Shown one piece after another: positions 1-64,000 of a DNA stretch of 64,000 bases. A program made the position numbers and the translations under genes. A model generated the notes under the pieces. The model was not told the origin of the DNA, ran no database searches, and worked only from the letters and a program-made list of their open reading frames with translations. The stretch is from an uncultured virus (IMG/VR IMGVR_UViG_3300033463_000112) (Duplodnaviria > Heunggongvirae > Uroviricota > Caudoviricetes): IMG/VR virus record IMGVR_UViG_3300033463_000112. One strand, given 5' to 3'. Positions within the stretch are counted from its first letter, which is position 1, and each line of letters begins with the position of its first letter.

Positions 1-4
1 CCTG

Positions 5-1219
5 ATGCTCAGGGAAACCGCCAACTCGTATGTTGTGCGCACGACGGGCGTTTACAAACTCCCTCTTGTGTACGGTAACGCTATCAAGGGCGGCCAGACC
101 AATTCTGCCGCTTATACACGTCAGGGCTCAGACTACACGGCTGAATTTGTGAACCACCTCGGCAATCAGATTACCGACCCGTTCATTGAGAAAAACGCCA
201 ACTGTCAGCCCGCTTCCGTTGGCCTGCTCTGGCAGACCGGAACGAACCTGATTACGTCCGTTTCCCTTGTGGAGGGCGGCGACTGTAAGTACATTCAGTT
301 CACCGTTTCCAACGTTCCTACGGAAAACGGCCTCGCGGTCCTGTTCGTGAAAGACTCCGGCGGCCGTATCATGTGGTCGTGGACTATCTGGCTGACCTCC
401 GATACCCTGAACGAGGAAGTATTCAAGAGCGCGGCTCTGGCCGGTGCTGAATACCGCCTTATGCCCGAGAACCTGTTCTCTATCTGGAACGCCGCCCGCA
501 CCTACTGCGTTTGCCCTCATTTCCAGTGGGGACGAAAGGACGCAATGGTTCCCGCTTCGCTCGCTTCCGGTAGCTCGAACATGACCGTTTACGATATTAG
601 CGGCAACGCTATTTCGTGGGCCAGTTCCGCTACGCTCGGCTCGTCTGTTATCGGCGTGTTCGGCACGGACCAAGACGAATCTTCCGACAAGACCGTGGCG
701 AACGCCATTAAGAACCCGGGTATCTTCTTTACTCGCCACAATACGACCACGAACAACTGGAACAACCTGTCGTATTTCTACAACTTCTGGAACGCCCACA
801 TGACGAGCACTTCCGGCCAGCCTGCGGACGACCAAGACAGCGCAGTAAAGACTATCTACGACCCGTGCCCGGTGGGATTCATGCTCCCTGCCGCCCGCGC
901 TTTCACCGGCTTTACCACAACAGGTAACAATAGCTCCGATGCAACGCAGTTCAATGTTGTTGGCTCGTGGGCCTCTGGCTGGAAGTTCATGCGTAAGACC
1001 GGCGATACTCAGGGTAACTACTTCCCCGCTTCCGGCTATCGTGCCCTCGATTCCGGGGCCCTGTCGTACGTTACAGGTAACGGCTACTGTTGGAGTTTTG
1101 CTCCGAACTCTCAGGCCTACGCCCGTCGCCTGTACTTCCATTCAGGCGGCGTTTACCCGTTGTACTACTACGAGCGTTCCGGCGGGTTTGCGGTGCGCCC
1201 TTGCCGAGAATCTAATTAA
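5..1219 (+). CDS. DGR target protein 1, probable tail fibre/receptor-binding protein with C-terminal variable (CLec-like) domain; probably 5'-truncated by the window edge
   Basis: Frame is open from the window edge. The C-terminus (YFPASGYR...GYCWS...GFAVRPCRE) contains VR1, which matches TR except at adenines. The DPCPxGF..P motif is typical of Bacteroidota DGR-target/major-paralogous-domain proteins. Confidence 0.85.
   Translation: MLRETANSYVVRTTGVYKLPLVYGNAIKGGQTNSAAYTRQGSDYTAEFVNHLGNQITDPFIEKNANCQPASVGLLWQTGTNLITSVSLVEGGDCKYIQFTVSNVPTENGLAVLFVKDSGGRIMWSWTIWLTSDTLNEEVFKSAALAGAEYRLMPENLFSIWNAARTYCVCPHFQWGRKDAMVPASLASGSSNMTVYDISGNAISWASSATLGSSVIGVFGTDQDESSDKTVANAIKNPGIFFTRHNTTTNNWNNLSYFYNFWNAHMTSTSGQPADDQDSAVKTIYDPCPVGFMLPAARAFTGFTTTGNNSSDATQFNVVGSWASGWKFMRKTGDTQGNYFPASGYRALDSGALSYVTGNGYCWSFAPNSQAYARRLYFHSGGVYPLYYYERSGGFAVRPCRESN
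1026..1208 (+). repeat. DGR variable repeat VR1
   Basis: 183-bp ungapped match to TR (1989-2171); 21 mismatches by manual alignment, all opposite TR adenines. Confidence 0.97.
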
Positions 1220-1231
1220 ATCCTTTCATCG

Positions 1232-1255
1232 GTCCCGCCCTATTGCGGGCGGGAC
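1232..1255 (+). promoter_or_regulatory. DGR target-recognition hairpin downstream of VR1/IMH
   Basis: GTCCCGCCC-TATTGC-GGGCGGGAC, perfect 9-bp stem, after a 23-nt gap from the end of VR1. Confidence 0.85.
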
Positions 1256-1273
1256 TCCTAAACACGCTACTAC

Positions 1274-1453
1274 ATGAAAATAGTCATAGCCAACCATTCG
1301 ACAATAAACGTCGGCAAATGCACTAACGCGGAAATCGTTAGGGCAATACGCGAGTATGACCTTGCCAACGCTACGCCGGTGGATTGCATGGACTTTATCA
1401 AGGCACTTAAAGCAAGTATCAACAATGGAAATACAGAGCCTACCAGTCTATAA
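1274..1453 (+). CDS. small hypothetical protein (59 aa) inside the DGR cassette
   Basis: Manual translation MKIVIANHSTINVGKC...EPTSL*; fills the gap before avd and overlaps its start. Below the ORF-track cutoff. Confidence 0.4.
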   Translation: MKIVIANHSTINVGKCTNAEIVRAIREYDLANATPVDCMDFIKALKASINNGNTEPTSL

Positions 1454-1775
1454 CAAGACGCGCCAGCTTTATATCCAGATTCAAGCGAGTACTCAGAAGG
1501 TCCCGCGTAATATCCGGGTGAACCAGCTATCCGTTATCGAGAATATGCTTATAGACATTCTGGAGCATATCGCTTTCGCAAACGCAGCGCTGGAGAATCC
1601 CGGAGAGCGTTACAGGTTCATTTCAAACGCTATTGGCATTTTGCATCGGGTAGAAATCCGCGTGAGAATCCTTTTCGATTTGAACTACATAAAGAAACAG
1701 GGATTTAACGCCATAATCAAGTTAGAAAGCGAAGTGGCCCGCCAGCTTAATGGTTGGGCTCAGAAAAACAAATAA
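1425..1775 (+). CDS. avd: DGR accessory variability determinant (Avd-like four-helix bundle)
   Basis: 116-aa basic helical protein (LPVYNK...EVARQLNGW) between target and TR/RT. Start moved to ATG at 1425. Confidence 0.85.
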   Translation: MEIQSLPVYNKTRQLYIQIQASTQKVPRNIRVNQLSVIENMLIDILEHIAFANAALENPGERYRFISNAIGILHRVEIRVRILFDLNYIKKQGFNAIIKLESEVARQLNGWAQKNK

Positions 1776-1988
1776 TGGAGCACTTTTTCGGCATATTCTG
1801 GTCGTTATGGATTAGGGCCTGCGGTCCTGCGGTTAGTCGCAACTGTGGGTGTAAATCCAGTTTAATTCAGCGCCTTGCGCCTCGCAAGAGGTTCAGTTAT
1901 ACAAGGGACGTGCTCCCCGAAGTCCGCTCCGCCGTCAGCCGTTGGCTCCCGGCCTTGCGTTCATTCAAGACAAGGTGCTCTGAACGGG

Positions 1989-2171
1989 CCGCTTCCGGCT
2001 ATCGTGCCAACGATTCCGGGGCCCTGACGAACGTTACAGGTAACGGCAACTATTGGAGTTTTGCTCCGAACTCTCAGACCAACGCCCGTAACCTGAACTT
2101 CAATTCAGGCAACGTTAACCCGTTGAACAACAACGAACGTTCCAACGGGTTTGCGGTGCGCCCTTGCCGAG
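1989..2171 (+). ncRNA. DGR template repeat (TR)
   Basis: Adenine-retaining copy of VR1/VR2 with 14 AAC and 1 AAT codons in the target frame; immediately upstream of the RT. Confidence 0.97.
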
Positions 2172-2209
2172 CATTGAACACACGGCCAGAATACGCCTTT
2201 TAACAGACT

Positions 2210-3391
2210 ATGAGATACACGTTCGAGCAAATACATGAAATGGTTTTCGTGGGCTATCTGAAGGCCCGTGAACATGAACGCTCGTCTTTGGCGGCCATTG
2301 AATTTGAGCTCGAACTGGAAAGGAATATCAACGTGCTTTCGTGGGAGCTTTACCGCCGCACGTGGAACCCACTCCCGCTTGACTTTTTCGTACTGACTTA
2401 TCCTTCCGTCCGCGAGGTCTTTGCACCTCAGTTCCGGGATAGGGTTGTAAGTCACGTGCTTTTCAATATCCTTTCGCCCATTTATGAGCGAATCTTCATC
2501 TATGACTCTTACTCTTGCCGCACCGGTAAGGGGACGCTTTTCGGAATCCAGCGCTTTGAGCATGAGATACGGAGCGTCACTAAGAACTATACGCTTGATG
2601 CCTATTCTCTGAATCTGGATATATCCGGTTATTTCATGTCAATTAACCGCCAGATACTACGGAGCCTAATCTTCAAACGTCTGGAGAAAAACCGCAAGCT
2701 CAGGCCACACGAAATCGACTACAACTTTGCCATGTTCCTTGTTGACACGTTCCTGTCGCGCGACCCGTTGGAAGGTTGCGAGTACCACGGGAACCCGAAC
2801 CTGCGCAAGCTCGTTTTGCCGAATAAGAGCCTTTTCGGCCAGCCCGCCGGTGTTGGCCTCCCGATTGGTGACGTGATTAACCAGCTTAACTCAAATATCT
2901 ATCTGGACCCGTTCGACCAGTTTGTGAAGCGCGAGCTCAAAATCAAGGGCTATATCCGCTACGTGGACGATTCGCGCCAGTTGCATAACAGTTATGACTA
3001 TCTGCTGGAATGTAAAGAGCGCGGCGAACAGTTCCTCCTGAATGAGCTCGGTCTGAAAATCAACCACGCTAAGACGACGATTACCAGCGTGTATGAGCCG
3101 AACGAATTTTTAGGGGCCGTGGTGCTTCCGTTCCAGCGCTGGACTAAGCAAGAAACGGTTGTAAAGTTCAATGCGGCCTTTAAGAGCCTGAACACCAAAA
3201 TCCGTAACGGCGTTCCGATTGATATTGAGCAAGAGCTTAGCTGTATTAACGCCCGGCTCGGGTATATGCAGCACTTTGACGCGCGGCACGTTGTACGACG
3301 GGCCATTGAGAAGTCGGAGTACATAAGGACAATTTACCAGTTTGCACCGAACCAGAAACAAGCAACAATTCTAAATCCCAATACATTATGA
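2210..3391 (+). CDS. DGR reverse transcriptase
   Basis: 393 aa with RT motifs (REVFAPQFRDRVV, SYSCRTGKGT, LDISGYF, GLPIG..Q, YIRYVDD, FLG); no maturase or endonuclease extension; adjacent to TR and avd. Confidence 0.96.
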   Translation: MRYTFEQIHEMVFVGYLKAREHERSSLAAIEFELELERNINVLSWELYRRTWNPLPLDFFVLTYPSVREVFAPQFRDRVVSHVLFNILSPIYERIFIYDSYSCRTGKGTLFGIQRFEHEIRSVTKNYTLDAYSLNLDISGYFMSINRQILRSLIFKRLEKNRKLRPHEIDYNFAMFLVDTFLSRDPLEGCEYHGNPNLRKLVLPNKSLFGQPAGVGLPIGDVINQLNSNIYLDPFDQFVKRELKIKGYIRYVDDSRQLHNSYDYLLECKERGEQFLLNELGLKINHAKTTITSVYEPNEFLGAVVLPFQRWTKQETVVKFNAAFKSLNTKIRNGVPIDIEQELSCINARLGYMQHFDARHVVRRAIEKSEYIRTIYQFAPNQKQATILNPNTL

Positions 3392-3744
3392 AGTACTATT
3401 TTTCTTCCCCTCAGCGCACTTGCGCACTCAACAACGGCCTTACCCGATGCTTCTTCAACGAGGAAGTAAAGACCGAAACCGTCACTTACACCGACCCCGA
3501 AACCGAGGAAACCCGCACCGAGGAACAGACTACCTACTGCTACGACGCTGTGGACCTCCCCACCCCCGTTGAATACGGCGTGCTTGTCGATGCTCTGGTG
3601 CGCGTACAGTATTCTCAGTCTGCAGTCGAAGCAATCATGCGCCACAAGATTGCCGGTGCTGAAGGTTCCGAGGAGGCTTTCGCAATCTTTAACGCCTTTG
3701 CCGAGGCCTGCAAGGTCGAAGCCAACAGGATTCTGGAGGAATAA
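3388..3744 (+). CDS. hypothetical protein
   Basis: 118-aa ORF overlapping the RT stop, with phage-like codon usage. Confidence 0.7.
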   Translation: MKYYFSSPQRTCALNNGLTRCFFNEEVKTETVTYTDPETEETRTEEQTTYCYDAVDLPTPVEYGVLVDALVRVQYSQSAVEAIMRHKIAGAEGSEEAFAIFNAFAEACKVEANRILEE

Positions 3745-3747
3745 GCC

Positions 3748-4254
3748 ATGTTGCAGACTACTGAAAGTCAAGCGGTCAATACCATAGTGGAAGGGACCGC
3801 AACTGTCGGAGTCATTGCGTTTTTCTCAGAGGCTATGAAGCATACTCTACCGTGGCTTGGGCTGGCAGTGCCAATTATTCTACTTGACTTGCTGTACGGA
3901 ATACGTGCGGCAAAGTTCCGTGGTGATAATGTGCGCTGGAGTACGGCTATTCGTAGGACCGTTGACAAGACGGTAGGCTATATTATGTGGTGCGCGGCCG
4001 CCGTGATGATGAAGGAACTCTTCGAGATTAACTGGCTCGACAAAGCTGTGCTCGGCCTCGTGTTCGGCAATGAGCTTGTCAGCGTCTTTGGGAACTACCT
4101 TGAAACAAAGGGTATCGACTTTTCGTTTGCCGGTTTCTGGAGGCTTGTTTTCCGCAAGGGTGCTGAAAAGGTCGGCGTTGACGTTTCCGAGGAAGAGGCA
4201 AAGGAAATCATTAAGCCCCGGGATAGCCGGGGGCGGTTTGTTAAAAAATCTTAG
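3748..4254 (+). CDS. holin
   Basis: Several hydrophobic segments and a 'DL.YGI.AA..RG...S.A.RRT.DK' pattern like Bacteroidota phage holins; directly upstream of the lysin. Confidence 0.8.
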   Translation: MLQTTESQAVNTIVEGTATVGVIAFFSEAMKHTLPWLGLAVPIILLDLLYGIRAAKFRGDNVRWSTAIRRTVDKTVGYIMWCAAAVMMKELFEINWLDKAVLGLVFGNELVSVFGNYLETKGIDFSFAGFWRLVFRKGAEKVGVDVSEEEAKEIIKPRDSRGRFVKKS

Positions 4255-4256
4255 CT

Positions 4257-4721
4257 ATGCTTACACTCATTGTTGAAAGGGCTTGGAATAAGCCTACTTA
4301 CTGCGTTGGTCGTTTCTTTGCTAACGACGACAGGGTTTGCGAAAGCCTCGAGGATACGGACCGTGGCCTCCGCCAGTCCATGCCTACCGGCAAGATTAAC
4401 CAACTGAAGGTTTACGGCGCTACGGCAATCCCGAAAGGCACTTACAAGGTTGTCCTCTCTGTTTCTCAGAAACTCAAAGGAAAGCCCTACGCGAAGAAGT
4501 ATCACGGGCTCCTTCCTGAGATTCTGGACGTGAAGGGATATTCCGGCGTGCGGATTCACCCCGGCAACACGGCGGCCGATACGCTCGGCTGTATCTTGCC
4601 CGGCTACAACAAGGTCGTTGGCAAGCTGGTGGACTCCACGAAAGCCTTTTACAAGCTCATGGACGAGTATATTGTTCCGGCTTGGGAAAAGGGCGAGGAA
4701 ATCGTGCTTGAAATCCGCTAA
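4257..4721 (+). CDS. putative endolysin (DUF5675-like)
   Basis: CESLED, TAIPKGTY and GVRIHPGNTAADTLGCIL motifs; follows the holin. Confidence 0.75.
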   Translation: MLTLIVERAWNKPTYCVGRFFANDDRVCESLEDTDRGLRQSMPTGKINQLKVYGATAIPKGTYKVVLSVSQKLKGKPYAKKYHGLLPEILDVKGYSGVRIHPGNTAADTLGCILPGYNKVVGKLVDSTKAFYKLMDEYIVPAWEKGEEIVLEIR

Positions 4722-4725
4722 TGCC

Positions 4726-5307
4726 ATGACTTCACGTAGCGAGTATAACTTTCCTCAGAATCAGGATAACTCTTGGCTCCGTTGGGTGTTTCTGGTAGGG
4801 CTTATCTTAGCAATCTTGGCTGTGTGCTCATTGATAAGTTCATGCTCTGCTGGGAAACACCTCCCGACGGACCAGACGCACACTAAGGATTCCACGGTAA
4901 TTCATGTCCGGGACTCCGTTAACGTGCGGGATTCTCTTGTGCTTGTGCCTGTTCCCGTGGAAAGCTCTCAGAATGTTCTGCCGGAGTTTGTTCCGTCGCA
5001 TTTGGAAACGTCTTTGGCCGTTTCTGATGCGTGGGTGGATACGCTCGGATTGCATCATACGCTAAAGAATATCGACAAGCCTATACCGGTTCACGTGCCG
5101 GTAATAGAACACGTCACCGAAACGGAAACCACAAATAGCTCAGAAACGGCCACAATTCACACGGAATACGTCGAGGTAGAGAAACCCTTGTCGTGGTGGC
5201 AATCGTTTAAAATCGGGGCTTTCTGGTGGCTTTGCGGGGCTCTGGCGCTTGCGCTTCTATGGATATTCCGAAAACCAATAGCAAAACTCCTAAAAATCGT
5301 GCTGTAA
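4726..5307 (+). CDS. lipoprotein, putative unimolecular spanin-like lysis protein
   Basis: N-terminal hydrophobic stretch ending in lipobox-like ISSC, plus a C-terminal TM helix; follows the endolysin. Start reassigned to 4726. Confidence 0.6.
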   Translation: MTSRSEYNFPQNQDNSWLRWVFLVGLILAILAVCSLISSCSAGKHLPTDQTHTKDSTVIHVRDSVNVRDSLVLVPVPVESSQNVLPEFVPSHLETSLAVSDAWVDTLGLHHTLKNIDKPIPVHVPVIEHVTETETTNSSETATIHTEYVEVEKPLSWWQSFKIGAFWWLCGALALALLWIFRKPIAKLLKIVL

Positions 5308-5310
5308 ACC

Positions 5311-5610
5311 ATGATTGACTATACCATTTCTGAAACCAACCTCCACCTTGTCGATTCGCACAAGGTCAGCAAGTTTGTTTTTGGGAAAACCTTGCGCCAG
5401 ATTCGCAAAGACAACCAGGATAGCAAGGTTTGGGAGCGGTGCATCTGTTCGCTTTGCCTCGAATGGACCTGTCACAATTTTCTCTACATGATAGGCTATG
5501 AAAGGGAGCGGACCGGAAGCGCCGACCTTGACAATCCTTGCGACCACCCCGAATGGCTGTATATCGTTGGCGGGCTTATCGTGTGGCCGATTACCTTTAA
5601 AACCAAATAA
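5311..5610 (+). CDS. hypothetical protein
   Basis: 99-aa ORF tightly packed in the operon. Confidence 0.65.
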   Translation: MIDYTISETNLHLVDSHKVSKFVFGKTLRQIRKDNQDSKVWERCICSLCLEWTCHNFLYMIGYERERTGSADLDNPCDHPEWLYIVGGLIVWPITFKTK

Positions 5611-5612
5611 CC

Positions 5613-5921
5613 ATGAAAGAATTTTTTAAAAAACTCTTGGAGGCTATCAAGGCTTTTTGTTCCTCCCTTTACAAGAAGGTCGTTAACCTTCTGCTCGGTA
5701 TCCCTGTGCCGAGGTACGTTTACTTTATCATCGGGCTTATCGCCTGTGCGTTCTTTGCAATCGTGATTCCCGGCGCTATCGAATGGCCCGCTTTCCCGCT
5801 TGCAATGCTCGCCTTAGTTATCTGCTTTGTTCAGGTAATCTCTGGCAAACAGGCGAAATGGTGGAACGCTGTCGCGTTTATTCTGGGTGCACTGATTATC
5901 CAGATATTCGCGTGGATTTAA
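5613..5921 (+). CDS. small membrane protein
   Basis: About three hydrophobic helices; last gene of the plus-strand operon. Confidence 0.7.
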   Translation: MKEFFKKLLEAIKAFCSSLYKKVVNLLLGIPVPRYVYFIIGLIACAFFAIVIPGAIEWPAFPLAMLALVICFVQVISGKQAKWWNAVAFILGALIIQIFAWI

Positions 5922-6035
5922 TTCGTTGGGCCAATCCGCGCCACGGAAACGCAATATACGCTGGGCGTTGAAATCCAACGAAAAAGCCGGGGCTTTAGGG
6001 CCTCGGCTTCCTCTTTCTTTGAGCTATGGGATTTG

Positions 6036-6107
6036 TAGCGGAAGTAGGAATCGAACCTACGGCCTCCGGGTTATGAGCCCGACGAGCTACCTCTGCTCTA
6101 TTCCGCA
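6036..6107 (-). tRNA. tRNA-Met(CAT), initiator-type
   Basis: Cloverleaf with anticodon arm TCGGG-CTCATAA-CCCGG (three consecutive G:C pairs), TTCGATT T-loop and unpaired 1:72. Confidence 0.9.
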
Positions 6108-6114
6108 ATGTTGC

Positions 6115-6198
6115 TGGAGAGGGAAAGAATCGAACCTCCGTCTGCAAGGGGCCTATCCCGGGTACGTCCTTGCCGTGCTACCATTGCACCACCTCCCA
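6115..6198 (-). ncRNA. tRNA-like RNA with 20-nt anticodon loop
   Basis: Acceptor stem, D arm (GTGC-AATGGTA-GCAC) and T arm (GGAGG-TTCGATT-CTTTC) are present, but the GCAAG/CTTGC stem encloses 20 nt instead of 7. Confidence 0.7.
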
Positions 6199-6203
6199 TG
6201 TTG

Positions 6204-6276
6204 TGACTCCGAAGGGGCTCGAACCCTTAACACCCGGGTTAAAAGCCCGGTGCGCTACCAGTTGCGCCACGAAGTC
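6204..6276 (-). tRNA. tRNA-Lys(TTT)
   Basis: Canonical cloverleaf; anticodon arm CCGGG-CTTTTAA-CCCGG. Confidence 0.92.
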
Positions 6277-6354
6277 AAGTTAAGGGGATTGACTCCGTGC
6301 GAAAGGAGCCAACTGGTTAGCGTTTATATTTCAATCCGTTCGTAATCACGGGTG

Positions 6355-6362
6355 CAAAGGTA
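6355..6362 (-). promoter_or_regulatory. Bacteroidota-type -7 promoter element (TACCTTTG) upstream of the tRNA cluster
   Basis: Matches TAnnTTTG about 80 nt upstream of tRNA-Lys. Confidence 0.55.
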
Positions 6363-6633
6363 GTCAATAAAAGTCAATAAAAAAAGGCTCTCTCGAAAAA
6401 ATTTCCGAAAGAGCCTTAAAAAGCACGGACCGTCCCCGCGTGGTAGGCCAGTCCAGTTAGGATAACGCCAGAAATAACTGCCGGTGCATCTTGGTAATAT
6501 CCGGCGAGTATTTCGGGTGTATCTGAGATAGTTCCTCCCAATCAAAACCGTTATCGTACTTGATTTCAATATCGAGTAGTTCCTCCGGGAGGTTATTCAG
6601 GTAGTCGCGTAGCTCACGTGCGGTCATAATAGC

Positions 6634-6867
6634 TCAATCGTCAATGTAAGACCATTCCAGAACCTCTATATCCCCAATTCCTACCCACCCGCCATTGAAA
6701 GAGTCGCCGAGCCGGGGAATGTATATCCACCAAAAGCCCTCTTCGTCAAAACGGAGCACTAAGTGATTGCAGAAGCCGTCTGGTGTCCTTACCTTACACA
6801 AAACCTCAACAAATCCTTCGTCGCCCAATTTGTCTGGAACGCCCATTTTAATATCCCAAAAATCCAT
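6634..6867 (-). CDS. hypothetical protein
   Basis: ORF in the tightly packed leftward operon. Confidence 0.6.
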   Translation of the reverse strand: MDFWDIKMGVPDKLGDEGFVEVLCKVRTPDGFCNHLVLRFDEEGFWWIYIPRLGDSFNGGWVGIGDIEVLEWSYIDD

Positions 6868-6878
6868 ACCAAAATGCG

Positions 6879-7085
6879 TTAGCGTAATTTATCTTTCCCG
6901 GCCTCCTTAACGAATATTTCTGCCTCGTTTTTTGTGTACCCGAACGTGTCAATAAGTAGCCGAATCTTGGCTTTGTCAAGGCACGAACGGCAATAGGGGT
7001 CGGCGGGTATATCTGGGTCAATAACGGGCCAAAACGCCACGGCTTGTTTTCCGCAAACACAGCACTTGCAATTCTCAGCCTTCAT
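6879..7085 (-). CDS. small Cys-rich (Zn-finger-like) protein
   Basis: CCVC...CRSC pattern. Confidence 0.6.
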   Translation of the reverse strand: MKAENCKCCVCGKQAVAFWPVIDPDIPADPYCRSCLDKAKIRLLIDTFGYTKNEAEIFVKEAGKDKLR

Positions 7086-7369
7086 CGGTTCTCGAATCTA
7101 TAACAAATCCTTCGTACCAGAAATTCAATAAGCTCCGTAGAGTCCATTTTCGTATCAAAGTCGTAGGTTTTGTCAAGCCTATGCAGAATATCCCACAACG
7201 CAGACAGGGACCATGCGGGCGGCCCGTTCGGTGTCACTTGGCCCACGAATAGCTCGACCACATGGCCGCCGTCTTTAAGCGGGATAGCGTTGTATTGCAT
7301 ATCCGCGCTGGCTGGATTTACACCGGCCGCAAGAAGGCGCTCGCCCTGTTCAACGGTCGTCGCTATCAT
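7082..7369 (-). CDS. hypothetical protein
   Basis: Overlapping start/stop with neighbours; PAWSLSAL motif. Confidence 0.65.
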   Translation of the reverse strand: MIATTVEQGERLLAAGVNPASADMQYNAIPLKDGGHVVELFVGQVTPNGPPAWSLSALWDILHRLDKTYDFDTKMDSTELIEFLVRRICYRFENR

Positions 7370-7797
7370 AACTCCTCCTTTACGCGGAATCTCAGCATAT
7401 AGAAATCGCGCCCGTCGGCCGTTCCCTTACGAGGCTCTGCAATCTTCATTATCGAGTCAGCAAGGCTGTTGCAAAGGGACTTTTTGACGGCCCTTTCGAG
7501 CTTCTTTTCGTCCGTATATTTGAGCGCGTCTGATTCGCTCACAAAGTAGGTGGCCCGGATAGGCGTTGCCGCGTCCATGTTCAGGCTGGCCTCTTTGTTA
7601 ATCAGGTCCTGCTGGTAATCATCAAGGCGCTTTTTCACGCCAGCCAGATACTCGGCCTTGTCTGCAAGGTCGTTTTCAATAACGCGCTGTATGCGCTTGG
7701 TGCGCAGGAGTTCAGCAATAGCCAGAAATGCGAAGATTCCGGCGAAAATGAAAAGGAATAATGCAATTTTAGTCATAGTGATATTAGTTTTCGTCAA
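7366..7797 (-). CDS. membrane-anchored coiled-coil protein
   Basis: N-terminal TM segment followed by a charged helical region. Confidence 0.65.
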   Translation of the reverse strand: MTKTNITMTKIALFLFIFAGIFAFLAIAELLRTKRIQRVIENDLADKAEYLAGVKKRLDDYQQDLINKEASLNMDAATPIRATYFVSESDALKYTDEKKLERAVKKSLCNSLADSIMKIAEPRKGTADGRDFYMLRFRVKEEL

Positions 7798-8419
7798 TCC
7801 ATTTGTAAATATGATTTGCCATTTGCTGAAAGATTCCGTCGGCTTTCACTTCGGATAGCCGGATATTGCCTTTCGCAAGCGGCTGGAAATAATGCCACGC
7901 CTGTTTGAAAGAGAGCATCTTTATCTGCTCCAGTTCTGGATTCTTGTGCGGCTCTTTCTTTACGGAAACGCGCGTCACCCGGGCAACCTTATAGACGTTT
8001 CCCCATGCGGTCTGTGCGAACTCCGCAAGGATATAGCACATGAGAAGGTCGGCCTCGTTTCGTTTTTCCTCAAAGCTCAAATCGTCAATGATGCTCATTA
8101 TTCTTGCCCTGAGTATCACCAAATCGTTAGAGAGCGTTTCGGTAAGCGAATCCATAAGGTCCGTCACTTCCACCTGAACGTCCTGCGGGTATGCCGCAAA
8201 GAACGGCTTATTGAAACGGCCGTAAGCGGCCCGCCATAGGGAATCAAGGCGCTTTGTTTCGTGTGCAAGCGGTATGCGCTTTGTTACCTCGAGATAGGTT
8301 TGATAGCAAATGTCGGCCAGAAGGAAAGGGAGTATCGGGTCCGCGCTATCGTGCTGGTATTCGCTACCGTCGTTGGACTTGTGCCGAACGAACGTGTTTA
8401 CAAGTTCCTTTGTCGTCAT
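7784..8419 (-). CDS. hypothetical protein
   Basis: 211-aa ORF in the operon. Confidence 0.7.
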   Translation of the reverse strand: MTTKELVNTFVRHKSNDGSEYQHDSADPILPFLLADICYQTYLEVTKRIPLAHETKRLDSLWRAAYGRFNKPFFAAYPQDVQVEVTDLMDSLTETLSNDLVILRARIMSIIDDLSFEEKRNEADLLMCYILAEFAQTAWGNVYKVARVTRVSVKKEPHKNPELEQIKMLSFKQAWHYFQPLAKGNIRLSEVKADGIFQQMANHIYKWIDEN

Positions 8420-8712
8420 AGCGCGTCCATTACGTTACAGATGCGTTTATAAACCTTTCTGAGATAGTCAGCGTCCTCGTCCGGGAGCCTATCCTGACGG
8501 TTGAACATATATACGTCAATCTTCATTCTCAGGTCCTTGCAGGTGTCTTGAATCTGGTACAGTAAGTTTGTTGTTTCAGGCTTCATCTTTTACGTCCTCC
8601 TTTTTCTGAAAGCTCATACCCTGAATAAAGCCGTTGATAAACACTTGCTCTCTGTCCTGTTCCGGGAACGCTTCGCAGTAGTCGTGTGCTTTCTGTTGCA
8701 ATTCAGCGTAGG

Positions 8713-9030
8713 TCATAGCTCAAATAGTTTTGGTAGTTCTTTGTCCTTTTCGTAGCGCTTGCGCTTGCGTGTTTCATGCCTGTAAGGGCACGTGAAAGTG
8801 CGGCAAATGTCAATAGTGCGCTGGCTAATGGGTTCTCTGGAGTACATTCTGGTAAACATATCGCGCTGGATAGCACAAATAACCTTCGTGTACTCCGCCT
8901 TCCCGTCTTTTATTTCCTCGCTTTTCAGGTGCGAGGACTTCCAGCATCTATCGCAATTACGTTCCTCCCAAATCATAAACTCCGTTCCATTGCTGAACGG
9001 GTCTTTATCTACTTTTCGAGTCTTACTCAT
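8713..9030 (-). CDS. hypothetical Cys-containing protein
   Basis: PFSNGTEFM.W.ERNC..C motif. Confidence 0.65.
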   Translation of the reverse strand: MSKTRKVDKDPFSNGTEFMIWEERNCDRCWKSSHLKSEEIKDGKAEYTKVICAIQRDMFTRMYSREPISQRTIDICRTFTCPYRHETRKRKRYEKDKELPKLFEL

Positions 9031-9382
9031 AGATTACCTCGATAACGTCCGGGTAAAGCCCGAAAAACGGAAATTCTAAACCGCGAGTCCTAAGCACAAG
9101 GGTATCGCCCTTATGAATCAATCCTGCGCAATGTGGGGCGGCATTAAGACCGCTCATTTCGACCTTGAAAACGCCCTTATCAGTGTGGACTAAATGATAG
9201 ATTTCCGTTTCAAAGCTATCTGAGCTCCCATGCGTATTGTGGATTTCAGATATGCTTTGAATTTCGTAGGCATCGACCCTTTCATTCATAAGGCGCGTAG
9301 AGGTAAATAACAACGCACCGATAATCGTTATTACCAGCACAAATAGCGAACCTATAAACTCGCCTCTTACTTTTCCTTTCAT
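9023..9382 (-). CDS. membrane-anchored hypothetical protein
   Basis: N-terminal TM helix. Confidence 0.65.
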   Translation of the reverse strand: MKGKVRGEFIGSLFVLVITIIGALLFTSTRLMNERVDAYEIQSISEIHNTHGSSDSFETEIYHLVHTDKGVFKVEMSGLNAAPHCAGLIHKGDTLVLRTRGLEFPFFGLYPDVIEVIYE

Positions 9383-9603
9383 GGTGTTTTGTGTGAATAG
9401 TGTAGCGTGATTTCAAATTCCCATGCTGGCTCCGTGCAATACACGCGGCGCTGGGAATACTTGTTATAGCGCCAATACACAAACAGCGTATCGTCGCCGT
9501 CTTTGAGAGTACCGACAAAGTGGCATTTACGGCTTGATGCGTCGTAGAATACGTCGCCGGTCTTTATTTCGTCAAGCTGATACAGGGGGTGTAGTTGGCG
9601 CAT
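9379..9603 (-). CDS. hypothetical protein
   Basis: Packed ORF. Confidence 0.55.
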   Translation of the reverse strand: MRQLHPLYQLDEIKTGDVFYDASSRKCHFVGTLKDGDDTLFVYWRYNKYSQRRVYCTEPAWEFEITLHYSHKTP

Positions 9604-9925
9604 TTCCTTTTTGCTTTAGGTGTTCCAGAAGCCGTTTCAGTAGGCGGTCCAGCTTGAAATGCTTTTCCTCCTCAACGGCCTCCTCTCCGAATATGAAAGC
9701 CATTTGCTCGCACATAATCATCACGTCCGCAATTTCGGTTATTACCTCCTTTTCTGAAACGCGGCCGCGCCGGTATTTCTCCAGCGCGTTAATCAGTTCC
9801 GAGCACTCCTCAATCGCCATATCAACCTGAGCGGCTATGCCCCATTCGAGGATTACATTTGCGTAGAGTTCCTGTGGTGTTACTTCCTTTGTCATATCTT
9901 CTCGAAATAAACGTCTTGCCAGCAT
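9572..9925 (-). CDS. MazG-like nucleotide pyrophosphohydrolase domain protein
   Basis: EECSELI.AL.K...EIADV motif of all-alpha NTP pyrophosphatases. True start may be the internal ATG (MTKEV). Confidence 0.7.
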   Translation of the reverse strand: MLARRLFREDMTKEVTPQELYANVILEWGIAAQVDMAIEECSELINALEKYRRGRVSEKEVITEIADVMIMCEQMAFIFGEEAVEEEKHFKLDRLLKRLLEHLKQKGNAPTTPPVSA

Positions 9926-10128
9926 ACGCTGTCAGGAAAATGGAAAAGCTCCTTAGCTGTCTTAAAGTCGTCCGGATTATCCAGATACAGACAGACAAGG
10001 TGCTTCTTGCAGAATCGCATCAGCCTGAGATACTGGCCGAGCTTATCCTCTGTGCGGACCACTCCGGTTTCGGCGAAATGGCCCGCCCCTGAGATTGTCT
10101 TGTAGTAGTGAATCGTGTCTGGTAGCAT
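9892..10128 (-). CDS. hypothetical protein
   Basis: Packed ORF. Confidence 0.55.
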   Translation of the reverse strand: MLPDTIHYYKTISGAGHFAETGVVRTEDKLGQYLRLMRFCKKHLVCLYLDNPDDFKTAKELFHFPDSVCWQDVYFEKI

Positions 10129-10131
10129 AGG

Positions 10132-12198
10132 CTAAAATGGTAAATCGTCGTCGTCAAAGTTGACTGCCGGAGCGGGTGTGGCCGGTGTGGATTCCGGGAG
10201 GTCGTCGAGCGTCATTTGGTTGGGCTGTTCCTGCCAGCCAAAAACGATATTCTCCGCAACGTCGTTTTTGATACGGCGGGTTTCCTGTTCGTAGTAGAGC
10301 CCTATCAGGAAGTCTGTCACGCCGATAGAGCGGTTTTTGACTAACTCCAGCACAACGTCGTAGCCCATAAACTCGGCCACTTTCGCCTCGCCGAAAAAGT
10401 CCTTCGCGCGTTTCACAAAGTCGTTTCCGACCCTGTGCGAAATAATCAGGTTGTCGCAAAGGTTAGTCAGGTTGGCAGTACCGGCAATGGACTCCTTACG
10501 GAGCAACTGGAATGATTGCTCCTTGCGCGGGTGGCATACCAGAATCCCGTGCACGTTCTCACGCTTGCAGAGGTCTTTGACTTGCTTAATGAATTTCGTT
10601 TCACGGCTGTTCTGGTCGCCTTCTAAGTTGTCAAAGTCAAGAGCCATAAGGTTGTCAATCATAAACAGCCGCACGCCCTGTTCCTTGATTATCGCTACAA
10701 TCTTTTCGTAAAGCTGGTCCCAATTAGACCCATATTCGTTATTGTAGAGATACAGCTTACCGTCGAGCCAGTCGTTAATCTGGTCCGAAACGTTCTTTGG
10801 AGCGTAGTAGATATTCTCGAATCCTGCCTTTTGGCGCACGAACGCCTTACCGGCGGCCATTTGGTCTATCCACGACTGGAACCGGGAGCCCTGAAGCTCG
10901 CCTGAGAATATCGCGGTAGGAAAGCCTCGCTGAACCGCGTTCAGTGCAAAGAAATCCAGAAACGTTGTCTTTCCAGCGCCGGAAAGCCCTGAGAAAATTG
11001 TAAGGTCGCCGAGCGTAAAGCCCATTATCTTGCGGTCCAGCGCCTCCACGCCAGAAGGTATGCTTATAAGCTGGGACGGGTCCTGCCAGATAATATCTTT
11101 CATTGAAAGCCAGATTTTGCCCCTTTCGTCCTCTTTTATCGGCTCAATGGGTTTCTGTTCCACCCGGCCGTAGTAAGTGCGTTTACGGGCAAATTCCTCG
11201 CGTTCCCGGCGGTCGTATGCTTGCGGGTCGTAGTGTAAGCGGAACTCCCGCCAGTGGAAGTGCTGACAGGAATTGTGCAAGCACCGGAATCCGATTGCTC
11301 CAGAATCAAGCATGAATAGCGCCGAATCCGGGGCCTTGTGGCCCCCGAACGGGCACTCCTCCAGAACGAATTTTACACCGCCAGAAAAGCGGCTTTCTTT
11401 CGCAATCTTGATATTGTGCTCCTGAATGAAGGCCCGGAGGTCGAAACGCTCAGTAGAATATCCGTTGTAGCGGCTGGGCGCTTCCTGTTTCGGCAGATAC
11501 GATGCGACTTTCTTTATGTACGCAATATCTACCTGTTTGAACTCTGGAGGCGTGAACAGAAAGAAAGACTGACGCTGCGGGCGCTCCGGCGTGTCGGTTC
11601 CCTTGTTTGATTTGGTCCCGATTAGCTTCGCAATACGCGAGGCGTTAAACACGCTGGTATCAATCTTGACAGCATCTGTTGAAAAGAGCATATCCAGCAC
11701 CTGCAGGAAGTCTTTTATCAGGTCGTTGTTTTCGGGCGTGTTGGCAATGCAAACGCGGTAGTACAGATGATAGCCGTTTGCTGAATCAGCAATCACCGGC
11801 TTTTCAAATCCCTGTTCGGTGAGATACCGGCTAATCTTCTTTGCGGACTCCAGAGCCAGCGCCTTTTCCTCTTCCGTCGAGTTGGTGTCTGAGGAGCGTT
11901 CCGGGTCAAGGTCGATAAGGAGCGTTGTCCGGTAGTCTATATCGCCGTCAGAGGTGGTGGCCTTTGGCTTGGGTATGATACAATCGTGTTGCGTTCGGCC
12001 GTAGCACGAATCCTTAACGGCGTTGATAGTAGCGTATATCCCGTAGCCGTCGTAGGCTTTAATATCCGCTATGAGTTTTTCCGGGTCGGTGTAATACCCT
12101 GAGAAAGTCCGGCCGCTCCCCAAAATTCGGATTTCGGTTAGCGGCTCGTCCTTCTTGAAAGTATCCCACCACCGGCGTATTTCCTGTTCGTTAATCAT
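10132..12198 (-). CDS. primase-helicase (AEP-like N-terminus plus DnaB/SF4-type helicase)
   Basis: N-terminal LIDLD and SANGYHLYY primase-like motifs, Cys/His cluster, C-terminal Walker A GLSGAGKT, IDNL, LVCHPRK and KNR motifs. Confidence 0.8.
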   Translation of the reverse strand: MINEQEIRRWWDTFKKDEPLTEIRILGSGRTFSGYYTDPEKLIADIKAYDGYGIYATINAVKDSCYGRTQHDCIIPKPKATTSDGDIDYRTTLLIDLDPERSSDTNSTEEEKALALESAKKISRYLTEQGFEKPVIADSANGYHLYYRVCIANTPENNDLIKDFLQVLDMLFSTDAVKIDTSVFNASRIAKLIGTKSNKGTDTPERPQRQSFFLFTPPEFKQVDIAYIKKVASYLPKQEAPSRYNGYSTERFDLRAFIQEHNIKIAKESRFSGGVKFVLEECPFGGHKAPDSALFMLDSGAIGFRCLHNSCQHFHWREFRLHYDPQAYDRREREEFARKRTYYGRVEQKPIEPIKEDERGKIWLSMKDIIWQDPSQLISIPSGVEALDRKIMGFTLGDLTIFSGLSGAGKTTFLDFFALNAVQRGFPTAIFSGELQGSRFQSWIDQMAAGKAFVRQKAGFENIYYAPKNVSDQINDWLDGKLYLYNNEYGSNWDQLYEKIVAIIKEQGVRLFMIDNLMALDFDNLEGDQNSRETKFIKQVKDLCKRENVHGILVCHPRKEQSFQLLRKESIAGTANLTNLCDNLIISHRVGNDFVKRAKDFFGEAKVAEFMGYDVVLELVKNRSIGVTDFLIGLYYEQETRRIKNDVAENIVFGWQEQPNQMTLDDLPESTPATPAPAVNFDDDDLPF

Positions 12199-12200
12199 GA

Positions 12201-12971
12201 TTACGACTGAGGTTTGGTGTTACGCTTGCGCTGGCCGTTCTCAAATTGCTCGGCGAAAAGACTTTCAACGCTCACTGGTTTTGCCGGGGCCGCCGCCTCT
12301 TGTGTTTGGGAGTAGTCCGGCAAATTGTTCAGGAATGTGGAGAAGTTTTTGATATAGGTTTTCGTTTCGATGCAATCCGCAAGGTAGCGCTTGATGATTG
12401 ACAAGAGCTCGTCCTCGGTGTGTTTCGCCAGAAGGGTAATGAGCTTTTTCTTGTCTTTGCTGGATTTGCCGGTTGCCCGCCCACTGACGGGGCAACGAGT
12501 AGGATATGCGGCATAAAGACGTTCGGAAGATTTTTCTTTATCTGATTTATCAGATATTTCTTTTATATCTATCTTCTTTATATCTTTATATTCTTCTGTT
12601 GTTGCGATTTCGCGTAAAGGTTGGTTGCCGTCCTGCGTGTCATTTGCTTGCGACTGCGACTCGCAAATGTATTGGTAACTATCATAGTTGCAAATAGTTA
12701 TCTTTGTCATTTGGTTTGTCGTTTCTATGCTAACTTGTTTGCTATTTTGCAAGCGATTAAGGCACGTGCGTACCTGAGATACCGAAAGCCCCGTATCACG
12801 CGACAAATGAGAAAGGGAGGTTACAAGTTCGCCACGGTGAACGGTAACACCGCGCCATTCCTTATCTTCCCAATTCGCAACGAGTAGTAAGTGGACCCAC
12901 AGCGCCGTCATTTCCGGTATGCCGTACCACTCCCACTCCAGTAGTCTTTGATGAAGCCTGATATAGCGCAT
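12201..12971 (-). CDS. replication initiator / replisome organizer (wHTH)
   Basis: LWVHLLLVANW...RGELVTS..HLS..TGLS..QVRTCL..L...ITICNYDSYQ; C-terminal YP...YIKNFSTFLN; upstream of the helicase. Confidence 0.75.
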   Translation of the reverse strand: MRYIRLHQRLLEWEWYGIPEMTALWVHLLLVANWEDKEWRGVTVHRGELVTSLSHLSRDTGLSVSQVRTCLNRLQNSKQVSIETTNQMTKITICNYDSYQYICESQSQANDTQDGNQPLREIATTEEYKDIKKIDIKEISDKSDKEKSSERLYAAYPTRCPVSGRATGKSSKDKKKLITLLAKHTEDELLSIIKRYLADCIETKTYIKNFSTFLNNLPDYSQTQEAAAPAKPVSVESLFAEQFENGQRKRNTKPQS

Positions 12972-13327
12972 TAAGCCTCGTCGTCCAGAACGGCAAGCGC
13001 GAATCTGAGCGCGGCTCTCAGGGTGTCAAGCTCAGTATCACCACCGAAGATTAACTCAATCTGACCGTCCATTACGTCGATTTCCTCGCCGTTTACACGG
13101 AGGCGCATATCCGTAGAGGCATGGTCTTTTAGCTTCAGGTAGGTTCTGCAGCCGTGGCCGGAGTCGCCCCCTTTATAGCCGGTAGTTCCAACTTCGCACT
13201 CCAGAATATTACAGGTAGTCAGTTCGACTTTCTGGGTAGGTACGGTAATCTTGTCGATAACGACCTTTCCAGTTCCATAATCGCGGCGAACGTCGTCGCC
13301 CTCTTTCAGTAATTGAACTCTTTTCAT
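12971..13327 (-). CDS. hypothetical protein
   Basis: GTTGYKGGDSGHG motif; packed ORF. Confidence 0.65.
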   Translation of the reverse strand: MKRVQLLKEGDDVRRDYGTGKVVIDKITVPTQKVELTTCNILECEVGTTGYKGGDSGHGCRTYLKLKDHASTDMRLRVNGEEIDVMDGQIELIFGGDTELDTLRAALRFALAVLDDEA

Positions 13328-13329
13328 GG

Positions 13330-13815
13330 TTATTGGTTTTTAAAACAAAGATTTTCCTTTGACTGGAATATTGCCGGGCCGCCGCTTCTCAGGCTGTTTG
13401 CGGCCATTTCGCATAGCTGGTCGGCCCGTTCGTTCCACTGGTCCCCGTTGTGGCCCCGTACCCACATGAGCTCCACGCGGAGTTGATTCTTGCGCTTTAG
13501 CTCATAGAACTTGTCGATAAGCCCCAAATTGGACTTTGCGGACCATTCGCCGGAAAGGACCTTAACGGCATATTGAGAATCGGAATAGATTACAAGCTGG
13601 CTTCCTTTTGGAACAACGGTAAGCGCCCTGAGAATTGCTCCGAGCTCTTGCTCATTATTGCGCTGTTTCTTTTCCGGGTCATATTCACAGTGACGAGCGG
13701 CGGCGCGTTCAAAAAGCACTTGCGTTTTGGACTGGTCCAGAATCACAAGTGCCGAGGCTCCGTATCTGTCGGCCATTTCGTAATAGCCGTCAGTGTAAAC
13801 TATAAACTTTGCCAT
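13330..13815 (-). CDS. rnhA: ribonuclease HI
   Basis: YTDG, NNEQEL, YSDSQY, WVRGH and NERADQL catalytic motifs. Start reassigned to 13815. Confidence 0.88.
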   Translation of the reverse strand: MAKFIVYTDGYYEMADRYGASALVILDQSKTQVLFERAAARHCEYDPEKKQRNNEQELGAILRALTVVPKGSQLVIYSDSQYAVKVLSGEWSAKSNLGLIDKFYELKRKNQLRVELMWVRGHNGDQWNERADQLCEMAANSLRSGGPAIFQSKENLCFKNQ

Positions 13816-13816
13816 A

Positions 13817-14692
13817 TCAGAATAGCGTTCTTTGGACGAACGGGAGCACCTTTTCAGTAGCGTCCTTGAAAATGTCCTTTTTGATTTCAAAGCCGTATGC
13901 CTTTCGCTTCAGGTTGGCGGCGGCAAGTAGTGTCGTACCGGAACCGGCGCACGGGTCTATCACCACGTCCCCATCGTCCGTAAAGATTTCGATAAGGCGC
14001 TCCAGCACCGGCACGCTCTTCTGGGTAGGGTGAACTTTGTGCGTGTCGTTGTCGCGCACCCAATCGAAGCAGTTAAAGACCATTGCTCCGTTGTTGTTGA
14101 ACTTTGGGAGCCTATTGCGGTACAGGAGTACGGCGTATTCGCAATTACCGACTACCCTCATGTTTGCTTTGAGTACCTGCGCCGAGTAATTCTTGCGGAA
14201 CACCAGATTTATGTAGTTGTTGAACCCAAACTCCTTTGCGGTTTCGATAAGCTGGAATTGCTGTTCAAAGGAGCAAAAGATAATCATACAGGGAGCCCCG
14301 CCCGATTTCTTTCCGGTCTTGCCTATTTCCTTGCCTTCCGAGTTGTCTTTCGGCTCTGGTTTTAGCATCTGGGAACTGAAATGCAGGAACTCTTTTACCC
14401 TGAACGTGTAATCGGTGTCGAAAAATGCTTTTCCGGCCAGCTTGGACTCCCCGTTTGAGTTGTCCCCGCCTTCGTACCACATAGGGTTTGAGCCGTAAGC
14501 GTCCGTGCCTATTGCGTAGGGAATATCAGAGAGGATTAACTGGGCCTTCTCGTTTATTCCGTGTGATTTCCAATTCTGGTAGGAGTCGTTGCAAAGCTGA
14601 ATACCGTTCGTTTTGTCGATATAGTCCGGGTATGGTCGTAGCCTTGCTCGTTTTTCCTCCAGTGATTGTTTCTGTTGTTCAGTCATTGTCAA
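13817..14692 (-). CDS. DNA methyltransferase (N4-C/N6-A, beta class)
   Basis: DIPY catalytic motif precedes HPTQK and the DPCAGSGTT SAM-binding motif. Confidence 0.88.
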   Translation of the reverse strand: MTMTEQQKQSLEEKRARLRPYPDYIDKTNGIQLCNDSYQNWKSHGINEKAQLILSDIPYAIGTDAYGSNPMWYEGGDNSNGESKLAGKAFFDTDYTFRVKEFLHFSSQMLKPEPKDNSEGKEIGKTGKKSGGAPCMIIFCSFEQQFQLIETAKEFGFNNYINLVFRKNYSAQVLKANMRVVGNCEYAVLLYRNRLPKFNNNGAMVFNCFDWVRDNDTHKVHPTQKSVPVLERLIEIFTDDGDVVIDPCAGSGTTLLAAANLKRKAYGFEIKKDIFKDATEKVLPFVQRTLF

Positions 14693-14996
14693 AAAGATTT
14701 AGTTGTTGGGGCCGACGTTTCTTTTCATCGGCCCGGTACTCGTCATATCTTACGCAGTAGCCTCTCTTGTATGAGCAATGGGCCCGCGTAGCGTTGTTGT
14801 AGTAACAGCCGTTGCACGGCTCTTGGCCGAATTTCTCCAGCCATTGTTTCAGAGAGAGCATAATGTAAGGCTGTTTTCGTGGGCGTAAATGATTTTCCCT
14901 GACGGGAGGCGTATCAGAATACCTCTTGGCTCGAATCGTTCAATTACGCCCGTTTTAAGGCCGTTCACGGTATCCCATGAAACGCGGTCGCCGACG

Positions 14997-15548
14997 TTAA
15001 ATTTCGATTTCGACGGTTCGGCTGAGTTTTCCATGATAGCCACGGCGTTTGAGTTCGGCGGTGAGAATTACGCTCGGGATACTGGCAAGGAGCATTTCGT
15101 CAAACTTAGCGTCTTTGTCAGCTTTGTAGTCCTGGCCGAAAATAGCCTCCATTAAGTGCTGTTCCGGGGTTCCCTCCGGGAGCCTTGCCTTACCGGCTTT
15201 CTGGCGCTTCTTCATGCAGTCCTTGCAATACTTGGTGTAGCCGTATGCGTTCCTACCAAACGCGGTAATCGGCAACTCTCGGCCGCAATCAGCGCAGGTG
15301 CGCTTAACGGATTCCAGCGCTTGCTGTACCTCGGGAGGCGTGGGGTTGTTTTCTTTGCTCATGGTTTGTTCGATTATTGGTTGTTTTTGTTCGATTTCAG
15401 GCACTTTTTGTTCGATTTGGTCCCGTTTATCGTCTAATAGTTCAAAGTGGCTACACGGCTTTTGAAAGTACCCTACTTCGCGTTTCCGGGAATCGGGGCA
15501 CTTACATAAGCCGTCGCCGTGAAAGAAAAAGCAGTTTGAGCAGTACAT
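14997..15548 (-). CDS. Cys-rich hypothetical protein
   Basis: CSNC, CADC and CKDC motifs. Start reassigned to the ATG at 15548, which overlaps the upstream stop. Confidence 0.6.
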   Translation of the reverse strand: MYCSNCFFFHGDGLCKCPDSRKREVGYFQKPCSHFELLDDKRDQIEQKVPEIEQKQPIIEQTMSKENNPTPPEVQQALESVKRTCADCGRELPITAFGRNAYGYTKYCKDCMKKRQKAGKARLPEGTPEQHLMEAIFGQDYKADKDAKFDEMLLASIPSVILTAELKRRGYHGKLSRTVEIEI

Positions 15549-16489
15549 TAGAATAGAGTTGTCTTGAAATAGTCCTGTCCTTTTGCCACAAAGAGCCGCT
15601 CGACGGATTCCGTCGGCCGGTCCGCGTTGAGGGTGGAGTTGATTCTGGTTTCCCAAATGCACTCGAATCTGTCAGACGGCATTTCGTATTCTGAGATATA
15701 GACGGGGACCGTCTGTTTCTCAATCCACGCGAATAGCGCCTCGGAGTCAAAGTCTGACATTTTCTTGGCCCCGTAGCCGTTTGTGTTGGCGTATGGCGGG
15801 TCCAGATAAATGATAGAATCGGGCTGAATCGCAACTTCGTTGTAGGAAAGCTGAGATATTTGTAACCGGGCAACGCGCTCCAGATTTTGTAACCGGGCAA
15901 CGCGCTCCAGATTTTGTAACCGGGCAACGCGCTCCAGATTTTGTAACCGGGCAACCCTTTCTAAATGCTCCAAATGTACGACCCCTTTATTAGCGTGGTC
16001 GGCTTCGTTTTTGGCGTTGATAATATCGTAAGCCGCGAGCCGCCTTTGCTGAACGTCGGGGATAGAATCAATGGGGGTTAGGTCGTATCCGTATTTTTCA
16101 ATCAGGGAATAATCCCGAAAGACTATCGCATAGTGTAGGGCCTTTTTGTAGTTCTCTACTTCACCGGCCGCATAGATATACGTTCTGCAATCCGTACCAA
16201 AGGAAAACAAGAGCTTTACAAAAGCGTCGTCCGTGGCGAAAAACTCCTCCCGTGATACCCACCGCGACTCGTTCCGGTACTTGCCTTCAAGAGCGTTGGC
16301 GAATATTTGCGGGTACGGTTTAATATCGTTGGCAACGACGGTCTGGTACTTCCCGGAGAACATGGCGGCGTGCGTAATAGCGCACCCACCGGCGAACAGG
16401 TCATACAGCGTACCTGCAGGAGGAAGATGCTCCAGTATTTCCTGAGCGATACGGGATTTTGAGCCTTTGTATGGTAATCCGTATTGCAT
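15548..16489 (-). CDS. DNA adenine methyltransferase (D12/Dam-like, alpha class)
   Basis: PYKGSK, DLFAGG, NDI and YLDPPY motifs. Confidence 0.88.
   Translation of the reverse strand: MQYGLPYKGSKSRIAQEILEHLPPAGTLYDLFAGGCAITHAAMFSGKYQTVVANDIKPYPQIFANALEGKYRNESRWVSREEFFATDDAFVKLLFSFGTDCRTYIYAAGEVENYKKALHYAIVFRDYSLIEKYGYDLTPIDSIPDVQQRRLAAYDIINAKNEADHANKGVVHLEHLERVARLQNLERVARLQNLERVARLQNLERVARLQISQLSYNEVAIQPDSIIYLDPPYANTNGYGAKKMSDFDSEALFAWIEKQTVPVYISEYEMPSDRFECIWETRINSTLNADRPTESVERLFVAKGQDYFKTTLF
15859..15955. repeat. 27-bp in-frame tandem repeat (~3.6 copies) in the methyltransferase
   Basis: Unit TTTGTAACCGGGCAACGCGCTCCAGAT; encodes LERVARLQN repeats. Confidence 0.95.
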
Positions 16490-16872
16490 TAGAATAGCCT
16501 CCCCTGAAACGGACCGCCATAACGTTGCTTGCGCTGGCGTTCGATGCTTTCACAAACGCCCATGATAGCCTCGGCCCGCCCCCGGAGGGAATCTTCATAG
16601 TCTTTCAGTTCCTCTTCCGTCTGGGCCACGTAGTAGCCCTTGCTGGTAGCAATCAGGCACGGAACTAAATCATTCTGGCGAATGTGGTTGATAATTTTTC
16701 GTATTCGTGCGGCCCCCGGCCGGATTTCCTGCGGGCAGGACTCTGCAATATTCTGGTTATAGACCGCGTTTTCGCGCCCGTAGGCCATTTTCAGCGTTGG
16801 AATGATAAATTCCATTGCCCGAAGCTCAGAATCGCTTAAAGGGGCCGTTTCTTGGCTAAATCCGTGTATCAT
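16489..16872 (-). CDS. hypothetical (wHTH-like) protein
   Basis: RIRKIINHIR...LIATSKGYYVA motif. Confidence 0.6.
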   Translation of the reverse strand: MIHGFSQETAPLSDSELRAMEFIIPTLKMAYGRENAVYNQNIAESCPQEIRPGAARIRKIINHIRQNDLVPCLIATSKGYYVAQTEEELKDYEDSLRGRAEAIMGVCESIERQRKQRYGGPFQGRLF

Positions 16873-16933
16873 TACTCAAAGATTTTGGTTAAACTTGGCG
16901 GCCGGAGGCGGTATCACCCGCAACCGACCGGAT

Positions 16934-17449
16934 TTACGAAAGCTCAGTGATGATTACGAGCCTTCCGTCAATGACCTTTGCTCCACGCTTTTTGAGCTCG
17001 TCCCAAAGCTCCTGAGTGGAAAACTCAGAAAGGCTTATGGGCTTATCTGCGTCCGGTCCCGTGCTTTCGGGTTCAGGTTCGGCGGTGCTGGTGTCGGGAA
17101 CGCTCTGCTCTGCTTCCGCGTGGAGTTTCTTTTTGCGGTTTTCCTGAGCGTTGTTCTGGATTTCTGCCAGACGATATGCAACGGTCATGTAGAAATGCTC
17201 CGTAGGTTCGCTGGTTGCAATCCATGTGTACCTGTATTTGTGGTGTCCGATATGGACCTTTTTCAGAACACCGCGCTTAACAAGCTCTGAAACGACCCGG
17301 CAAAGGTCCGTGTTTCCGTAGTCCTTCCACCCGTCGGCGTATCCGTCGCCAGTGGTAAGCGAGTAGATTAAATCAACAGCGTTCTTTGCGCTACTGATGA
17401 TTGATTTAGAGGGTTTACCCCCCCCCATTTTTCCATAGCTCTTTTCCAT
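16934..17449 (-). CDS. hypothetical protein
   Basis: 171-aa ORF. Confidence 0.6.
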   Translation of the reverse strand: MEKSYGKMGGGKPSKSIISSAKNAVDLIYSLTTGDGYADGWKDYGNTDLCRVVSELVKRGVLKKVHIGHHKYRYTWIATSEPTEHFYMTVAYRLAEIQNNAQENRKKKLHAEAEQSVPDTSTAEPEPESTGPDADKPISLSEFSTQELWDELKKRGAKVIDGRLVIITELS

Positions 17450-17453
17450 TTGC

Positions 17454-18188
17454 TCAAAGTTTAATCCCGTAGTGCCGGGCCAGTTCGTGCTCCATATCTT
17501 GACTCCAGCCGTTTTCAGTACACGTCACCCACTTTTTGCGGGCGAAAGCGTTATACAGGCCGGGCCGATTAAGTGGTGTGAATGATACCTCGAATTTCCA
17601 CCGGTCCTCGCGGCTCAGGAGTTCTGGTTTCTGGTCTGGCTGATAGGTGTTGTAGTAGAGGTTTTCAATGACATAGGAATTGTGGTCGCAATCGTACTTG
17701 TCGTAGATTGCAAACAGCTTATCCCATTCGTAGTAGTGCGGAAGATGCGTCGTATAGTTCAACATTCCGAGCCCGTCGCGCTTGCAGACAAGCCCCGTCT
17801 TTGCGAGGTTCCTTCTCCATGTGTTCGGGTGTTCGGCTCCGGTAGTCGGTAGCCAGTCGTCCTGAATCTTTGGAAAGAGCACGTCCTCAAACGTGAAATC
17901 GTTTACGGCAAAAACGTCGTCACCGGCAACGATAAAGCCCCTTGTATCCGGGAATCGGGCCCGGGCTTTTCTGGCGCACGAAACGTAGTCCAGATGCGAG
18001 CGGTATTCCACGGGGACGGCCGGGACTCTTGGTGATTCAACATTTACAACGCCTTCGATAGTAGGTAGCCCCTCGCCCATAATAGCGAGCGTGAAGTCGG
18101 CTTTAAAGTGCTTTCTCCAGCCCGCTATTGCAAGCATAAGCTCGTGTCCTTGTTGGCCCGAAGGCAGGTGCGGTATCAGTACCAGCAT
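17454..18188 (-). CDS. putative glycosyl/phosphoglycosyl-transferase-like protein (Stealth/GT-A-like)
   Basis: N-terminal 'VLIP...HEL..AI..WRKH' and 'FIVAGDDVF' resemble Stealth-type motifs; weak. Confidence 0.4.
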   Translation of the reverse strand: MLVLIPHLPSGQQGHELMLAIAGWRKHFKADFTLAIMGEGLPTIEGVVNVESPRVPAVPVEYRSHLDYVSCARKARARFPDTRGFIVAGDDVFAVNDFTFEDVLFPKIQDDWLPTTGAEHPNTWRRNLAKTGLVCKRDGLGMLNYTTHLPHYYEWDKLFAIYDKYDCDHNSYVIENLYYNTYQPDQKPELLSREDRWKFEVSFTPLNRPGLYNAFARKKWVTCTENGWSQDMEHELARHYGIKL

Positions 18189-18189
18189 A

Positions 18190-18621
18190 TCAGAAGTTGG
18201 CTAAGTTCTGTTCAAAATCCTCCCGGGTAACAAATGGCTGGATAACGCCAAATACGGTGTCTTTCAGCCGTTCGTAGAAAGTGGAAAACTCCGCGTTATC
18301 CATACCCCCGAAATTCCACGTCTTAGGGGCCTCCACAAAAGCATGAAGCCTCCGGTTGTAGTAAACCTTGTAATACCCGCTTGCGACCGTCAAATAATCC
18401 CGGAAACCCTCCACGGACCGGAATCCGTTTTGGGTTTTCTCGGGAAGATAAGACCACGCCGCGTTGACGAGCGCAAAGGCTTTTTTGTGGAGCTCATAGT
18501 TGCGTGCCAGCCGGATTTCAGCCGTGTAAACTTCGCCGATTTTGAGCATCTTTTTAGCGTCGTAATCGTCGTCGTAGCACGGCTTTAATCCTTGCGGCGT
18601 GTTCAGTAGGGTAAGTTTCAT
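18190..18621 (-). CDS. DUF1367-like protein
   Basis: RNYELHKKAFAL and P.TWNFGGMDNAEF..FY motifs. Confidence 0.7.
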   Translation of the reverse strand: MKLTLLNTPQGLKPCYDDDYDAKKMLKIGEVYTAEIRLARNYELHKKAFALVNAAWSYLPEKTQNGFRSVEGFRDYLTVASGYYKVYYNRRLHAFVEAPKTWNFGGMDNAEFSTFYERLKDTVFGVIQPFVTREDFEQNLANF

Positions 18622-18622
18622 A

Positions 18623-19219
18623 TTAGAAACCTTCCGGGAGGTCGTCGGGTTGCGGCTGGGTGTAAGCCGGGGAGTTCATCGGCGGGTACTGAGGATTGCC
18701 GGGCTGGCCGGGTTGAGGAGGCATACCGGGCGCGGGGGTGTATCCCTGTGGTGGCTGCGGCTGATACCCGGGCTGTGGTGCGTATCCGGGGGCCGGTGCT
18801 CCATAGCCTTGCTGGGGATAACCCTGCGGGTATCCGGGCTGGCCGTAGCCCTGAGCGGGAGCGCCCTGAGCCGGGGCCGCGTTTAGGGGCTTCTCAGAGA
18901 GCAATTCCATGTTTGCTACAACAACCTCAGTTGCGTAGCGTTTGTTGCCGGACTGGTCCTGCCATTCGCGGGTGTGGAACTTACCCTCCACGAAGATTTT
19001 TGAGCCCTTCTTGACGAACCTTTCCACAATATCGGCGAGCTTGCCGTTGAAAACGAGCGGAATCCACTCGGTCGCTTCTTTCGGCTGGCCCGTCTGACGG
19101 TCGGTCCATTTCTCGGTAGCGGCAATCCTTACAGATGCCTTTTTCCCTCCGTCTTGGAAGGTGACGATTTCCGGGTCCGCTCCAGCGTTCCCGATAAACA
19201 TACATTTGTTCAGTGACAT
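18623..19219 (-). CDS. ssb: single-stranded DNA-binding protein
   Basis: SLNKCMFIGNAGADPE...KGSKIFVEGK..TREWQD OB fold; long P/Q/G-rich linker; acidic tail DDLPEGF. Confidence 0.95.
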   Translation of the reverse strand: MSLNKCMFIGNAGADPEIVTFQDGGKKASVRIAATEKWTDRQTGQPKEATEWIPLVFNGKLADIVERFVKKGSKIFVEGKFHTREWQDQSGNKRYATEVVVANMELLSEKPLNAAPAQGAPAQGYGQPGYPQGYPQQGYGAPAPGYAPQPGYQPQPPQGYTPAPGMPPQPGQPGNPQYPPMNSPAYTQPQPDDLPEGF

Positions 19220-19231
19220 ATTGTTTGAGAT

Positions 19232-19534
19232 TTAGTTTGCTTTTCCAGCGCCGGGCGTGAACGGAACAGGAATCATTCTAACCTTCTGTTTGAACCTCGG
19301 GAGGATTTCGATAAAGGTTTCAATTATATCCTTAAATTCCGGGTTCCCGCCGTATGCGGCAAGCATGGCGTGAATCAGGTCCTCTTTTGAACCCGTAACT
19401 GCAGACTTGCAACCGTCAACGATTCCGGTAATACAGACAAGACAACTTTTGCTTTCGCTGTCCTCTTTGGCGTTTTCCAAAACGGCTTCATGAAGCGCGT
19501 CGTGGAGTTGTAAGAGCTTTTCCTCGGGTATCAT
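19232..19534 (-). CDS. hypothetical protein
   Basis: Packed ORF. Confidence 0.6.
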   Translation of the reverse strand: MIPEEKLLQLHDALHEAVLENAKEDSESKSCLVCITGIVDGCKSAVTGSKEDLIHAMLAAYGGNPEFKDIIETFIEILPRFKQKVRMIPVPFTPGAGKAN

Positions 19535-20451
19535 TCTGTTGCGGGTTTAAATGATACACTACCTTTGCAGGTGATTTCCTTAGCGACCTTTGCAAAGACG
19601 GCCGGGTAGAGCTCTTTGAGCTTTGCCGAATCAACGCGGGTCTGGGTGTACGCGGCTTTGCGCTTGATAACGCCGCCGGGGGCTTTCATTTCCTCGAGGT
19701 TGTTTTCCTCCATGTATGAAAGCAACTTGGCATCGGCGGTTTTCAGCCCGTCCTCAATCTGCTTAATAACGGCTTTGAGTTCCGCTATCTTGGTGTAGGA
19801 GTCCACGTAGGAAACAAGCTCCTCGCCAGACAGGACTAAGCCAGCGTCCGGTTTGTCGTTTTCGTCCTCGTAGATTAGTCCCTGACGTTCACAGTCCAGA
19901 AGCGCCTCCACTTCGGCCTCGCTCACGGGGTCAATCGGAACGAGGCCGAGTATCGTGCGTTTCTTTTTATCAATCCACAGACAGTAGCAAGCGTCCACGG
20001 GTATTTCCGGGTTCTGGCGCTTGAACAGGTAGGCGTAAATACCCAACTGCCATTCAAGCGGGCGGCGGTGGAGTTTCTGGGTGGTCTTAATATCGACCAG
20101 AATTGCGCCTTTTTTGCCCGCATAGACCATATCAATAGCCGAGGCGACTAACTCATAGTCTGAAACGGGATATTCGCTATAAACGAACTTTAGGCCCAAT
20201 TTCTTGTATTCGTCGATAAGCTCAGATGCAAAGACGGCTTCGCCGTTTTCGTAGTTCTGGAGTTCCCGGTGGATAGCCGTGCCTTCTTCGGCCGCTTTTT
20301 TGAGCGTGGCCTCCGGTATTCCTGAGTAGTCGGCGCTAAGTCCGTGCTTTTTCATAAGCTCGGTAACGCCCATGAGGAGCTTATCGTCGTCCAGCATATA
20401 GCTGTGCGAAACCTCCTCAAAAAAGATTCTGTTACTTACGTTGAGTTCCAT
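19531..20451 (-). CDS. PD-(D/E)xK exonuclease (recombination module)
   Basis: GTAIH, AID, VDIKT and QL.IY motifs; adjacent to the annealase. Confidence 0.75.
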   Translation of the reverse strand: MELNVSNRIFFEEVSHSYMLDDDKLLMGVTELMKKHGLSADYSGIPEATLKKAAEEGTAIHRELQNYENGEAVFASELIDEYKKLGLKFVYSEYPVSDYELVASAIDMVYAGKKGAILVDIKTTQKLHRRPLEWQLGIYAYLFKRQNPEIPVDACYCLWIDKKKRTILGLVPIDPVSEAEVEALLDCERQGLIYEDENDKPDAGLVLSGEELVSYVDSYTKIAELKAVIKQIEDGLKTADAKLLSYMEENNLEEMKAPGGVIKRKAAYTQTRVDSAKLKELYPAVFAKVAKEITCKGSVSFKPATE

Positions 20452-21055
20452 TCTGGGTAACTGCTTTTACACGTGCGTTGTAGGCTTTCTTAAACTCGGG
20501 GTCCTTACCGTAGTAGGGCGAGTAGTAGTCCCACGCCTGTTTGAGTTGTTCTGGCGTGGTAAGGGTAGGCAGGTACTCTTCAATTACCTGTTTGAGCGTT
20601 TCTGCGGCGGCTTTCTCTTGCTGATACTTGGTAGCGTCGTTGGCCCAATAAACATCAGCGCCAATGCCGAGCGAGCGGCACGCCTGAGAAATAGCGTCTG
20701 TGTAGGCTTTCTTGGCCGCGTCGTCGTCGAGGAAAAGTCCGTTTTTCTCGTTGGCGATAACCATAGCGCCCCCGAAACCCTCAATGGGCTTCGACCATTC
20801 GCCGTTGATTTTAACGTAGAGATTGAGCTTCAGGTAAACGGCCCTTTCGTTCCCGCACTCTTCCGTCCATTGCTTGACGATTTCGGTGTACCAGCCTTGA
20901 CCGGCCGGGCCAAATTCCCTCGTTAGCGTCTGGATTCTCCAAAGCGGGTTAATGTCCGTCTTACCCTTCAATCTGCCCGCCTGAATGTCGCGTTTGGCCT
21001 CCGGCGGGACTTCGCGCACCCTGTTATAGAGCGCAAGATTCGGGTTTTCTTCCAT
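20432..21055 (-). CDS. single-strand annealing protein (Rad52/Sak-like)
   Basis: FGPAGQGW and KKAYTDAIS.AC..LGIGADVY motifs. Confidence 0.75.
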   Translation of the reverse strand: MEENPNLALYNRVREVPPEAKRDIQAGRLKGKTDINPLWRIQTLTREFGPAGQGWYTEIVKQWTEECGNERAVYLKLNLYVKINGEWSKPIEGFGGAMVIANEKNGLFLDDDAAKKAYTDAISQACRSLGIGADVYWANDATKYQQEKAAAETLKQVIEEYLPTLTTPEQLKQAWDYYSPYYGKDPEFKKAYNARVKAVTQNGTQRK

Positions 21056-21200
21056 AGGTTATAACATTCCACATTTGTACTCTTCGTAGTGGTATCGGTC
21101 CACGGCGATACAGTGGAGGATTTCCCGGGCCTCTTCGGTGTCGGCCTCTTCCTCGTTAATATCGGCCCAATAGGACCGCCGGGCTTTCTCGATAAGCTGT

Positions 21201-21506
21201 TTATCCTTCTCCGTCATTCATCAACTCCTTTAACGCTTCCTGATTCCGGCAATAGTATCCGGCCATGAAAAAGCCGCGTGAAATCCGGTCGAGCATCTTG
21301 TAGATAACGCTGCCCTCAATTTCGCCGATAGCCAGCATAGCGCAAGCGAACCGCTTAGCGCCCTCTTCGCCGATTGACTTATGCGTTGCCTCCATAACGG
21401 ATTCAAAGCAATCGTCGTAGCAATTATTGACGTGCTCAAATACTTCCTCGGTAGCCATATTAGCGTCTAACGCTTTTTTCATGGCATCTTCCAATATCTT
21501 ATCCAT
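21201..21506 (-). CDS. hypothetical protein
   Basis: Start reassigned to ATG 21506 (MDKILEDAMK), just past the VR2 hairpin. Confidence 0.6.
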   Translation of the reverse strand: MDKILEDAMKKALDANMATEEVFEHVNNCYDDCFESVMEATHKSIGEEGAKRFACAMLAIGEIEGSVIYKMLDRISRGFFMAGYYCRNQEALKELMNDGEG

Positions 21507-21519
21507 AGCTTGCGATATA

Positions 21520-21541
21520 CCCCGCCCGAAAAAGGGCGGGG
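21520..21541 (-). promoter_or_regulatory. DGR target-recognition hairpin downstream of VR2
   Basis: CCCCGCCC-6 nt-GGGCGGGG; same core stem, loop length and 23-nt spacing from VR as the VR1 hairpin. Confidence 0.85.
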
Positions 21542-21553
21542 CGTTAAAAGGTT

Positions 21554-22090
21554 CTAAACTAATTCTCGGCAAGGGCGCACCGCAAACCCGTTGGAACGTC
21601 CGTAGTCGTCCAACGGGCTAACGTTGCCTGAATTGAAGTTCAGGCCACGGGCGTGGGTCTGAGAGTTGTAAACCGGCATCGAGGTCCAGTAAGCACCCTC
21701 GTCGCCTACATACTTGGCCTCGCCTTTGTTGTTGGGCTTGTAGCCTGCGGCCCAAAGGAAAATGTGGTTTCCGTTAGGTCCCTCAATGTCGTAGCCCTTG
21801 TTTTTGTCGTCCCACGTCCACTTACAGCACTCGCAAAGCTCGGCCATAGCAGTACCGGACGGGAGGTATTCGCCAAAGGTCTTTAGGGCTGTTTCCCAAT
21901 CATAGTGGCCGGAGGCGTTAGCATCAGCCCACTGGCGGCCGGACGGGAGCCCGAGGTCCACCCACTTACAGGAATCTGGGTCAAATTGGCCCACTTTTTT
22001 CTCACAGAGCTTTTCAAACTGAGCTTTAAGCTCTTTGAGGTTCTTTTCTGCGGCGGTAATCTTTTCCGCAAATTCTTCAATCGGTGTCAT
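21554..22090 (-). CDS. DGR target protein 2 (N-terminal coiled coil plus VDLGLPSG-type domain with variable C-terminus)
   Basis: 178 aa from ATG 22090; WVDLGLPSGRQWA.AN, GPNGNHIFL.AAG and G.YWTS motifs; ends in VR2 (…GFAVRPCRELV). Confidence 0.9.
   Translation of the reverse strand: MTPIEEFAEKITAAEKNLKELKAQFEKLCEKKVGQFDPDSCKWVDLGLPSGRQWADANASGHYDWETALKTFGEYLPSGTAMAELCECCKWTWDDKNKGYDIEGPNGNHIFLWAAGYKPNNKGEAKYVGDEGAYWTSMPVYNSQTHARGLNFNSGNVSPLDDYGRSNGFAVRPCRELV
21565..21667 (-). repeat. DGR variable repeat VR2 (remote target)
   Basis: 103-bp ungapped match to the 3' part of TR (2069-2171); 8 mismatches, all at TR adenines. Confidence 0.95.
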
Positions 22091-22619
22091 TGTTATACGG
22101 TTTAAATTCGTAGAATGGCTTGATAGTACCCTTCTGGGTTCCGCGCGGAATGGCCTCCAGACGTTTGCAACGTTTGGTTTCCGGGGTGTAGTAGGCAATC
22201 AGGGCTTGCTCGTCAATGATATAGCCCTGACGCTGTAAGCGGTTACGCTGGAGTAGTTTGGCTTTAGGCTCAATGCGGAAATGCCGTTTTTGGCGGGGTT
22301 CCAGACCCCAACGAATCCGCATCAGGTCGGTGCGGTTCATTTTGGCCCGTGTGGCCTCGCGTTTCTTGTATGCCTCCGGGGTGTTGATTCTGGCCCCGTT
22401 TCCGCATCGTATAGCCCTTTCCCTGTTAAGATTCGAGATAAACTCTTTCGACTTATGCCAGCCGTGTTTTTCGGCCCGGCTTTTAATCGTCCATTTCGAG
22501 AGCCCTAAAGCCTGAGCTATTTCCTCGTTCGTTTCGTTCGGGTAGTGTTCCTGAATGTAGGTCAGTTGCTCACTCGTCAGGTGTTTGCTTTTGGGCTTTT
22601 TCATCTTTCCTAACCTCAT
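22077..22619 (-). CDS. HTH-containing hypothetical protein
   Basis: YPNETNEEIAQALGLSKWTIKSRA HTH-like segment. Confidence 0.65.
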   Translation of the reverse strand: MRLGKMKKPKSKHLTSEQLTYIQEHYPNETNEEIAQALGLSKWTIKSRAEKHGWHKSKEFISNLNRERAIRCGNGARINTPEAYKKREATRAKMNRTDLMRIRWGLEPRQKRHFRIEPKAKLLQRNRLQRQGYIIDEQALIAYYTPETKRCKRLEAIPRGTQKGTIKPFYEFKPYNNDTD

Positions 22620-22788
22620 TGAACCAACAGGAGCAAATCAACCCCGCGAACAGGCAAATAACCGCAAACGCATCAAAGAGTTGCGCGTTCGTGTCCGTGG
22701 CCTCGGCCAGAGCCTCGGCCCAATTCCATAGGGAGCAAGCGCCCCACGTGAACACGATGCAAAGTAGGATTGCAAATATCTTTTTCAT
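22570..22788 (-). CDS. small membrane protein
   Basis: Two hydrophobic segments; preceded by an AAATCTTTGAG motif. Confidence 0.55.
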   Translation of the reverse strand: MKKIFAILLCIVFTWGACSLWNWAEALAEATDTNAQLFDAFAVICLFAGLICSCWFNEVRKDEKAQKQTPDE

Positions 22789-22943
22789 ACGCTCAAAGAT
22801 TTGTCAAAGAAGCCCCCGCATTTCACAACGAAGGGGCGCTTTGCGCGAACGTGTCATAAAAGCCAGAAGGTGTAGTGTATCTTACTTTTCGTCCGCGCCC
22901 CAAAATTAAAGTGTTGTGTATTTAAGCCCCGCATAAACGCGGT

Positions 22944-23026
22944 TGGAGCCGGGCACTGGACTCGAACCAGCGACCGCATGGGAATCTGGCCGCCCCATGT
23001 GCTCTGGCCTGCTGAGCTAACCCGGC
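22944..23026 (-). ncRNA. tRNA-like RNA with 13-nt anticodon loop and encoded CCA
   Basis: Fully paired acceptor GCCGGGT/GCCCGGC-T-CCA, D arm GCTC/GAGC and T arm GCTGG-TTCGAGT-CCAGT; the CATGG/CCATG stem encloses GGCGGCCAGATTC. Confidence 0.75.
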
Positions 23027-23032
23027 AATTCG

Positions 23033-23104
23033 CGGACTCGGGAGGGGTCGAACCTCCGACCATTGCGTTAACAGCGCACTGCTCTACCACTGAGCTACGA
23101 ATCC
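23033..23104 (-). tRNA. tRNA-Asn(GTT)
   Basis: Cloverleaf; anticodon loop CTGTTAA; discriminator G. Confidence 0.9.
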
Positions 23105-23175
23105 AAATGCCGGTCTTTCCCGGCTGTCTGGTGTCAAACAATCAAATATGTACGCGACGCATCACTGCGGTATTG

Positions 23176-23259
23176 TGCCCGGGGCGGGAGTCGAACCCGC
23201 ACTCCATAACTGGAAATGGCTCCTTGGGCCATTGCGTCTGCCAGTTTCGCCACCCGGGC
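23176..23259 (-). tRNA. tRNA-Leu-type (long variable arm), anticodon loop CCAAGGA read as AAG
   Basis: GCCCGGG/CCCGGGC-A acceptor, Leu-like D loop, long variable arm; C instead of U at position 33. Confidence 0.75.
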
Positions 23260-23799
23260 GCACCTGTGTCTTTCCACAGCGTCACCGATGCTAAGAATTG
23301 CCCTTAATGAATTAACCCCCGTCGGGCTTTCTCTGTTACTTGGTGCGCGATATTCAGTTCACGGAGGTACGCACTCTGACGTATTCTTAGCCTACCCACT
23401 ATGCTCGTTTCGGTTTACGCGCCGGTTTTGACCGGGGGCCTCCGCTACACGCCCGAGCGTGGTCGTGTCCCTCTGGGTTGGAGCAGGTCGGGACAGCTCA
23501 GGCGCGACACAACTTAGAGCCCCTGCGGGCGGCCGGGCCCGCCGAGGCTGATTAGCGGCTCTTGGCTTTGGTTAGAGTAAGGAAACACTTAAGTATCAAT
23601 ATTCCTAAATACGGACTTTAACCGCGCACCGTCCTTGTCGGTGCTTACAAAAGAATAGAAATAGTAAAGTATTTGCCGCTATATGGGTCCCCGATGAAGC
23701 GCATAGACCGGGGATTGCACTAAAACCTAAAATACCGATTTAGCACTATCTTTTATGGCTAATCCAAATTGAAATTCTCTCATTCGCGCTTCCACCGAC

Positions 23800-24051
23800 T
23801 CACGCCGGGTTTATCTTTTCCAGTTCAGACCGCAAAATACCAGTAACGCCCCCACGGCTAACTTTCGTGAGCACACCTTCGCGTATCTTGCGTGAAATAG
23901 TTTGTCGGCTCCGTCCAGACAGGCGGGCTGCATCATTGACGGAAAGCACTCTATCTTGCTTTCGTTCGTCGGCTGCATCATTATAGCGTTTGAGCTCAAA
24001 TGCAAGCCGTTCCAGTAAGGCCCGGTCGTAGCCGGAGAGGGTAACTTCCAT
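23800..24051 (-). CDS. excisionase-like HTH DNA-binding protein
   Basis: LSVNDAARLSGRSRQTISRKIREGVL, an HTH_17-like pattern. Confidence 0.7.
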   Translation of the reverse strand: MEVTLSGYDRALLERLAFELKRYNDAADERKQDRVLSVNDAARLSGRSRQTISRKIREGVLTKVSRGGVTGILRSELEKINPA

Positions 24052-24278
24052 TATTCAGTGACGGTTATTTGCACCCGCAGGCTCCCCTTATCCACATGGA
24101 AAAAGTATTTGCGGCCGCCGTTGGTATGGTCTGAGTTAATGGAGTATGCAATGGCCTTCAGGGAGGCAATCTGGGCGACGGAATTAAATTTGAGGTCGTG
24201 GGACCCGGGCTCCAGATTCCGCAATAGCTCCGTCAGCTTATTGTCGCGGATTAGAGCGTGAGTTTCAAAGTAGGTCAT
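24051..24278 (-). CDS. hypothetical protein (first gene of the leftward operon)
   Basis: ATG at 24278 (MTYFETHAL). Confidence 0.55.
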   Translation of the reverse strand: MTYFETHALIRDNKLTELLRNLEPGSHDLKFNSVAQIASLKAIAYSINSDHTNGGRKYFFHVDKGSLRVQITVTE

Positions 24279-24816
24279 ATTTTGTAAAATTAGGACCGGC
24301 GGCAGGGAGTCGCACCCCGTCCCGGTCGTTCTATTCACTGACGCATCTATTTGTCGTCGCCCTCAGCGGCGCATGGTAATCGAGTACTTTGCGGCAGTTA
24401 AATATTTTTCCCTATCCGTTATCTTATAACTCGTAGTAGTTGTTAAAGTCGTTTCTTTCGCTTTTCTTGCTTCTATTTTCTGCCAGCGCTACCTCACTGA
24501 TTCGTCCCAAATACCTAACAACGGATTCCCCAAACAAGGTGACGTTTGGAGAGCCGCCTTCTAATCATCGGCGCTACCGGCCCACGCGATTTTCCCTATC
24601 GTGCGAAAATTAAGCTGAACGCACACGGGAGGCCGTTTTCGGTCCGGCCAGACCTTCAGTGTTGTCAAATAACTCAAAGATTTGTTGAAAAAAGTAGGTT
24701 ACTTACTTTGAAATCCCGGAGAAAACCCCTAAATTAGCGGTTGAAACGTATAGGAGGCCGTTTTAAGGTTTCCCCTGGCTTTGTATATCAAAGAACTTAC
24801 TTACTCAATTCGATTG

Positions 24817-24824
24817 CAAAGTTA
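24817..24824 (-). promoter_or_regulatory. Bacteroidota-type -7 element (TAACTTTG) for the leftward early operon
   Basis: TAnnTTTG in the divergent AT-rich region opposite the repressors. Confidence 0.6.
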
Positions 24825-24920
24825 GGAGAAAAAACCGAACTTCCAAAACTTTTTGGAGAAAATCGACAAAATTTTATGGAGAAAGACGAAAAGCCGCCTA
24901 AAAACAAAAATTTTTGAGTT

Positions 24921-25265
24921 ATGGATAGCAACATTCAAGGGCGGCTTCAGATAGCAATAGACGCTATTTGCGCCGGAAACAAATCAGAATTTTGCCGACG
25001 CATCGGAAAGGACGTATCGGCATTGAAAGATATTCTCGGGGAAAAGAAAAGCGCCCCCGGGTATGTTCTTTTGTACTCCATTCTGTCGTCCGATTTGGGT
25101 ATTTCCCCCAACTGGCTTATGCTTGGCGAAGGGCCCATGCTTACGGGTTCCCCGTCCCCCGCGCATCATGGGAACGACGTGCACGATAACAACGTAGTGA
25201 TAATTGGGAATCTTGGCGACCTGAAGGATATTATCGCCGAGGCCATACGGGAGAATAGGGTATGA
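24921..25265 (+). CDS. CI-like HTH repressor
   Basis: GNKSEFCRRIG...ISPNWLMLGEGPML, typical of Bacteroidota phage repressors. Confidence 0.75.
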   Translation: MDSNIQGRLQIAIDAICAGNKSEFCRRIGKDVSALKDILGEKKSAPGYVLLYSILSSDLGISPNWLMLGEGPMLTGSPSPAHHGNDVHDNNVVIIGNLGDLKDIIAEAIRENRV

Positions 25266-25576
25266 GCGAAATTGACAGGATAAATTATTTAATAGACACG
25301 CTCGCTGGCGGGAACGCACGCAGATTCGCGGAGGCGTGTGAAATACGCCCGGACTGCCTGAGCCGGATTCGGAACGGAAAGGGGGTTCCCTCCTTTTATT
25401 TCCCGCGCATCATGCACGGCTATCCAGACGTGCAAAAGGACTGGCTTTATACCGGCGAAGGAAAGCCGCTCAAATCTACCGCCGAAAAGGACGTTTTGGC
25501 GGCCAAATTAGACACTTTGACGGCCGAAGTAAGGGAACTATCGGAACTGCTGAGAAAAGCCCTGAAAAGGCTTTAA
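25262..25576 (+). CDS. second CI-like HTH regulator
   Basis: GNARRFAEAC...DWLYTGEGKPL plus a C-terminal coiled coil. Confidence 0.7.
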   Translation: MSEIDRINYLIDTLAGGNARRFAEACEIRPDCLSRIRNGKGVPSFYFPRIMHGYPDVQKDWLYTGEGKPLKSTAEKDVLAAKLDTLTAEVRELSELLRKALKRL

Positions 25577-25579
25577 AAT

Positions 25580-25821
25580 TTCGTCTAAGTTTTCGGATAA
25601 TTTTTGCGACAAACTTGTTACGGACTATTACTTAATGTTACAATATTTTACAAGTTTAACCGACGTAAAGCTCTGGCAATCAACGCTAAAGCGCTCGTAG
25701 TAAGCGAGTTAGAAGGGGCCCTGTGGGCGCTTTTTCCCAGCACCACAGATAAGTGTAAAAAAGCCCCTTCAGAACGCTCTGGAGGGGTTTTTCGTTTAGA
25801 TTCGTCTAAGTTTTCGTCTAA
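25580..25821. other. putative attP region with arm-type direct repeats
   Basis: TTCGTCTAAGTTTTCG at 25580-25595 and 25801-25816, plus TTCGTCTAA at 25813, flanking a non-coding gap directly upstream of the integrase. Confidence 0.55.
25757..25792. terminator. bidirectional intrinsic terminator-like hairpin
   Basis: AAAAAAGCCCCTTCAGA-ACGC-TCTGGAGGGGTTTTT. Confidence 0.65.
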
Positions 25822-25835
25822 ATTTTTGAGTTATT

Positions 25836-27002
25836 ATGACACACAGCTTTAACTTCGACAAGGGGAGTATCAGACTGGTTGTATCGCACCGGGGCAAACA
25901 GTATAAGAAAGCCACCGGCCTAACGACGGAGGCCGCCCTCTGGCGGCGGGACGCGAAAACGCTTCGCGCCAAATGCAAAGATGCCCGGATTCTGGCCCGA
26001 CTGCTGGAGATTGACTCGAGGGCCCATGAGAAAGAGGCCGGGGTCGTTTCCGACGATGATTGTTTAAGGGTGATTCAGTATGCGCTGACAGGCGCAATGC
26101 CAGCCGCAAGAGTCGCGGCCGATTTCAAGATACAGAAGGTATCGTTTTGGGAATACTTTGAGGAGTGGGCGAACCGGCCGAGTACGCAGGTGCGCCAAAA
26201 AAAGCTCTGCTACAACAACGTGGCAAAGTTCATGGGGAAAGAATTTACATGGGAGGACGTGGACTCCGCCTTTCATTTCCGACTGGTCCAGAAGATGCGT
26301 GATGCCGGGTTTGGTATTAACTACCAATGGAAAACCGTCAGCCAGCTTAAAACCGTCATGAACGAGGGCCGGAAGCTCAAATATCACAGCAATCTGGAGT
26401 ATCAAGACTTCAAGGCAAAGCGGGAGGACCCCGACACAATCTACCTGACGGGCGAAGAGGTGGAGGCGCTCTGGAACTACCGGCCGAAGGGTGAACTGGA
26501 CCGCAAGGCCCGCGACCTGTTCCTTCTGGGCGTGTATTCGTGCGCACGGTATTCGGACTATTCCCGGCTTACGCTGGATATGATTCAGGACGGCGTGATA
26601 CGCTTTACTCAGGTAAAGACAGCTAATAGCGTGCTGGTTCCCGCCTCCCCTCGTCTGGTTGCTATCCTGAAGCGAAACGGTGGACGCGCCCCCGCGCTCG
26701 CGCAACAGCACCTTAACGAGTGGATTAAAAAGGTCTGCCGGGGTCTTGGGATTACTGAGAAAGTGGACGTGACCTCCAGCGACGGAGTAAAGCATACCAC
26801 CGAGCGCAAAGAAAAATGCGATTTGGTTTCGTCACATACCGCCCGGCGAACGGGTATCACGCTCTTGTATATGACCGGTATTCCGCTACAACAGGTGATG
26901 CTGATTTCCGGCCACAAAGACGAGGATTCGATACGGCACTATCTACGCCTGACAAAGCAGGAAAACGCCAGTATCTTGAAAGATAACCCGTTCTTTAAAT
27001 GA
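25836..27002 (+). CDS. int: tyrosine integrase
   Basis: CARYSD (R), K, SSHTARRT (HxxR), SGH and HY catalytic residues; N-terminal arm-binding/SAM-like region. Confidence 0.93.
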   Translation: MTHSFNFDKGSIRLVVSHRGKQYKKATGLTTEAALWRRDAKTLRAKCKDARILARLLEIDSRAHEKEAGVVSDDDCLRVIQYALTGAMPAARVAADFKIQKVSFWEYFEEWANRPSTQVRQKKLCYNNVAKFMGKEFTWEDVDSAFHFRLVQKMRDAGFGINYQWKTVSQLKTVMNEGRKLKYHSNLEYQDFKAKREDPDTIYLTGEEVEALWNYRPKGELDRKARDLFLLGVYSCARYSDYSRLTLDMIQDGVIRFTQVKTANSVLVPASPRLVAILKRNGGRAPALAQQHLNEWIKKVCRGLGITEKVDVTSSDGVKHTTERKEKCDLVSSHTARRTGITLLYMTGIPLQQVMLISGHKDEDSIRHYLRLTKQENASILKDNPFFK

Positions 27003-27042
27003 TTTGCGACCGGGCGTAGAATCACCCGCGCCCGGCCGGATT

Positions 27043-27414
27043 TCAATACCGCTTGTTAAACGACAAAAAGCCCTCTTTCGTGTTGGAATAGTCCCATAGG
27101 CAATCAACGTAGAAATGCGTAGAGCTTTTGATAGTTCCTTCAAAGTCGCTTGACATTCGGCAAGTGTGCCTCCCGTCTTTTGTCTTGACGGAGCCGATAA
27201 GGACGATTGAGCCGTTAGACAGCACGTGCCAGTACCCGCCGTCCTCTTGGCCGCCGGTAAAATAGAAGATTGCCGAGCCTCCGCTCAGGAGTTCCGCATT
27301 AAGAATCCCGTAGGTGGTATCGGCGCTGTAAATTCCGAGTTCGAGCCCGCCGTTCGGTTTCTGGCAGGCGACAATGGCCGCAAGGAACACGGCCAGAAGT
27401 AGAATCTTTTTCAT
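27043..27414 (-). CDS. lipoprotein (moron-like)
   Basis: MKKILLLAVFLAAIVAC lipobox; its own TATCTTTG promoter at 27437-27444. Confidence 0.75.
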   Translation of the reverse strand: MKKILLLAVFLAAIVACQKPNGGLELGIYSADTTYGILNAELLSGGSAIFYFTGGQEDGGYWHVLSNGSIVLIGSVKTKDGRHTCRMSSDFEGTIKSSTHFYVDCLWDYSNTKEGFLSFNKRY

Positions 27415-27489
27415 GCTTTGGTCTTTAGTGCTGATGCAAAGATACGAAAAAGCCCGGAAAAGGAGTACCCCCCCCCGTCCGGGCTTGTT

Positions 27490-27753
27490 TTAGCTCATTT
27501 TGTCATAGTCGTAGAGCGGAACGGCCGGATTGAGCGCCCCTGTCGCTGTTTCCACGTACAGGTTGTCAAAGCCGGTGTAGAGCCCGTTGGACCACATGAG
27601 CCCAATCCACGCGAGCGCGTCATTCACGCTCACGAAGTCTGCCGTGTGGAGCTTACCGCCTATTTTGATGCGGAACTCCTTTCGGCCGGTGCAGATAATC
27701 ACAATGGATTTCCGCACCAGTTCGTTTTTGTCCCTTTTTAACATTTTGAACAT
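27490..27753 (-). CDS. hypothetical protein
   Basis: Preceded by the AATCTTTGAGTTATG motif. Confidence 0.65.
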   Translation of the reverse strand: MFKMLKRDKNELVRKSIVIICTGRKEFRIKIGGKLHTADFVSVNDALAWIGLMWSNGLYTGFDNLYVETATGALNPAVPLYDYDKMS

Positions 27754-27769
27754 AACTCAAAGATTAAGA

Positions 27770-28594
27770 TTAAGAGAAAAACGCCTTAGCGGCGCTGGAT
27801 AGTTCTGTTTTCTTAGCGCACAGATAACGCTCGGTCATTGCCGTTCCTGAATGGCTCAGGATAGTGGAGATTTCCTGAACAGCCGCTCCACGGGTGTAGA
27901 GGTTCGTAGCACAAGAGCGCCGGGCCGCGTGGGACGACGCAAACTGCCACTTTGGCCCCCTTTCCTCCTTACCGGCTTTCTGGACCACCACCTCGTCGTC
28001 GATTCCGGCCAGCTTACACATTCGACGTACCGCCTCGTTGTAGCACTTGGTCGTAATCGTGATTTCCGGGTGGTCTGATACCCACTTGATACGCTCTTCC
28101 AGTCCCGGTTTCAGGGGGATAGACCCCGCCTTTTTCGTTTTCTGGGCCACGTACCGGAGCACCCCGTCAGTGATATTTTCGACTCTCAGATTCTTTGCGT
28201 CACTGACCCGCAGGCCAGTGAAAGCGCAAATCAGAAACAGGTTTTTGACAAGCTCCTGTTTGCCCGTGTGCGTGGGAGCACTGGCGAACAGCGTAAGCTC
28301 GTCCTCTGTCAGATAGGTGTTCATGGGTCTTACGGCCTTTGCCGTCAGAATCTTGCGCCAGTCCGTCGGGAGTTCGATTTCCTCGCAATAGCGGTTGAAA
28401 AGTGACTTTGCGTAGGCCATGACGGTCTTAACGGTGTTGGGAGCAAGCTCAGAGGTTAGGTGGTCGTGAAACTCATACAGCGCCGAGCGGGTAACGTCTT
28501 TCCAGTCGTAGATACCGACGGCGCTCAGGTGCTTGCGGAGGGTCCCGCCAGCGCCTTTTTGCATCTTGTCGATTGCTTCTTTTAGTGTTCTCAT
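27770..28594 (-). CDS. second tyrosine recombinase lacking an arm-binding domain
   Basis: TGLRVSD, K, SSHAARRS, LSH and TERY motifs; only 274 aa. Confidence 0.9.
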   Translation of the reverse strand: MRTLKEAIDKMQKGAGGTLRKHLSAVGIYDWKDVTRSALYEFHDHLTSELAPNTVKTVMAYAKSLFNRYCEEIELPTDWRKILTAKAVRPMNTYLTEDELTLFASAPTHTGKQELVKNLFLICAFTGLRVSDAKNLRVENITDGVLRYVAQKTKKAGSIPLKPGLEERIKWVSDHPEITITTKCYNEAVRRMCKLAGIDDEVVVQKAGKEERGPKWQFASSHAARRSCATNLYTRGAAVQEISTILSHSGTAMTERYLCAKKTELSSAAKAFFS

Positions 28595-28660
28595 AACTCA
28601 AAGATTTTTAAATTGGCGGGCCGGTGGTCGGTCAGGACCGCCAGCCCGAAATGGGGAAGA

Positions 28661-28891
28661 TTACTTTTCGCCTTCGGCTTTGATATAATCTTCAAGGGCC
28701 TTCAGGCACTTTTCGATAAGGACCTTCAGCGCGTCCTGAATCTCATTGGCGGCGAAGAGGGCCTTCTTCTTTTTGTCGTCGAGGTTTTCGTGCCTCGAAA
28801 GCGCGGCGGAGGCCACGGTGAGCTTGATTCGTTCGTCGGTTGCGTGGTCGGCAATCCACATAAGCTCGTTAACAGAAAAATCTACTTGCAT
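28661..28891 (-). CDS. hypothetical protein
   Basis: Starts at the repeated motif. Confidence 0.7.
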   Translation of the reverse strand: MQVDFSVNELMWIADHATDERIKLTVASAALSRHENLDDKKKKALFAANEIQDALKVLIEKCLKALEDYIKAEGEK

Positions 28892-28958
28892 AACTCAAAG
28901 ATTTAAAGTTGAACATAGGATTGGCAAGCGGGCCGGGAATCACCCCGCCCCGCCCGTT

Positions 28959-29327
28959 TTAAAAGCCTTTCGGCCCGGGTCCCTCCACCTTCTCGGTGGC
29001 AAAGGAATAATGAGAACCGCCGCAGATAATGATAAAGTCAACTATCTTAATGTCGGTTCCGATTACGGCCTTTTTCCACGACTCGGCCATTTTGATTTCG
29101 TCCTCCGTCGGCCGGGGGTCGCCGGTCCGGCGCACAACGACGATAAAGCCCTTTGTGCCGAGCGGGTTCTTTTCTGCATCTTCCAGACGAATAGGGATAT
29201 TGTCTTTATCCAGAAGGATACAGGTGTTTGGGTGGTCGGAGTCCACGAGCGCGAATCCGTGGTTTACGAAGGTAACTGCGCCCCATGAGCTTGTAATGGG
29301 CGTAGAAAATGCTTGTTTTTCGGTCAT
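28959..29327 (-). CDS. degenerate RadC/JAB-like protein
   Basis: C-terminus GDPRPTEDE...DIKIVDFIIICGGSHYSFA resembles RadC but lacks the HxH motif. Confidence 0.55.
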   Translation of the reverse strand: MTEKQAFSTPITSSWGAVTFVNHGFALVDSDHPNTCILLDKDNIPIRLEDAEKNPLGTKGFIVVVRRTGDPRPTEDEIKMAESWKKAVIGTDIKIVDFIIICGGSHYSFATEKVEGPGPKGF

Positions 29328-29794
29328 AACTCAAAGATTTAGAACTGGAGAAGGAAAGGGCGGTCAGGCCCCCTCCTCCTTTTTGCGTTTCGGCTCGCAG
29401 AATCCGCAGTGGCCGAATATCACCATAGAAGCACTGTTGTAGCGCTCTTTCTTGCACCCGGTCTTGTTGCTCCAGAACTGGCAATTTACGCAGGGTTCGT
29501 CGTTTTGTGGTTTCATAAGCTCAAAGTGTTAATGATTGGCGGAGGTGGGCGCGTATCAGGCCCCGCCCCCCTTGTTACTTCCCGAGGATTTCCTTTTCGA
29601 TTTCGGCCGCCAGATGCCGGGCCTTATCCTGAAGGCCGAGCCCGAACGTGCCGGATAGATAGAAAAGCTCCATTACGTGACCTTTGGCAATCTTGCCGTC
29701 CAGCAGGCCGGAGGCTACCATGTTGGCAGTGCCCTCCAGATGCTCCTCGGCGTACTTTTGTAGGTTTTCTTTTGTGATTTCTTTCGGCATAGCT

Positions 29795-30004
29795 CTAATT
29801 TTTAATAATTCTAAATTCGTCCTCTTCCGGGATAACCGCAAGGCTGCCCCAAGTGCCGTGTAACTGGCCGATTCCGTCAATGTGTGTCACCTCACCGGTG
29901 CGGCCGTTGTATGCGCGGGCCTGAAGGTCCTTGCCGTTGGAGTCGTTCATGCGTACTATCTGGATAGTGTCGCCCACTTTTACGTTCGGGTTATTCGTTC
30001 TCAT
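29795..30004 (-). CDS. DUF4314-like protein
   Basis: GDTI..V.M.D...GRTGEVTHIDGIGQLHGTWGSLAVIPEED.F pattern. Confidence 0.7.
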   Translation of the reverse strand: MRTNNPNVKVGDTIQIVRMNDSNGKDLQARAYNGRTGEVTHIDGIGQLHGTWGSLAVIPEEDEFRIIKN

Positions 30005-30176
30005 GGCTGACTTCCGCTAAGGTAGTGAGAATTTTGTTTAATTCCGCTATTGTGTCGTCAAATTTGACGCGGGCAATGGGAATTTGCTCAGTTACCCGGC
30101 GAAGGTCGCCGATAGTATGGAGAACACACTCGCCGATAAGGTCCAGTTGCTCCTTTGTGAAAGCTACTTCATACAT
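29991..30176 (-). CDS. hypothetical protein
   Basis: Starts at the repeated motif. Confidence 0.65.
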   Translation of the reverse strand: MYEVAFTKEQLDLIGECVLHTIGDLRRVTEQIPIARVKFDDTIAELNKILTTLAEVSHENE

Positions 30177-30249
30177 AACTCAAAGATTTTAAAAGTTTTA
30201 CTTAGTTGTTTGGAGTCCGGGAAGGGAATCACCCCCGCCCGGGCTTGTT

Positions 30250-30519
30250 TCAGTACGGGAACGAGCACCCGTTTTCAAACCACTTACAGACGGACTCGGT
30301 GGCCGCGTCCAGCGTCAGACTATCCATGCCTGAGAGGATATTGTTTCCTACCCAGAAGGATACCATGTAGATTTCCTCGTTACTTTCCCGTTTCCACGGG
30401 TCAAGTTCTACCCTTACGGACTCTTGTTTGTCCGGGCCGGTGTACTGGAGCCGTGCTTCGTTTTCGTAGCAGGCGAATAAGATTTGGCGCTTGATTTCGT
30501 TTTTGTTTTCCTCGGTCAT
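30250..30519 (-). CDS. hypothetical protein
   Basis: Starts at the repeated motif. Confidence 0.7.
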   Translation of the reverse strand: MTEENKNEIKRQILFACYENEARLQYTGPDKQESVRVELDPWKRESNEEIYMVSFWVGNNILSGMDSLTLDAATESVCKWFENGCSFPY

Positions 30520-30577
30520 AACTCAAAGATTTAGAGATTTGGCGAAGGCGGGACCGGCCGGGGCCCCGTCCCCGTGA

Positions 30578-31060
30578 TTAGAAGTAACGCGGGTTCATGT
30601 GTTGCGCGATTTTCAGGCACAATTCATCGGCCTTAGCGGCCGCGTCTTGCATTTCCTTAATGAGCTTTATCGGCTTTCCCTCGTCCGCAAAATTGCGTGC
30701 GGCTGCCCTGAATCCAGAGGCGTAGTCCTGCAGGGCCAGTTTGCACTGAATCAGGTCCTCAAAGGTCATTTCTACGTTTTCGGTCTTGCCTTCCGGCCTC
30801 GCGTCCCAGCCGGATACCCATTCGAGCATCAGGAGGGTGTCGGGCTCTTTGTAGTCCCTGTTGGACCGCCAGACTTCCTCGGCTGCGGCCTTGATAGAAT
30901 CGCGTTCGCAATCAAAGATTACGCACTCGGTCCCGGCGGGCGCGTGCCCGGCCACGTTGCCCGAGAAAACAAGCTCATCGAAGATTTCCCGCATCATCAT
31001 ATACCCGAGTTGATAGTCCGGGCTGGCGGGGTCTGTGCTTTTGATAGATAGCTTATACAT
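30578..31060 (-). CDS. hypothetical protein
   Basis: Starts at a motif variant. Confidence 0.7.
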   Translation of the reverse strand: MYKLSIKSTDPASPDYQLGYMMMREIFDELVFSGNVAGHAPAGTECVIFDCERDSIKAAAEEVWRSNRDYKEPDTLLMLEWVSGWDARPEGKTENVEMTFEDLIQCKLALQDYASGFRAAARNFADEGKPIKLIKEMQDAAAKADELCLKIAQHMNPRYF

Positions 31061-31115
31061 AACTCAATGATTTAGTTGGTTTAGCGAAGGTAGGGGCGGT
31101 CAAGCCCCGGCCTCC

Positions 31116-31514
31116 TTAATCATCAACGAACAGCATAATGTCCTCCACGGAAAAGTCTATATCCTCGTCCGCATCGAGCCCCTCGTCGTAGCAGTAGTCG
31201 TCGATTTGTTCCCGGATTTCGTTTGTAAGGTCCCTATCGGCGCGTTCGGCCAAGCAGCGGTCCCTATCCATTATCCCCAGCGCCCGGAGGGCTCTTTGGT
31301 CGAAATCCTCGATATTCTCTTTGCATCGGAGCCACACAGCCCGCCGGGGCTCGTCCTTTCGTAGAACGTCGAACATTTCCGGGGTCAGCTTTGAAAGGTC
31401 AAGTTTCACGGAGTCGCCAGTATAGTAGCCGGTAATTTCGAGTACCGAGCCGTCAAAGGTAAAGCTCTTGCTGCCGTTAATGATTTTGATTGCGTTTTCG
31501 TAGGTCTGTTTCAT
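31116..31514 (-). CDS. acidic hypothetical protein
   Basis: Starts at the repeated motif; D/E-rich C-terminus. Confidence 0.7.
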   Translation of the reverse strand: MKQTYENAIKIINGSKSFTFDGSVLEITGYYTGDSVKLDLSKLTPEMFDVLRKDEPRRAVWLRCKENIEDFDQRALRALGIMDRDRCLAERADRDLTNEIREQIDDYCYDEGLDADEDIDFSVEDIMLFVDD

Positions 31515-31571
31515 AACTCAAAGATTTAAAGATTTGCAGAGGCGGCTCCGGTCAGGGAACCGCCCCCGTTT

Positions 31572-31820
31572 TTACTCATTCGGCTGCAGGTCGTCGGTCC
31601 ATAGGTCGTAATCGTCGCCCGCAAAGCAAAAGCCACCGCAGCAGAGGTTTGAATCCAGTAGTTTGCGGTCCAGTTGCAAGCAATAATCAGACTCCCGGAC
31701 GGCCTCGATAGCCTCGGCGGCGTTTTCGTACACCGCATCGGGCTCCCAGCCTGTTAAATTCGCGTTGGCGGTCACGTAGGCCATGCCGCCGACAGCCAGA
31801 AATACATAGATTTTTTTCAT
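31572..31820 (-). CDS. acidic hypothetical protein
   Basis: Starts at the repeated motif. Confidence 0.65.
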   Translation of the reverse strand: MKKIYVFLAVGGMAYVTANANLTGWEPDAVYENAAEAIEAVRESDYCLQLDRKLLDSNLCCGGFCFAGDDYDLWTDDLQPNE

Positions 31821-31861
31821 AACTCAAAGATTTTTAGATAGTTGGCGAAGAAGGGCGAGTA

Positions 31862-32290
31862 TCAGTCCCCCTCCTCCATTTTTTCAAGCTCAGAGATAAA
31901 CGGCGCTAAGTACGAAAAATCATACTTCTTCATTGCGTGCTCCCGGACGTTGGGGTTAAAATCCTCCGGCCGTGGCGCATATCTGGATAAATCGTCCCAT
32001 GTCAGACGTATTGCCTCGGCGGCGGTCCCCGGCTCAATTTCCTCCCCGGCGGTTAATTTCTCCAGCACGGCGGCAATGAAAGGCCGGGCCCCGGCGGCGC
32101 GGTTTGTTTTCAGGGCTTTTAGCGCGTTTCTCAGGATTGTTTGGATAGCTGCCCCCTCCTCTACTTTTCGTATCAAATTTGCGGCGTTTTCGGCCGTTTC
32201 CCGGTCATTTGCGCGGCGCGTCGATGATACCAAAAGCAGGAAGGGCAGCTCAATCAAGACTGCAAGCGGAATAATCCATAAAGGGCTCAT
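31862..32290 (-). CDS. membrane-anchored hypothetical protein
   Basis: N-terminal hydrophobic helix. Confidence 0.6.
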   Translation of the reverse strand: MSPLWIIPLAVLIELPFLLLVSSTRRANDRETAENAANLIRKVEEGAAIQTILRNALKALKTNRAAGARPFIAAVLEKLTAGEEIEPGTAAEAIRLTWDDLSRYAPRPEDFNPNVREHAMKKYDFSYLAPFISELEKMEEGD

Positions 32291-32528
32291 TTTTGTAAAG
32301 ATTTTTAGTAATTGGCGAGCGTGGGTCCGGTCAGGGGCCCCCGCCCTTTCTTTTTCTCAGGAATACCCCCCCCGTCTTTATTTTTGGGAGTGGTCCTTTG
32401 CCATTTCGTTAATGATAGCGGCAATAATCATCATGGGAATAAAGATAGTCATAACTCAAAGATTTTAAAGATTTTGAACCCCCGGGCGCGGGTCGGGCCC
32501 CCGGGGATTAGGTCGGCATGGTGGTTTG

Positions 32529-32963
32529 TTAGTCGGTCACTTTTTCGTAATAGGCGCGGCCCTCTTCGGAGAGGTTATTTACGCACCAATTATCGACGGC
32601 CAGCCACGCGGCATTGTACTCGCGGGCGAGGCGGTCAAAGTGCTTATAGGCCCGCACTTTGTTGTGCTTTTTGGCCCGCTCGGCGGCGGTGTAGTGGGCG
32701 AAGAGCTTATGATTCAGGACCAATGCAAGCTCGGTCATGAACTTGTAATTGTCCCGGCCGCCGAGCACGGCGCTTTTGAACGTTTCCCGGATAGCCCTGA
32801 TAGGGTCCTCGCCGAACTGCGGGGCCCTTTCGGCTATTGAGAAGTCCTGCCAGAGCGTCGTCAGCGGCTTGTAGCCATTTTCGGCGGCCTGTTCCCATTT
32901 CGGGAGCTTACTCAGAAACTCGTTAACCTTTTTCATGTCGATTTCGATGAACTTGATTTCCAT
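32529..32963 (-). CDS. hypothetical protein
   Basis: Starts at the motif; TTLWQDFSIAE...TELALVLNHK...YYEKVTD. Confidence 0.7.
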   Translation of the reverse strand: MEIKFIEIDMKKVNEFLSKLPKWEQAAENGYKPLTTLWQDFSIAERAPQFGEDPIRAIRETFKSAVLGGRDNYKFMTELALVLNHKLFAHYTAAERAKKHNKVRAYKHFDRLAREYNAAWLAVDNWCVNNLSEEGRAYYEKVTD

Positions 32964-33031
32964 AACTCAAAGATTTTAGATTGTTTAACATTGGATTGGC
33001 GGGCGGGGTCCCGGTCAGGGGGCCCGGCTCG

Positions 33032-33331
33032 TTAATCGTGGTCGATATGCACCCGCACGCGGCCGATTTTCGGGAACTTGGCCCGCACCGCATCTGAGAA
33101 CTCAGGACCCCGGGATAGCTCCCGACAGCCCTGCTCGCGCTCGTGCGGGTGGTCCGAGTCATACCATTCTGTATATCCGTCGCCGTATGCCTTCACGCAG
33201 GCGTATATCTCGAGGGTCATGTTATCGAAATAGTATGCACCCCCTTCCCGGCGTGGGATAATTTCCACTTCTGACTCGTCGATATATTCGCCGAGTATAT
33301 CCTTTGCAAGTTTGATAATAGCTTGTTTCAT
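33032..33331 (-). CDS. hypothetical protein
   Basis: Flanked by the repeated hairpins. Confidence 0.65.
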   Translation of the reverse strand: MKQAIIKLAKDILGEYIDESEVEIIPRREGGAYYFDNMTLEIYACVKAYGDGYTEWYDSDHPHEREQGCRELSRGPEFSDAVRAKFPKIGRVRVHIDHD

Positions 33332-33398
33332 AATGTTTTTTAGCTTGTTTTGATTGGGTCCCGGGGTCCCGTATCAGGGGGCCCCGGGAGCGGTACAT

Positions 33399-34205
33399 TT
33401 AGCAAGATAGCATTTTTACAATTTCCGGCGTTTTCATGCCGCGCAGGTCGTAAAAAGATACTACCTTTTTGAGATTCAGCCCGGCCTCCTTTGCGCACGT
33501 TTGCACATGGTCCCGGTCATTTATCGGGGTTCCATGTCCGATTGTAAAATAGGACGATTTGAGCCCCGGCACGACCTCCACAAAACGCAAAAAATGCCTT
33601 CTCAGCATGGACGGGTTAACGAGGGGATATGCCATTTTTCGCACGTCTATATATTGCCCGGAGTCCTTAATCCTTACAAACATATTGCAGGACTCAGTGC
33701 TGCAGCGGGAACCGAAATAAACGTACAAATTAACCCGGTATCCGTTTTTTTCAAGTCCTAAAACGGCATTTGTCAGGGCGGCGGCCGTTTGTGCAATTTC
33801 GTTTTTATCGACGCTGCAATCGGCGCTCCCGTTGTAACAAAGATTTAGAACTTTGCTATCTTTGTATGTAACTTTTTTCGTTGCATACATGGACCGGGGC
33901 AGGCCTATCAGGGCGGCGGCTACATTTGCGGTCCCGCCGCAAACTGCGGCGTATCGTCTTACTTTGTACCCCTCCCCGGCGGCGTTGATATGCACCCCGG
34001 CGGCGGCCTTCAGGGCGGCGGCGCTTTTTTCGTCCCCGTCCCGCAGCAGCACGTTTGCGGCGGCGTATGATTCAGTCCCGGAGAACTCCTCGCTCCCGGT
34101 CTGAGAACCGAGGCGGCGGCCCCTGAAAACGTTATTTTCCGGCGTGGTATCAAGATAGCGCCGGAGCCCGTCTAAATTTGTGAAACTTTGTACATGGTTT
34201 TTCAT
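33399..34205 (-). CDS. putative VWA-like partner of the MoxR ATPase
   Basis: Adjacent to the AAA ATPase; alternating beta/alpha pattern; no intact MIDAS motif seen. Confidence 0.5.
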   Translation of the reverse strand: MKNHVQSFTNLDGLRRYLDTTPENNVFRGRRLGSQTGSEEFSGTESYAAANVLLRDGDEKSAAALKAAAGVHINAAGEGYKVRRYAAVCGGTANVAAALIGLPRSMYATKKVTYKDSKVLNLCYNGSADCSVDKNEIAQTAAALTNAVLGLEKNGYRVNLYVYFGSRCSTESCNMFVRIKDSGQYIDVRKMAYPLVNPSMLRRHFLRFVEVVPGLKSSYFTIGHGTPINDRDHVQTCAKEAGLNLKKVVSFYDLRGMKTPEIVKMLSC

Positions 34206-34265
34206 AACTCAAAAGATTTTTAATTTGTGCTCCCGGGGTCCGTATCAGGGGCCCCGGGGCTCGTG

Positions 34266-35405
34266 CTACATTGCAAGTGCGAAGGCGTTATCTTTGTGAC
34301 TCAGCCCGGCGCGAAGTATGTTTATTTCGTCCCGGTCATATCCCCCCGTCACTGCAAGACGGACGGCCTCGGCGGTATCCATGCCCGCCTTCATGAACTT
34401 TGCAAGACGGGAAATATTGCGATACCCGAGGACGATATGAACCCCGGCGGCGGCGGCCGATTTTCTCATGTCCCGAATGAACTCGAGCACTTCGATTGAG
34501 CCCCCCGCCAAATGTTTTTCAATTTTGCCGCAATAATCGAACTGCAGCGGGCAAAATCTATTCAGGGAGGCGGCATCTAAAACGCTGCGCCCGTTGTATT
34601 CTTCCGTTGCACCCCGGCCGCAGGTATTTCCGGCCGCGATACAATGAAAATCGGGGTGCATTTTTACACGCCCGCAGGGGAAGGTAAAATATCCGTTTGC
34701 GAGGGCGGCGTTTAGTGTTACAAGTGTATCAGGGCAGGAGGCGTCGAGCTCATCTAACATGAAGAGCCCGCCGTTTTTAAAAGCCCGGAAAAATTCCGTT
34801 TCATGATAGGTCCCGTTTGCATCTATAAACCCGGTTAATTTGTACTCGTCCGTTATCGAATTTTGATAATAGAACTCGATACCGAGGCGGCGGGCAATTT
34901 GCTCGCAAACGTGATTTTTACCGGACCCGGCCGGACCATAAAGATAGACGGACTCGCCGAGCTCCATGCAGGCTAAAATCGTGTTAAATTTATCATGCAG
35001 GACCTCGGCGGGGCTATCTTTGCGGGCGGCCTTCTCAGGCTCGGCCGGGACGGGTGCGGGCTCGGGTTCCGGCATGGGTGCGGGAACCGGGGCGGGCTCG
35101 CCCGGGCGGCGGGTGCGGTGCGAAATATTGCGCCGTATTTCGTCGTATTCAGGGGTCCCGAAATATACAAAACTTTGCAATTTTTCCGGACCGCAGGAGG
35201 CCAAAATTCCGGCGGCGTTTTCAGGGCTCAAAACGGCGGCATTATCGCAAAGTTTATACATAAATTTCCAGCCGTACATATTGCCGAGGCGGGTATTATT
35301 CCACGCCTGAGAATGTGAACCGAGGAACCATGTGGAACCTTCCACGATAATAGCGCTCTTTTTGCCGTTAACATAGCACTTCAAAATGTTTACATTGTTT
35401 TTCAT
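34266..35405 (-). CDS. MoxR/CbbQ-like AAA+ ATPase
   Basis: Walker A GPAGSGK, Walker B FMLDELD, IAAGNT and LDAASLNRF motifs. Confidence 0.85.
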   Translation of the reverse strand: MKNNVNILKCYVNGKKSAIIVEGSTWFLGSHSQAWNNTRLGNMYGWKFMYKLCDNAAVLSPENAAGILASCGPEKLQSFVYFGTPEYDEIRRNISHRTRRPGEPAPVPAPMPEPEPAPVPAEPEKAARKDSPAEVLHDKFNTILACMELGESVYLYGPAGSGKNHVCEQIARRLGIEFYYQNSITDEYKLTGFIDANGTYHETEFFRAFKNGGLFMLDELDASCPDTLVTLNAALANGYFTFPCGRVKMHPDFHCIAAGNTCGRGATEEYNGRSVLDAASLNRFCPLQFDYCGKIEKHLAGGSIEVLEFIRDMRKSAAAAGVHIVLGYRNISRLAKFMKAGMDTAEAVRLAVTGGYDRDEINILRAGLSHKDNAFALAM

Positions 35406-35869
35406 AATGCGTAAAATTTTAATTGTTTGACTTAGAACTGCGGCGGGGTTTTCGGCGCCCGGGGCAATTTTCCCGGGTGCGGTATTGCACCCGGGGCGGC
35501 GTGAGTCAAAACAACTAAAAATCTAACATTTTGAGTTATCGCGTATCTTTCAGGATTGAGCCGCCTGCATAGGGTACTCCATGAAGGGCCCCACTGCAAT
35601 AGGACCCGGGAAAAATCCCGGGCTGCAACATTTTCCGCAGTGCTCAAAAGCGCCGAGTTTCGTCAGATTTCCGTACTAAATACGCCGTATTGTCAAAGAA
35701 CTTCCCCGGCAGCGTGGACCCTTTCAGCGTGGATTTTTGCGGGGTTCAAAAACCCGGGCCCGGCGGCAAATAGATTGATATGTATTATAGGACTGCGCCG
35801 TTACTGATAAATCAATAACCCGTCACCTGCGACGGCGTTTTAACATATCAAACTATCAAAGAACTGATA

Positions 35870-35877
35870 CAAAGGTA
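35870..35877 (-). promoter_or_regulatory. Bacteroidota-type -7 element (TACCTTTG) for the small-gene array
   Basis: TAnnTTTG in the AT-rich divergent region; counterpart TATATTTG on + at 36186-36193. Confidence 0.6.
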
Positions 35878-36213
35878 GTGATAATATTTTAATATGCAAT
35901 AGATATTTTTACTTTTTTAGGGGTTGAACCCTAAATAAATTTTCTTAAAAATGTAAGTGCTTAAAAATCAATCATTTGCATGGCTCAAAAATTTGGGTTT
36001 TGAACCCGGGCGCAAAAGGAGTAAATAAAACTATTTAAAAAGCCTCTCAGGGGCGCTATAAGCGCACCAAATAACGCAGGAGGTATAATGATACTATAAA
36101 CCTATGAAAGTGCGCCAAATCGCCCGGAAGGCGGCAATACGGGCAAATTACGCCGCCCGGGAGCGTGGAACTCGGGAAAAATCCCTATATTTGCGGAAAA
36201 ACACTAAAAACAC

Positions 36214-36729
36214 ATGGAAAAAAAGTTAACCGGACTAAATAACCGGGTTTTGTCCCGGCGCGAGGAGGCGGCAATGTATTTGCACGTTTTCGGCGGGGTT
36301 GATGATTGGGCCCTGCTTTATAGAATTGCTCACCCGGGCGAATTTGAGCGGGACCCGGCAAAATCGGAAGGGGCGATGGTATCCACGTGGAAAAATAGCA
36401 CGAAAATAACCCGCTGCTGCGAGCGTATCAGGGCGCAATTTCAGGACCATATCAGCGACGAAATAAACGCCGTAAAAGATACGATTTTTGCCGGGGCTGA
36501 TGATGATATGAAGGCGGGAAGCGTGGATTATACTAAACCCGAAAACCAAAAAAGGAAATTAAACGCTATCATTGCGGGTGCAACGGACCCGGGCGAGGCC
36601 CTCGATGCGCTCAAAGTGATAATATCAGGGCAGCGGGCTGATTCTCAGGCCGCAAAGGAAGGGCGGCAGGTACGGGCTTATTTGCCGCTATTGTGCTATC
36701 AATGCCCGCTCTACAAAGAAAAACGTTAA
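36214..36729 (+). CDS. hypothetical protein (possible terminase small subunit)
   Basis: 171-aa helical protein with its own promoter, next to a G-tract/T-tract region; function inferred from context only. Confidence 0.45.
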   Translation: MEKKLTGLNNRVLSRREEAAMYLHVFGGVDDWALLYRIAHPGEFERDPAKSEGAMVSTWKNSTKITRCCERIRAQFQDHISDEINAVKDTIFAGADDDMKAGSVDYTKPENQKRKLNAIIAGATDPGEALDALKVIISGQRADSQAAKEGRQVRAYLPLLCYQCPLYKEKR

Positions 36730-36919
36730 AATATACGCTATATTGTTACGTTTTCGGGGCTCAAAATCAAGCATTTACGGCCGCGAGGAGGGCGCTCGCT
36801 GAAAGGGCCCCCGGGAGGGGGAAATCGGGGGCCGCAGGGGGCCCGGGGGTATAGCCAGAAATTTATTTTTCAAATTTTTTTTCGTCTTTCACAGGCCCCT
36901 ATCTGAGCCCTGTCTGGCT

Positions 36920-37271
36920 AAATGTAACAACTTTGTTACGCACTTGGGCAACGTTTTGGCGCAAGCTCGGTGTAACTTGTTGTAAGTTTTCGTCGAAAAA
37001 ATCAAAAAGTTGCAATAAAAATCGGCCTTCCAGCGTGTTGTAGTGGCGAAATTGTAAGTTTGTAACTTTTTATCTATACTTCCTGCGAAATAGAACAAAT
37101 ATAAATACACGCAAAAGAGTACTCCAAAACTTACAAAGTTACAATATCGGCCTCTCAGTGCGTTCTGCGGCCGTTTTTCGTTGTAACTTCTGCAAAAAAA
37201 GTTGCAAAAAAGTTGCAAAAGCTGATTTTGAGGGGCTCTGGGGCGTTTGTGGGCTTGCGCAACGTTTTGGC
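36920..37271. repeat. iteron-like repeat cluster (putative replication origin)
   Basis: Multiple TGTAA(C/G)TT units in both orientations; near-perfect inverted pair at 37052-37069 and 37127-37144; GCAACGTTTTGGC direct repeat at 36948 and 37259. Confidence 0.6.
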
Positions 37272-37333
37272 ACAAAGAAAGCCGCCCGTGGCTTGTTAAA
37301 GTCTGGCGGCTGGGGTGTGTTTGTTGGCCCGGG

Positions 37334-37642
37334 CTATTTTTTGAGCTCGGCTTTGGCGAGGAGTCTGAGTTCGGCTCCGCATGAGGGGCAGACCAGCGTT
37401 GTAATGGTCTGCCGGTTGGCGGTCGGGACTGCCTCCAGTTCGCTTAGGGGAATTTCGGAAAGGAGGGCTGCCGGGGTGGTGTTCAGCGCGTCGGCTATTT
37501 TATAGAGGGTCGGCAGGTTGATGCGCCCCGTCAGGTAGTGCTGTATGCTCTGTTTGGTAAGCCCGAGCTTATTGGCTACGTCCACTTGGCTCATGCCGCG
37601 CTTTTTCAGGACGTACAGGAAATTTTCTCTGAAGTTCTGCAT
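37334..37642 (-). CDS. XRE-family HTH regulator with C-terminal CxxC
   Basis: KKRGMSQVDVANKLGLTKQSI...TLYKIADALN; CPSCG. Confidence 0.85.
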   Translation of the reverse strand: MQNFRENFLYVLKKRGMSQVDVANKLGLTKQSIQHYLTGRINLPTLYKIADALNTTPAALLSEIPLSELEAVPTANRQTITTLVCPSCGAELRLLAKAELKK

Positions 37643-37781
37643 AAAAGTAAACTTTTCCGCAAAAGTAAAGCGTATTTTTTACTCTTGCAAGTCTTTTCGG
37701 ATTTTTCCGCGAGATTTTCCGCGCAATTTCTGTCAATAATTCTTGACTTTCATTGATTTTTGATTTATTTTTGCGCTCACT

Positions 37782-38048
37782 ATGAGAGAAAAGGATTTTT
37801 CCAGCCTGTCAATGAAACTACCGACTCGCTATGTGGCTCTTGGTGGGACGCTGACTCGCTACGGCCACAAGTTAATCTGCGTCAAACGTCCTCCGGCAAA
37901 GGACCTACTCCCCTGCGAGGCTTGTCGTGGGTGCTGGTTCTCAAAGGCCCGCACAAAAGACTATGTTATGAACTGCGCCGATATTCAGTGCTCTAAGTGG
38001 GACCGAATGGACGGGCGCAACGTTTGGTTTGAGCTTGCTTCTGAGTAG
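37782..38048 (+). CDS. Cys-rich hypothetical protein
   Basis: C.GCWF...C...CS..DR.DG.NV.F; TATTTTTG promoter element at 37766. Confidence 0.65.
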   Translation: MREKDFSSLSMKLPTRYVALGGTLTRYGHKLICVKRPPAKDLLPCEACRGCWFSKARTKDYVMNCADIQCSKWDRMDGRNVWFELASE

Positions 38049-38051
38049 CGT

Positions 38052-39377
38052 TTGACTATTACCCTTCATAATGAGCTTTCGGGGCTTATTACCCCTATGA
38101 TTGACCGCGTGCGCGAGATACGGGATATTCGGCACGGGCGGGACCGTCAGGACTCGCTGGCGGTACTGGAGCGCGACCTTATCCGCAAGTCCTCCCTTTG
38201 CTATATCCGTGGGGATATGCACTACTTCAACGGCCGGGTGTACTCGCTGATTAGCCCTATCACCGTGCGCGACACGCTCTTTAACATAATGATTGATGCC
38301 GGGGCCCCGCCTATGGACGTTCGCAAGGTCGGCGACCTCCCGCTCTCGGTGCTGGCCGAGAAAGAATATCGCCGGGCGAATTTCCTTGCGTTCTCGAACG
38401 GGGTTCTGGACCTTGATACGCTGTACTTCCATGATGGGTTTTCTTCGGAAACGCGCGTAACAGAGTACGTGCCCTATGGGTATAACCCGCAGGCCGTGTG
38501 CCCGGCGTGGGAGGCGTTCTTAGCCGAGGTGCTCCCGGACCCGGATATGCGTAACGTCCTGCAGGAGTTCTTTGGCATGGTCTATCTGGACCGGGAGCAC
38601 TTTTCTGTGGAAAAGTTCGCAATCTTCGTCGGAAAGGGGGCCAACGGCAAGTCGGTTATCTTTGAAGTGATGAAACGGGCGCTCGGGCCGGAACAGGTGA
38701 CAACCCTTGACTCGGCACAGCTTACTGACGAAAAGATGCTCCCCTACGTGAAAGGGGCCCGGCTGAACTTCTCCCCGGACATGGCCCGGCAGAAAGACTT
38801 TACCTCGTCACTAAAGGCCCTTGCTTCCGGTCAGGACGTTACCGGCCGAAAGATTTACGGGGACGCGGAGAAAATCAAATGCCCCCCGCTCTGCTTTGCT
38901 ATGAATGAGCTCCCGGCGTTCAAGGACGGGACGGACGCTTTCTTTAGGCGCTTACTCCTGTTCTCGTTTGAGGTCCAGATACCGCCGCACCGGCAGGACA
39001 AACGGCTCGCCGAGCGTATCTGCAAGACGGACCTCCCGGGCATCTTCAACTGGATAATTCAGGGGCGTTTCAGGCTGATTCGTAACTCCGGGGAGTTTTC
39101 CTTCTGTGAGAAAATGGATACGGACCTGACGCTGATTAAAGGCCGAGTCCAGTCGGGAACCGATTACCCGGTGCGGGCTTTTCTGGAGGGGCGTGGCCTG
39201 TCGGTCTATCCTTCCTACGAAGGCCAGCCTACCGTGCTGATTTCGCGCGACGAAATCTTTAACGGGCTTGGTGGGCGCGTTTCCACGCACGCTATCACCC
39301 GCGAGCTTGTGAACTTTGGCGTACAGACGTACCGGAGCAAAGAAATGAGATACAAGGTTTATGAGAAAGTACGCTAA
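38052..39377 (+). CDS. D5/P4-type SF3 helicase (phage/plasmid primase P4 family C-terminal domain)
   Basis: FSNGVLDL, CPAWEAFL, Walker A GKGANGKS, FAMNELP and FFRRLLLF motifs. Confidence 0.88.
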   Translation: MTITLHNELSGLITPMIDRVREIRDIRHGRDRQDSLAVLERDLIRKSSLCYIRGDMHYFNGRVYSLISPITVRDTLFNIMIDAGAPPMDVRKVGDLPLSVLAEKEYRRANFLAFSNGVLDLDTLYFHDGFSSETRVTEYVPYGYNPQAVCPAWEAFLAEVLPDPDMRNVLQEFFGMVYLDREHFSVEKFAIFVGKGANGKSVIFEVMKRALGPEQVTTLDSAQLTDEKMLPYVKGARLNFSPDMARQKDFTSSLKALASGQDVTGRKIYGDAEKIKCPPLCFAMNELPAFKDGTDAFFRRLLLFSFEVQIPPHRQDKRLAERICKTDLPGIFNWIIQGRFRLIRNSGEFSFCEKMDTDLTLIKGRVQSGTDYPVRAFLEGRGLSVYPSYEGQPTVLISRDEIFNGLGGRVSTHAITRELVNFGVQTYRSKEMRYKVYEKVR

Positions 39378-39573
39378 TATGCCTCTCAAACAGCTTGTCG
39401 CTCTCTGGGAGGAACGCCGGGCCGAGGTAGCCCGCCGGGCTAAGGCCGGGGAATCGACCTACGGGCTCGCCTGTGAGCTTTACGATATGCGCCGTGAGAT
39501 TGAAAGGCGAAAAGGAAACGGCGACAACCCCACGTGCGACGTGGACTTTTGCAAAAACTATTTGACTGACTAA
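39361..39573 (+). CDS. hypothetical protein
   Basis: Packed ORF. Confidence 0.5.
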   Translation: MRKYANMPLKQLVALWEERRAEVARRAKAGESTYGLACELYDMRREIERRKGNGDNPTCDVDFCKNYLTD

Positions 39574-39577
39574 AGAT

Positions 39578-39784
39578 ATGGATATTAACAAGGCTCAGGA
39601 AATTGCGATACTGGTAGCACAGCGCAACTCCTACGAACAGGCCGCAAAGGACTTTCAGGCGGCCTACAACAAGTGCCCGGACGGCACTACCGAGGTGACG
39701 GTCCCCCGCAAGTGGCTTCCGGTCCTCAAACAGCTTGCAGAAGGCGAAATGAACCTGCTTGACGCACAACTGACTAAATTATAA
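39578..39784 (+). CDS. hypothetical protein
   Basis: Packed ORF. Confidence 0.6.
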   Translation: MDINKAQEIAILVAQRNSYEQAAKDFQAAYNKCPDGTTEVTVPRKWLPVLKQLAEGEMNLLDAQLTKL

Positions 39785-39795
39785 TCTTTCTAAAT

Positions 39796-40074
39796 ATGGC
39801 AAGAAAAAAGCAAACCCTCCAGATTCCCGAAACGTACACTGTTAGGCGTTACGGAGCTATCCTGAATGAACGACCTGCGGGCATGGACTTTGAAGAGTAC
39901 AAAGACCTTCGCCGCAAGCAGACTAAGCACCTTAAGGCCCGCCTCTCCGGCTTTATGGTGTGGAGGTCTAAAGCAATGGTCGCTACTGAGAAAGACGGAA
40001 CCCTGAAGCCGCTTGGCGAAAGCTGGGGAACCGCCACCCGTTCTATGATTCCTCGTTTGGTCTTTATCGGTTAG
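39796..40074 (+). CDS. basic hypothetical protein
   Basis: Packed ORF. Confidence 0.6.
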   Translation: MARKKQTLQIPETYTVRRYGAILNERPAGMDFEEYKDLRRKQTKHLKARLSGFMVWRSKAMVATEKDGTLKPLGESWGTATRSMIPRLVFIG

Positions 40075-40078
40075 AGCT

Positions 40079-40507
40079 ATGAAAGTAACGAAAGAGGGCA
40101 AGGTAAAGCTCGAACGCGACGAAACCCGCGTAGGAAACTTCTTTTTTAAGCTGGAGCCCGAGCATATAAAGGTTCAAGACCTTAACAGTCTTATGACCTT
40201 CCGTGTGGGCCGCCGCATGGCAATCGGCATCTGGCTTGAAAACACTCTCAAACTCAAAGAAGAAGGCCACGAAACGCTCCGCGTCTATGCCTCCGCTATC
40301 TGGACTTTCCTTTGCATGGTCCCCGACAACGAGGCTATCAAGGGCGTTGTGGACCTGACTAAAGCGGCCATTGAGCGCCACCCTGACTGGTACGGCTACA
40401 AGCCGTCTGACGACGACAAGGAAAACGCCGAGGCCGCTCAGGAGGTAAAGGAAATGGCCGAATTTGAGGAGTCTGTTAAGGCTGAAATGAACAAAAAAGA
40501 GGAGTAA
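40079..40507 (+). CDS. hypothetical protein
   Basis: Packed ORF. Confidence 0.7.
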   Translation: MKVTKEGKVKLERDETRVGNFFFKLEPEHIKVQDLNSLMTFRVGRRMAIGIWLENTLKLKEEGHETLRVYASAIWTFLCMVPDNEAIKGVVDLTKAAIERHPDWYGYKPSDDDKENAEAAQEVKEMAEFEESVKAEMNKKEE

Positions 40508-40509
40508 CC

Positions 40510-41400
40510 ATGATTACTGAATTTTCCCCTATCCCGGAAGGATTCTTTGGCGAAAACGGCCTTACGGCCACTTCTGCGAACCATATCGCAAACCTCCTGA
40601 AGCTCAGGTATGAAACAATCGAGAATGAGCTCGATTCGCTGAATTTCGTAACTGAGAAAATGTCTATCGTGGGTTCTGAGGTTGAGAACCTTATGCGCTC
40701 CGCCCGCGTGATTCCGCTCGAGGATATTCGCGTGAAGCTGGACGAAGTGGCCCGGTGCAAGGGCTTTATCGCGTTCCTCCGCGAGGCTATCAAGTGCAAG
40801 TCTGAGCTTGCGCAGGAAATTGAGGACTTCCAGAGCCCGATTCCCGCCGCTCCGCTTGCGCCAATTCCCGAACGTCCCGTTTCCGAACAGGCCGTCATTG
40901 CCGGGTGGTCCGTTGGCGAACGGGTCAAGTTTCTTGCAACCGAGGCCCGGGCCGCTACCTACGGCAAGTATATCCACCCCGGCGGCGTGCTTGACAAGGC
41001 ACGCGACCGCGCTTACGAGGCTTTCATGGAGCCGACTAAGGTTGCAATGGCTGGCCGTGATACGGCCTTCATTAAGCGCGAAACGGCGGTATCTACGGCC
41101 GAAATCGACGCTGTGATGATGAGCCTTCAGGCCGAGCACAGGCGTTCCGAGGCTGAGCTTAACGGCTACAAGCACGACGTTGAATACAAGGTACAGGCCG
41201 ACGCGCAGCGCAAGCTGGACGAGTACCGTGAAAAGAAACAGGCCCACGAAAAGGCCGTGGCCGAACACGAGCGCCAGTGTGACGCTATCGCGCTGGCAGA
41301 CAAACAGGCCAGACTGGACCGCCGCAAGCTCATTGAAGAGCTCAAAATCATTATCCCGAACCAGTATCGGGACCTGTATAACGCTGTGAATAACGGGTAG
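40510..41400 (+). CDS. coiled-coil hypothetical protein
   Basis: 296 aa; GLTATSANHIANL, AFLREAIK and YGKYIHPGG segments. Confidence 0.75.
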   Translation: MITEFSPIPEGFFGENGLTATSANHIANLLKLRYETIENELDSLNFVTEKMSIVGSEVENLMRSARVIPLEDIRVKLDEVARCKGFIAFLREAIKCKSELAQEIEDFQSPIPAAPLAPIPERPVSEQAVIAGWSVGERVKFLATEARAATYGKYIHPGGVLDKARDRAYEAFMEPTKVAMAGRDTAFIKRETAVSTAEIDAVMMSLQAEHRRSEAELNGYKHDVEYKVQADAQRKLDEYREKKQAHEKAVAEHERQCDAIALADKQARLDRRKLIEELKIIIPNQYRDLYNAVNNG

Positions 41401-41680
41401 CCGTATGGCCCGGGGCCAGTCCCCGGACTACGGCGCACGGGTATAGTGTAAGCAAAATATGTGACTTAAAACCAATCGTGGGGGCGCGTCACTGCCCACA
41501 GCTAAAATCAAGTGCAATGGTAGCACACGGGTATTTGGAACCTGCGTAGCCGTTCGATTCGGCAAAATGGCTCCAGTGCCGAAAAGTCAGTTTTTCTGCC
41601 TTTGTCCTCGCCCTTGTTGGCACTGGAGGTCCTCGCCTTCGCCATTGCCCTTACCTTAGTGGCTTACACTATATCCCGGC
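41398..41680 (+). ncRNA. candidate structured ncRNA with embedded tRNA-like domain
   Basis: 12-bp closing stem 41442-41453/41662-41673; D, anticodon and T arms at 41512-41564; 10-bp stem 41571-41580/41619-41628. Confidence 0.55.
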
Positions 41681-42144
41681 TCGTTTTAATATAACAAAAT
41701 TGTTTCATAGATGAACATTAAAGACTGGCAGAACCGCTTTGCGGAACTGGCCGCAGAGTGCCAGAAAGATTGCTGCGCTCGCATCGAGAGCGTCACGGTC
41801 AGGAATTGGGACGATTCGGGCACTACCCCGGTATGCGACAAGGCGTATTTCAAAGTAGAAATCGACTTCAGATGATACTTCCACCGATGCCAAACGCCGA
41901 GGCCACTGAGAGCCTCCGTAAGCTCATGGCCGCCAATCCGGACCTTACCGTTGCCGACGTGGAACGAAACCCGGAAACTGGCCTGTATGAGCTAAAAAAG
42001 CCTCCCGTTTCCGAGAGGCCAAATCTTTGAGTTATTCGACAACATCACGTCGTCTTTGCCGCAAAGGTGCGAAATTTTCACTTTATTTGCAAAATTCGCT
42101 AAAAAATAGGCGTTTTTGGCAAATAAAATCCGTTATTTCTTGAA

Positions 42145-42549
42145 TTAGATAGGCTCAGTGGCCCTTTTCACCTCCCTAATCGGGATTCCGTGGAAAAAGA
42201 GCATCATCTTCCGCTTAAGCGGGTACTTGTCGTCGTGAAAGCCTTTCGTATCCTCAACGACCAACTGGCCGTCGGCCTTCTCATACACGTAGTCCGCAAT
42301 ATAACACACCTTGCGCTCGGCGACTCTCTGGACGGCTTTAACACGGCCGTACTTTAATTTCTTCAATTCCGTGCGATATTGGGTAGGGAGTAGTTGGTAT
42401 TCAACCTGACGGCGAAGATTGAAAATTTCGCCGTTTTTGGCCGCTTCCTGCAGGAATAGCCACCGGTGGTACTCCACCTTTGACGCAAACTCGCCTTCGG
42501 CCGTTACGACCTTCTTGTTTCCGTATTTCGGTCTTGCTCCAAAAGTCAT
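42145..42549 (-). CDS. DUF1064-family endonuclease-like protein
   Basis: KYGNKK, F.SK.E, LRRQV.Y.L, YIADYVY and VVEDTKG motifs. Confidence 0.85.
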   Translation of the reverse strand: MTFGARPKYGNKKVVTAEGEFASKVEYHRWLFLQEAAKNGEIFNLRRQVEYQLLPTQYRTELKKLKYGRVKAVQRVAERKVCYIADYVYEKADGQLVVEDTKGFHDDKYPLKRKMMLFFHGIPIREVKRATEPI

Positions 42550-42551
42550 GG

Positions 42552-43283
42552 TTAGTCCTCCTCAAAATGATACTCCGGCCAGCACATACAGTTCGGGTGC
42601 GGCCGGTCGATTGGAACGGTAATCGGGATTTTGTGATTGCACATTTCGTCGCACGTAGGGCAATCAAAACTGGACCCACGACGCATAATGTAGTACAGCG
42701 CCCCCTGCGCCTGAGCGTCCACCCATTCAGCGTAGCGGACCGCATCTATAATCAGGTCCCAGCCGATACGCTGGAGCCGGGAGTAGATATTGAACCCGTA
42801 ACCGCGCCCCCAGACAAGCGACCTTCCAGCCTCGCGCCAGAGCGGATTTAGGAACGGGTAATTGGCGTACCGGGAGGCAACTATGCGGATATAGCTTGCC
42901 GTGTAGTCTTTCTGGCGGCCGAGCGTTATCCAGACAGCCAGTAGCTCCAGAAGGTGCGACCCGGCCATATCAAAGCGGGCCAGATAGTCGCGCCCGTTAA
43001 CGGCGCTCTCATAGGCTATTTCCTCGTCGGCATAGTCCAGCGAGTCGCCAATCACCCCAGCAATGACGCGCCGAACGTCTTTCAAGCAGTTGTCAGTAAG
43101 CTCCCGGCAAAGGCGCAGCGCCTCCGCGTAAAGCTCAGGCTCTGTATCCCATGCGAAATCACCCTCGCTTTTTGGGTATTTCCAAGCAAGGGCAACAAGA
43201 GCCGCTACGGTCTGGTCGTACCGGCTCTTAGCGTCCCGGCCAAATTCCTGTTTAGCCGTGTTAATCCTGTTTGTACTAAGCAT
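42552..43283 (-). CDS. head morphogenesis / minor capsid (MuF-like) protein
   Basis: C-terminal CPTC...PHPNCMC; next to the portal. Confidence 0.65.
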   Translation of the reverse strand: MLSTNRINTAKQEFGRDAKSRYDQTVAALVALAWKYPKSEGDFAWDTEPELYAEALRLCRELTDNCLKDVRRVIAGVIGDSLDYADEEIAYESAVNGRDYLARFDMAGSHLLELLAVWITLGRQKDYTASYIRIVASRYANYPFLNPLWREAGRSLVWGRGYGFNIYSRLQRIGWDLIIDAVRYAEWVDAQAQGALYYIMRRGSSFDCPTCDEMCNHKIPITVPIDRPHPNCMCWPEYHFEED

Positions 43284-44778
43284 TAGCGCGGCTTTCGTTT
43301 ACAGGGTTGTTTGGCTGCGTCCGAGTTGCCTGTGCCTGAGCGGCCGCTTCGTCGTTGGCCTCCTGAAGCAGACGGTTGATTTCGTCCGGCGAGGAATAGC
43401 CAATGCTGTAAGCGATTTCCGTTGCGGTCTTTTTCGACATACAGCCAATCGCCACAAGCTGTTGCAGGGCCGAAATAACGTCGTTTTCGCTCAGGAAAAT
43501 GAACGGGTCCAGATAGGACTTAACTTTGAATCCTGCGGCCTCGCTGGCCCTGTTCTCAGACATGAAGTAAGCGTATTTGAACAGGTCGGTAACGCCGTTC
43601 AGGAACTGCTGGTACTCCATAGAATCGGAGAGGGCCTTCAGGTAGGAATCAGCAAAGAGCATTTTCACGGTGCGGGAGCTCATATCTGCGCCAGACTTGA
43701 TTTCCGGCGTTTCGACGGCAAAGGAACCGCGCATAATGTTCTTTTCCATGATTTCAAGCTGTTTGGCAAAAGCTCCGTCAGCGCCTTGTGCGGGCTCGAG
43801 GAATCCCACTTTGGCGTTCGGGTCCACGGAGTCAATTCGGTTCGGGGTTCCGTCGGTATTCGTAAGCACCTCCATATCGCCGCCGAGCGTGTAAAGAATC
43901 CTCAGTGCATAGGCTGCGTTGTTTTCGCTGAACTGAGAAATGCCAATTTCGTAGCCGTCGCAAAGGCCCTGCGAGGGGGTCCAGACCGGGCCGTTATCGC
44001 GCCGGTGGTATTCGACCGGGATACGCGGGAAACCGTGGGGCTTAGGCTTATCTTCCATTACCCAGCCCTCGTTATCATCGGCTTTGCGGTAGGTCACAAA
44101 AGCCTTGTTGTCGATAACGTCCAGATATTCGCGCGTGTTGCCGTCCCAATCCTCCTGTGTGTAAAGGCGGCCCAGAAGGGCCAGCTTTCCGGTTAGGGAA
44201 TCGTAGTGCGGGTAAAGCGTGTCGCCGTATTCGTAAGAGAAAATGCGCCATGCGGGCTTGCTGTTATCCATGAAGATATAAACAGCAATATCGGCCAGCT
44301 TAAAGTCTTTCTCGATAGCATCATTGATTGCCACTTCCATATCGTACTCTTCCCAGCCCTCGCGGAAGAAGGCCAGCGTGTCGAGCATCTTCTGGTTAGT
44401 CCCGCCGGAAATCAGTCGCATACCGACGTTATTTCCCAGCAGGGCCTCCTTGCGCTTTACAAGGATTCGCTCCTGAAAGCCTACGGCAATACGCGAACGG
44501 ACTTTGGCCTGATAGGAGCCGTTTTCCTTATTCACGTACAGCGTGTTCGGATAGTACTTCAGGTGGTTAATCTTGTGGGAGGACGGGTAGAACTCCCGGT
44601 AAAAGTCGGCCTGCGTGCGTAGCTCAAACTGAACGTTTGTCAGGTTGACTACGTGCGGCTGGTGCGGGTTGATAATAGGCGCTTGCCCGATTACCCCGGG
44701 GGGAATAGGCACAGAAAAAGGCTTTTTCCGGAGGATTTGCTCCGGGGTCATTGCCTCTATGGAAGGCGTAAGTCGCAT
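43276..44778 (-). CDS. portal protein (SPP1-like)
   Basis: 500 aa following the terminase; KPHGFPRIPV and ETPEIKSGADMS..TVKMLF segments. Confidence 0.8.
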   Translation of the reverse strand: MRLTPSIEAMTPEQILRKKPFSVPIPPGVIGQAPIINPHQPHVVNLTNVQFELRTQADFYREFYPSSHKINHLKYYPNTLYVNKENGSYQAKVRSRIAVGFQERILVKRKEALLGNNVGMRLISGGTNQKMLDTLAFFREGWEEYDMEVAINDAIEKDFKLADIAVYIFMDNSKPAWRIFSYEYGDTLYPHYDSLTGKLALLGRLYTQEDWDGNTREYLDVIDNKAFVTYRKADDNEGWVMEDKPKPHGFPRIPVEYHRRDNGPVWTPSQGLCDGYEIGISQFSENNAAYALRILYTLGGDMEVLTNTDGTPNRIDSVDPNAKVGFLEPAQGADGAFAKQLEIMEKNIMRGSFAVETPEIKSGADMSSRTVKMLFADSYLKALSDSMEYQQFLNGVTDLFKYAYFMSENRASEAAGFKVKSYLDPFIFLSENDVISALQQLVAIGCMSKKTATEIAYSIGYSSPDEINRLLQEANDEAAAQAQATRTQPNNPVNESRANA

Positions 44779-44802
44779 GGCAGTAAATATTTAAAGTTCA
44801 CT

Positions 44803-46458
44803 TTAGTTACCAAAAAAGCTCCAGTCGCCACGGCGCACACGGCGCATAGCTCTGGCATTGTCGGCCCGGTCAACGGCGTACAGCAGGGCTTCGATAAAGT
44901 CCGGGGAGTGGCCCAGCAAGGCAATCATATCCTTTTTCTTTATCAGTGAACGGGGGCTCTCGTTCTCAATCCACTTCAGGACTATGCGCTCTTGCATCAG
45001 GCGCTCTTCAATCGTGAACGGCTGGCGCTTATCCATGAATATTTTTCTCAGTACGGACTCCTCAATGGATATTTCCCCGTTCTGGATTTTCTCTATGAGA
45101 ATACCGGCACATTCAGACTTGCGCTTTGTGTAAGCCGTCTTGTCACGTGCCGGTCCCTTGTTGTCAAAGGCGTGCGCCCGGCGCAGGTCCTCAGACTGGC
45201 GGAGCCAGTTACCGATGCCGTTCACGTCGTAGGCGAAATCTTCCTCCGCAATGCCGTTCCGTTCCAAAAACGCCTTGATACGGGGCACAACGTCCTCTGC
45301 AGTAAGGAACTTTGCGGCTTCTATATCAATGATATGCCAGCCGTCCATAGCCCAGAGCACGAACCAGTCACCACGTAGGGCAATATCGCCGCCGCCGACT
45401 CTCCGGCCGTTGGTCTGAGGAGCGTTGTTGAAAAACCGGTACATATCGTTGGCCGTAATCAGCGAGCCGGTATCGTCAACGTCGCGCCAGACACCGCGTA
45501 TATCGTTTACGGTGCTTTTTGAGCCGCCGGAGGAAATACGGTTCATGTACTTAGGGTCGGATACGTGGAGTATCTTGTTTTCCCCAAAGTCGCCGTCAAT
45601 GAACGTCAGGGACGTAATAAATTCCTTATATTCCTCGTCCGGGTTGTCTGTCAAAGAGCGAATCTTGTTGCGGGCGTTCGGGTTCTCATAGACCTCCTCC
45701 GGGGAATCGCCCCACGCAATCTCCGTTACGTCCTCGCCGTAGCGGCAGAAGTAACGAATCTTGCCAGAGCGTGCCGGTATAGCCTCGTCTGTTTCAGGGT
45801 CTATCCACCAGTCAAGGAGCGTCCTTAGCTTGTTGGATTTACCTACCGGGTTACAGGTGCAAATGAAACGCGGGGGTACGCCGGAGGTCGAACGGTTAGA
45901 GCCCATAAGGTCAAAAATCACGTTCAGGTTATCGCGCGTGAACTCTGCAAGCTCCTCAATCACGATATAGGGCATTTCAGCACCACGGAAACGGTCTTTT
46001 ACGGCCTTCAGGTCTGCGAGGTGCTCCATTTTCATAGTGGCCCCGGTCCCGTTGAAAAACTTTGCTTCAAAGCTGGTGTCAGCGAAGGTCGCAAAGCCCC
46101 TGAATATCGGCTTACAGGACTTCCAGATACCACGCTTTACGTCGTTTTCTAAGCGCCTAAAACCGTACATATTAACGTCCGGGTTGTCGGCATAGTACAA
46201 TGCTCCAATCAAGCTAATTGCGGTCTTTCCTGCGCCCCTTGCGCCGCCACAAATGGTAATATCCGCTTTGCTGGTAAGCACTTTCTCCTGAAAGCCCTCC
46301 TGCGGGATTAAATCCCAGATGCGTTTGCCGAGGCGCTTTTGTTCCAGATTCTCCTTCCGTATTTCCTGAGCAAAGTCGTAGGAGTAAACTTCCATGCCGT
46401 ATTGTGCAAATACGGGGTCCAGATATTCGCGCTCGTTTATGACGGTTTCAACGTTCAT
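44803..46458 (-). CDS. terL: terminase large subunit
   Basis: PQEGFQ, Walker A GGARGAGKT, IVIEEL, TCNP; nuclease DIA..G.D, DVNGIG and SPDFIEAL motifs. Start set at ATG 46458, downstream of the promoter. Confidence 0.92.
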   Translation of the reverse strand: MNVETVINEREYLDPVFAQYGMEVYSYDFAQEIRKENLEQKRLGKRIWDLIPQEGFQEKVLTSKADITICGGARGAGKTAISLIGALYYADNPDVNMYGFRRLENDVKRGIWKSCKPIFRGFATFADTSFEAKFFNGTGATMKMEHLADLKAVKDRFRGAEMPYIVIEELAEFTRDNLNVIFDLMGSNRSTSGVPPRFICTCNPVGKSNKLRTLLDWWIDPETDEAIPARSGKIRYFCRYGEDVTEIAWGDSPEEVYENPNARNKIRSLTDNPDEEYKEFITSLTFIDGDFGENKILHVSDPKYMNRISSGGSKSTVNDIRGVWRDVDDTGSLITANDMYRFFNNAPQTNGRRVGGGDIALRGDWFVLWAMDGWHIIDIEAAKFLTAEDVVPRIKAFLERNGIAEEDFAYDVNGIGNWLRQSEDLRRAHAFDNKGPARDKTAYTKRKSECAGILIEKIQNGEISIEESVLRKIFMDKRQPFTIEERLMQERIVLKWIENESPRSLIKKKDMIALLGHSPDFIEALLYAVDRADNARAMRRVRRGDWSFFGN

Positions 46459-46464
46459 CGAGCG

Positions 46465-46536
46465 CAAAGTTATGCACGAATTTTCAATACAAATCAATAT
46501 TTATTGAAATGTATTGATTTTTTAACTATAACTTTG
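46465..46536. promoter_or_regulatory. divergent late promoters (TAACTTTG on both strands)
   Basis: TAACTTTG on - at 46465-46472 and on + at 46529-46536, with an AT-rich spacer. Confidence 0.7.
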
Positions 46537-46545
46537 CCCGTGTAT

Positions 46546-46707
46546 ATGGACGAAAAAGCGCATATTAGCGGTGTGCAAGTGACTTGCCCCTATTGCAAGA
46601 AGTCGTTTCCTGTAAGGGTGCAATCCTTAGAGGGGCGGCTTCGGCTTTCGGTCCTGTGCAGGCACTGCAAGCGCACCGGCGAAATAACGCTTTCGGACAT
46701 TAAATAG
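46546..46707 (+). CDS. small Zn-ribbon protein (Mu Com-like regulator?)
   Basis: 53 aa, CPYC...CRHC; first ORF of the head operon. Confidence 0.6.
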   Translation: MDEKAHISGVQVTCPYCKKSFPVRVQSLEGRLRLSVLCRHCKRTGEITLSDIK

Positions 46708-46764
46708 CCAGCGCCCGCGAGCGCGTATAAGAGGCCACTTTGAGTTACATAGATAACCGCTTAG

Positions 46765-46809
46765 GCCCGGAGTAGAAATCCTGAAAAGGGTTTCCGCTTC
46801 GGGTTTTTT
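46765..46809 (+). terminator. intrinsic terminator/attenuator before the scaffold gene
   Basis: CCCGGAG-TAGAAATCCT-GAAA-AGGGTTTCCG-CTTCGGG-TTTTTT. Confidence 0.65.
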
Positions 46810-46835
46810 GTATAACCCAACCGCTCATTGAACAA

Positions 46836-47495
46836 ATGAAAACCAAAATTATTAACGCGCTCAGAACTAAGTATCAGCGCTTCGGGCTGAGCAACGAGGC
46901 TATTGACCGGATTGCCTCTGCGAAAGAAAAGACCGTCACCCAAGAGAGCGAGATTGAAAGTGCGATTGCTGACGCACAGACAATGGAGCTTATCGCAAAC
47001 GAGTTGCAGAAGTCGGCTGATGCCGAACGGCGTTCCCGTTCGGACCTCCAGAAGTCTTTTGACGACTACAAAAAGGAGCACCCTGAAACTCAGGTCACGC
47101 CTCCTACGCCTCCCACTCCGCCCGAAGAGCCGGAATACGTCAAGACCCTTAAAGCCCAGATGCAGCAGTTGCTGGACCGCCAGAAAGCTGACGACGATGC
47201 TAAGACCCACAAGGAGCTTGTTTCCCGTCTGGAGTCGAAGCTCAAAGAGGCCGGGTGCAACAACCCGGGAATCCTCGCCGCCACACTGAAAGGCTTTACA
47301 CTGGCCGATAAGGAAACCGAAGAGGCCGCCGTTGAACGCCTGAAAGGCGAATACAACGCGACTGTAAAGGCAACATTTGGCGACGGCCCCCAACCGCAAT
47401 TCGGCGGGCAGACGTTTGGTGATGCGAAAACCGCGCTTGAAAAGAAAAACGCTTTTCTGCGCGAACAGGGACTCCTCCCCCAAGAGGAAAAGTAA
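46836..47495 (+). CDS. capsid scaffolding protein (putative)
   Basis: Charged coiled coil with a Pro-rich linker, upstream of the capsid genes. Confidence 0.65.
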   Translation: MKTKIINALRTKYQRFGLSNEAIDRIASAKEKTVTQESEIESAIADAQTMELIANELQKSADAERRSRSDLQKSFDDYKKEHPETQVTPPTPPTPPEEPEYVKTLKAQMQQLLDRQKADDDAKTHKELVSRLESKLKEAGCNNPGILAATLKGFTLADKETEEAAVERLKGEYNATVKATFGDGPQPQFGGQTFGDAKTALEKKNAFLREQGLLPQEEK

Positions 47496-47513
47496 CACCA
47501 ATTTTTTACAACT

Positions 47514-48218
47514 ATGCCTAAGTTTAGCTCTTTCAATGCTTTTGGCTCCGAGGCCAACGAAATCGGCCAGAGTCATGTGCCTGTTTGGCTCGGCGTTGTG
47601 ACCCCCGTTCCCGTGGGCGGTGTTCTGGCTAAGGCTTACGCTCTGAAGGGCCTCCTGCTCAGCGCAGGCGCTCCCGTCAAGCTGGCCGAAAAGGTCATTA
47701 CCCCGTTTATCGGCTTCGAGGTGGTTGCTTACACTGGCGCTGGTGCTTCCGACACCTACGATACCGTCGTGGTTAAGCCCGTGAAGCTCGGTGACATTGA
47801 AATCGCCCCTGCTGCTGACGACGTTCTGATGAAGGTAGGCGCTACTTTCGCAACCGCCGGCGCAGCCCGTGCCATTCACTCCTCTACCCTTATCACCAGT
47901 GGCGACAACGAAGGTTGCTACACTCTTGAAATCGCCAAGAGCGCCAACCTCGGTAGCCTGACTGCCGGTGACGTTCTCACTCCCTCCGCTGAAGCCGGTG
48001 CTTCTGGTAAGGTTCCTTCCGTTATCCCTAACGGATACCTCTACAACGACATTTACTTTGGCGGTCTTTCCGGTGACAAGGACAACTACACCATTGCCGC
48101 CTCCGGCGCTGTCGTGAAGTTCCATTCCGAGGGCCTGCTCGTAGAACTGACTCCTTCTGCCGCCGTTAAGGCGCAGATGGCTGCTGCTGTTCCCGGCGTG
48201 CTTCAGGTGCTTGTTTAA
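47514..48218 (+). CDS. head decoration/auxiliary capsid protein (putative)
   Basis: Ala/Gly/Val-rich with strongly biased codons; between scaffold and MCP. Confidence 0.6.
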   Translation: MPKFSSFNAFGSEANEIGQSHVPVWLGVVTPVPVGGVLAKAYALKGLLLSAGAPVKLAEKVITPFIGFEVVAYTGAGASDTYDTVVVKPVKLGDIEIAPAADDVLMKVGATFATAGAARAIHSSTLITSGDNEGCYTLEIAKSANLGSLTAGDVLTPSAEAGASGKVPSVIPNGYLYNDIYFGGLSGDKDNYTIAASGAVVKFHSEGLLVELTPSAAVKAQMAAAVPGVLQVLV

Positions 48219-48239
48219 TCCTGTAATTCCAAGTACACT

Positions 48240-49415
48240 ATGGACGCTTATCAGATTCAATTCTACGACCTGCTTTCCCGCGCCCTCGGCGCTGGCGAGT
48301 CTATCCAGAGCTTTCTGGATAACACTATGGCCCTGAAGTACAACAAACTTCAGCTTGACGGCTTTACCTTTGAGCCTTTCATGCAGGCCGACTTCACCTA
48401 CGAACAGATTGTAGGCGACCTCCCCCTGAACGTCATGGCTCAGTATTACGACGTTGATTCCCCGGCTCTGCCCGACGGAACGACCGGCTTTAAGGCTTAC
48501 ACTGGCAAGATTCCTCGCATGAAGAAAGTCGAATACTTCAACGAGGACAAACTCCGCAAGATGAAGCTCGTAGAGGACCGCAAGTCCACTACCGCCGCCC
48601 AGATTGCCGAGATTGCCTATCAGCAGCTGTTTATCACTGTTGACAAGCTCATTGGCGGTCACACCAACGCTCTGACCTATCAGCGTCATCAGGCTGTTTC
48701 CACCGGTAAGTTCGTTATCAACAACACGAACAACCCGAAGGGTATTAAGAACATTACCCTCGACTACCACATTCCTTCTGCCAACAAGACCGTTCTTCCT
48801 CAGACGAGTGTTCGCTGGTGGACCTCCACCACCCACGTTCAGGCCAACGAAGGCGCAAACTCCAATCCCGTAAAGGACCTTGTGGACATTGTTAACAAGG
48901 CTCGCTACGCTGGTGTGCGCGGCCATTTCGAGGTCGAAATCGACTATCTGAAGGAAGTCCTTGCTCACAGCAAGGTACTGGCCCAGATTGGCGTTGCCAC
49001 CCTGCCCGCTTCCGACTCCACCGCTCAGGCCGCTTACGCAAGTATCCTGAGCTACGAGGCCAAGAAGTCCGCTCTGGAGAGCCTGATTGGCGCTCCCATT
49101 AAGGCCATTGACAGCATCGTTCCTGTCGAGTCTATCGACAAGTCCGAAAAGGCTTTCACCCGTTCCAACATTAACGCCTTCGAAAAGAACGTGTTTGTGT
49201 TCGTTCCTGACGGTGAAATCGGCGTTGTCAAGACCGTGGAGCCTATCGCTCTGGAAGGCGGTAACTACGCTTCCTTCTACGGCGGCAAGCTCCTGCTGAC
49301 CGTTGGCGTTGACTTCGTTAAGAAGTGCCAGAGCTACAATACGGAAATGACCTCCGTTGTCATTCCTACTGTACCTCAGTATATGTGGTATCTCTATCCG
49401 AACAACGTTGAGTAG
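48240..49415 (+). CDS. major capsid protein
   Basis: 391 aa with high-expression codon bias; DVDSPALP, GKIPRM and HQAVSTGK segments; position in the head module. Confidence 0.8.
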   Translation: MDAYQIQFYDLLSRALGAGESIQSFLDNTMALKYNKLQLDGFTFEPFMQADFTYEQIVGDLPLNVMAQYYDVDSPALPDGTTGFKAYTGKIPRMKKVEYFNEDKLRKMKLVEDRKSTTAAQIAEIAYQQLFITVDKLIGGHTNALTYQRHQAVSTGKFVINNTNNPKGIKNITLDYHIPSANKTVLPQTSVRWWTSTTHVQANEGANSNPVKDLVDIVNKARYAGVRGHFEVEIDYLKEVLAHSKVLAQIGVATLPASDSTAQAAYASILSYEAKKSALESLIGAPIKAIDSIVPVESIDKSEKAFTRSNINAFEKNVFVFVPDGEIGVVKTVEPIALEGGNYASFYGGKLLLTVGVDFVKKCQSYNTEMTSVVIPTVPQYMWYLYPNNVE

Positions 49416-49426
49416 TTTAACCGTAA

Positions 49427-49813
49427 TTGAAGGAAGATATGGCCGACATAAGCACAAATCTGACTTTCGTAAGGTGGCTCAGGGCTAAGGCCGAGCCGTT
49501 CATGGACCTGTCCGATGATTTCCTTTTCTCTATCCTCATTGGGCGGGGAATCAATGACGACGAGTACCTGTACTCTGCCGCCACTGAGAAACAGAAAGAC
49601 CTGTGCTATGCAGACGTGCTGTTTGCAGCGGCCGTATCTTCCGTCAAAACGGGAACGCAAGGCGAATCCGACGGCGGCTGGACCCACTATATCGCAATTA
49701 AGAACGCCGTAAACCGTAACGGCTTGCTCGATATGGCAAAGGCGCTCTACGACAAGTGGAATGAGCCGTTTTCCGACCCGCGCAACAAAATCAGACTGAA
49801 GCCCCTGTACTAA
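49427..49813 (+). CDS. head-tail adaptor (putative)
   Basis: KQKDLCYAD...SDGGWTH...ALYDKWNE; follows the MCP. Confidence 0.6.
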   Translation: MKEDMADISTNLTFVRWLRAKAEPFMDLSDDFLFSILIGRGINDDEYLYSAATEKQKDLCYADVLFAAAVSSVKTGTQGESDGGWTHYIAIKNAVNRNGLLDMAKALYDKWNEPFSDPRNKIRLKPLY

Positions 49814-50409
49814 TGTATAACCCTCGTTGGCCCCATACTTTCGTAGTAGTCCCCGAGTATCTGGACGATAACGGCCTGCCCGTTACGGACGAAAACGGCG
49901 ACCCCTGCGAGCCTACGCCCCCTGCTCCGGAGGAACAACTGGACCAGAACGGACTCCCGCTTACGGACGAAAACGGCGACCCTATCACCGTTGAGCCCGA
50001 AAGCGAGCCCGAACAGGAACAGGAACCTGCGGAGGAACCCTCTGAGGGCGAGGAACCGGAGCCCGAGCCCCAGCCGGAACCCGAACCGACCCCGGCCACG
50101 AATCCTACCGTACTGATTGCCGAGTACGATTCCAACTGGAACCCGCGCAAGGCATCTGACGGCAAGTTTGTTACTAAGGAGGTTACTCAGGTTCCGTGGG
50201 GATACAGAACCGCAACGGGCGGTCTGAAAGCAGCCGGGGAGGTAATCGTCGCGGACTATAAGATTTCAACCCCTATGCTCCTGACGGAGCTACCGACCGG
50301 AACTATCCTTGAACTGACCGACTATACGCACACTTTCCTTGCTAAAGTAATGAAGGTCACTACCTATAATTGGGGCACTGATTTGTGGATAGACAACATT
50401 AAGAACTAA
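49813..50409 (+). CDS. head closure protein (putative) with Pro/Glu-rich insertion
   Basis: MYNPRWPH N-terminus; long EP-rich low-complexity insert; synteny. Confidence 0.55.
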   Translation: MYNPRWPHTFVVVPEYLDDNGLPVTDENGDPCEPTPPAPEEQLDQNGLPLTDENGDPITVEPESEPEQEQEPAEEPSEGEEPEPEPQPEPEPTPATNPTVLIAEYDSNWNPRKASDGKFVTKEVTQVPWGYRTATGGLKAAGEVIVADYKISTPMLLTELPTGTILELTDYTHTFLAKVMKVTTYNWGTDLWIDNIKN

Positions 50410-50870
50410 TGAGCTACGCAAGCCAAAACAAGCGCACAATCAACGCGGCGTTTAAGCGTTTCGGGATTCTCACTGAAGCAATCATTGAGAACGGAATGAA
50501 ACGCATAATGAACGAGGCTATGATGATTGCTCTTGCGACGCACGACGCAGACCACTGGTTCCACAAGTCCACCGGGAACTCCTACGGCTGGCTGGTGCTC
50601 CACGACGGCAAGCACGTAGCCCACAAGGTTAACGAAGGCTTGCATGGTGAGGGTGATGCCTACACTGAGCTCATGGGAGCCGCCCGGGACGTTCCGCAAG
50701 TCGGTTGGGTTGGGATATTGCTCGCCAGTATGGGCGAGGTCCACGATAACGCTAAGGGAAAGCTCTATTTCTTTCATCTGGACTACGAAATGGCGGTGCT
50801 TAACAACGCTCGCGAGGACGTAGAAAAGCTGTTTACAAGAAACTTCAGAACAATGTATGTTGCCGAATAA
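50409..50870 (+). CDS. neck/tail completion protein (putative)
   Basis: Synteny. Confidence 0.5.
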   Translation: MSYASQNKRTINAAFKRFGILTEAIIENGMKRIMNEAMMIALATHDADHWFHKSTGNSYGWLVLHDGKHVAHKVNEGLHGEGDAYTELMGAARDVPQVGWVGILLASMGEVHDNAKGKLYFFHLDYEMAVLNNAREDVEKLFTRNFRTMYVAE

Positions 50871-51255
50871 TTTTGACATAACGGACGTGGAAAAGCTCTT
50901 TTCCGACGAAGTGCGCAAGCTCGGTGTTTCTGATAACGTCTGGAACAATAGGCCGAAGGCCACCGACGACAAGATTTCCAATTTTGCCGTCGTGAAAGTT
51001 TCGGGCGGCATATCGGATAAGGCCGCTTACGGCGATTGCCGCGTAGTGGTTTACCTGTTTGCTCGCGACGTAAAGGAAATGAAAAATTCCAAGAAACTCT
51101 CCGTGATGCAGAAGAAGCTCAGTAACCTACCGCTCTGGATTGAGCCGCTCCTTATTAACGGGAAACCGCGCGTTATTGGCGATACCGCAGACGATTTCGG
51201 ATTCCATTGCCGGATAGTCAATTTCAAAGTGTTTATCAAATCTAAATCTGTATAA
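50857..51255 (+). CDS. tail terminator (putative)
   Basis: Synteny, immediately before the tail tube. Confidence 0.5.
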   Translation: MLPNNFDITDVEKLFSDEVRKLGVSDNVWNNRPKATDDKISNFAVVKVSGGISDKAAYGDCRVVVYLFARDVKEMKNSKKLSVMQKKLSNLPLWIEPLLINGKPRVIGDTADDFGFHCRIVNFKVFIKSKSV

Positions 51256-51258
51256 ACT

Positions 51259-51885
51259 ATGCCTGCTACTCTTACTCACGCGATGCTTGACGACCTCCAT
51301 ATCGGCAACGCATCTCTTTCCCTGAAGGCTTACAGCCCTTCTGGAGTAGATATTACCGCCGGTATGGATTTCTCCAACTCCGACCAGATTTACACCCTCG
51401 AGGGTTCCTTTAACCTGACCTGTGACGACGCGAGCGGCACCGACATTCGCATCGACCAGCACAAGGAGGTTATCGACACCAATATCGAAAAGGGCGGTAA
51501 CTGGCGCATGACCGGCAATATCCCCTCCATAGCCGTTGACCTCCTGAAGTACTTTTTCACCGAGGGCAAGGCTATTGCCGCCGGTACTGCCTCTTCCCCG
51601 AAGGGCATCACTGGTGCAGACGGCTCCGCCTACTACACCGGCTTTGGCTTCCTCGCAACCCCGGAAATCATCGAGGTTTCCGTGCTTGTCGAGTCCGAGT
51701 CCAAGAACACGGCTATCCTCTTCCCGCACGTGAAAATGGTCGTTTCTCCTGTCAAGAAGGACGACAACACCAACCCCGCTTACCTTTCCTTCGTAGGTTT
51801 CATTCTCCCGAACCCTGCCAAGTCTGGTGGCGACCTTGTTGGCGACTTCGCCGTGCTGAAGGCCGACACTCGCCCTACCACCTAA
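51259..51885 (+). CDS. major tail tube protein
   Basis: 208 aa, beta-rich, high-expression codon bias; followed by a terminator and the chaperone gene. Confidence 0.7.
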   Translation: MPATLTHAMLDDLHIGNASLSLKAYSPSGVDITAGMDFSNSDQIYTLEGSFNLTCDDASGTDIRIDQHKEVIDTNIEKGGNWRMTGNIPSIAVDLLKYFFTEGKAIAAGTASSPKGITGADGSAYYTGFGFLATPEIIEVSVLVESESKNTAILFPHVKMVVSPVKKDDNTNPAYLSFVGFILPNPAKSGGDLVGDFAVLKADTRPTT

Positions 51886-51909
51886 TAGGGCCAGTAACAA
51901 CCTAAACCG

Positions 51910-51940
51910 AGGGGCGGGGTCTAAAGCCCTGCCCCTTTTT
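51910..51940 (+). terminator. intrinsic terminator after the tail tube gene
   Basis: AGGGGCGGGG-TCTAAAG-CCCTGCCCCT-TTT. Confidence 0.7.
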
Positions 51941-51954
51941 AAAAATTCAATCTC

Positions 51955-52527
51955 ATGCAACAGCCTACACTCGAACAGAGGAAAGAGTATCTCGATATAG
52001 TGAATGACGCTGTATCAATAGTACCGATTGAGGGCACGAAAAAGAGAGTAAAACTCCATTGGATTAAGCCCTATACAATGGAGCGCATCACTAAGGTTTG
52101 GATTGAACGCGAACTTGCAAGCGCCAAGCTGGAAAGCGGCGCTGACGTTCTCAAAGACCTTGCTAAAGAGCCGTATTTCGCGTTTAAAGAGGCGGCGTTA
52201 ATGATTCTTAACCACGACATTAAGATACGCCTTTTTTACGGCATTTACTGGCGTTATCTGGCCTACAAATATAGCGAGGCTCAGATTTCCGGTATTATCG
52301 CGGAGGGTAAAAAAAAACTTCCGCTTACGGCACACTACGCGACTATGGCGTTCTCGCTGGATATGAGGACGGATTGGGTGAAGATGACAAAGACCGAAGC
52401 AGAGCAATACCGAGCAGAACTTCTTTTGGAAGCGAAGCGGCTTTCTGCAAGGACTTCCCCGGCTACGGGCGGCCCCGTTGGCGGCTCTTCCGTTGGGAGC
52501 GCAATTTCGGCTACCGGTGTATCCTAA
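51955..52527 (+). CDS. tail assembly chaperone (G-like)
   Basis: Between tail tube and tape measure; overlapped by a -1-frame ORF. Confidence 0.7.
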   Translation: MQQPTLEQRKEYLDIVNDAVSIVPIEGTKKRVKLHWIKPYTMERITKVWIERELASAKLESGADVLKDLAKEPYFAFKEAALMILNHDIKIRLFYGIYWRYLAYKYSEAQISGIIAEGKKKLPLTAHYATMAFSLDMRTDWVKMTKTEAEQYRAELLLEAKRLSARTSPATGGPVGGSSVGSAISATGVS

Positions 52528-52748
52528 CCTGTGCACAAATCGAACTGATGCAAGCGGACCTGCCCCACACGCTAATCAAGCACAACGACAGGAAGGGCAA
52601 GGGCGGCGGCTCGAGTACGTTCGTTCCGAAAGCGAACGACCGGGCGTTTGAGCTTCAACAAGCGGCTAACCGCAAGGCGGCCCAGCGCCGTGCAGCAATG
52701 AACGGGGGCGAAGCTCCTTTGAGTATGAATGACATTTTTAGCAAATAG
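52311..52748 (+). CDS. tail assembly chaperone extension (T-like, -1 frame)
   Basis: The -1 frame is open from 52311 to 52748 with no early ATG, ending 5 nt before the tape measure. Confidence 0.6.
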   Translation, partial: KKTSAYGTLRDYGVLAGYEDGLGEDDKDRSRAIPSRTSFGSEAAFCKDFPGYGRPRWRLFRWERNFGYRCILTCAQIELMQADLPHTLIKHNDRKGKGGGSSTFVPKANDRAFELQQAANRKAAQRRAAMNGGEAPLSMNDIFSK

Positions 52749-52753
52749 ATACA

Positions 52754-55700
52754 ATGGCAAAGGGAACTGGAACAATCGACTCTCTGAATTTTGAGGTTTT
52801 GCTTCTGGACGACAAGTTTAAAAAGTCCGTGGAGGCCGACCTGAAAATAGCTCAGGACCTTAATACGAAGCTGACTAATGTTCTGAACCTGAAAAAGCGC
52901 CTGAACAGCGAAACGACCCAGCAGATTGTCAATGCCGAGAAGGTCCGTCAGGCAGAACAGAAAACGGCTCAGGAAATAGCCAAAACTGCCCTACAACAGC
53001 AAAAAGTAGCCACGGAGGTAGAACGCACCAGAAAGATTCAAGAAGGGCATACAGGGGCCGTAAAAAGCACCAATGCGGCACTCGGTAACACACAGGCAAT
53101 CTTGCGCACGCTGAGCCAGCTTACCGGCGTAACATTCTCCGTTACCGGCCTTCGCCGTTTCCTTGCCCAGCTTATTGAAATAACGGGCCAGTTTGAGGTT
53201 CAGCGCATGGCGCTCCGGAATATGCTTCAGGACGTGGACGGCGCGGACAAAATCTTTGAGGACCTGTACCGCTTTAGCTCTGATTCGACTTATCGTTTCT
53301 CTGAGCTCGCCAAGTACGCAAAACAGCTTGCCGCTTTCAATATCGGCAAAGACTCCTTGCTGGAAACTACCAAGATGCTCGGCGACGTTGCCTCCGGCGT
53401 AGGTGTTTCTATGGACCGCGTTATTCTGGCCTACGGTCACGTGAAATCCTCTGGATTCCTTCGTGGTATTCAGCTTCGTTCCTTCTCCCAGAACGGTATC
53501 CCGGTGCTGGAGGAACTGGCAAAGCAATTCTCCGAAATCGAAAAGCGCACCGTTTCTTTGGGTGAGATTTTCGACAAGATGATGAAGCGCGAAATCCCCT
53601 TTGAAATGGTGGAGGAAGCGTTTAAACGCATGACCTCCGAGGGTGGTAAGTTCTACCAGATGCAGGAGGTTCTGGCTAAGACGCTGGCGGGTCAGATTAA
53701 CATTCTGAAAGGCCGTTGGGAAAATATGCTCGCGGCTATCGGTCAGGCTAATTCCGGTATCCTGAAAGGCACGGTAAGCTCCATAAGCAGCTTGCTTGTG
53801 CACTACGACGAACTCGGAAAGAAAATCGTCGAAATCGTTTCTCTGTACGGCGCGTATAGGGCGGCTATCTATGCTGCCGAACTGGCCGCTAAGGGCTATA
53901 CCGCCGCAGAAATAGCCGAAGTTACCGTCATGGAGGTTAAAAACAAGCTGATGCTTAAAAACCCCTATGCGCTCCTTGCGGCCGCTATCATCACCGTTAC
54001 CGCCGCCGTCTGGAAGATGATTGACGGCATGAAGGAGGCAACGGCTATGCAGGAAACAATGGCTAAGGAACAAAGTAAGTACACTACTGACCTTACCAAG
54101 AGCGTTTCCGAGCTTGACCTGCTGTACGGCAAACTGAAACTGGCCGCTAAGGGCACGAGCGAGTACGATACGGCCGTTCGTTCGATTCAGTCCAGATACG
54201 GCGAGTACATTACCCAGCTTCAGAACGAAGGTGTTGCCGTATCCGACCTTGCGGCAATCTACGACCAACTTCGCCAGAAGGTTGAGGACGCGGCTAAAGC
54301 AAGATTCATAGCGTCGGCCCGTCATTCTCTGGAGCAGACTTACAGCGAGCAGATAGGTGAAATCTTCGATAAAAACGGAAGATTCTCTATGGTGCGCGTT
54401 GTAAATCAGCTTGATTTGGACGCTAAGGAGGCCGGGTTCCTGAAAATGATGATTGCCGGTGTTACCTCTGAGGAAAACCTCCGTAAGCTCGAAGAGGCCA
54501 CGTCGCTATTTGAGAAAATCGACAAGGGCTTTATCAGCTATGGCGCTGGTGATACCGGCCCCGTAAAGGCAGCAAAATACATTGAAAATCTCAGGCTCCG
54601 TGTGGCTGAACTTAACCGGGAGTTCAATGATAGCAACGATATTATTGAAACCTTTGTTAACGCGCTCACTAAGACCGACGACAACGGCGGCGGGAACCCA
54701 GATACGAACGGTGTAACCATTCGTCTTTCGAGCATAATTGCCGGTATCAGAAAAACGGAAAAGGATATTGCCCGTCTGGAGAAAAAGGCGGCCACCGTGG
54801 GGCTCTATATCGGCAAAGATAAGAACGGCAACGAGATTAACGAAAAGCAGGAGCTTGCGAACCTTCGTGCCGCCCGGGAAGAGGACATTAAAGCCTATGA
54901 GGAAATCATGGGTAAGGGCTCTTTCAAAAAGTACGAAAAGAGCCGTGCCGACGCTGACAAGGAGGCCATTCAGGCGCTCAAAACTCAGTGTACCCTTCTC
55001 GAAAAGTATAAGGACGCTTACGACAAGCTGGAGCCGATTATGGGCCGGGACGCTACTATTGGCTTCCTGTCTAAAATGTTCAAGCAGGACGAGTCCACTT
55101 TCGCAAATCTTGACAAAGATATAGCGGACGTGGTGGAGAGCCTCCGGGCGCTTGGCGAACAGGGTAACGAGGCCGCAGACGCTATCGAGGCTCGGCTCGG
55201 GACCGACGCTGTTTCCAAACTTGTTGCGCTTGACAAGGCGGCAAAGAAGGCCGAACAGGACTTTGCAAACGCAGAGGCGAAACTCAATGAATACCTGACT
55301 AAAGATTTCGGCATTGAGGGCGAGCGTGTTGCGGCAAAAATCAGTAAGGCTCTTGCGGACCTTAAGACAAAGAACGCTGGTGTAGATGCGCACTATGGGG
55401 AGCTTGTTAAGACCCTTGAAAAAGAGCGCCAAAAAGTTGTTGACGACTATATCAAGAGCGGCCACTCGGCAGAAGAAGCAGATGCTTATTGGGACGAATA
55501 TAAAACCAGAATGACCGATGCGCTCAAAGCTCAGGCGGCAAAGGAAAAGGCCCAAAACGCCGCCGTGATGAAAGAGCGCGTCCGTGGAATGGCAAAAGCC
55601 CTATTTGACGAGCAAATGGAGGGTTTTGACCTCTCTAACTGGACCGACAAGACGCTTTCGCAGATTCAAGACATTAAGGACGCAATGGAACACGTTACGC

Positions 55701-57244
55701 TCCCTGATGATTTGAGAAAAGCGCTCGGCGACAATCTGGAGCTTGCCGGTATGCTTTATATGGAGCTCAAAAAGATTGCCGGAGAGAACCTTACCAACAC
55801 GGTTGTTCCAGAAATGAAAAAGTCGTGGGCGAGCACGGCTCAGAATGTGGCAAAGTACATTGGAAAGGCCGCAGAATCTATGCGGCAACTTGCCGAAGCA
55901 ACGGGCGATTCCGCGCTCAGCGATGCGTCAAAGGCCGCTTCTGCGATTTCTGAAAACCTTTCTGCGGCCGCAGCTGGTTTTCAGGTTGGCGGCGCGTGGG
56001 GTGCTGTGATTGCCGGTGTTTTAGACGCTATTGTGCAGATAGTAAATGGCATATCTCAGGCAGAGGCAGAGGCTATGCAGATGCGTAACACGATACGCGA
56101 AATACGCTATGAAATGGCCGAAGCACGCTGGAGTGATAGCCTTTCTGCCGGTGATAACGGCATTTTCGGTGAGAACTTTATCGAAAACGTAAGGGCCGCC
56201 ACAAAGGCAATAGACGAGTCGAAAAATGACCTAAAGTCGGCAAACGCCTATATGGAAGTTTACCACCGTTACGTGCGCTTTAATGCCCCGTTTAATATTT
56301 GGGGACTTCTTGACAAAGAAAAGGGTCATGCGGTAATTAAGACCGACCATAGTTTCTGGAACGGCGATACGTGGACCAAGCTCGAAGATATTGCCAAAAA
56401 CCTGAACATGGAACTTTACCAAGAGGGCGGGTATTTGAACCCTACGTTTTTGGAAAAGGTTATCGAGCTTTATGGCGACGCAAACGAACAGGCGCTTGAC
56501 TGGCTTCTGAAAGAAAAGGAGGCCGCGAAAGAATATAATGCCGCAATAGAAACAATCCATAACTCCACGAAGGAACTTTTTGATTCGCTTTCGTCTGATA
56601 TGACGGACCAGTTCATTGAGAACTTTAAGGAAATGGGGAACGCCGTTGACGACCTCGGAGATGTGTTTGAAAACCTCGGCGAAACAATCCTTCGTTCGTT
56701 GCTCCAGTCCTACATTCTTGATAAAGTGCTCAATCAGTACGAGGACGAGGCTAACTCTATGCTTGCCGCCTATGCGGCTGGCGAAATGTCGGAAGATGAT
56801 TATGCTAAGTGGCTGAAGCAGTTTACAGAAAACGTGCAAAGGGATAGCGAAAACCAGTCTGCCGCTATCAACGGTCTGATTAACGCCTTTGCAAGTCGCG
56901 GGCTGATTATTAACGACGAAGAGGACGAAAACGAGTCGAATGACAAAAATTCGCTCGGCGCTGGCATCAAGTCGATTACCGAGGAAACGGCCTCCTTGCT
57001 GGCCTCCTATATCAACGCCATGCGTGCGGACATTAGCTTTATGCGGACGCTTCAGGAGGCCGGGTGGGCCAATATCGAACAGCTTACCGGCGTTCTGATT
57101 CCTTCGCTTGCCGACTACGCAGAGCAGATAGCCGCGAACACCTACAACGCCTCTCAGGACACGGCCGCTATCCTGACTGAGCTCCGGAGCGTAATCGGAC
57201 CTGCGGGCCAGTCCGGCGACGTTCTCAGGGTCGAAACGGTGTAA
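52754..57244 (+). CDS. tape measure protein
   Basis: 1496-aa helical protein with a tape-measure domain (KQLAAF...KMLGDVASG...LAYGHV...GIPV.EELAK). Confidence 0.92.
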   Translation: MAKGTGTIDSLNFEVLLLDDKFKKSVEADLKIAQDLNTKLTNVLNLKKRLNSETTQQIVNAEKVRQAEQKTAQEIAKTALQQQKVATEVERTRKIQEGHTGAVKSTNAALGNTQAILRTLSQLTGVTFSVTGLRRFLAQLIEITGQFEVQRMALRNMLQDVDGADKIFEDLYRFSSDSTYRFSELAKYAKQLAAFNIGKDSLLETTKMLGDVASGVGVSMDRVILAYGHVKSSGFLRGIQLRSFSQNGIPVLEELAKQFSEIEKRTVSLGEIFDKMMKREIPFEMVEEAFKRMTSEGGKFYQMQEVLAKTLAGQINILKGRWENMLAAIGQANSGILKGTVSSISSLLVHYDELGKKIVEIVSLYGAYRAAIYAAELAAKGYTAAEIAEVTVMEVKNKLMLKNPYALLAAAIITVTAAVWKMIDGMKEATAMQETMAKEQSKYTTDLTKSVSELDLLYGKLKLAAKGTSEYDTAVRSIQSRYGEYITQLQNEGVAVSDLAAIYDQLRQKVEDAAKARFIASARHSLEQTYSEQIGEIFDKNGRFSMVRVVNQLDLDAKEAGFLKMMIAGVTSEENLRKLEEATSLFEKIDKGFISYGAGDTGPVKAAKYIENLRLRVAELNREFNDSNDIIETFVNALTKTDDNGGGNPDTNGVTIRLSSIIAGIRKTEKDIARLEKKAATVGLYIGKDKNGNEINEKQELANLRAAREEDIKAYEEIMGKGSFKKYEKSRADADKEAIQALKTQCTLLEKYKDAYDKLEPIMGRDATIGFLSKMFKQDESTFANLDKDIADVVESLRALGEQGNEAADAIEARLGTDAVSKLVALDKAAKKAEQDFANAEAKLNEYLTKDFGIEGERVAAKISKALADLKTKNAGVDAHYGELVKTLEKERQKVVDDYIKSGHSAEEADAYWDEYKTRMTDALKAQAAKEKAQNAAVMKERVRGMAKALFDEQMEGFDLSNWTDKTLSQIQDIKDAMEHVTLPDDLRKALGDNLELAGMLYMELKKIAGENLTNTVVPEMKKSWASTAQNVAKYIGKAAESMRQLAEATGDSALSDASKAASAISENLSAAAAGFQVGGAWGAVIAGVLDAIVQIVNGISQAEAEAMQMRNTIREIRYEMAEARWSDSLSAGDNGIFGENFIENVRAATKAIDESKNDLKSANAYMEVYHRYVRFNAPFNIWGLLDKEKGHAVIKTDHSFWNGDTWTKLEDIAKNLNMELYQEGGYLNPTFLEKVIELYGDANEQALDWLLKEKEAAKEYNAAIETIHNSTKELFDSLSSDMTDQFIENFKEMGNAVDDLGDVFENLGETILRSLLQSYILDKVLNQYEDEANSMLAAYAAGEMSEDDYAKWLKQFTENVQRDSENQSAAINGLINAFASRGLIINDEEDENESNDKNSLGAGIKSITEETASLLASYINAMRADISFMRTLQEAGWANIEQLTGVLIPSLADYAEQIAANTYNASQDTAAILTELRSVIGPAGQSGDVLRVETV

Positions 57245-57357
57245 AACGACTGGCCCTTTTAAGTTGCTGATATTCAGCGCTTACAAGGGCCTTTCAATCA
57301 ATACAAATCAATACTTTTTGGCCCTTATAGGGCCAAATTGCTTAAAATTGTGACGCT

Positions 57358-57870
57358 ATGTTGTACGTTCCTCCCATATTCGACTACAAGCCGTTCTACG
57401 TTCAGTTCAGAGTCGGCAATGCTATTGATATACTCGATACTTACAAAGTTGTCGTCAAGGCGCACGACTACCCATCGGCACTCAAAGTCAAAGAGCCCTA
57501 CAAAAACCAGTGGAAAGACCAGCACGGGGACGAGGAATATATCGACCCGCTCGGCCTGAAATACGAGGCGTTCACGTTCAAGCTGGAATGTGCCATGTTT
57601 GCCCGTGGCAACGACGCTATCAGCGAGCTTAAGACGGGGCTCAGGGCTTTCCAGAACGCGCTCGCTCAGGGTTTTTTTCGCACCTACGACGCTTACACCG
57701 GATTCGGGTTCAAGGACGTTCGGCTGTCTGAGTTCCCAGCCCCTGCGGAGGACGCTTACGACCAGTACGGCCAGTACACCAGACTGATTTTCTCTGTTAC
57801 GCTGAAAGTCAACGACCCGGCAACAAGCATGAAGTATAATCAGTCGCTTAACTATATCGTGGAGGGCTAA
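57358..57870 (+). CDS. distal tail (Dit-like) protein
   Basis: Follows the TMP; KEPYKNQWKDQHGDEEY...LKVNDP. Confidence 0.65.
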   Translation: MLYVPPIFDYKPFYVQFRVGNAIDILDTYKVVVKAHDYPSALKVKEPYKNQWKDQHGDEEYIDPLGLKYEAFTFKLECAMFARGNDAISELKTGLRAFQNALAQGFFRTYDAYTGFGFKDVRLSEFPAPAEDAYDQYGQYTRLIFSVTLKVNDPATSMKYNQSLNYIVEG

Positions 57871-57874
57871 GCGT

Positions 57875-60800
57875 ATGAGATTCGACATTATCCAGAATAA
57901 CGCGCCAATAGCGAACGGAGCGCCTTCTTTCACCGGGACTTACCTTAAACCCGGTGTTTTGACTTTCAGGGAGATTGCTTCGCCGTTCCCGATTCAGTGG
58001 AAGATTGGCGACTACGTGGACTACCCCCGTACCGGGCTCCGGTACTATCTTTACAATATCCCGCAAGTCAAGAAACAGGCAGGTTACAAGACTTACGGGG
58101 GCGCATACTTGTATCAGAACGTACAACTGCACGATGCGTCCTATGAGCTTGAAATCTGCCCGTTCCGGGATTTGGTGCACAATGACAATCTGGTGCATTT
58201 TTCTACCCAAAGCGCCATTTCCGTTTTCGACGACGTGGCCGGTATAGCGGAGCGTATTCAGGCGTGCCTCGATTCGTTCCACCCGGGCGCGTGGAAGATT
58301 CAGCTTGCGACGGCCGAAATGGGCGCTCCGACTGAGCTTCTGGCCCTGATGCAAGAGGAAAGGGAATTTTCCGTTTCCGGCGTTTCTTTGCTCGGTGTTC
58401 TGGATAAGGTCTATGAGATTTGGCCGGAGGTGGGTTGGGTCTATTCGTTTGAGAACGGGCTTAACACTATCACGATTGGCGGCGCGGGCCTTAACGGCGC
58501 GGGCGACCAGTACGAATACGGCAAAGGAAAGGGCCTTGTTTCCCTGACTAAGACGGCGGCCAACACCGAGGAAATCGCTAACCGCCTGTACGTGTACGGT
58601 TCCCAGCGCAATATGCTGGCGAATTGGTATAACACTCAGGAAATCTACGGCGCGGAGTCCGTCGATATTCAAAACCTGATGCTTCCTTCCGACCCCGTTA
58701 CCGGCGAGGCTGTCAAGTACGTTTACGACGGAAAGATATACACGTATTCCGGCAAGATTTACACGTTTGCTGGCCCTACAAGCAACTATAACGGTTGGGG
58801 CCGGACTGAGGGACTCCCGGACCCCGCAAAGGCTTATATCGAAGATTTGGCCTCTATTGCGGCTAAGGGCCTTCGGGCAAAGAGCATCTACTTTGACGGT
58901 TCCGGCGACCTGAAGGAAATCTACCCGACCCTTGAGCGCGTGACAATGGCCGAGGTTCGGGCCGCTTCGCCCGAATATGTCCCGTCGGCTATCTGGTACG
59001 ATTCCGACCGCGTGGACGAGGTGCTTTCCTGTGAGAATCCTGCAGACTACGGCTTAGCCTCCGGGTCCACCGGAAAGGGCGCAGACGTTGTGGAGTACGG
59101 CACGTATAATCACAACGGGGAATACAAGACTATCGCTGTCGGTTCTATCCTGACGACCGGGCTTTTCGAAGGCGAGTTCAACGTGGGTTCCGGTGCGGCC
59201 GAGCTTGTTATCGAGCACCCGTCCGTTGGTATGATTGGCGGCGCTACGAACGTTCAACTCGGATTCCGGTTCTATCTGAAGCGCGGGAGCGCCGACCCGG
59301 TGCGGTTCTACGAAACCCGTATCAATCTGACAAAGGGCGACGCGGGTTCGTATTCCACTGCGGCCGGTAGCGTTACCTGCGACGATACTCCGGTATTCCA
59401 GTCTGGCGATAAGGTTGTAGTTCAAATGTTCCTTGACCTTTGGAACATGGGTACTGATACCAGCGCCACCGAATTGCTTACCAACTGTTCCGGTACTCTT
59501 ACCTACAAGAGCAAGGTATTCCGCACAAAGACGTTCAAGCTGACTCTCAAACAGATTGGCTTTAACATTTCCGAACAGGCCGAGCTCGGTGACGGTATGA
59601 CGCTGGCTATGCGCACCGGTGATTGCGCAGGACGCGAGTTCAAGATTAAGAGCGCCACCTATGCTCAGAACACCGATACGTGGGAACTTGAAATAATCCG
59701 TTCCGAGGACGAGTCGCTCGCTCAGTGGTTCCCGAATCTGGACTACCAGATTGCCACCGGCGACCACTTTGTATTGCTGGATATAGCAATGCCAGAAATG
59801 TATATCAAGATTGCCGAAAAGCGCCTGCTCGCCGCCGGACAGGAAGTACTGGCCGACATGGCGAAAGAGCAGTGGCAATACGTTCCCGACATTGACGCTA
59901 AGTTTATGGTTGAAACCGGTAGGATTATCCTCCCGGCTCAGAACATAACCCTTTGCGACGATATAACCCCGAACGGCTCCCCGGTTAAGATTCTGGTTGA
60001 TTCCGTCACTATCAACGAAAGTGACGCGGCTATTCCGACCTACAAAGTGACGCTGAGGGACAAAAAGAAAAAGTCCTATTCCGACAAGGCCAGCGTTACC
60101 CAGATTTCCTCCCGTCCGGTTGAGGAAACGCCCGCTCAGGCCGAAACCCAGACCTCCGGCGGTTCGTCTGGAGGCGGTTCCGGCGACGGCCACACCCACA
60201 ACAACAAGGAGGTGCTTGACAAGCTCGGCCTTAATGGCCTTTATTTGCTTGCTGACGGCTCGAAAATACAGGCGGGGTACTCTGATACCGCCGGGGACGC
60301 TACGCACGCCACAAACGCCGATGAAGCCTTAGATGCGGCACACGCCGACGCGGCCGACGAAGCGCTCCATGCAGACGACGCAGACCACGCGGACGATGCG
60401 GACCACGCCGACCTTGCAGACCAAGCTACGCTGGCCGACTACGCCACTGACTCCGACAAGTGGGACGGCGAGCACTTTGGCGACTACCTGAATCAGCCTG
60501 TGCGCACTACCGACGACGTTCAGTTTGGCAAGGTAACGACCCCGGAGGTTAAGTCCGCAAACTTTACCACCGGCCCGCTCGGTGTTGGCTACTCGTTGAA
60601 GCAGATTCCGAACGGAAGCGCCACCCTCGAGCTTGACGAAATCACGGTGCGCAAGACCATGAAGGTCTTTGAACTCATTATACAGCAAATTCTGTATCAG
60701 GGAGGCATTGTGATTTACTCTGCCGCCGCGATTGAATGTACCCGCGTGGTGGAACTGGAAACGGGCTACAAATGCTTCTTTGACACGAAAGAGGATAACG

Positions 60801-63800
60801 ACGGGCACGCTCAGGTCCCTAACCTCTTTGCCGTTGGCGACCAAGCCCGCTGCCAGAGGTTCCAGCTTGCGAACACCGTTGCGAAATACTACTGGAGGCT
60901 CGTCACGGAAGTTGGCACAGACTATATCATACTGAGTAAGGCCGATTGCGACACTGGCTCCGGAGTACCGGCCGCCGGTGATAACATTGTGCAACTCGGT
61001 AACAGGACCCAGACGGCCCGAATGAACGCTCAGGTTATCACTGTTAACGACGGAAACTCCCCGCGTACAGACTACTACAAGGGGATTAACTCCTACGACC
61101 TGACCGGCAAGCTCATTACCACCGTTGGCGTGAAAAACGGCGAGGTGGGTGTATGGACTAAGAACGGTTCGTTTGAGGGCGTTGTGACTATCGGGAGCGG
61201 TTCGTCCGGGTTGCAGAACATGGAGGAATGGACGGACCTTTCCAATTCGATTATTGCCGCCCAGACCGCCGCAGACAAAGCCCTGTCTTTGCTTGCGGAC
61301 ATTAACGACGACGCTGTTCTGGACCTGAACGAAAAGAACGTTATCAGGACCGAATGGGTAACTATTAACGGCATCGAGAGCACCTCGTCCACGAGCCCCC
61401 GTGGTTCCTATTCCACGCTGAAAGCTCAGTATGAGAAATACGCATCTTTGATTGGCCGTGCCAGCTATACCTACGACGGATATGTGTTTACCTACAACGG
61501 GCTTAAATTCACGTACCGTTCCGTTGGCGTGGCCGGGCTTGATGCCGCGTATCTGGAGCTCAGGGAGTTCCTTGCGACACTGAACCTGAACAACCGCGAG
61601 GAAGTGTACCGTGGTTTTGACCGTACCAAGTTCTCTAACTTGCTGACGGCCTACTACGATGCCGAGCTCAAAGTATCCGACGCGATTTCTCAGGCGCTCC
61701 AGAATGAGATTGCCATTACTAAGGCTGAGATTCTGGCCGACCTTGCGGCCTTTGAGGGTGTGATTAACAACACCGTCGAGGAAATGCAGGCCATTATCGA
61801 CAACACGATTGAAACGTGGTTTGCCGCCGGTACTCCTACGACCAGTAACCTCCCTGCCTCCGCGTGGACCACGGAAGAGCTCAGGGAGCGCCACCTCGGC
61901 GACCTGTACTACGATAACGGTAGCGCGGATTCTACGGACCCGGATTACAGCCCTACTGCTGGCTTTGCTTTCCGTTGGCAGAGGGTTGAGGTTGACGGGG
62001 CCTACGTCTATTCGTGGAATATGCTCCCGGATAGCGCCGTTGCAGAGGCCCTTGCGAAAGCCAATCAGGCTCAGGACACCGCCGACGGCAAGCGCCGGAC
62101 ATTCCTTACCCAGCCGGGCCAGAACGACGAGTACGACCCCGGCGATATGTGGCTCCACGCCACGGCCGGTACTTATACCGATGAAACGCTCGTTGCAACC
62201 GTCCATAAGGACGCTGGAACGGCTTTCAATATTGCCGACTGGAGCCGGGCCGATAAGTACACCGACGACACGGTAGCTAACGCTGCAGCCGCTGCCGCTC
62301 GGGCCGCGCAATCCGACGCTACGCAGGCGCTTGCTGATGCGCTGGCCGCCGCCAATGCTGCTGCCGCCGCTCAGGGTGATGCGACCGCCGCGCTTAACAA
62401 GCTCTCAATTTGGGCTTCTGACGGCTATATTTCCCCGGAGGAAAAGTCCGCTCTCAGACAACAGAGGGCCGACATTGAAGCTGAGAAAATCCAGATTTGC
62501 GCCGATGCGGCCCTTTACCCAACCGTATCTGACACTGACTACGTGGCCGCATATAACGCGATTTGCGGCACTAACGGGGTCTTTGACAAGTACACGGCCG
62601 CTTCTCCTGAGAACATTCCCGTAGTGGCCGCAGAATTGGCCCTAATCGACGCATACTACGCCGAGCGAACGGATATACTGAACGATATTGCCGCCGCCGC
62701 CAAATCTAAGGCCGATGCGGCCCAGACCGCAGCCAACAACGCTCAGGCCGCCGCCGACGCGGCTCAGGCAGACGCAACTCAGGCACTCTCCGATGCAGCT
62801 GCAGCTCAGGCAACGGCTAATCAGGCCGTGCAAGACGCGGCCACGGCTCAGTCTAAGGCCGACAGCGCTTACTCGATTGCCACGGCCAACCAGACCAAGC
62901 TGAACACGTGGGCCTCCGACGGGTATATTTCCCCGAATGAGAAAACCGCCTTGAAGCAACAGCAGAAGGATATTCAGACCGAGGAGGCCGATATTCTTAC
63001 TCAGGCGAGCAAGTACGGCGTATCTACTACGGCCTACGAAGCGGCGTACACCCTTGCGAACACCGCCCTTACCAAGTACACCGCCGCCTCTCCGGAGTCT
63101 ATTCAGATTGATTCGGACTATGCTAATATCGCGGCCTACTACGATGCCCGCACGACGATTCTTGCCGCCATTGCCACGGCCGCTAAGGCTTACGCACAGA
63201 CGGCTACTGAATTGGCCGAGTACGCCTGTGCTGCCATTAAGGATATTAACGACGACACTGTGCTCGATATATCCGAAAAGGCATCTATCCGCACGCTCTG
63301 GATTTCGATTAACGGCGACGTTGATACCGGGCGGACCGGTAGCTCCGGTACTTACTACAAGGCCAAGCAGATGCTCGCCGACGCGGCCGCTTCTGATGCG
63401 CCCCAGCTTGCCTACGTGTTTAACGACAAGATTTACACGTTTAACGGGAAGATTTACACGTACAACTCCGTTGGCGAGGCCGAGCTTGACGCGGCATATC
63501 TGGCCCTGCGCGAATATCTGGCCTCCGTCCAGCTTAACGTTAACGAGCCGTTTAGCGGGTTCTCGCGGTCGATTTACTCCGCCCGGGTGCGTGACTACAA
63601 CGTAGCTCTGAATAACGTATTTAAGGTGCTTTCTGACGTGGCTCAGGCCACTGCAGACGAGGCGTTGGCTAAGTCTAATGCGGTCGAGTACCTGAAAAAT
63701 GCGCTTGCGGCCGATAACACGGTGATTTCTGGCGGCATGGTCCTGTCCTCGTTCATTGGCGTTAAGGACGGCAATAACGTTAAGGCTGGTATTAACGCTT

Positions 63801-64000
63801 CCGGTAACATTACCGGGTGGGTTGATTCCGAGCACGGCCGCCTGATGATTGCCGCCGGTATCCCCGATAACGGAGTTGCGGAGGCAAAGACCAACGCCGC
63901 AACCAGAATCTTTGAGGACGGTACGATTATTACCAATAAGCTGATTGCTGAAGGAGCTTCGTTCTCTGACGCTGTTATGGAGCAGATTGCCGCCAACGAG
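57875..64000 (+). CDS. large tail tip/fibre protein (>2040 aa, 3'-truncated; absent from the ORF track because no stop falls in the window)
   Basis: ATG at 57875 (MRFDIIQNN...). In frame at spot checks at 60182 (GDGHTHNNKEVLDKL) and 63962 (FSDAVMEQIAANE). Tal/hub-like N-terminus, A-x-H-A repeats, Ala-rich coiled-coil repeats. Confidence 0.85.
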   Translation, partial: MRFDIIQNNAPIANGAPSFTGTYLKPGVLTFREIASPFPIQWKIGDYVDYPRTGLRYYLYNIPQVKKQAGYKTYGGAYLYQNVQLHDASYELEICPFRDLVHNDNLVHFSTQSAISVFDDVAGIAERIQACLDSFHPGAWKIQLATAEMGAPTELLALMQEEREFSVSGVSLLGVLDKVYEIWPEVGWVYSFENGLNTITIGGAGLNGAGDQYEYGKGKGLVSLTKTAANTEEIANRLYVYGSQRNMLANWYNTQEIYGAESVDIQNLMLPSDPVTGEAVKYVYDGKIYTYSGKIYTFAGPTSNYNGWGRTEGLPDPAKAYIEDLASIAAKGLRAKSIYFDGSGDLKEIYPTLERVTMAEVRAASPEYVPSAIWYDSDRVDEVLSCENPADYGLASGSTGKGADVVEYGTYNHNGEYKTIAVGSILTTGLFEGEFNVGSGAAELVIEHPSVGMIGGATNVQLGFRFYLKRGSADPVRFYETRINLTKGDAGSYSTAAGSVTCDDTPVFQSGDKVVVQMFLDLWNMGTDTSATELLTNCSGTLTYKSKVFRTKTFKLTLKQIGFNISEQAELGDGMTLAMRTGDCAGREFKIKSATYAQNTDTWELEIIRSEDESLAQWFPNLDYQIATGDHFVLLDIAMPEMYIKIAEKRLLAAGQEVLADMAKEQWQYVPDIDAKFMVETGRIILPAQNITLCDDITPNGSPVKILVDSVTINESDAAIPTYKVTLRDKKKKSYSDKASVTQISSRPVEETPAQAETQTSGGSSGGGSGDGHTHNNKEVLDKLGLNGLYLLADGSKIQAGYSDTAGDATHATNADEALDAAHADAADEALHADDADHADDADHADLADQATLADYATDSDKWDGEHFGDYLNQPVRTTDDVQFGKVTTPEVKSANFTTGPLGVGYSLKQIPNGSATLELDEITVRKTMKVFELIIQQILYQGGIVIYSAAAIECTRVVELETGYKCFFDTKEDNDGHAQVPNLFAVGDQARCQRFQLANTVAKYYWRLVTEVGTDYIILSKADCDTGSGVPAAGDNIVQLGNRTQTARMNAQVITVNDGNSPRTDYYKGINSYDLTGKLITTVGVKNGEVGVWTKNGSFEGVVTIGSGSSGLQNMEEWTDLSNSIIAAQTAADKALSLLADINDDAVLDLNEKNVIRTEWVTINGIESTSSTSPRGSYSTLKAQYEKYASLIGRASYTYDGYVFTYNGLKFTYRSVGVAGLDAAYLELREFLATLNLNNREEVYRGFDRTKFSNLLTAYYDAELKVSDAISQALQNEIAITKAEILADLAAFEGVINNTVEEMQAIIDNTIETWFAAGTPTTSNLPASAWTTEELRERHLGDLYYDNGSADSTDPDYSPTAGFAFRWQRVEVDGAYVYSWNMLPDSAVAEALAKANQAQDTADGKRRTFLTQPGQNDEYDPGDMWLHATAGTYTDETLVATVHKDAGTAFNIADWSRADKYTDDTVANAAAAAARAAQSDATQALADALAAANAAAAAQGDATAALNKLSIWASDGYISPEEKSALRQQRADIEAEKIQICADAALYPTVSDTDYVAAYNAICGTNGVFDKYTAASPENIPVVAAELALIDAYYAERTDILNDIAAAAKSKADAAQTAANNAQAAADAAQADATQALSDAAAAQATANQAVQDAATAQSKADSAYSIATANQTKLNTWASDGYISPNEKTALKQQQKDIQTEEADILTQASKYGVSTTAYEAAYTLANTALTKYTAASPESIQIDSDYANIAAYYDARTTILAAIATAAKAYAQTATELAEYACAAIKDINDDTVLDISEKASIRTLWISINGDVDTGRTGSSGTYYKAKQMLADAAASDAPQLAYVFNDKIYTFNGKIYTYNSVGEAELDAAYLALREYLASVQLNVNEPFSGFSRSIYSARVRDYNVALNNVFKVLSDVAQATADEALAKSNAVEYLKNALAADNTVISGGMVLSSFIGVKDGNNVKAGINASGNITGWVDSEHGRLMIAAGIPDNGVAEAKTNAATRIFEDGTIITNKLIAEGASFSDAVMEQIAANE

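Follow-up and report, generated by a model that had tools for sequence, protein, structure and literature searches.

The diversity-generating retroelement (DGR) of Bordetella phage BPP-1 comprises Mtd with its variable repeat (VR), avd, the template repeat (TR), and brt; it rewrites template adenines to any base (A-to-N) and serves a single, adjacent tail-fibre target. To our knowledge, functional work on phage DGRs has dealt almost entirely with tail proteins and host range.

Non-adjacent phage DGR targets that appear to be non-structural are already in print (Wu 2018; Benler 2021; Hedzet 2021; Egorov 2024). A preliminary description of the DNA analyzed here had stated, correctly, that such targets occur in gut Bacteroidota phages: in Quimbyvirus ('Quimbyviridae'), ORF 84 is a distal second target on the opposite strand among non-structural genes, which its authors read as non-structural (Benler 2021, PMC8008677). 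The window, by which we mean the whole 64,000-nt stretch analyzed, resembles Quimbyvirus as portrayed in that article in having one DGR with two lectin-fold targets, one of them after tail-fibre genes, in a temperate phage with a Bacteroidota host. However, the neighbors given there for ORF 84 are methyltransferases, a nuclease, and a tRNA ligase, whereas those of the remote target in the window are a helix-turn-helix (HTH) gene and recombination genes. The two are probably different phages; among the phage records compared, those closest to the window TerL are LoVEphage, BI-TP1, and PV4-TP1, at only 32% identity.

The Bacuni phages provide a further case, with a distant second target that their authors consider a putative fimbrial-tip adhesin (Hedzet 2021, PMC8143477). 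In Bacuni F1 (record MT635598.1), the remote VR makes up the final ~35 codons of the gene for Bacuni_F1_00026, a small protein of DUF1566 type encoded 12.5 kb from the TR and between the DNA polymerase A and DNA methyltransferase genes; when we compared it with its own TR, 16 of the 18 mismatches fell on TR adenines. This remote target is reported on the same strand as its cassette, whereas that of the window lies on the opposite strand; the small proteins show no BLASTP similarity (E 0.43), and the RTs are 28% identical. The Bacuni phages are cultured, have the same layout, and would allow a direct test.

More generally, Wu 2018 (NAR, PMC5758913) noted 'many examples' of an adjacent and a non-adjacent target within 50 kb in the same prophage, and reported that TR/VR homology fixes the 5′ boundary, which may vary from one target to another; the portions of that article available to us describe no function or module for the distal targets with which the window could be compared. 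In the Faecalibacterium Toutatisvirus, a second VR lies in a lectin-like gene of the core genome, 17,480 nt from the TR (Egorov 2024, 10.1101/2024.10.15.618418); as presented there, it differs from the window in belonging to DUF6273 rather than DUF8237 and in having a Firmicute host, and its authors favor a receptor-binding role. Two-target cassettes are also discussed in the accessible part of Baykov 2023, while the corresponding part of Benler 2018 on Hankyphage mentions no second target and that of Cornuault 2018 on phage Lagaffe no second VR. We found no literature under the name DUF8237, and the main texts available to us contain no account of a small DUF8237 family recurring in early operons of different phage backbones.

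Here we describe a rumen phage in which one DGR rewrites both a tail-side binding protein and a small lectin-like protein 19 kb away. The second target is real and active, and its layout is one already described in other gut phages; the window contributes a clean and apparently active case in which every cis element is intact, together with relatives for comparison.

The cassette and its remote variable repeat

A complete DGR cassette occupies the left end of the window, with an adjacent target carrying VR1, an Avd-like gene, the TR, and the reverse transcriptase (RT) gene. A second repeat, VR2, forms the 3′ end of a small gene on the other strand, whose product we call the VR2 protein. The features are as follows.

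2-1219, plus strand: adjacent DGR target gene, truncated at the start of the window; 52% identity to the VR2 protein over its C-terminal 63 aa
1026-1211, plus strand: VR1, within the adjacent target gene; found as direct repeat D1, with 88% to TR
1233-1254, plus strand: GC hairpin after VR1, 8-bp stem (1233-1240 / 1247-1254), 6-nt loop
1425-1775, plus strand: predicted Avd-like accessory gene (phrog_3206 'Avd protein of DGR', E 1e-8)
1989-2175, plus strand: TR; the whole serves VR1, and 2069-2175 serves VR2
2210-3391, plus strand: predicted DGR reverse transcriptase (RVT_1, E 7.7e-14, over its cut-off; phrog_1423, E 1.4e-76)
21520-21541, minus strand: GC hairpin after VR2, 8-bp stem (21520-21527 / 21534-21541), 6-nt loop, 20 nt past GAGAAT
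21542-21560, minus strand: spacer between VR2 and the hairpin
21554-22090, minus strand: second DGR target gene, 178 aa, with ATG at 22090 and stop at 21554-21556
21561-21667, minus strand: VR2, variable repeat copying TR 2069-2175, from a repeat search and base-by-base comparison
21701-21703, minus strand: codon 130 (GAC) of the second target gene, 34 nt upstream of the TR-homology boundary
22077-22619, minus strand: HTH gene upstream of the VR2 gene (phrog_323 and phrog_1891 match its N-terminal part)
24817-24847, minus strand: promoter-like site facing left, from a motif scan

The element combines a predicted RT of DGR type, a predicted Avd, and a TR; the Avd-like gene also matches PF05635 (E 3.6e-7) and bAvd (E 0.003), both under their cut-offs. 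The TR is identical in a related IMG/VR contig, L002. The adjacent target has a weak FISUMP match (TIGR02145, E 0.0015, under its cut-off), and up to position 2171 all 24 differences between VR1 and TR are at TR adenines; beyond it, VR1 has C>A at 2172 and T>C at 2175. Diverged direct repeats (58718-58766 / 63413-63461 and 61496-61575 / 63443-63522, 71-78%) within the large genes that precede the adjacent target suggest paralogous tail-fibre-like modules.

The repeat search over the 64-kb window returned an inverted repeat (I2) that pairs 2069-2175 with 21561-21667 over 107 nt at 92% complementarity. Base by base, VR2 differs from the TR at nine places, eight of them TR adenines (2081, 2090, 2091, 2118, 2126, 2129, 2132, and 2136), giving the codon changes AAC to CAC, GGC, AGC, GAC, GAC, and TAC and GAA to GGA; the eight changes and the codon list of the preliminary description were reproduced exactly. 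The ninth, 2172 C>A, is common to both VRs, which read GAGAAT where the TR reads GAGCAT. Adenines make up 28 of the 103 bases of TR 2069-2171, and the chance of all eight differences in this stretch falling on them is ~1.3e-5 (hypergeometric). VR2 accordingly has the pattern that identifies a DGR variable repeat, namely a match to a TR in the same genome with differences at TR adenines. Within 2069-2171, 15 TR sites are altered in VR1 and 8 in VR2; the two have six of these sites in common, with the same base at 2 of the 6, and VR1 and VR2 of the window differ from each other at 15 sites. Their sequences therefore indicate that VR1 and VR2 were written separately, in keeping with the independent diversification first proposed.

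The second repeat also has its own VR-type 3′ end and hairpin, as had been noted, with GAGAAT followed by a spacer and the stem-loop at 21520-21541. The distance from GAGAAT to the hairpin is 20-21 nt at both VRs, and the spacer after VR2 resembles that after VR1, with none after the TR. Aligning the VR1 and VR2 flanks of the window and of three relatives (G003-G005, introduced below), and folding all four phages, we found a GC hairpin (8-11 bp) and the shared spacer after 8 of 8 VRs and 0 of 4 TRs. The stem sequences vary between phages, and in G005 the VR1 and VR2 hairpins differ by one compensated pair, A-T versus G-C. The C/A difference between TR and VR (GAGCAT versus GAGAAT) recurs in G004, G005, G006, and G009 and is not seen in G003. 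These features are consistent with a VR-specific, IMH-like 3′ element followed by a GC hairpin, and a matching arrangement of VR 3′ element and hairpin is known from the BPP-1 target site. In common with BPP-1, the window has A-to-N rewriting, a target of lectin fold whose C-terminal part is the VR, a 3′ element found at VRs and not at the TR, and a GC hairpin following each VR; it adds to these a remote target.

Variation of VR2 between samples

The stretch of the window was contained in runs from bovine, goat, and other animal gut metagenomes belonging to 14 studies; in the RNA run X20, 0.06 of the sampled words were present. We compared runs as Logan contigs, so that the variation seen is between samples and not within one. 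The IMG/VR contig L001 has the gene order of the window, with neighboring proteins that are 98-100% identical and identical VR2 flanks, and yet its VR2 differs at 11 bases, 11 of 11 at TR adenines. A contig from an independent bovine gut run (X3), spanning 21200-22237, has 12 differences from the window, 11 of which lie in VR2 at TR-adenine sites. Across four runs, 13 of 13 variable places in VR2 among those listed map to TR adenines. At the protein level, four members of the 90% cluster of the VR2 protein vary at the same codons, with the first 140 residues nearly invariant.

Because near-identical genomes from different samples carry different alleles at the adenine sites, we infer that VR2 is in use, the diversification being ongoing as judged between samples. 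The preliminary description held that an invariant VR2, or variation away from adenines across populations, would speak against its reading; the contigs vary almost only at TR-adenine sites. Its proposal that VR2 is genuinely a second target, written by the retroelement that also serves VR1, is likewise upheld by the A-only differences from the resident TR and by the variation between populations. VR2 is very probably a working second, non-adjacent target of the single DGR of this phage, served in trans by the cassette.

One polymorphism falls outside this account. Codon 130 is NNC-polymorphic among near-identical relatives, with GAC in the window, AAC in L001 and X3, Ser in the proteins P0001 and P0124, and TCC in contigs of runs X5 and X8. 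The homologous TR codon is AAC; however, because its flanks differ and a 6-nt indel intervenes, the present TR cannot write codon 130. Within the window, a 3-mismatch pattern search for a second TR found only the site itself, and repeat scans found no copy. The active-target model does not explain the variation at codon 130.

A separate observation concerns a contig of run X1, which runs through window positions 2166-2069, then 857 nt, and then the VR1 site (1211-1106). At that site, it carries 106 nt identical to the VR2 of the window, followed by the upstream flank proper to VR1. This contig could be a chimeric path through the assembly graph or a real VR1 allele equal to VR2.

The VR2 protein and its genomic context

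The gene was taken to begin at the ATG at 22090; a TTG-started frame of 214 aa was rejected, as the homologues begin at the ATG. Structure prediction, a check suggested at the outset, yielded a confident lectin-fold domain with an N-terminal helix (AlphaFold2, 58-sequence alignment, pLDDT 94.1). In the model, a helix (residues 3-30) is joined by a short linker to a compact domain (~37-178), and the VR encodes the last strands of that domain (146-153, 156-164, and 168-170). Fold comparison by VIA-align against 48,161 chains returned lectin folds almost exclusively, led by the C-terminal domains of Bd2740 (Z 8.8) and Legionella Lcl (8q4e, Z 8.6). Among DGR targets, the matches were Mtd (1yu0; Z 7.8, rmsd 2.9 over 118 residues), TvpA (2y3c; Z 7.8), and TaqVP (5vf4; Z 6.4), values below 8 that can reflect a common arrangement, in a comparison where nearly all rows are lectin folds. 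Tetranectin, a coiled coil with a lectin domain, aligned to residues 15-178 with Z 7.0 and an rmsd of 6.2. With Foldseek, neither PDB nor BFVD yielded a match at E<=0.001, the weak rows being lectin, FISUMP, and DUF1566 folds, and a complex prediction with three copies of the protein gave a score of 0.00 and a mark of 0.42. As modeled, the VR2 protein is an N-terminal helix followed by a C-type-lectin-fold domain with the VR in its C-terminal part.

Precomputed annotation places PF26707 (DUF8237), a mostly viral family, on P0001 (92% identical) and many other homologues, and through these close relatives the VR2 protein is a probable member of DUF8237; the Pfam version searched with the VR2 protein itself returned no PF26707 match. 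Membership of Lcl_C/DUF1566 (PF07603) was rejected at 18 bits against a cut-off of 34.9 (E 0.0037), the fold alone being similar, and that of FISUMP (TIGR02145) was rejected as the protein had no NCBIfam match. A PHROGs search with the VR2 protein matched no family, structural ones included, PADLOC found nothing in it or in five of its neighbors, and the protein has no signal peptide or membrane segment. A profile of the domain searched against 1.84 billion representatives matched 40,630 proteins at E<=0.001, of which 3,076 reached E<=1e-30; because so many representatives match, we consider the DUF8237-type domain a very common binding module. The top scorers are long proteins with up to 22 domain copies and are probably surface proteins. 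In bacterial assemblies, 425 stretches encode a relative, and the 78 loci retained belong, judging from their titles, almost all to Bacteroidales-type ruminant-gut MAGs.

In the window, the end of the HTH gene overlaps the start of the VR2 gene by 14 nt, and because of this overlap the two are probably co-transcribed. Downstream of the VR2 gene follow two small ORFs, an annealase-like gene, a PD-(D/E)XK exonuclease, SSB, and NinB; upstream, beyond the HTH gene, are three tRNAs (22944-23259), an excisionase-like gene, and the promoter-like site. The tRNAs, SSB, exonuclease, and annealase-like protein listed in the preliminary description were thus all recovered, and the early, recombination-side position it had assigned to the gene was upheld. 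The terminase, portal, and tape-measure genes lie at 43-57 kb. The Bacteroides promoter consensus is TTTG / TAnnTTTG. The site at 24817-24847 (TTTG, 19 nt, TAACTTTG) lies opposite a repressor-like gene (24921-25265), which is followed by an integrase, and is a possible early promoter of the operon containing the VR2 gene.

Several other features of the window were recorded alongside. Five phage tRNA genes form two minus-strand clusters (6035-6276, Met and Lys; 22944-23259, Arg, Asn, and Leu). A motif of ~16 nt (ATAACTCAAAGATTT and its complement) recurs on both strands, immediately ahead of the start codon in many small genes (24660-24684, 24902-24938, 28572-28618, 30491-30541, 31486-31536, 32953-32982, 34183-34229, and 42020-42044); accessory genes probably share it as a promoter or leader. 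Within 3 kb there are two tyrosine-recombinase genes (25836-27002, plus strand; 27770-28594, minus strand). They are followed by ~14 kb (28-42 kb) of small genes pointing in either direction, among them a primase-like gene at 38052-39377, and the phage may here carry a second mobile element or a moron region. Between two DNA methyltransferase genes, 15859-15966 holds three to four tandem copies of a 27-nt unit, an array resembling iterons and possibly a replication origin.

Relatives were sought at several levels. A DNA search of 21400-22700 against the phage collection gave no match, and a protein search gave one weak match (MT839707.1, 36% identical over 52% of the query); in a metagenome contig scan with the single VR2 protein, 140 stretches matched and no relative was among them. 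In IMG/VR, a profile scan recovered 30 loci with a relative of the VR2 protein. Of ten underlying records searched, five contain an RT (G003, G004, G005, G006, and G009, with G004 and G009 near-duplicates), including 4 of the 4 that are >=90% complete; these RTs are 52-58% identical to that of the window. All five records have a VR1-Avd-TR-RT cassette and a small homologue ~10-34 kb away, in coordinates of the record, on either strand, and in 5 of 5 the 3′ 110-120 nt of the remote homologue match the TR of the same record with A-biased mismatches (at TR adenines in 12 of 14 for G006 and 14 of 15 for G009). The survey of related phages proposed earlier has therefore yielded five further records with a remote target. 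In two Bacteroidales MAG contigs (L039 and L040), a distance of 3.4-5.7 kb separates the RT from the small gene that follows it. G006 has tandem paralogues (L004 9260-9937 and 9962-10420), of which the downstream copy matches the TR and the upstream one matches it at 73%, with mismatches at all bases.

We examined 17 close-homologue loci by hand, namely 14 IMG/VR loci at E<=4e-23 and L038-L040. In 16 of them, the gene is on the early, replication, or lysogeny-switch side, and none of the 17 has it inside a recognizable head or tail block. The layout of L001 is that of the window. In six loci (L003, L005, L008, L012, L013, and L014), the gene directly follows a DnaB-type helicase at the end of a recombination-replication operon; in five (L004, L006, L007, L009, and L011, the last judged by its likeness to L009), it follows a primase-like gene of ~1,020-1,040 aa; in L015, it follows a homologue of the HTH gene; and in L038-L040, it lies a few genes from a repressor-like gene, in an operon diverging from the repressor. 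The remaining locus, the Mu-like L010, is ambiguous, with the gene between transposition genes and an oppositely oriented head block and an upstream neighbor that matches the PHROG 'tail completion or Neck1' (E 3e-21).

Proposed role of the second target

By analogy with BPP-1, the RT and Avd would copy TR RNA into cDNA, misreading adenines, and the mutated cDNA would then replace a variable repeat. Recognition of the site would depend on the GC-rich 3′ end of the VR, on the VR-type bases at which it departs from the TR, and on the downstream hairpin, all of which VR2 has, and the 5′ limit of rewriting at VR2 would be the start of TR homology (2069). Because VR2 has its own elements and its own homology start, the last 35 codons of the small gene could be rewritten independently of VR1. 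The product would be a small soluble protein whose variable surface, in the model, is the C-terminal beta-hairpin of the lectin-fold domain, and its gene would be expressed within a leftward operon running from the repressor side into the recombination genes. The retrohoming chemistry is taken over from BPP-1 in this scheme, and early timing, non-virion location, and ligand are those that we infer for the window.

VR2 might alternatively be a fossil target, once written and no longer serviced, yet within the TR it departs from the resident template only at A sites, it has kept its spacer and hairpin, and near-identical genomes elsewhere carry different A-site alleles between identical flanks; we regard this as extremely improbable. 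It is also improbable, if a little less so, that VR2 alleles arise mainly by exchange with VR1, through gene conversion between the 107-nt inverted repeats, rather than by direct retrohoming. The X1 contig, with 106 nt of the window's VR2 at the VR1 site, is what such exchange would produce, but it may be an assembly-graph chimera, and VR1 and VR2 of the window differ at the 15 sites noted above, VR2 has recognition elements of its own, and L002 repeats the window's VR1 exactly.

As to the function of the protein, we lean toward an early-made, evolvable binder that is not part of the tail, a reading drawn from gene context and favored because the gene sits in early operons across unrelated backbones. 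Its ligand might be a host factor that varies and that the protein encounters once the phage has entered the cell, or during lysis. The preliminary description had likewise proposed an intracellular early protein, perhaps an evolvable binder of host defense or regulatory proteins. The principal competitor, to which we give a lower but substantial probability, is that the small protein is a virion component, a tail-tip or decoration adhesin encoded off the structural block, so that the DGR diversifies two adsorption proteins. The lectin-fold C-terminus, which over 63 aa is 52% identical to that of the adjacent target, fits that alternative, as do the fold matches to the receptor-binding Mtd and TvpA (both Z 7.8) and an N-terminal helix that could serve attachment or oligomerization, for which tetranectin offers a parallel at Z 7.0 but with an rmsd of 6.2. 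The best-scoring domain relatives are, moreover, long and probably surface-exposed proteins with up to 22 repeats, and at L010 the neighbor carries the label 'tail completion or Neck1', with head genes just downstream on the other strand. Virion proteins likewise lack signal peptides. The non-virion reading rests on gene position and on the absence of a signal peptide, the latter being equally true of virion proteins. Against a virion adhesin, 16 of the 17 loci, representing no fewer than three different phage backbones, have the gene in an early, replication, or switch-side operon and oriented like the other genes there; in the window, the HTH gene overlaps its start and recombination genes follow it; and the protein matched no structural PHROG family. 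Published interpretations of remote targets, in the parts of those articles that we could consult, favor adhesion (Hedzet 2021, PMC8143477; Egorov 2024, 10.1101/2024.10.15.618418).

The recurrence of a second target in early operons of varied backbones, in ruminant and human gut Bacteroidales, suggests a further step of infection at which targeted hypermutation is used. A bolder and rather unlikely generalization is that the small DUF8237 proteins form a conserved class of early, retroelement-evolvable binders acting inside the cell or at lysis, in counter-defense or host takeover, and acquired independently by at least three unrelated replication strategies (helicase/recombinase, primase, and Mu-like transposition). 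If so, one DGR would evolve both adsorption and a post-entry step. A weaker possibility, hinted at by the X1 contig, is that the two VRs sometimes exchange or share alleles, in which case the second site could store binding specificities.

Follow-up and report, generated by a model that had tools for sequence, protein, structure and literature searches.

Introduction

The phage-encoded, trans-acting antisense RNA c4 of P1 and P7 pairs around a ribosome-binding site on an mRNA of the same phage, and sequence differences set its specificity between relatives (PMC12197685). The predicted small RNA (sRNA) described here is similar in these respects, but whereas the available portion of the c4 account names the ant mRNA as the target and places the seed in loops, here 12-20 of the phage's own genes have one common target and the seed is a linear stretch between two hairpins. 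A long single-stranded seed across start regions without a Shine-Dalgarno sequence is also found in GibS of Bacteroides thetaiotaomicron, which represses through start-region pairing in a bacterium for which the accessible sections of the report give no Hfq or ProQ homologue (PMC7366714). GibS is a host RNA with two metabolic targets shown in those sections, while the target considered here is a standard one, repeated in a swappable array.

Repeated intergenic modules with a G...C stem-loop ahead of variable small genes are known from T4-type phages as PeSLs, in which, as here, the module bounds indels and crossovers occur at several module positions (PMC2839356, PMC4122927). As far as the accessible text of these two papers goes, PeSLs carry a promoter, a Shine-Dalgarno sequence and terminating stems, and are without the conserved hexaloop and matching antisense RNA of the present modules, which have no per-gene consensus promoter (TAnnTTTG is not kept in the module base frequencies) and no U tract after the stem (mean of 1.6 T in 8 nt). 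Asymmetric repeats just before many start codons occur too in cluster K mycobacteriophages (SAS/ESAS; PMC3203893), in another host phylum and with another sequence that has a Shine-Dalgarno core; in the part of that paper at hand RNA or protein binding is suggested, one opposite-strand copy, between Adephagia genes 92 and 93, is reported and no antisense RNA is proposed. In the literature covered, mostly outside subscription papers, we found no phage sRNA that uses a repeated start motif to repress many genes of the same phage.

Here we analysed a 64,000-nucleotide stretch of an uncultured virus (IMGVR_UViG_3300033463_000112), hereafter the window. Judging from sequence, one trans-acting sRNA probably blocks translation of most genes of an accessory array, with the repeated module doubling as crossover homology in the manner of PeSLs; this would join phage antisense immunity RNAs with module-bounded gene shuffling, known separately so far.

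The accessory gene array and its start module

The window comes from a temperate, Bacteroidota-type, uncultured gut phage in which 27490-35405 is a hypervariable early accessory operon of small, exchangeable genes, made up of 18 ORFs (Table 1). The region 27000-36500 gave no match in the INPHARED phage set, PADLOC returned 0 matches among the 14 small cargo ORFs, and 114/118 cargo proteins were without a Pfam match.

Table 1. Coordinates of the array, the predicted sRNA and its candidate targets in the window; values in brackets refer to pairing with the sRNA.
Feature	Position	Strand	Remarks
Array promoter -7 element, then boxA-like GTTCTTTGA	35856..35877	-	
AAA+ ATPase (phrog_249, CobS-like)	34266..35405	-	opens array; start without sRNA pairing (-2.7)
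Hairpin, 4-T start motif and DUF7192 gene	33399..34260	-	gene 33399-34205
14 small variable cargo ORFs with their modules	28661..33389	-	
Cargo ORF of 24 aa	32378-32452	-	
Cargo ORF, DUF4314	29795-30004	-	
Cargo ORF, RadC-like JAB	28959-29327	-	
19-bp module core	31511..31529	-	in a near-identical strain (run X5), contigs diverge to either side of it; apparently one extra cassette
Hairpin, start motif and 274-aa tyrosine recombinase	27770..28648	-	gene 27770-28594; distal operon end, conserved
Final array gene	27490..27766	-	has start motif; hairpin weak
Predicted 62-nt sRNA	41996..42057	-	z -3.2; start site placed from promoter spacing
sRNA promoter, Bacteroidota housekeeping-type	42062..42093	-	-33 TTTG, 20 nt, -7 CAnnTTTG; kept in relatives
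sRNA 5' hairpin	about 42054-42038	-	
sRNA unpaired seed	42037-42021	-	antisense to start motif
sRNA terminator hairpin and U run	42020-41999 (hairpin)	-	
ATG-less target, leader of leftward early operon	24661..24684	-	25-bp continuous duplex with sRNA (-36.5 kcal/mol); also in relative B
Leftward early promoter -7 element and boxA-like GTTCTTTGA	24788..24824	-	
HTH repressor-like gene	24908..25265	+	sRNA-pairable start (-15.8); also in relatives B, C
Integrase gene	25820..27002	+	sRNA-pairable start (-19.3)
Module outside array	16870..16930	-	ahead of gene 16489-16872 (phrog_2113)
Degenerate motif past tRNA cluster	22789..22804	-	ahead of gene 22570-22788 (-16.5)
Partial motif in head operon leader	46735..46750	+	weak pairing (-12.8); status doubtful

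An initial annotation of this DNA had reported about 13 near-identical start motifs in the array, and the same number was counted here, comprising 11 gene-start copies between 27751 and 32976, together with one 4-T variant (34205) and one degenerate copy (29516). With at most two mismatches allowed, AAATCTTTGAGTTATG had 16 matches in the window, compared with 0.03 expected (100 shuffles). The GC-rich hairpins with conserved loops that it had described ahead of the starts were located at 28617-28648, 29349-29380, 31537-31568, 33359-33389 and 34229-34260, with coordinates a few bases off those first given, and the motif and hairpin pair that it had noticed outside the array was found with its hairpin at 16899-16930. 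Typical hairpins precede 14/18 array ORFs; those of the first and last ORFs are atypical, and the coupled genes starting at 30004 and 29790 have none. The hairpin follows the upstream stop codon directly, about 25 open A/U-rich bases come next, and the hexaloop is conserved as N-UGA-Y-N. Stems, read on the mRNA strand in 157/166 modules, had 210 G-T against 49 A-C, a bias indicating that the module hairpins fold on the mRNA strand. Terminators on the antisense strand were rejected on the same bias and on a pre-stem A run that averages 3.4/8.

Among module starts, which had been selected for an AAA run anywhere in -20..-6, A stood at -12 and -13 in 89% and 89% and G at -3 in 84%, with low structure, as in an ordinary host start region. 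According to the available portion of PMC6847099, A-12/A-13 promote initiation in Bacteroidota. The motif itself is no general host translation start, being found in 9/301 genomes of the order of G001, one copy each, with 9 for the reversed control. Two further candidates were discarded, namely a leaderless promoter with the motif as -7 element and +1 at the ATG (TAnnTTTG does not keep its first T, and the spacing varies) and Shine-Dalgarno-like pairing of the motif, which the spacing appears to exclude.

Motif copies without an ATG, from which it had been argued that the motif is more than a ribosome-binding site, were present at 24668-24683 (-) and 42021-42036 (+), while the copy reported at 46737 matches only partially. 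The copy at 42021-42036 is the opposite strand of the seed of a predicted sRNA at 42057-41996, and it is this antisense RNA, absent from the earlier reasoning, that supports the argument.

A predicted small RNA complementary to the array starts

Present as one full-length copy in the window, the sRNA is predicted as a unit with its own promoter, an intrinsic terminator and no ORF, conserved in relatives; the promoter was recognised by the Bacteroidota consensus, as given in the accessible part of PMC7366714. The promoter, 5' hairpin, open seed and terminator were present in the 14 phages first examined, with a -7 element of TAnnTTTG in 11 and CAnnTTTG in 3. The sRNA was found at 25/38 loci with a portal identity of at least 56% (some of them duplicates) and not at the other 13/38, the expected site being covered in 2 of these 13. 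Because its gene can point the same way as the portal operon or the opposite way, it is not merely a 3' UTR. Searches with Rfam, including the C4 covariance model, gave no family for it, as only tRNAs reached the gathering score, and three sub-threshold matches around 41800-42200 were unrelated. RNAalifold recovered only 4 pairs from a MAFFT alignment because the stems differ in length, and the structure given here is that of single-sequence folds. An RNA run (X20) yielded short contigs only, covering a small share of the array.

Its own locus apart, the window's seed had as its next 13 best partners genome-wide the 24688 leader, the integrase start and 11 starts of the array, and the seed partners in four relatives showed the pattern seen in the window. 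Pairing was weak (-2.7 to -9.8) at 5/16 window array starts tested. The presence of the integrase and the repressor-like gene among the targets fits poorly with simple prophage silencing.

Most targets span the start codon together with the initiation-stimulating A-12/A-13 (PMC6847099, in its accessible part), and the array starts are predicted to be mostly open without the sRNA, which would leave little to activate. It is accordingly unlikely, in our estimate, that a real sRNA acts in another way, by activating translation, directing cleavage at the hairpin base or causing premature termination with any translational block secondary, even though its strongest target is the ATG-less leader, where termination control is likelier, and a hairpin with a conserved loop that could bind a nuclease or another protein adjoins every target. 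A block of translation is the action that we prefer.

Seeds and starts change together across phages

The array-start pentamer is GAGTT in the window, GCCTT in 19/19 starts of two relatives and GCATT-like in a third lineage. Seeds located without the motif predicted GCCTT starts, which were found in 8/8 (G015) and 11/11 (G018) cases; in G017 the GCATT-type starts came first and the matching seed was located afterwards. The switched seeds sit on separate branches of the portal tree, and because of the relatedness among the phages, G015 and G018 represent a single switch. Cognate seeds paired far better than 200 shuffled seeds in 9/9 phages, and a permutation of cognate against non-cognate pairings in 14 phages gave 0/200,000. 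A clade without the sRNA at the expected site had no shared start motif. The exact pentamer match was poor in phages I (0/12) and G016 (1/8) and reached 5/15 in G017 (10/15 with at least 4 pairs), and within the GAGTT class the best binder was often another seed than the cognate one. A conserved unpaired seed is complementary to starts encoded elsewhere and covaries with them, and these shared starts, mirrored by a predicted sRNA that changes with them in relatives, suggest one RNA switch for the gene set.

Co-change of all copies would be expected equally if the motif were a stoperator-like DNA operator bound by a phage protein, with the reverse copy as an extra site by a promoter and the sites shifting with the specificity of the protein. 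Such an operator would have to tolerate variable spacing of the -5 pentamer from the A run (mostly 5-8, differing by several bases inside each phage), and a reverse copy that invariably falls within the unpaired segment of a short promoter-terminator unit without an ORF, often with the complement of ATG; we consider it improbable. The repressor-like and integrase genes do bear the motif, and RNA pairing was not favoured by a G-U wobble test on 137/159 starts, which was negative (33/1057 wobble-compatible versus 56/1172 mirror changes; no difference between C>T and G>A, p 0.42), with selection against G near the starts as a confounder. Pairing of the starts with the sRNA is retained as the preferred reading.

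Gene exchange at the module

The initial annotation had offered exchangeable cassettes as one explanation of the array, and this is supported by gene gains and losses that fall at module boundaries. Exchange at a fixed site was not supported, as crossovers spread from the hairpin to the ATG. The junction extents ran from -6 to -57 (12 events), and 8/12 upstream junctions fell between the hairpin base and the ATG. The downstream-junction alignment was unable to place crossovers because the shared motif was spanned in 9/11 cases, and module-to-module joints within one strain were absent from the contigs, which drop rare forms.

Integron cassette arrays consist of one-gene units whose downstream hairpin usually moves with the gene, with a tyrosine recombinase nearby. 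The present array resembles them in its one-gene units, in a hairpin that usually travels with the gene and in a recombinase close by, whose catalytic motifs look intact and which closes every array whose end was covered. Unlike in integrons, the recombinase has no IntI score (23.4 bits against the IntI-type TIGR02249, cut-off 265), there is no fixed crossover base and coding-strand hairpins are favoured; the spacer length is variable, and the recombinase is kept in a phage without module and sRNA (G019). Although the module bounds gains and losses and most upstream junctions fall between hairpin base and ATG, integron-like or RNA-guided site-specific exchange by this recombinase, with the motif as core site, is therefore very unlikely, and fixed-site integron-like recombination is not supported. 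An alignment search of genome contigs with the recombinase found none, and a single-protein locus search returned nothing.

boxA-like and boxB-like sequences

Reiterated boxB/boxA antitermination sites before every gene had been the other explanation proposed, and TCTTTGA occurred in just 33/166 modules (20 arrays), being replaced wholesale in the GCCTT and GCATT lineages, which keep the hairpins. The module hexaloop does resemble the boxB of phi21, CUAACC (PMC12550061), and GTTCTTTGA is present in a Bacteroidota rRNA leader, but only its promoter-proximal copies resemble that element (one Bacteroidota genome compared). The boxA consensus GYTCTTTAANA, gamma-proteobacterial in the accessible text of PMC5725501, is not conserved at the modules, and the antisense copy with its co-change would be left unexplained. 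A boxA for each gene is not supported, and we regard reiterated antitermination sites as extremely unlikely. The copies of GTTCTTTGA said to follow promoters were borne out at 35877 and 24824, and for ~35692 the sequence occurs nearby; a boxA-like copy just past the operon promoter was seen in four phages (W, B, O and N) of 20 sources scanned.

Proposed mechanism and significance

At the sequence level, the comparisons show the anatomy and conservation of the predicted sRNA gene, its complementarity to the starts, the co-change of seed and targets and the module-bounded exchange. Each separately translated gene would carry a standard socket, a hairpin with an open A/U-rich start region, which would serve both as a translation start region of Bacteroidota type, with A at -12/-13, and as the target of the phage sRNA. 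The sRNA, presumably made from its housekeeping-type promoter, would pair with -14 to +3 and keep ribosomes from loading. Most genes of the array, along with a few early genes elsewhere and the leftward operon leader, would thereby be shut off together, perhaps after build-up of the sRNA and during the prophage state. Most likely, the hairpin shields each start from upstream coupling and holds the target open, and the repeated socket would provide short homology for the gain, loss and swap of genes that are still under sRNA control.

In such a design, possibly toxic early genes could be swapped without loss of control. It offers a concrete, testable answer to the question of repeated pre-start sequences in phages, which the available text on the cluster K SAS leaves open (PMC3203893). 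For an sRNA, one seed changing in step with a whole array of up to about 11-19 targets would be unusually strong natural covariation, and the naturally occurring classes of seed and target offer candidates for orthogonal translational switches in Bacteroidota, a group without Shine-Dalgarno control. We propose only tentatively that the array is open-ended under one RNA switch, with genes that recombine behind the start silenced at once, that the seed classes AACUC, AAGGC, AAUGC and AGCUA are RNA-defined immunity and exchange groups between phages, that the system arose from a cis-antisense RNA that once overlapped the first early gene, and that the same principle explains the cluster K SAS.

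One relative sits in a MAG labelled Clostridia (L093), which is at odds with promoters of Bacteroidota type and could reflect a binning error.

Phage and host

The window is most of one temperate tailed phage, which carries tRNAs and has no closely matching named phage, and which was found in bovine and goat gut runs. Promoter shapes and starts without Shine-Dalgarno sequences point to a Bacteroidota host, the shape in that phylum being TTTG at -33 and TAnnTTTG at -7 (extract of PMC7366714); known initiation features there include a purine at -3 and A at both -12 and -13 (extract of PMC6847099). A relative (L093/G002) with both the array and the predicted small RNA (sRNA) described below lies in a Clostridia-labelled MAG, probably through wrong binning.

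Features of the window and of related phages
Feature	Position	Strand
Terminase, portal, capsid genes	43-49 kb
Integrase	25836-27002
HTH regulators	24921 (repressor-like) and 37334
Excisionase-like gene	23800
tRNA-Arg (ARAGORN call only, without Rfam support)	22944-23026
tRNA-like sequence 3' of primase operon (by eye; no ARAGORN call)	41400-41600
Array	35405 to 27490	minus
Array promoter	35877
123-aa gene following the array	27043-27490
Divergent ATPase gene 5' part and leader	34800-35480
Hairpin stretch (36 bases) matched in RNA run	32310-32345
Leader site pairing with sRNA	24688
Structured untranslated leader, downstream of 24670 site	24340-24660
sRNA	42057-41996	minus
sRNA promoter	42093-42062	minus
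ATG-less motif copy (opposite strand of sRNA seed)	42021-42036	plus
First-gene antisense promoter-terminator unit (L180-L183, L185, L197)	about 16170-16215	minus
Tandem sRNA-like units (L143)	about 4250-4440
Adephagia reverse SAS copy	L216:20683-20695

Start motif and hairpin module

The start motif described in the initial annotation proved to be real (16 matches against 0.03 expected), with 13 array genes preceded by it, two variants included, and the hairpins were found where that annotation had placed them. Searches with the motif, the ATPase and the recombinase led to syntenic arrays in other uncultured phages. A set of 20 arrays or array fragments yielded 166 different modules; positions -5 to -1 were GAGTT in 113 of them, A-12 and A-13 were each present in 89%, and TCTTTGA occurred in only 33. 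The full motif is not commonplace among hosts: it was found in 9 of 301 genomes of the order of G001, one copy each, a count equal to that of the reversed control.

Among stems picked by Watson-Crick pairs alone (157/166 modules), mRNA-strand mismatches were G-T in 210 cases versus A-C in 49, a bias that shows folding on the coding strand, by either RNA or single-stranded DNA. Six-base loops (n=87) had U at position 2 in 94%, G at 3 in 99% and A at 4 in 94%, similar to the phi21 boxB hexaloop (extract of PMC12550061), while stem sequences varied (109 distinct 8-mers) and no U runs followed them. The hairpin stretch at 32310-32345 matched a depth-983 contig of RNA run X20, and matching contigs of runs X3 and X10 run on into a different gene start; this sequence may be a host repeat or a leader with the same loop. 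The structured leader downstream of the 24670 site had no Rfam match at gathering score.

A predicted small RNA antisense to the start motif

Viewed from the minus strand, the ATG-less motif copy is flanked by a promoter and a terminator. The resulting 62-nt unit, which matched no Rfam family, is predicted to form two hairpins (z -3.2), one at the 5' end and one belonging to the terminator, separated by 17 unpaired bases whose sequence is the start motif's reverse complement. All 14 phages first examined have this unit; in them the seed was conserved and the hairpins were variable, mostly GNRA-capped. An independent set comprised 65 portal loci, 38 with portal identity of at least 56% and 27 more distant. 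The sRNA was found for 25 of the 38 close loci (24 within the locus, one elsewhere in the record; some are duplicates); of the other 13, 2 span the expected site and lack the RNA, 3 end less than 800 bases from the portal, 7 are rearranged or stop before the site, and one is apparently the same phage as a rearranged record.

Of the 27 distant loci, L184 carries an RNA of this kind at another position, and its four early-operon starts rank as the four best partners of that RNA. In six others a short RNA is encoded directly antisense to where the first early gene starts. The seeds of these six differ among otherwise close relatives, and the overlapped bases look as if under diversifying selection. 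L167, L169 and L171 had no sRNA at the site, and the two of them with listed starts had no common start motif. In the early operons of L202 (G019) and L167, also without a common start motif, several genes are preceded by copies of a different hairpin-like element, some behind their own promoters. The tandem units of L143 have different seeds.

Targets and co-change of seeds and starts

After its own locus, the top partners of the window seed were the leader site, 11 array starts and the integrase start, next came the genes at 16872 and 22788, and the repressor-like gene ranked slightly lower; this pattern was repeated in four relatives. Adding the 5' part of the sRNA gave 25 continuous pairs at the leader site, for which the P4 CI RNA offers a parallel.

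At the level of sequence, seeds and starts change together. A motif-free scan gave AAGGC seeds in place of AACUC, and the starts in these phages, looked at after the seeds, were GCCTT in 8/8 and 11/11 cases. G017 combines GCATT-type starts with an AAUGC seed (exact match in 5/15, at least 4 pairs in 10/15); the AGCUA seed of phage I had matching starts as its four best partners, with good pairing in only 5/12 starts, and G016 matched poorly (1/8 exact). Cognate seed-start pairs exceeded permuted pairs (0/200,000), a signal driven by switched seed classes located on separate branches among phages that are related and non-independent, G015 and G018 (both AAGGC) being one event. Co-change of the copies would equally be expected if the motif were a DNA operator and not an RNA target, and a mismatch test for G-U compatibility was negative. 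We nevertheless consider the operator reading improbable, given the variable spacing inside the motif and a reverse copy fixed in place within a transcription unit that has no ORF.

Proposed mode of action

The anatomy, conservation and complementarity of the sRNA, its co-change with the starts and the module-bounded exchange are all evident from sequence. As an RNA regulator, the sRNA would be transcribed from a housekeeping-type promoter and would pair across the start codon region, blocking initiation, on the model of GibS in Bacteroides and c4 in P1/P7, for which such start-region pairing is described in extracts of PMC7366714 and PMC12197685, respectively. In a new infection an early-protein burst would last until the sRNA accumulates and then be shut off; in the prophage the array would be kept silent, and the sRNA might silence incoming phages with the same seed class. 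With the integrase and a repressor-like gene among the predicted targets, the sRNA may damp early functions in general and not serve prophage maintenance alone. For the hairpin, the favoured role is that of an insulator and stabiliser holding the target open, and it may also bind a protein.

Gene exchange and cargo

Close phage pairs still differ strongly in array gene content, with exchange junctions inside the module: in 12 events with a common downstream gene, the identity that extends back from this gene ended between -6 and -30 eight times and inside the hairpin, at -42 to -57, four times. This behaviour is like that of the PeSL cassettes of T4-type phages (extracts of PMC2839356 and PMC4122927). 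In a strain of run X5 that is 98-99% identical to the window, two contigs overlap at 31511-31529, and outside the overlap each leaves the window's sequence, the first for a different hairpin and the second for a different gene start; we infer one extra motif-bounded cassette, whose ends would lie on these two separate, unjoined contigs. The 274-aa recombinase, of a family with 322 clusters, is not an integron integrase and was present in 10/10 further records checked, among them G019, which lacks the module yet has the recombinase. In Pfam, 114 of 118 cargo proteins of relatives (of 125 listed) had no match, and in PADLOC none of 19 window proteins matched.

The ATPase gene 5' part and leader diverge among near-identical strains far above the array remainder, and this stretch is a recombination hotspot. 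Downstream of the array, the 123-aa gene comes with a promoter and a terminator of its own, in the manner of a moron, and its slot is empty or otherwise filled in several relatives.

Precedents

Every single part of the system has precedent; the parts were not found combined as here in the literature searched. One opposite-strand copy is reported for the start-associated sequences (SAS) of cluster K mycobacteriophages (extract of PMC3203893). In the Adephagia stretch examined, only one of 13 SAS matches was reverse; it lies in a non-coding gap between genes 92 and 93, where a long hairpin is predicted that has the copy in its loop and is adjoined by a second strong hairpin, making this a candidate anti-SAS RNA that would fit the same principle as the window sRNA.

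What the first reader, a model, noticed from the sequence alone, without database searches (positions are those of the whole stretch)
41398..41680. Candidate new structured RNA wrapping a tRNA-like domain with a sequestered CCA
Seen: after the 296-aa gene come a hairpin (41400-41434) and a perfect 12-bp long-range stem (TATAGTGTAAGC/GCTTACACTATA). This stem encloses a small hairpin and a tRNA-like unit: D arm GTGCAATGGTAGCAC (identical to that of the 6115-6198 element), CGGGT-ATTTGGA-ACCTG arm, GCCG-TTCGATT-CGGC T arm, a weak acceptor, then TCCA. It also encloses a perfect 10-bp stem (CTCCAGTGCC/GGCACTGGAG) that pairs the CCA, and pyrimidine-rich GTCCTCGCC repeats. Established: bacterial Y RNAs and tmRNA combine tRNA-like domains with extra helices. 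Inference: an undescribed ncRNA, possibly partnered with the upstream protein. No Ro60 or SmpB gene is visible here.
Basis: partly seen in the sequence, partly recalled or inferred. Interest (0 to 1): 0.7.

Follow-up and report, generated by a model that had tools for sequence, protein, structure and literature searches.

The report
Gut-phage protein with repeat-bearing partner RNA
This is a real folded RNA that sits right behind a gene of unknown function in many gut phages and bacteria, carrying about seven short repeats that probably bind that gene's protein; the tRNA-like piece first noticed is only an optional insert.

Summary
41392-41689 is one member of a structured RNA family that follows homologues of the 296-aa gene 40510-41400. 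Conserved parts: a three-way junction (P0, P1, P2), an inner stem P3, a variable arm, and two tracts of a hexamer G-n-Y-n-U-n, about seven units in all. The motif follows the gene in 82 of 86 non-redundant loci (0 in flanking controls) and 11 of 12 held-out loci. In a pattern scan, 26 of 32 hits had the gene upstream and the other 6 were simple coding repeats. Helices covary in two clades (27 of 47 and 36 of 36 pairs). The tRNA-like arms are real but occur in only 4 of 86 elements, have no acceptor stem, and the 'CCA' is just part of P3. Neither RNA nor protein matched Rfam, Pfam, PHROGs, NCBIfam, PADLOC or PDB, and ten paper searches found no description. Best reading (0.5): a two-part ribonucleoprotein in which copies of the protein bind the hexamers. 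Binding, oligomer state and biological role are inferred, not shown.

The parts
40510..41400 (+). 296-aa gene of an unnamed family; helical protein with two beta-hairpins; proposed RNA partner
   Evidence: ORF; 1180 clusters at 50% identity with E<=0.001; AlphaFold2 pLDDT 90.6, pTM 0.85; no family hit
41392..41398 (+). P0 5' strand, overlapping the last codons of the gene
   Evidence: pairs with 41679-41685; 100% of cells paired, 2 of 7 pairs compensatory in 10 sequences (helix 1)
41400..41434 (+). P1 hairpin; relatives often carry a CUGA/GAAA internal loop, degenerate here
   Evidence: (helices 2-3); CTGA..GAAAC pattern in 30 of 86
41439..41453 (+). P2 5' strand (long closing stem), preceded by a short conserved linker 41435-41439
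   Evidence: 8 of 10 pairs compensatory; 18 of 18 in a second clade
41460..41499 (+). pseudoknot of the variable arm, limited to this subclade (41460-41465/41488-41493 and 41478-41482/41495-41499)
   Evidence: (helices 5-6: 2 of 6 and 3 of 5 pairs compensatory; second stem only 76% paired)
41512..41563 (+). tRNA-derived insert: D, anticodon-like (TTG, Gln-like) and T arms, no acceptor stem; optional
   Evidence: Rfam 27.5 bits, positions 9-63; T arm in 4 of 86 elements; one extra T in the anticodon-like loop in 3 of 4 RNA runs
41571..41580 (+). P3 5' strand (contains the 'CCA')
   Evidence: 6 of 10 pairs compensatory, 97% paired (helix 7)
41598..41615 (+). hexamer tract 1 (three G-n-Y-n-U-n units) in the P3 loop
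41619..41628 (+). P3 3' strand
41629..41652 (+). hexamer tract 2 (four clear units, then degenerate ones to about 41661)
   Evidence: best two-tract score in the window, 33.6 bits
41662..41676 (+). P2 3' strand
41679..41689 (+). P0 3' strand and short U-tract (likely 3' end)
   Evidence: a run of four or more T follows tract 2 in 64 of 86

Best explanation
A two-part module: the gene and, transcribed straight after it, a structured RNA of roughly 230-370 nt that is the protein's own ligand. The RNA folds by joining its ends (P0, P2) around a conserved three-way junction and displays two single-stranded tracts of G-n-Y-n-U-n on either side of the P3 3' strand. Copies of the protein bind these hexamers, probably one unit per subunit and about seven in all, reading G1, Y3 and U5, so the RNA acts as the scaffold that sets how many subunits assemble and keeps them together. 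The arm between P2 and P3 is free to vary and takes up tRNA pieces (here Gln-like arms; a whole tRNA-Thr in L005). Shown: structure by covariation, plus strand favoured, one-to-one linkage, fixed period and near-fixed count, absence of a conserved reading frame. Inferred: co-transcription, direct binding, oligomer, stoichiometry. The downstream role is probably in phage-host or phage-phage conflict, judged only from the patchy distribution.
For: Linkage: motif >=18 bits within 400 nt after the stop in 82 of 86 non-redundant loci, against 0 of 86 on the opposite strand, 0 of 80 upstream and 0 of 76 further downstream; 11 of 12 held-out loci. Reverse test: 26 of 32 pattern hits have the gene upstream on the same strand, the other 6 lie antisense in simple-repeat ORFs. 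No other neighbour family in more than 5 of 89 clusters, antisense shadow frames aside. Covariation: 27 of 47 pairs and 36 of 36 pairs, 0 of 500 shuffles. Position entropies 0.42, 1.78, 0.97, 1.49, 0.22, 1.35 bits; position 3 is a pyrimidine in 99% whatever the neighbours, which neither strand's codon table requires. Units: 6 in 20, 7 in 53, 8 in 12, 15 in 1 of 86. Protein has many conserved basic and aromatic columns, e.g. K31, R91, K95, K97, K153, H156, R165, R183, R211, K279. Contigs of four RNA runs (one study) cover 41408-41428 to 41596-41679. Precedent for subunit-per-repeat binding: TRAP, 11 subunits on 11 (G/U)AG repeats (PMC4027176, search listing) and Vipr on GGY/NN repeats (10.64898/2026.04.26.720920, abstract and one section).
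Against: No direct evidence of binding or of an oligomer. The unit count was found with a search that imposed at least 2+4 units, and the weight matrix was trained on the same 86 loci. An alignment-free duplex test supported P3 in only 40 of 86 and P2 in 63 of 86; one of five covariation measures did not beat the shuffles (359 of 500); both structures were derived from the alignments they were counted on. Linkage alone does not separate a ligand from a cis-acting 3' element. Conserved lysines and arginines are common in coiled coils. The RNA contigs come from one study and cannot show strand, ends or level, and DNA can be present in such libraries. One held-out locus (L274) keeps the gene with an interrupted, decayed RNA.
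Confidence: 0.5

Rival explanations
1. Toxin with RNA antitoxin (works like type III TA or AbiF): the protein inhibits growth or a competing phage and the RNA's repeats hold it inactive until the RNA is lost. This is a specific version of the binding model.
For: Strict gene-RNA pairing; rare and scattered in bacteria (0 of 300 other genomes of the order; varied neighbours that include GmrSD, WYL, Nmad3, integrases). AbiF precedent of an adjacent RNA with repeated motifs that neutralises its protein (10.1101/2025.04.15.648962, abstract and one section).
Against: No PADLOC, Pfam or NCBIfam family is shared by more than 1 of 54 members at E<=0.01 for PADLOC and NCBIfam (Pfam on the window protein only); no recognisable nuclease motif in the alignment; most chromosomal neighbours are metabolic; L274 keeps the gene with a broken RNA. 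The AbiF RNA in the paper read lies upstream of its gene.
Confidence: 0.2
2. The RNA is a cis-acting 3' element of the mRNA, or a decoy for a host pyrimidine-binding protein, and does not bind the upstream protein; linkage reflects co-transcription only.
For: P0 overlaps the last codons in this subclade and in L233, so a terminating ribosome could open it; U-tract after the element in 64 of 86.
Against: A large covarying fold with a fixed repeat count kept across proteins of about 30% identity, and never found apart from this gene in the pattern scan, is more than a stabilising 3' hairpin needs; some loci have a spacer between stop and P0.
Confidence: 0.17
3. A VIPR-like non-contiguous guide: positions 1, 3, 5 are held by the protein and positions 2, 4, 6 pair with a gapped target.
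For: Alternating fixed and free positions; phage-borne gene plus repeat RNA, as for VIPR.
Against: Tract positions are no more variable among close relatives than the rest (27 of 900 against 227 of 6298); free positions are biased to U/C and avoid G; one RNA per locus, no array; no contiguous target in the window or the own mRNA; the protein model shows no RRM/RAMP-type arrangement. Gapped targets were not searched.
Confidence: 0.05
4. A self-cleaving ribozyme (hammerhead-like at P1, or HDV/theta-like after the tRNA-like unit) that processes the transcript.
For: CUGA and GAAA face each other in P1 of 30 of 86; TCCTCGC in the window recalls the HDV L3 loop (recalled); theta ribozymes follow phage tRNAs (PMC10879173, passages).
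Against: Full CUGANGA..GAAA in 2 of 86, and the flanks pair with each other rather than forming the hammerhead junction; my HDV descriptor hit 1 of 86, on the minus strand of L005 (no positive control); no Rfam ribozyme in the element.
Confidence: 0.04
5. A decayed tRNA-Gln with chance flanking stems, or a short hydrophobic peptide gene.
For: The insert is tRNA-derived; tract 2 reads as alternating hydrophobic codons in one plus frame.
Against: The flanking fold covaries and persists without any tRNA arm in 82 of 86; the two tracts lie in all three relative frames (22/35/29); in-frame ATG upstream in 25 of 86 and distance to the stop 11-185 codons.
Confidence: 0.03

Closest known systems
Ro60 (Rsr) with bacterial Y RNAs (YrlA)
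   Same: RNA encoded beside its protein in bacteria and phages; ends paired into a long stem; a tRNA-like domain can be present (PMC4201824, passages).
   Different: Protein is not a TROVE protein by Pfam or fold search; the GNCGAAN0-1G motif is in 4 of 86; the tRNA-like part is optional and in D-anticodon-T order without an acceptor-like hairpin; hexamer tracts are the conserved core.
VIPR (Vipr protein and vrRNA)
   Same: Phage-borne gene with a repeat RNA of alternating fixed and free positions plus a structured part.
   Different: Period 6 not 5; about 7 units split in two tracts inside a large fold; free positions not hypervariable; one RNA per locus; protein is not RAMP-like in the model.
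AbiF / type III toxin-antitoxin
   Same: Two-part protein and RNA cassette on mobile elements, RNA with repeated motifs.
   Different: No match to the abiF motif or any other Rfam family, no Abi/HEPN family hit; toxicity untested; RNA lies downstream here and upstream in the C. difficile case read.
TRAP and trp leader RNA
   Same: Model for a ring or oligomer reading short spaced repeats, one per subunit.
   Different: Unrelated fold and size; repeats lie in a dedicated downstream RNA, not an operon leader.
tmRNA
   Same: Combines tRNA-like arms, a pseudoknot and long helices.
   Different: No acceptor stem, has D and anticodon-like arms, no conserved tag frame or stop, not called by ARAGORN or Rfam.
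GOLLD and ROOL phage RNAs (recalled, no call)
   Same: Phage RNAs often near tRNA clusters; GOLLD is recalled to carry tRNAs in a variable region. Here 14 of 26 viral clusters have a tRNA or tmRNA within the fetched locus.
   Different: Much shorter, no Rfam match, and tied to one protein gene.

Membership tests
tRNA | 7-bp acceptor stem ending in NCCA | tested here: not met
   Rfam covers positions 9-63 only; ARAGORN negative; CCA not kept in relatives
tRNA | D, anticodon and T arms | tested here: met
   T stem has 4 pairs; anticodon-like loop varies in length among RNA runs
Y RNA (YrlA) | encoded next to a Ro60/TROVE gene | tested here: not met
   adjacent protein has no Pfam TROVE hit; none among 45 further window proteins scanned (45 of 84 ORFs of 130 aa or more, shadow frames and those scanned earlier left out); no conserved third gene
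Y RNA (YrlA) | GNCGAAN0-1G motif near the 5' end | tested here: not met
   4 of 86
Y RNA (YrlA) | conserved tRNA-like domain | tested here: not met
   T-arm-like hairpin in 4 of 86
tmRNA | alanyl acceptor stem and tag reading frame with fixed stop | tested here: not met
   ARAGORN finds no tmRNA in 86 elements; stop distance 11-185 codons
VIPR | 5-nt GGY/NN repeats with hypervariable NN | tested here: not met
   period 6; no excess variation
VIPR | RAMP/RRM-fold protein | tested here: inconclusive
   model is helical with two hairpins; no RAMP among fold-search rows, but absence from a list does not exclude
Type III TA / AbiF | Rfam antitoxin motif and Abi/ToxN-family protein | tested here: not met
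   no Rfam hit in the element; no shared PADLOC, NCBIfam or PHROG family
Type III TA / AbiF | protein toxic, neutralised by the RNA | not testable with these tools
   needs expression tests
Hammerhead ribozyme | CUGANGA and GAAA core at a three-stem junction | tested here: not met
   2 of 86; no Rfam hit
HDV-like / theta ribozyme | nested double pseudoknot with J4/2 cytosine | tested here: inconclusive
   own descriptor hit 1 of 86, minus strand, none in the window element; no positive control; no Rfam hit

The most novel reading that the evidence does not exclude
A new class of ribonucleoprotein in which the RNA counts out the assembly: about seven hexamers template a ring, pore or cage of a protein with an undescribed fold, and the variable arm is a cargo slot that repeatedly captures tRNA elbows and anticodon loops and presents them as decoys or baits in phage-host conflict over translation.
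Probability: 0.2. Interest if true: 0.9.

Novelty: categorically new. Interest (0 to 1): 0.74.

Why it matters
It defines a compact, clonable two-part system (about 1.2 kb) that is spread over more than a thousand protein clusters, mostly in gut phages and Bacteroidales, with neither part in the family libraries searched. The alternating G-n-Y-n-U-n code and near-fixed unit count give a direct test of RNA-set stoichiometry. A freely variable arm that tolerates whole tRNAs would make it a natural RNA display scaffold. 'Categorically new' refers to this RNA class and protein family; protein-plus-RNA cassettes as such are known, and large motif collections that I could not search may hold the RNA as an unnamed cluster.

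Tried and rejected
No whole genome is held for the window. blastn of the element against 50,697 phage records gave only short chance matches; a D-arm/anticodon pattern found only the window's own contig. Rfam found nothing in the element of the window, of L006, or of 12 and 16 homologous loci apart from tRNAs and one unrelated pistol ribozyme outside it. Protein: no PDB sequence match below E 0.025; Foldseek PDB none at E<=0.001 for the whole model or for residues 10-225; VIA-align best Z 7.0, rmsd 3.9, 113 aligned, generic helical bundles; the same search for the 10-225 model did not finish; BFVD gave one uncharacterised phage protein (TM 0.77); ESM Atlas only unnamed clusters or nothing; no plasmid hit, 2 phage records. 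None of this shows that the fold is new. The two halves of the protein look alike in secondary structure but hhalign found no similarity. In the four RNA runs no contig covered 41680-42084 or 39800-40586, and gene pieces appeared only in X1; contigs of X1 and X2 both stop at 41679, X2 with adapter sequence behind; one study, contigs only, so this ranks nothing. A second two-tract hit at 30487 (25.4 bits) is the antisense of a small ORF. A search for an empty insertion site in 40 relatives each of G004 and G001 found no clean filled/empty pair. My count of where the outermost helix starts was too noisy to use. The window's reverse transcriptase belongs to a DGR 38 kb away and no RT is a conserved neighbour, so a template role was dropped. 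Four look-ups of earlier scan findings returned nothing (five answered in all).

Full report
Setting. The window is a tailed phage: primase, Holliday-junction resolvase, portal, terminase and capsid genes flank the locus, and it carries tRNAs. The finding lies between the stop of a 296-aa ORF (40510-41400) and a small ORF from 41711. Relatives of the gene lie in viral contigs and mostly in Bacteroidales genomes.

Observation. The tRNA-like unit matches Rfam tRNA only at positions 9-63, below the gathering score. It has D, anticodon-like (TTG) and T arms but no 5' acceptor strand, and on its own folds no better than chance. Its D arm equals that of the 6115-6198 element.

The family. The protein has 253 relatives in one search and 1180 clusters at 50% identity in another. 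Of 179 loci fetched by then, 178 held the gene end; they fell into 89 clusters by downstream sequence, 86 with at least 250 nt (3 dropped as too short). All 86 scored above the best of 86 shuffled controls for two tracts of a hexamer repeat, though the margin for the weakest was thin (15.9 against 15.6 bits). With the final matrix, 82 of 86 reach 18 bits, against 0 of 86 on the opposite strand, 0 of 80 upstream and 0 of 76 further downstream. Of 80 loci fetched later, 12 were new and 11 carry the motif at 32-44 bits; the twelfth, L274, has an interrupted, decayed copy. In the reverse direction, a repeat pattern gave 32 viral hits: 26 have the gene upstream on the same strand (one only its end), and 6 are antisense to simple-repeat ORFs. 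No third gene is shared by more than 5 of 89 clusters once antisense shadow frames are set aside. The gene is single-copy in 5 of 5 genomes tested, was not found in 300 other genomes drawn from the order, and has varied neighbours among 135 proteins scanned of 176 listed. It is an accessory two-part cassette.

RNA anatomy. From 5' to 3': P0, P1 hairpin, short conserved linker, P2, variable arm, P3, loop with tract 1, P3 3' strand, tract 2, P2 3' strand, P0 3' strand, U-tract. In 10 close relatives, 91% of cells pair and 27 of 47 pairs show changes on both sides; four of five measures beat all 500 shuffles and one did not. In 19 sequences of other clades, all 36 pairs of P0, P1 and P2 show such changes, score 0.83 against at most 0.18 when slid. 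Both structures came from the alignments on which they were counted. An alignment-free test was weaker: P2 in 63 of 86, P3 in 40 of 86, nested order in 73 of 86. The plus strand folds better in 66 of 86, and the median z of 29 sampled elements is -3.3. The hexamer is G-n-Y-n-U-n: G 93%, Y 99%, U 97% at positions 1, 3, 5. Tract 1 has 2-3 units and tract 2 has 4-5; the total is 7 in 53 of 86, with the caveat that the search imposed at least 6.

Not a peptide gene, not a guide. The tracts lie in all three relative frames, an in-frame ATG precedes tract 2 in 25 of 86, and the stop lies 11-185 codons on. The pyrimidine at position 3 is kept even where either strand's codons would allow a purine (inference from the genetic code). 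Among close relatives the tracts vary no more than the rest (27 of 900 against 227 of 6298); no contiguous complement stands out in the window or in the gene's own mRNA; no second copy lies in the loci.

The tRNA part is a passenger. T-arm-like hairpins occur in 4 of 86 elements (window, L005, L006, L083; 0.1 expected). L005 holds a whole tRNA-Thr in the variable arm; L006 has D, TTG and T arms with different but paired stems; L083 and L004 have a GCT anticodon-like loop. Three of four RNA runs show an extra T in the anticodon-like loop. The 'CCA' is part of the covarying P3 strand and is absent from the other 9 aligned sequences. So this subclade does take up and partly keep tRNA arms, which may still form an elbow, but they do not define the family.

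Expression. Contigs from four bovine-gut RNA runs of one study cover the element from 41408-41428 to 41596-41679. This shows presence in RNA libraries; contigs cannot give strand, ends or level.

Protein. AlphaFold2 gives a confident model (pLDDT 90.6, pTM 0.85): long helices with two beta-hairpins (core alone 91.3). No family is shared by more than 1 of 54 members in PADLOC, NCBIfam or PHROGs, and Pfam gave the window protein nothing at its cut-offs. Conserved columns are rich in K, R, H and aromatic residues, which fits nucleic-acid binding but does not show it.

Mechanism. I favour (0.5) a ribonucleoprotein in which protein copies bind the hexamers, about one each, with the RNA as scaffold. 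The structure, linkage and repeat code are shown; binding, oligomer and role are inferred by analogy with TRAP and Vipr. The main rivals are a toxin held by an RNA antitoxin (0.2) and a cis-acting 3' element or host-protein decoy (0.17); guide, ribozyme and decayed tRNA readings are unlikely.

Comparison and literature. It works like Ro60-Y RNA, AbiF or VIPR in being a gene with its own RNA, but fails their defining tests (see Membership tests). Ten full-text searches found no description of this family; several were aimed at comparison systems, and the library lacks most subscription papers. Seen: 10.64898/2026.10.21.760802, abstract, sections 2.2, 2.3, 2.5 and passages, where periods of 5, 7, 8, 10, 18 and 60-79 are discussed and none of 6; its database and supplements were not seen and may hold this RNA as an unnamed cluster. 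10.64898/2026.04.26.720920, abstract and one section. 10.1101/2025.04.15.648962, abstract and one section. PMC4201824 and PMC10879173, passages. PMC4027176, search listing. GOLLD, ROOL, the HDV loop, hammerhead core and kink-turn features are recalled and come from no call. One GenBank phage record annotates the RNA region as a hypothetical CDS.

Verdict. A real, expressed-looking, covarying RNA family with a dedicated protein gene, both unnamed in the libraries searched. Interest 0.74.

Noticed in passing
window 6115-6198 (-): tRNA-like gene between tRNA-Lys and tRNA-Met with a 20-nt anticodon loop and a U1-C72 mismatch; 39.1 bits to Rfam tRNA in a local search, missed by ARAGORN and by the whole-window scan. 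Could be an intron-bearing tRNA or a decoy.
   Followed up: partly
window 5-3391 (+): Diversity-generating retroelement: target gene 5-1219, Avd-like gene 1356-1775, reverse transcriptase 2210-3391, and a 186-nt repeat pair at 1026-1211 and 1989-2174, 88% alike.
   Followed up: partly
window 27751-32973 (-), also 6016, 16870, 24668, 24911, 42024: The 13-mer TCTTTGAGTTATG occurs 16 times with at most one mismatch (0.03 expected), mostly ending in the start codon of small minus-strand genes: a shared translation-start or promoter motif.
   Followed up: partly
window 22944-23259 (-): Second tRNA cluster (Leu, Asn, and an odd Arg(GCG) called by ARAGORN but not by Rfam), preceded by a structured-looking non-coding stretch up to 23500.
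   Followed up: no
L005 3437-3509: A complete tRNA-Thr(GGT) lies inside the variable arm of the RNA.
   Followed up: yes
alignment A6, P3 loop (e.g. L017, L067, L162, L165): Many members, not the window, have a CC-nnn-GA...GA-GG hairpin in the P3 loop that resembles a kink-turn (recalled); a strict pattern matched 11 of 86.
   Followed up: partly
L024, L025, L035-L037, L039, L046: These phages encode a tmRNA within about 1 kb upstream of the gene.
   Followed up: no
L298 310-372: Pistol ribozyme about 830 nt upstream of the gene.
   Followed up: no
L274 2110-2660: Gene intact but RNA interrupted by about 300 nt and its repeats decayed.
   Followed up: partly
window 33399-35405 (-): AAA ATPase (AAA_5) with a DUF7192 partner gene.
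   Followed up: no
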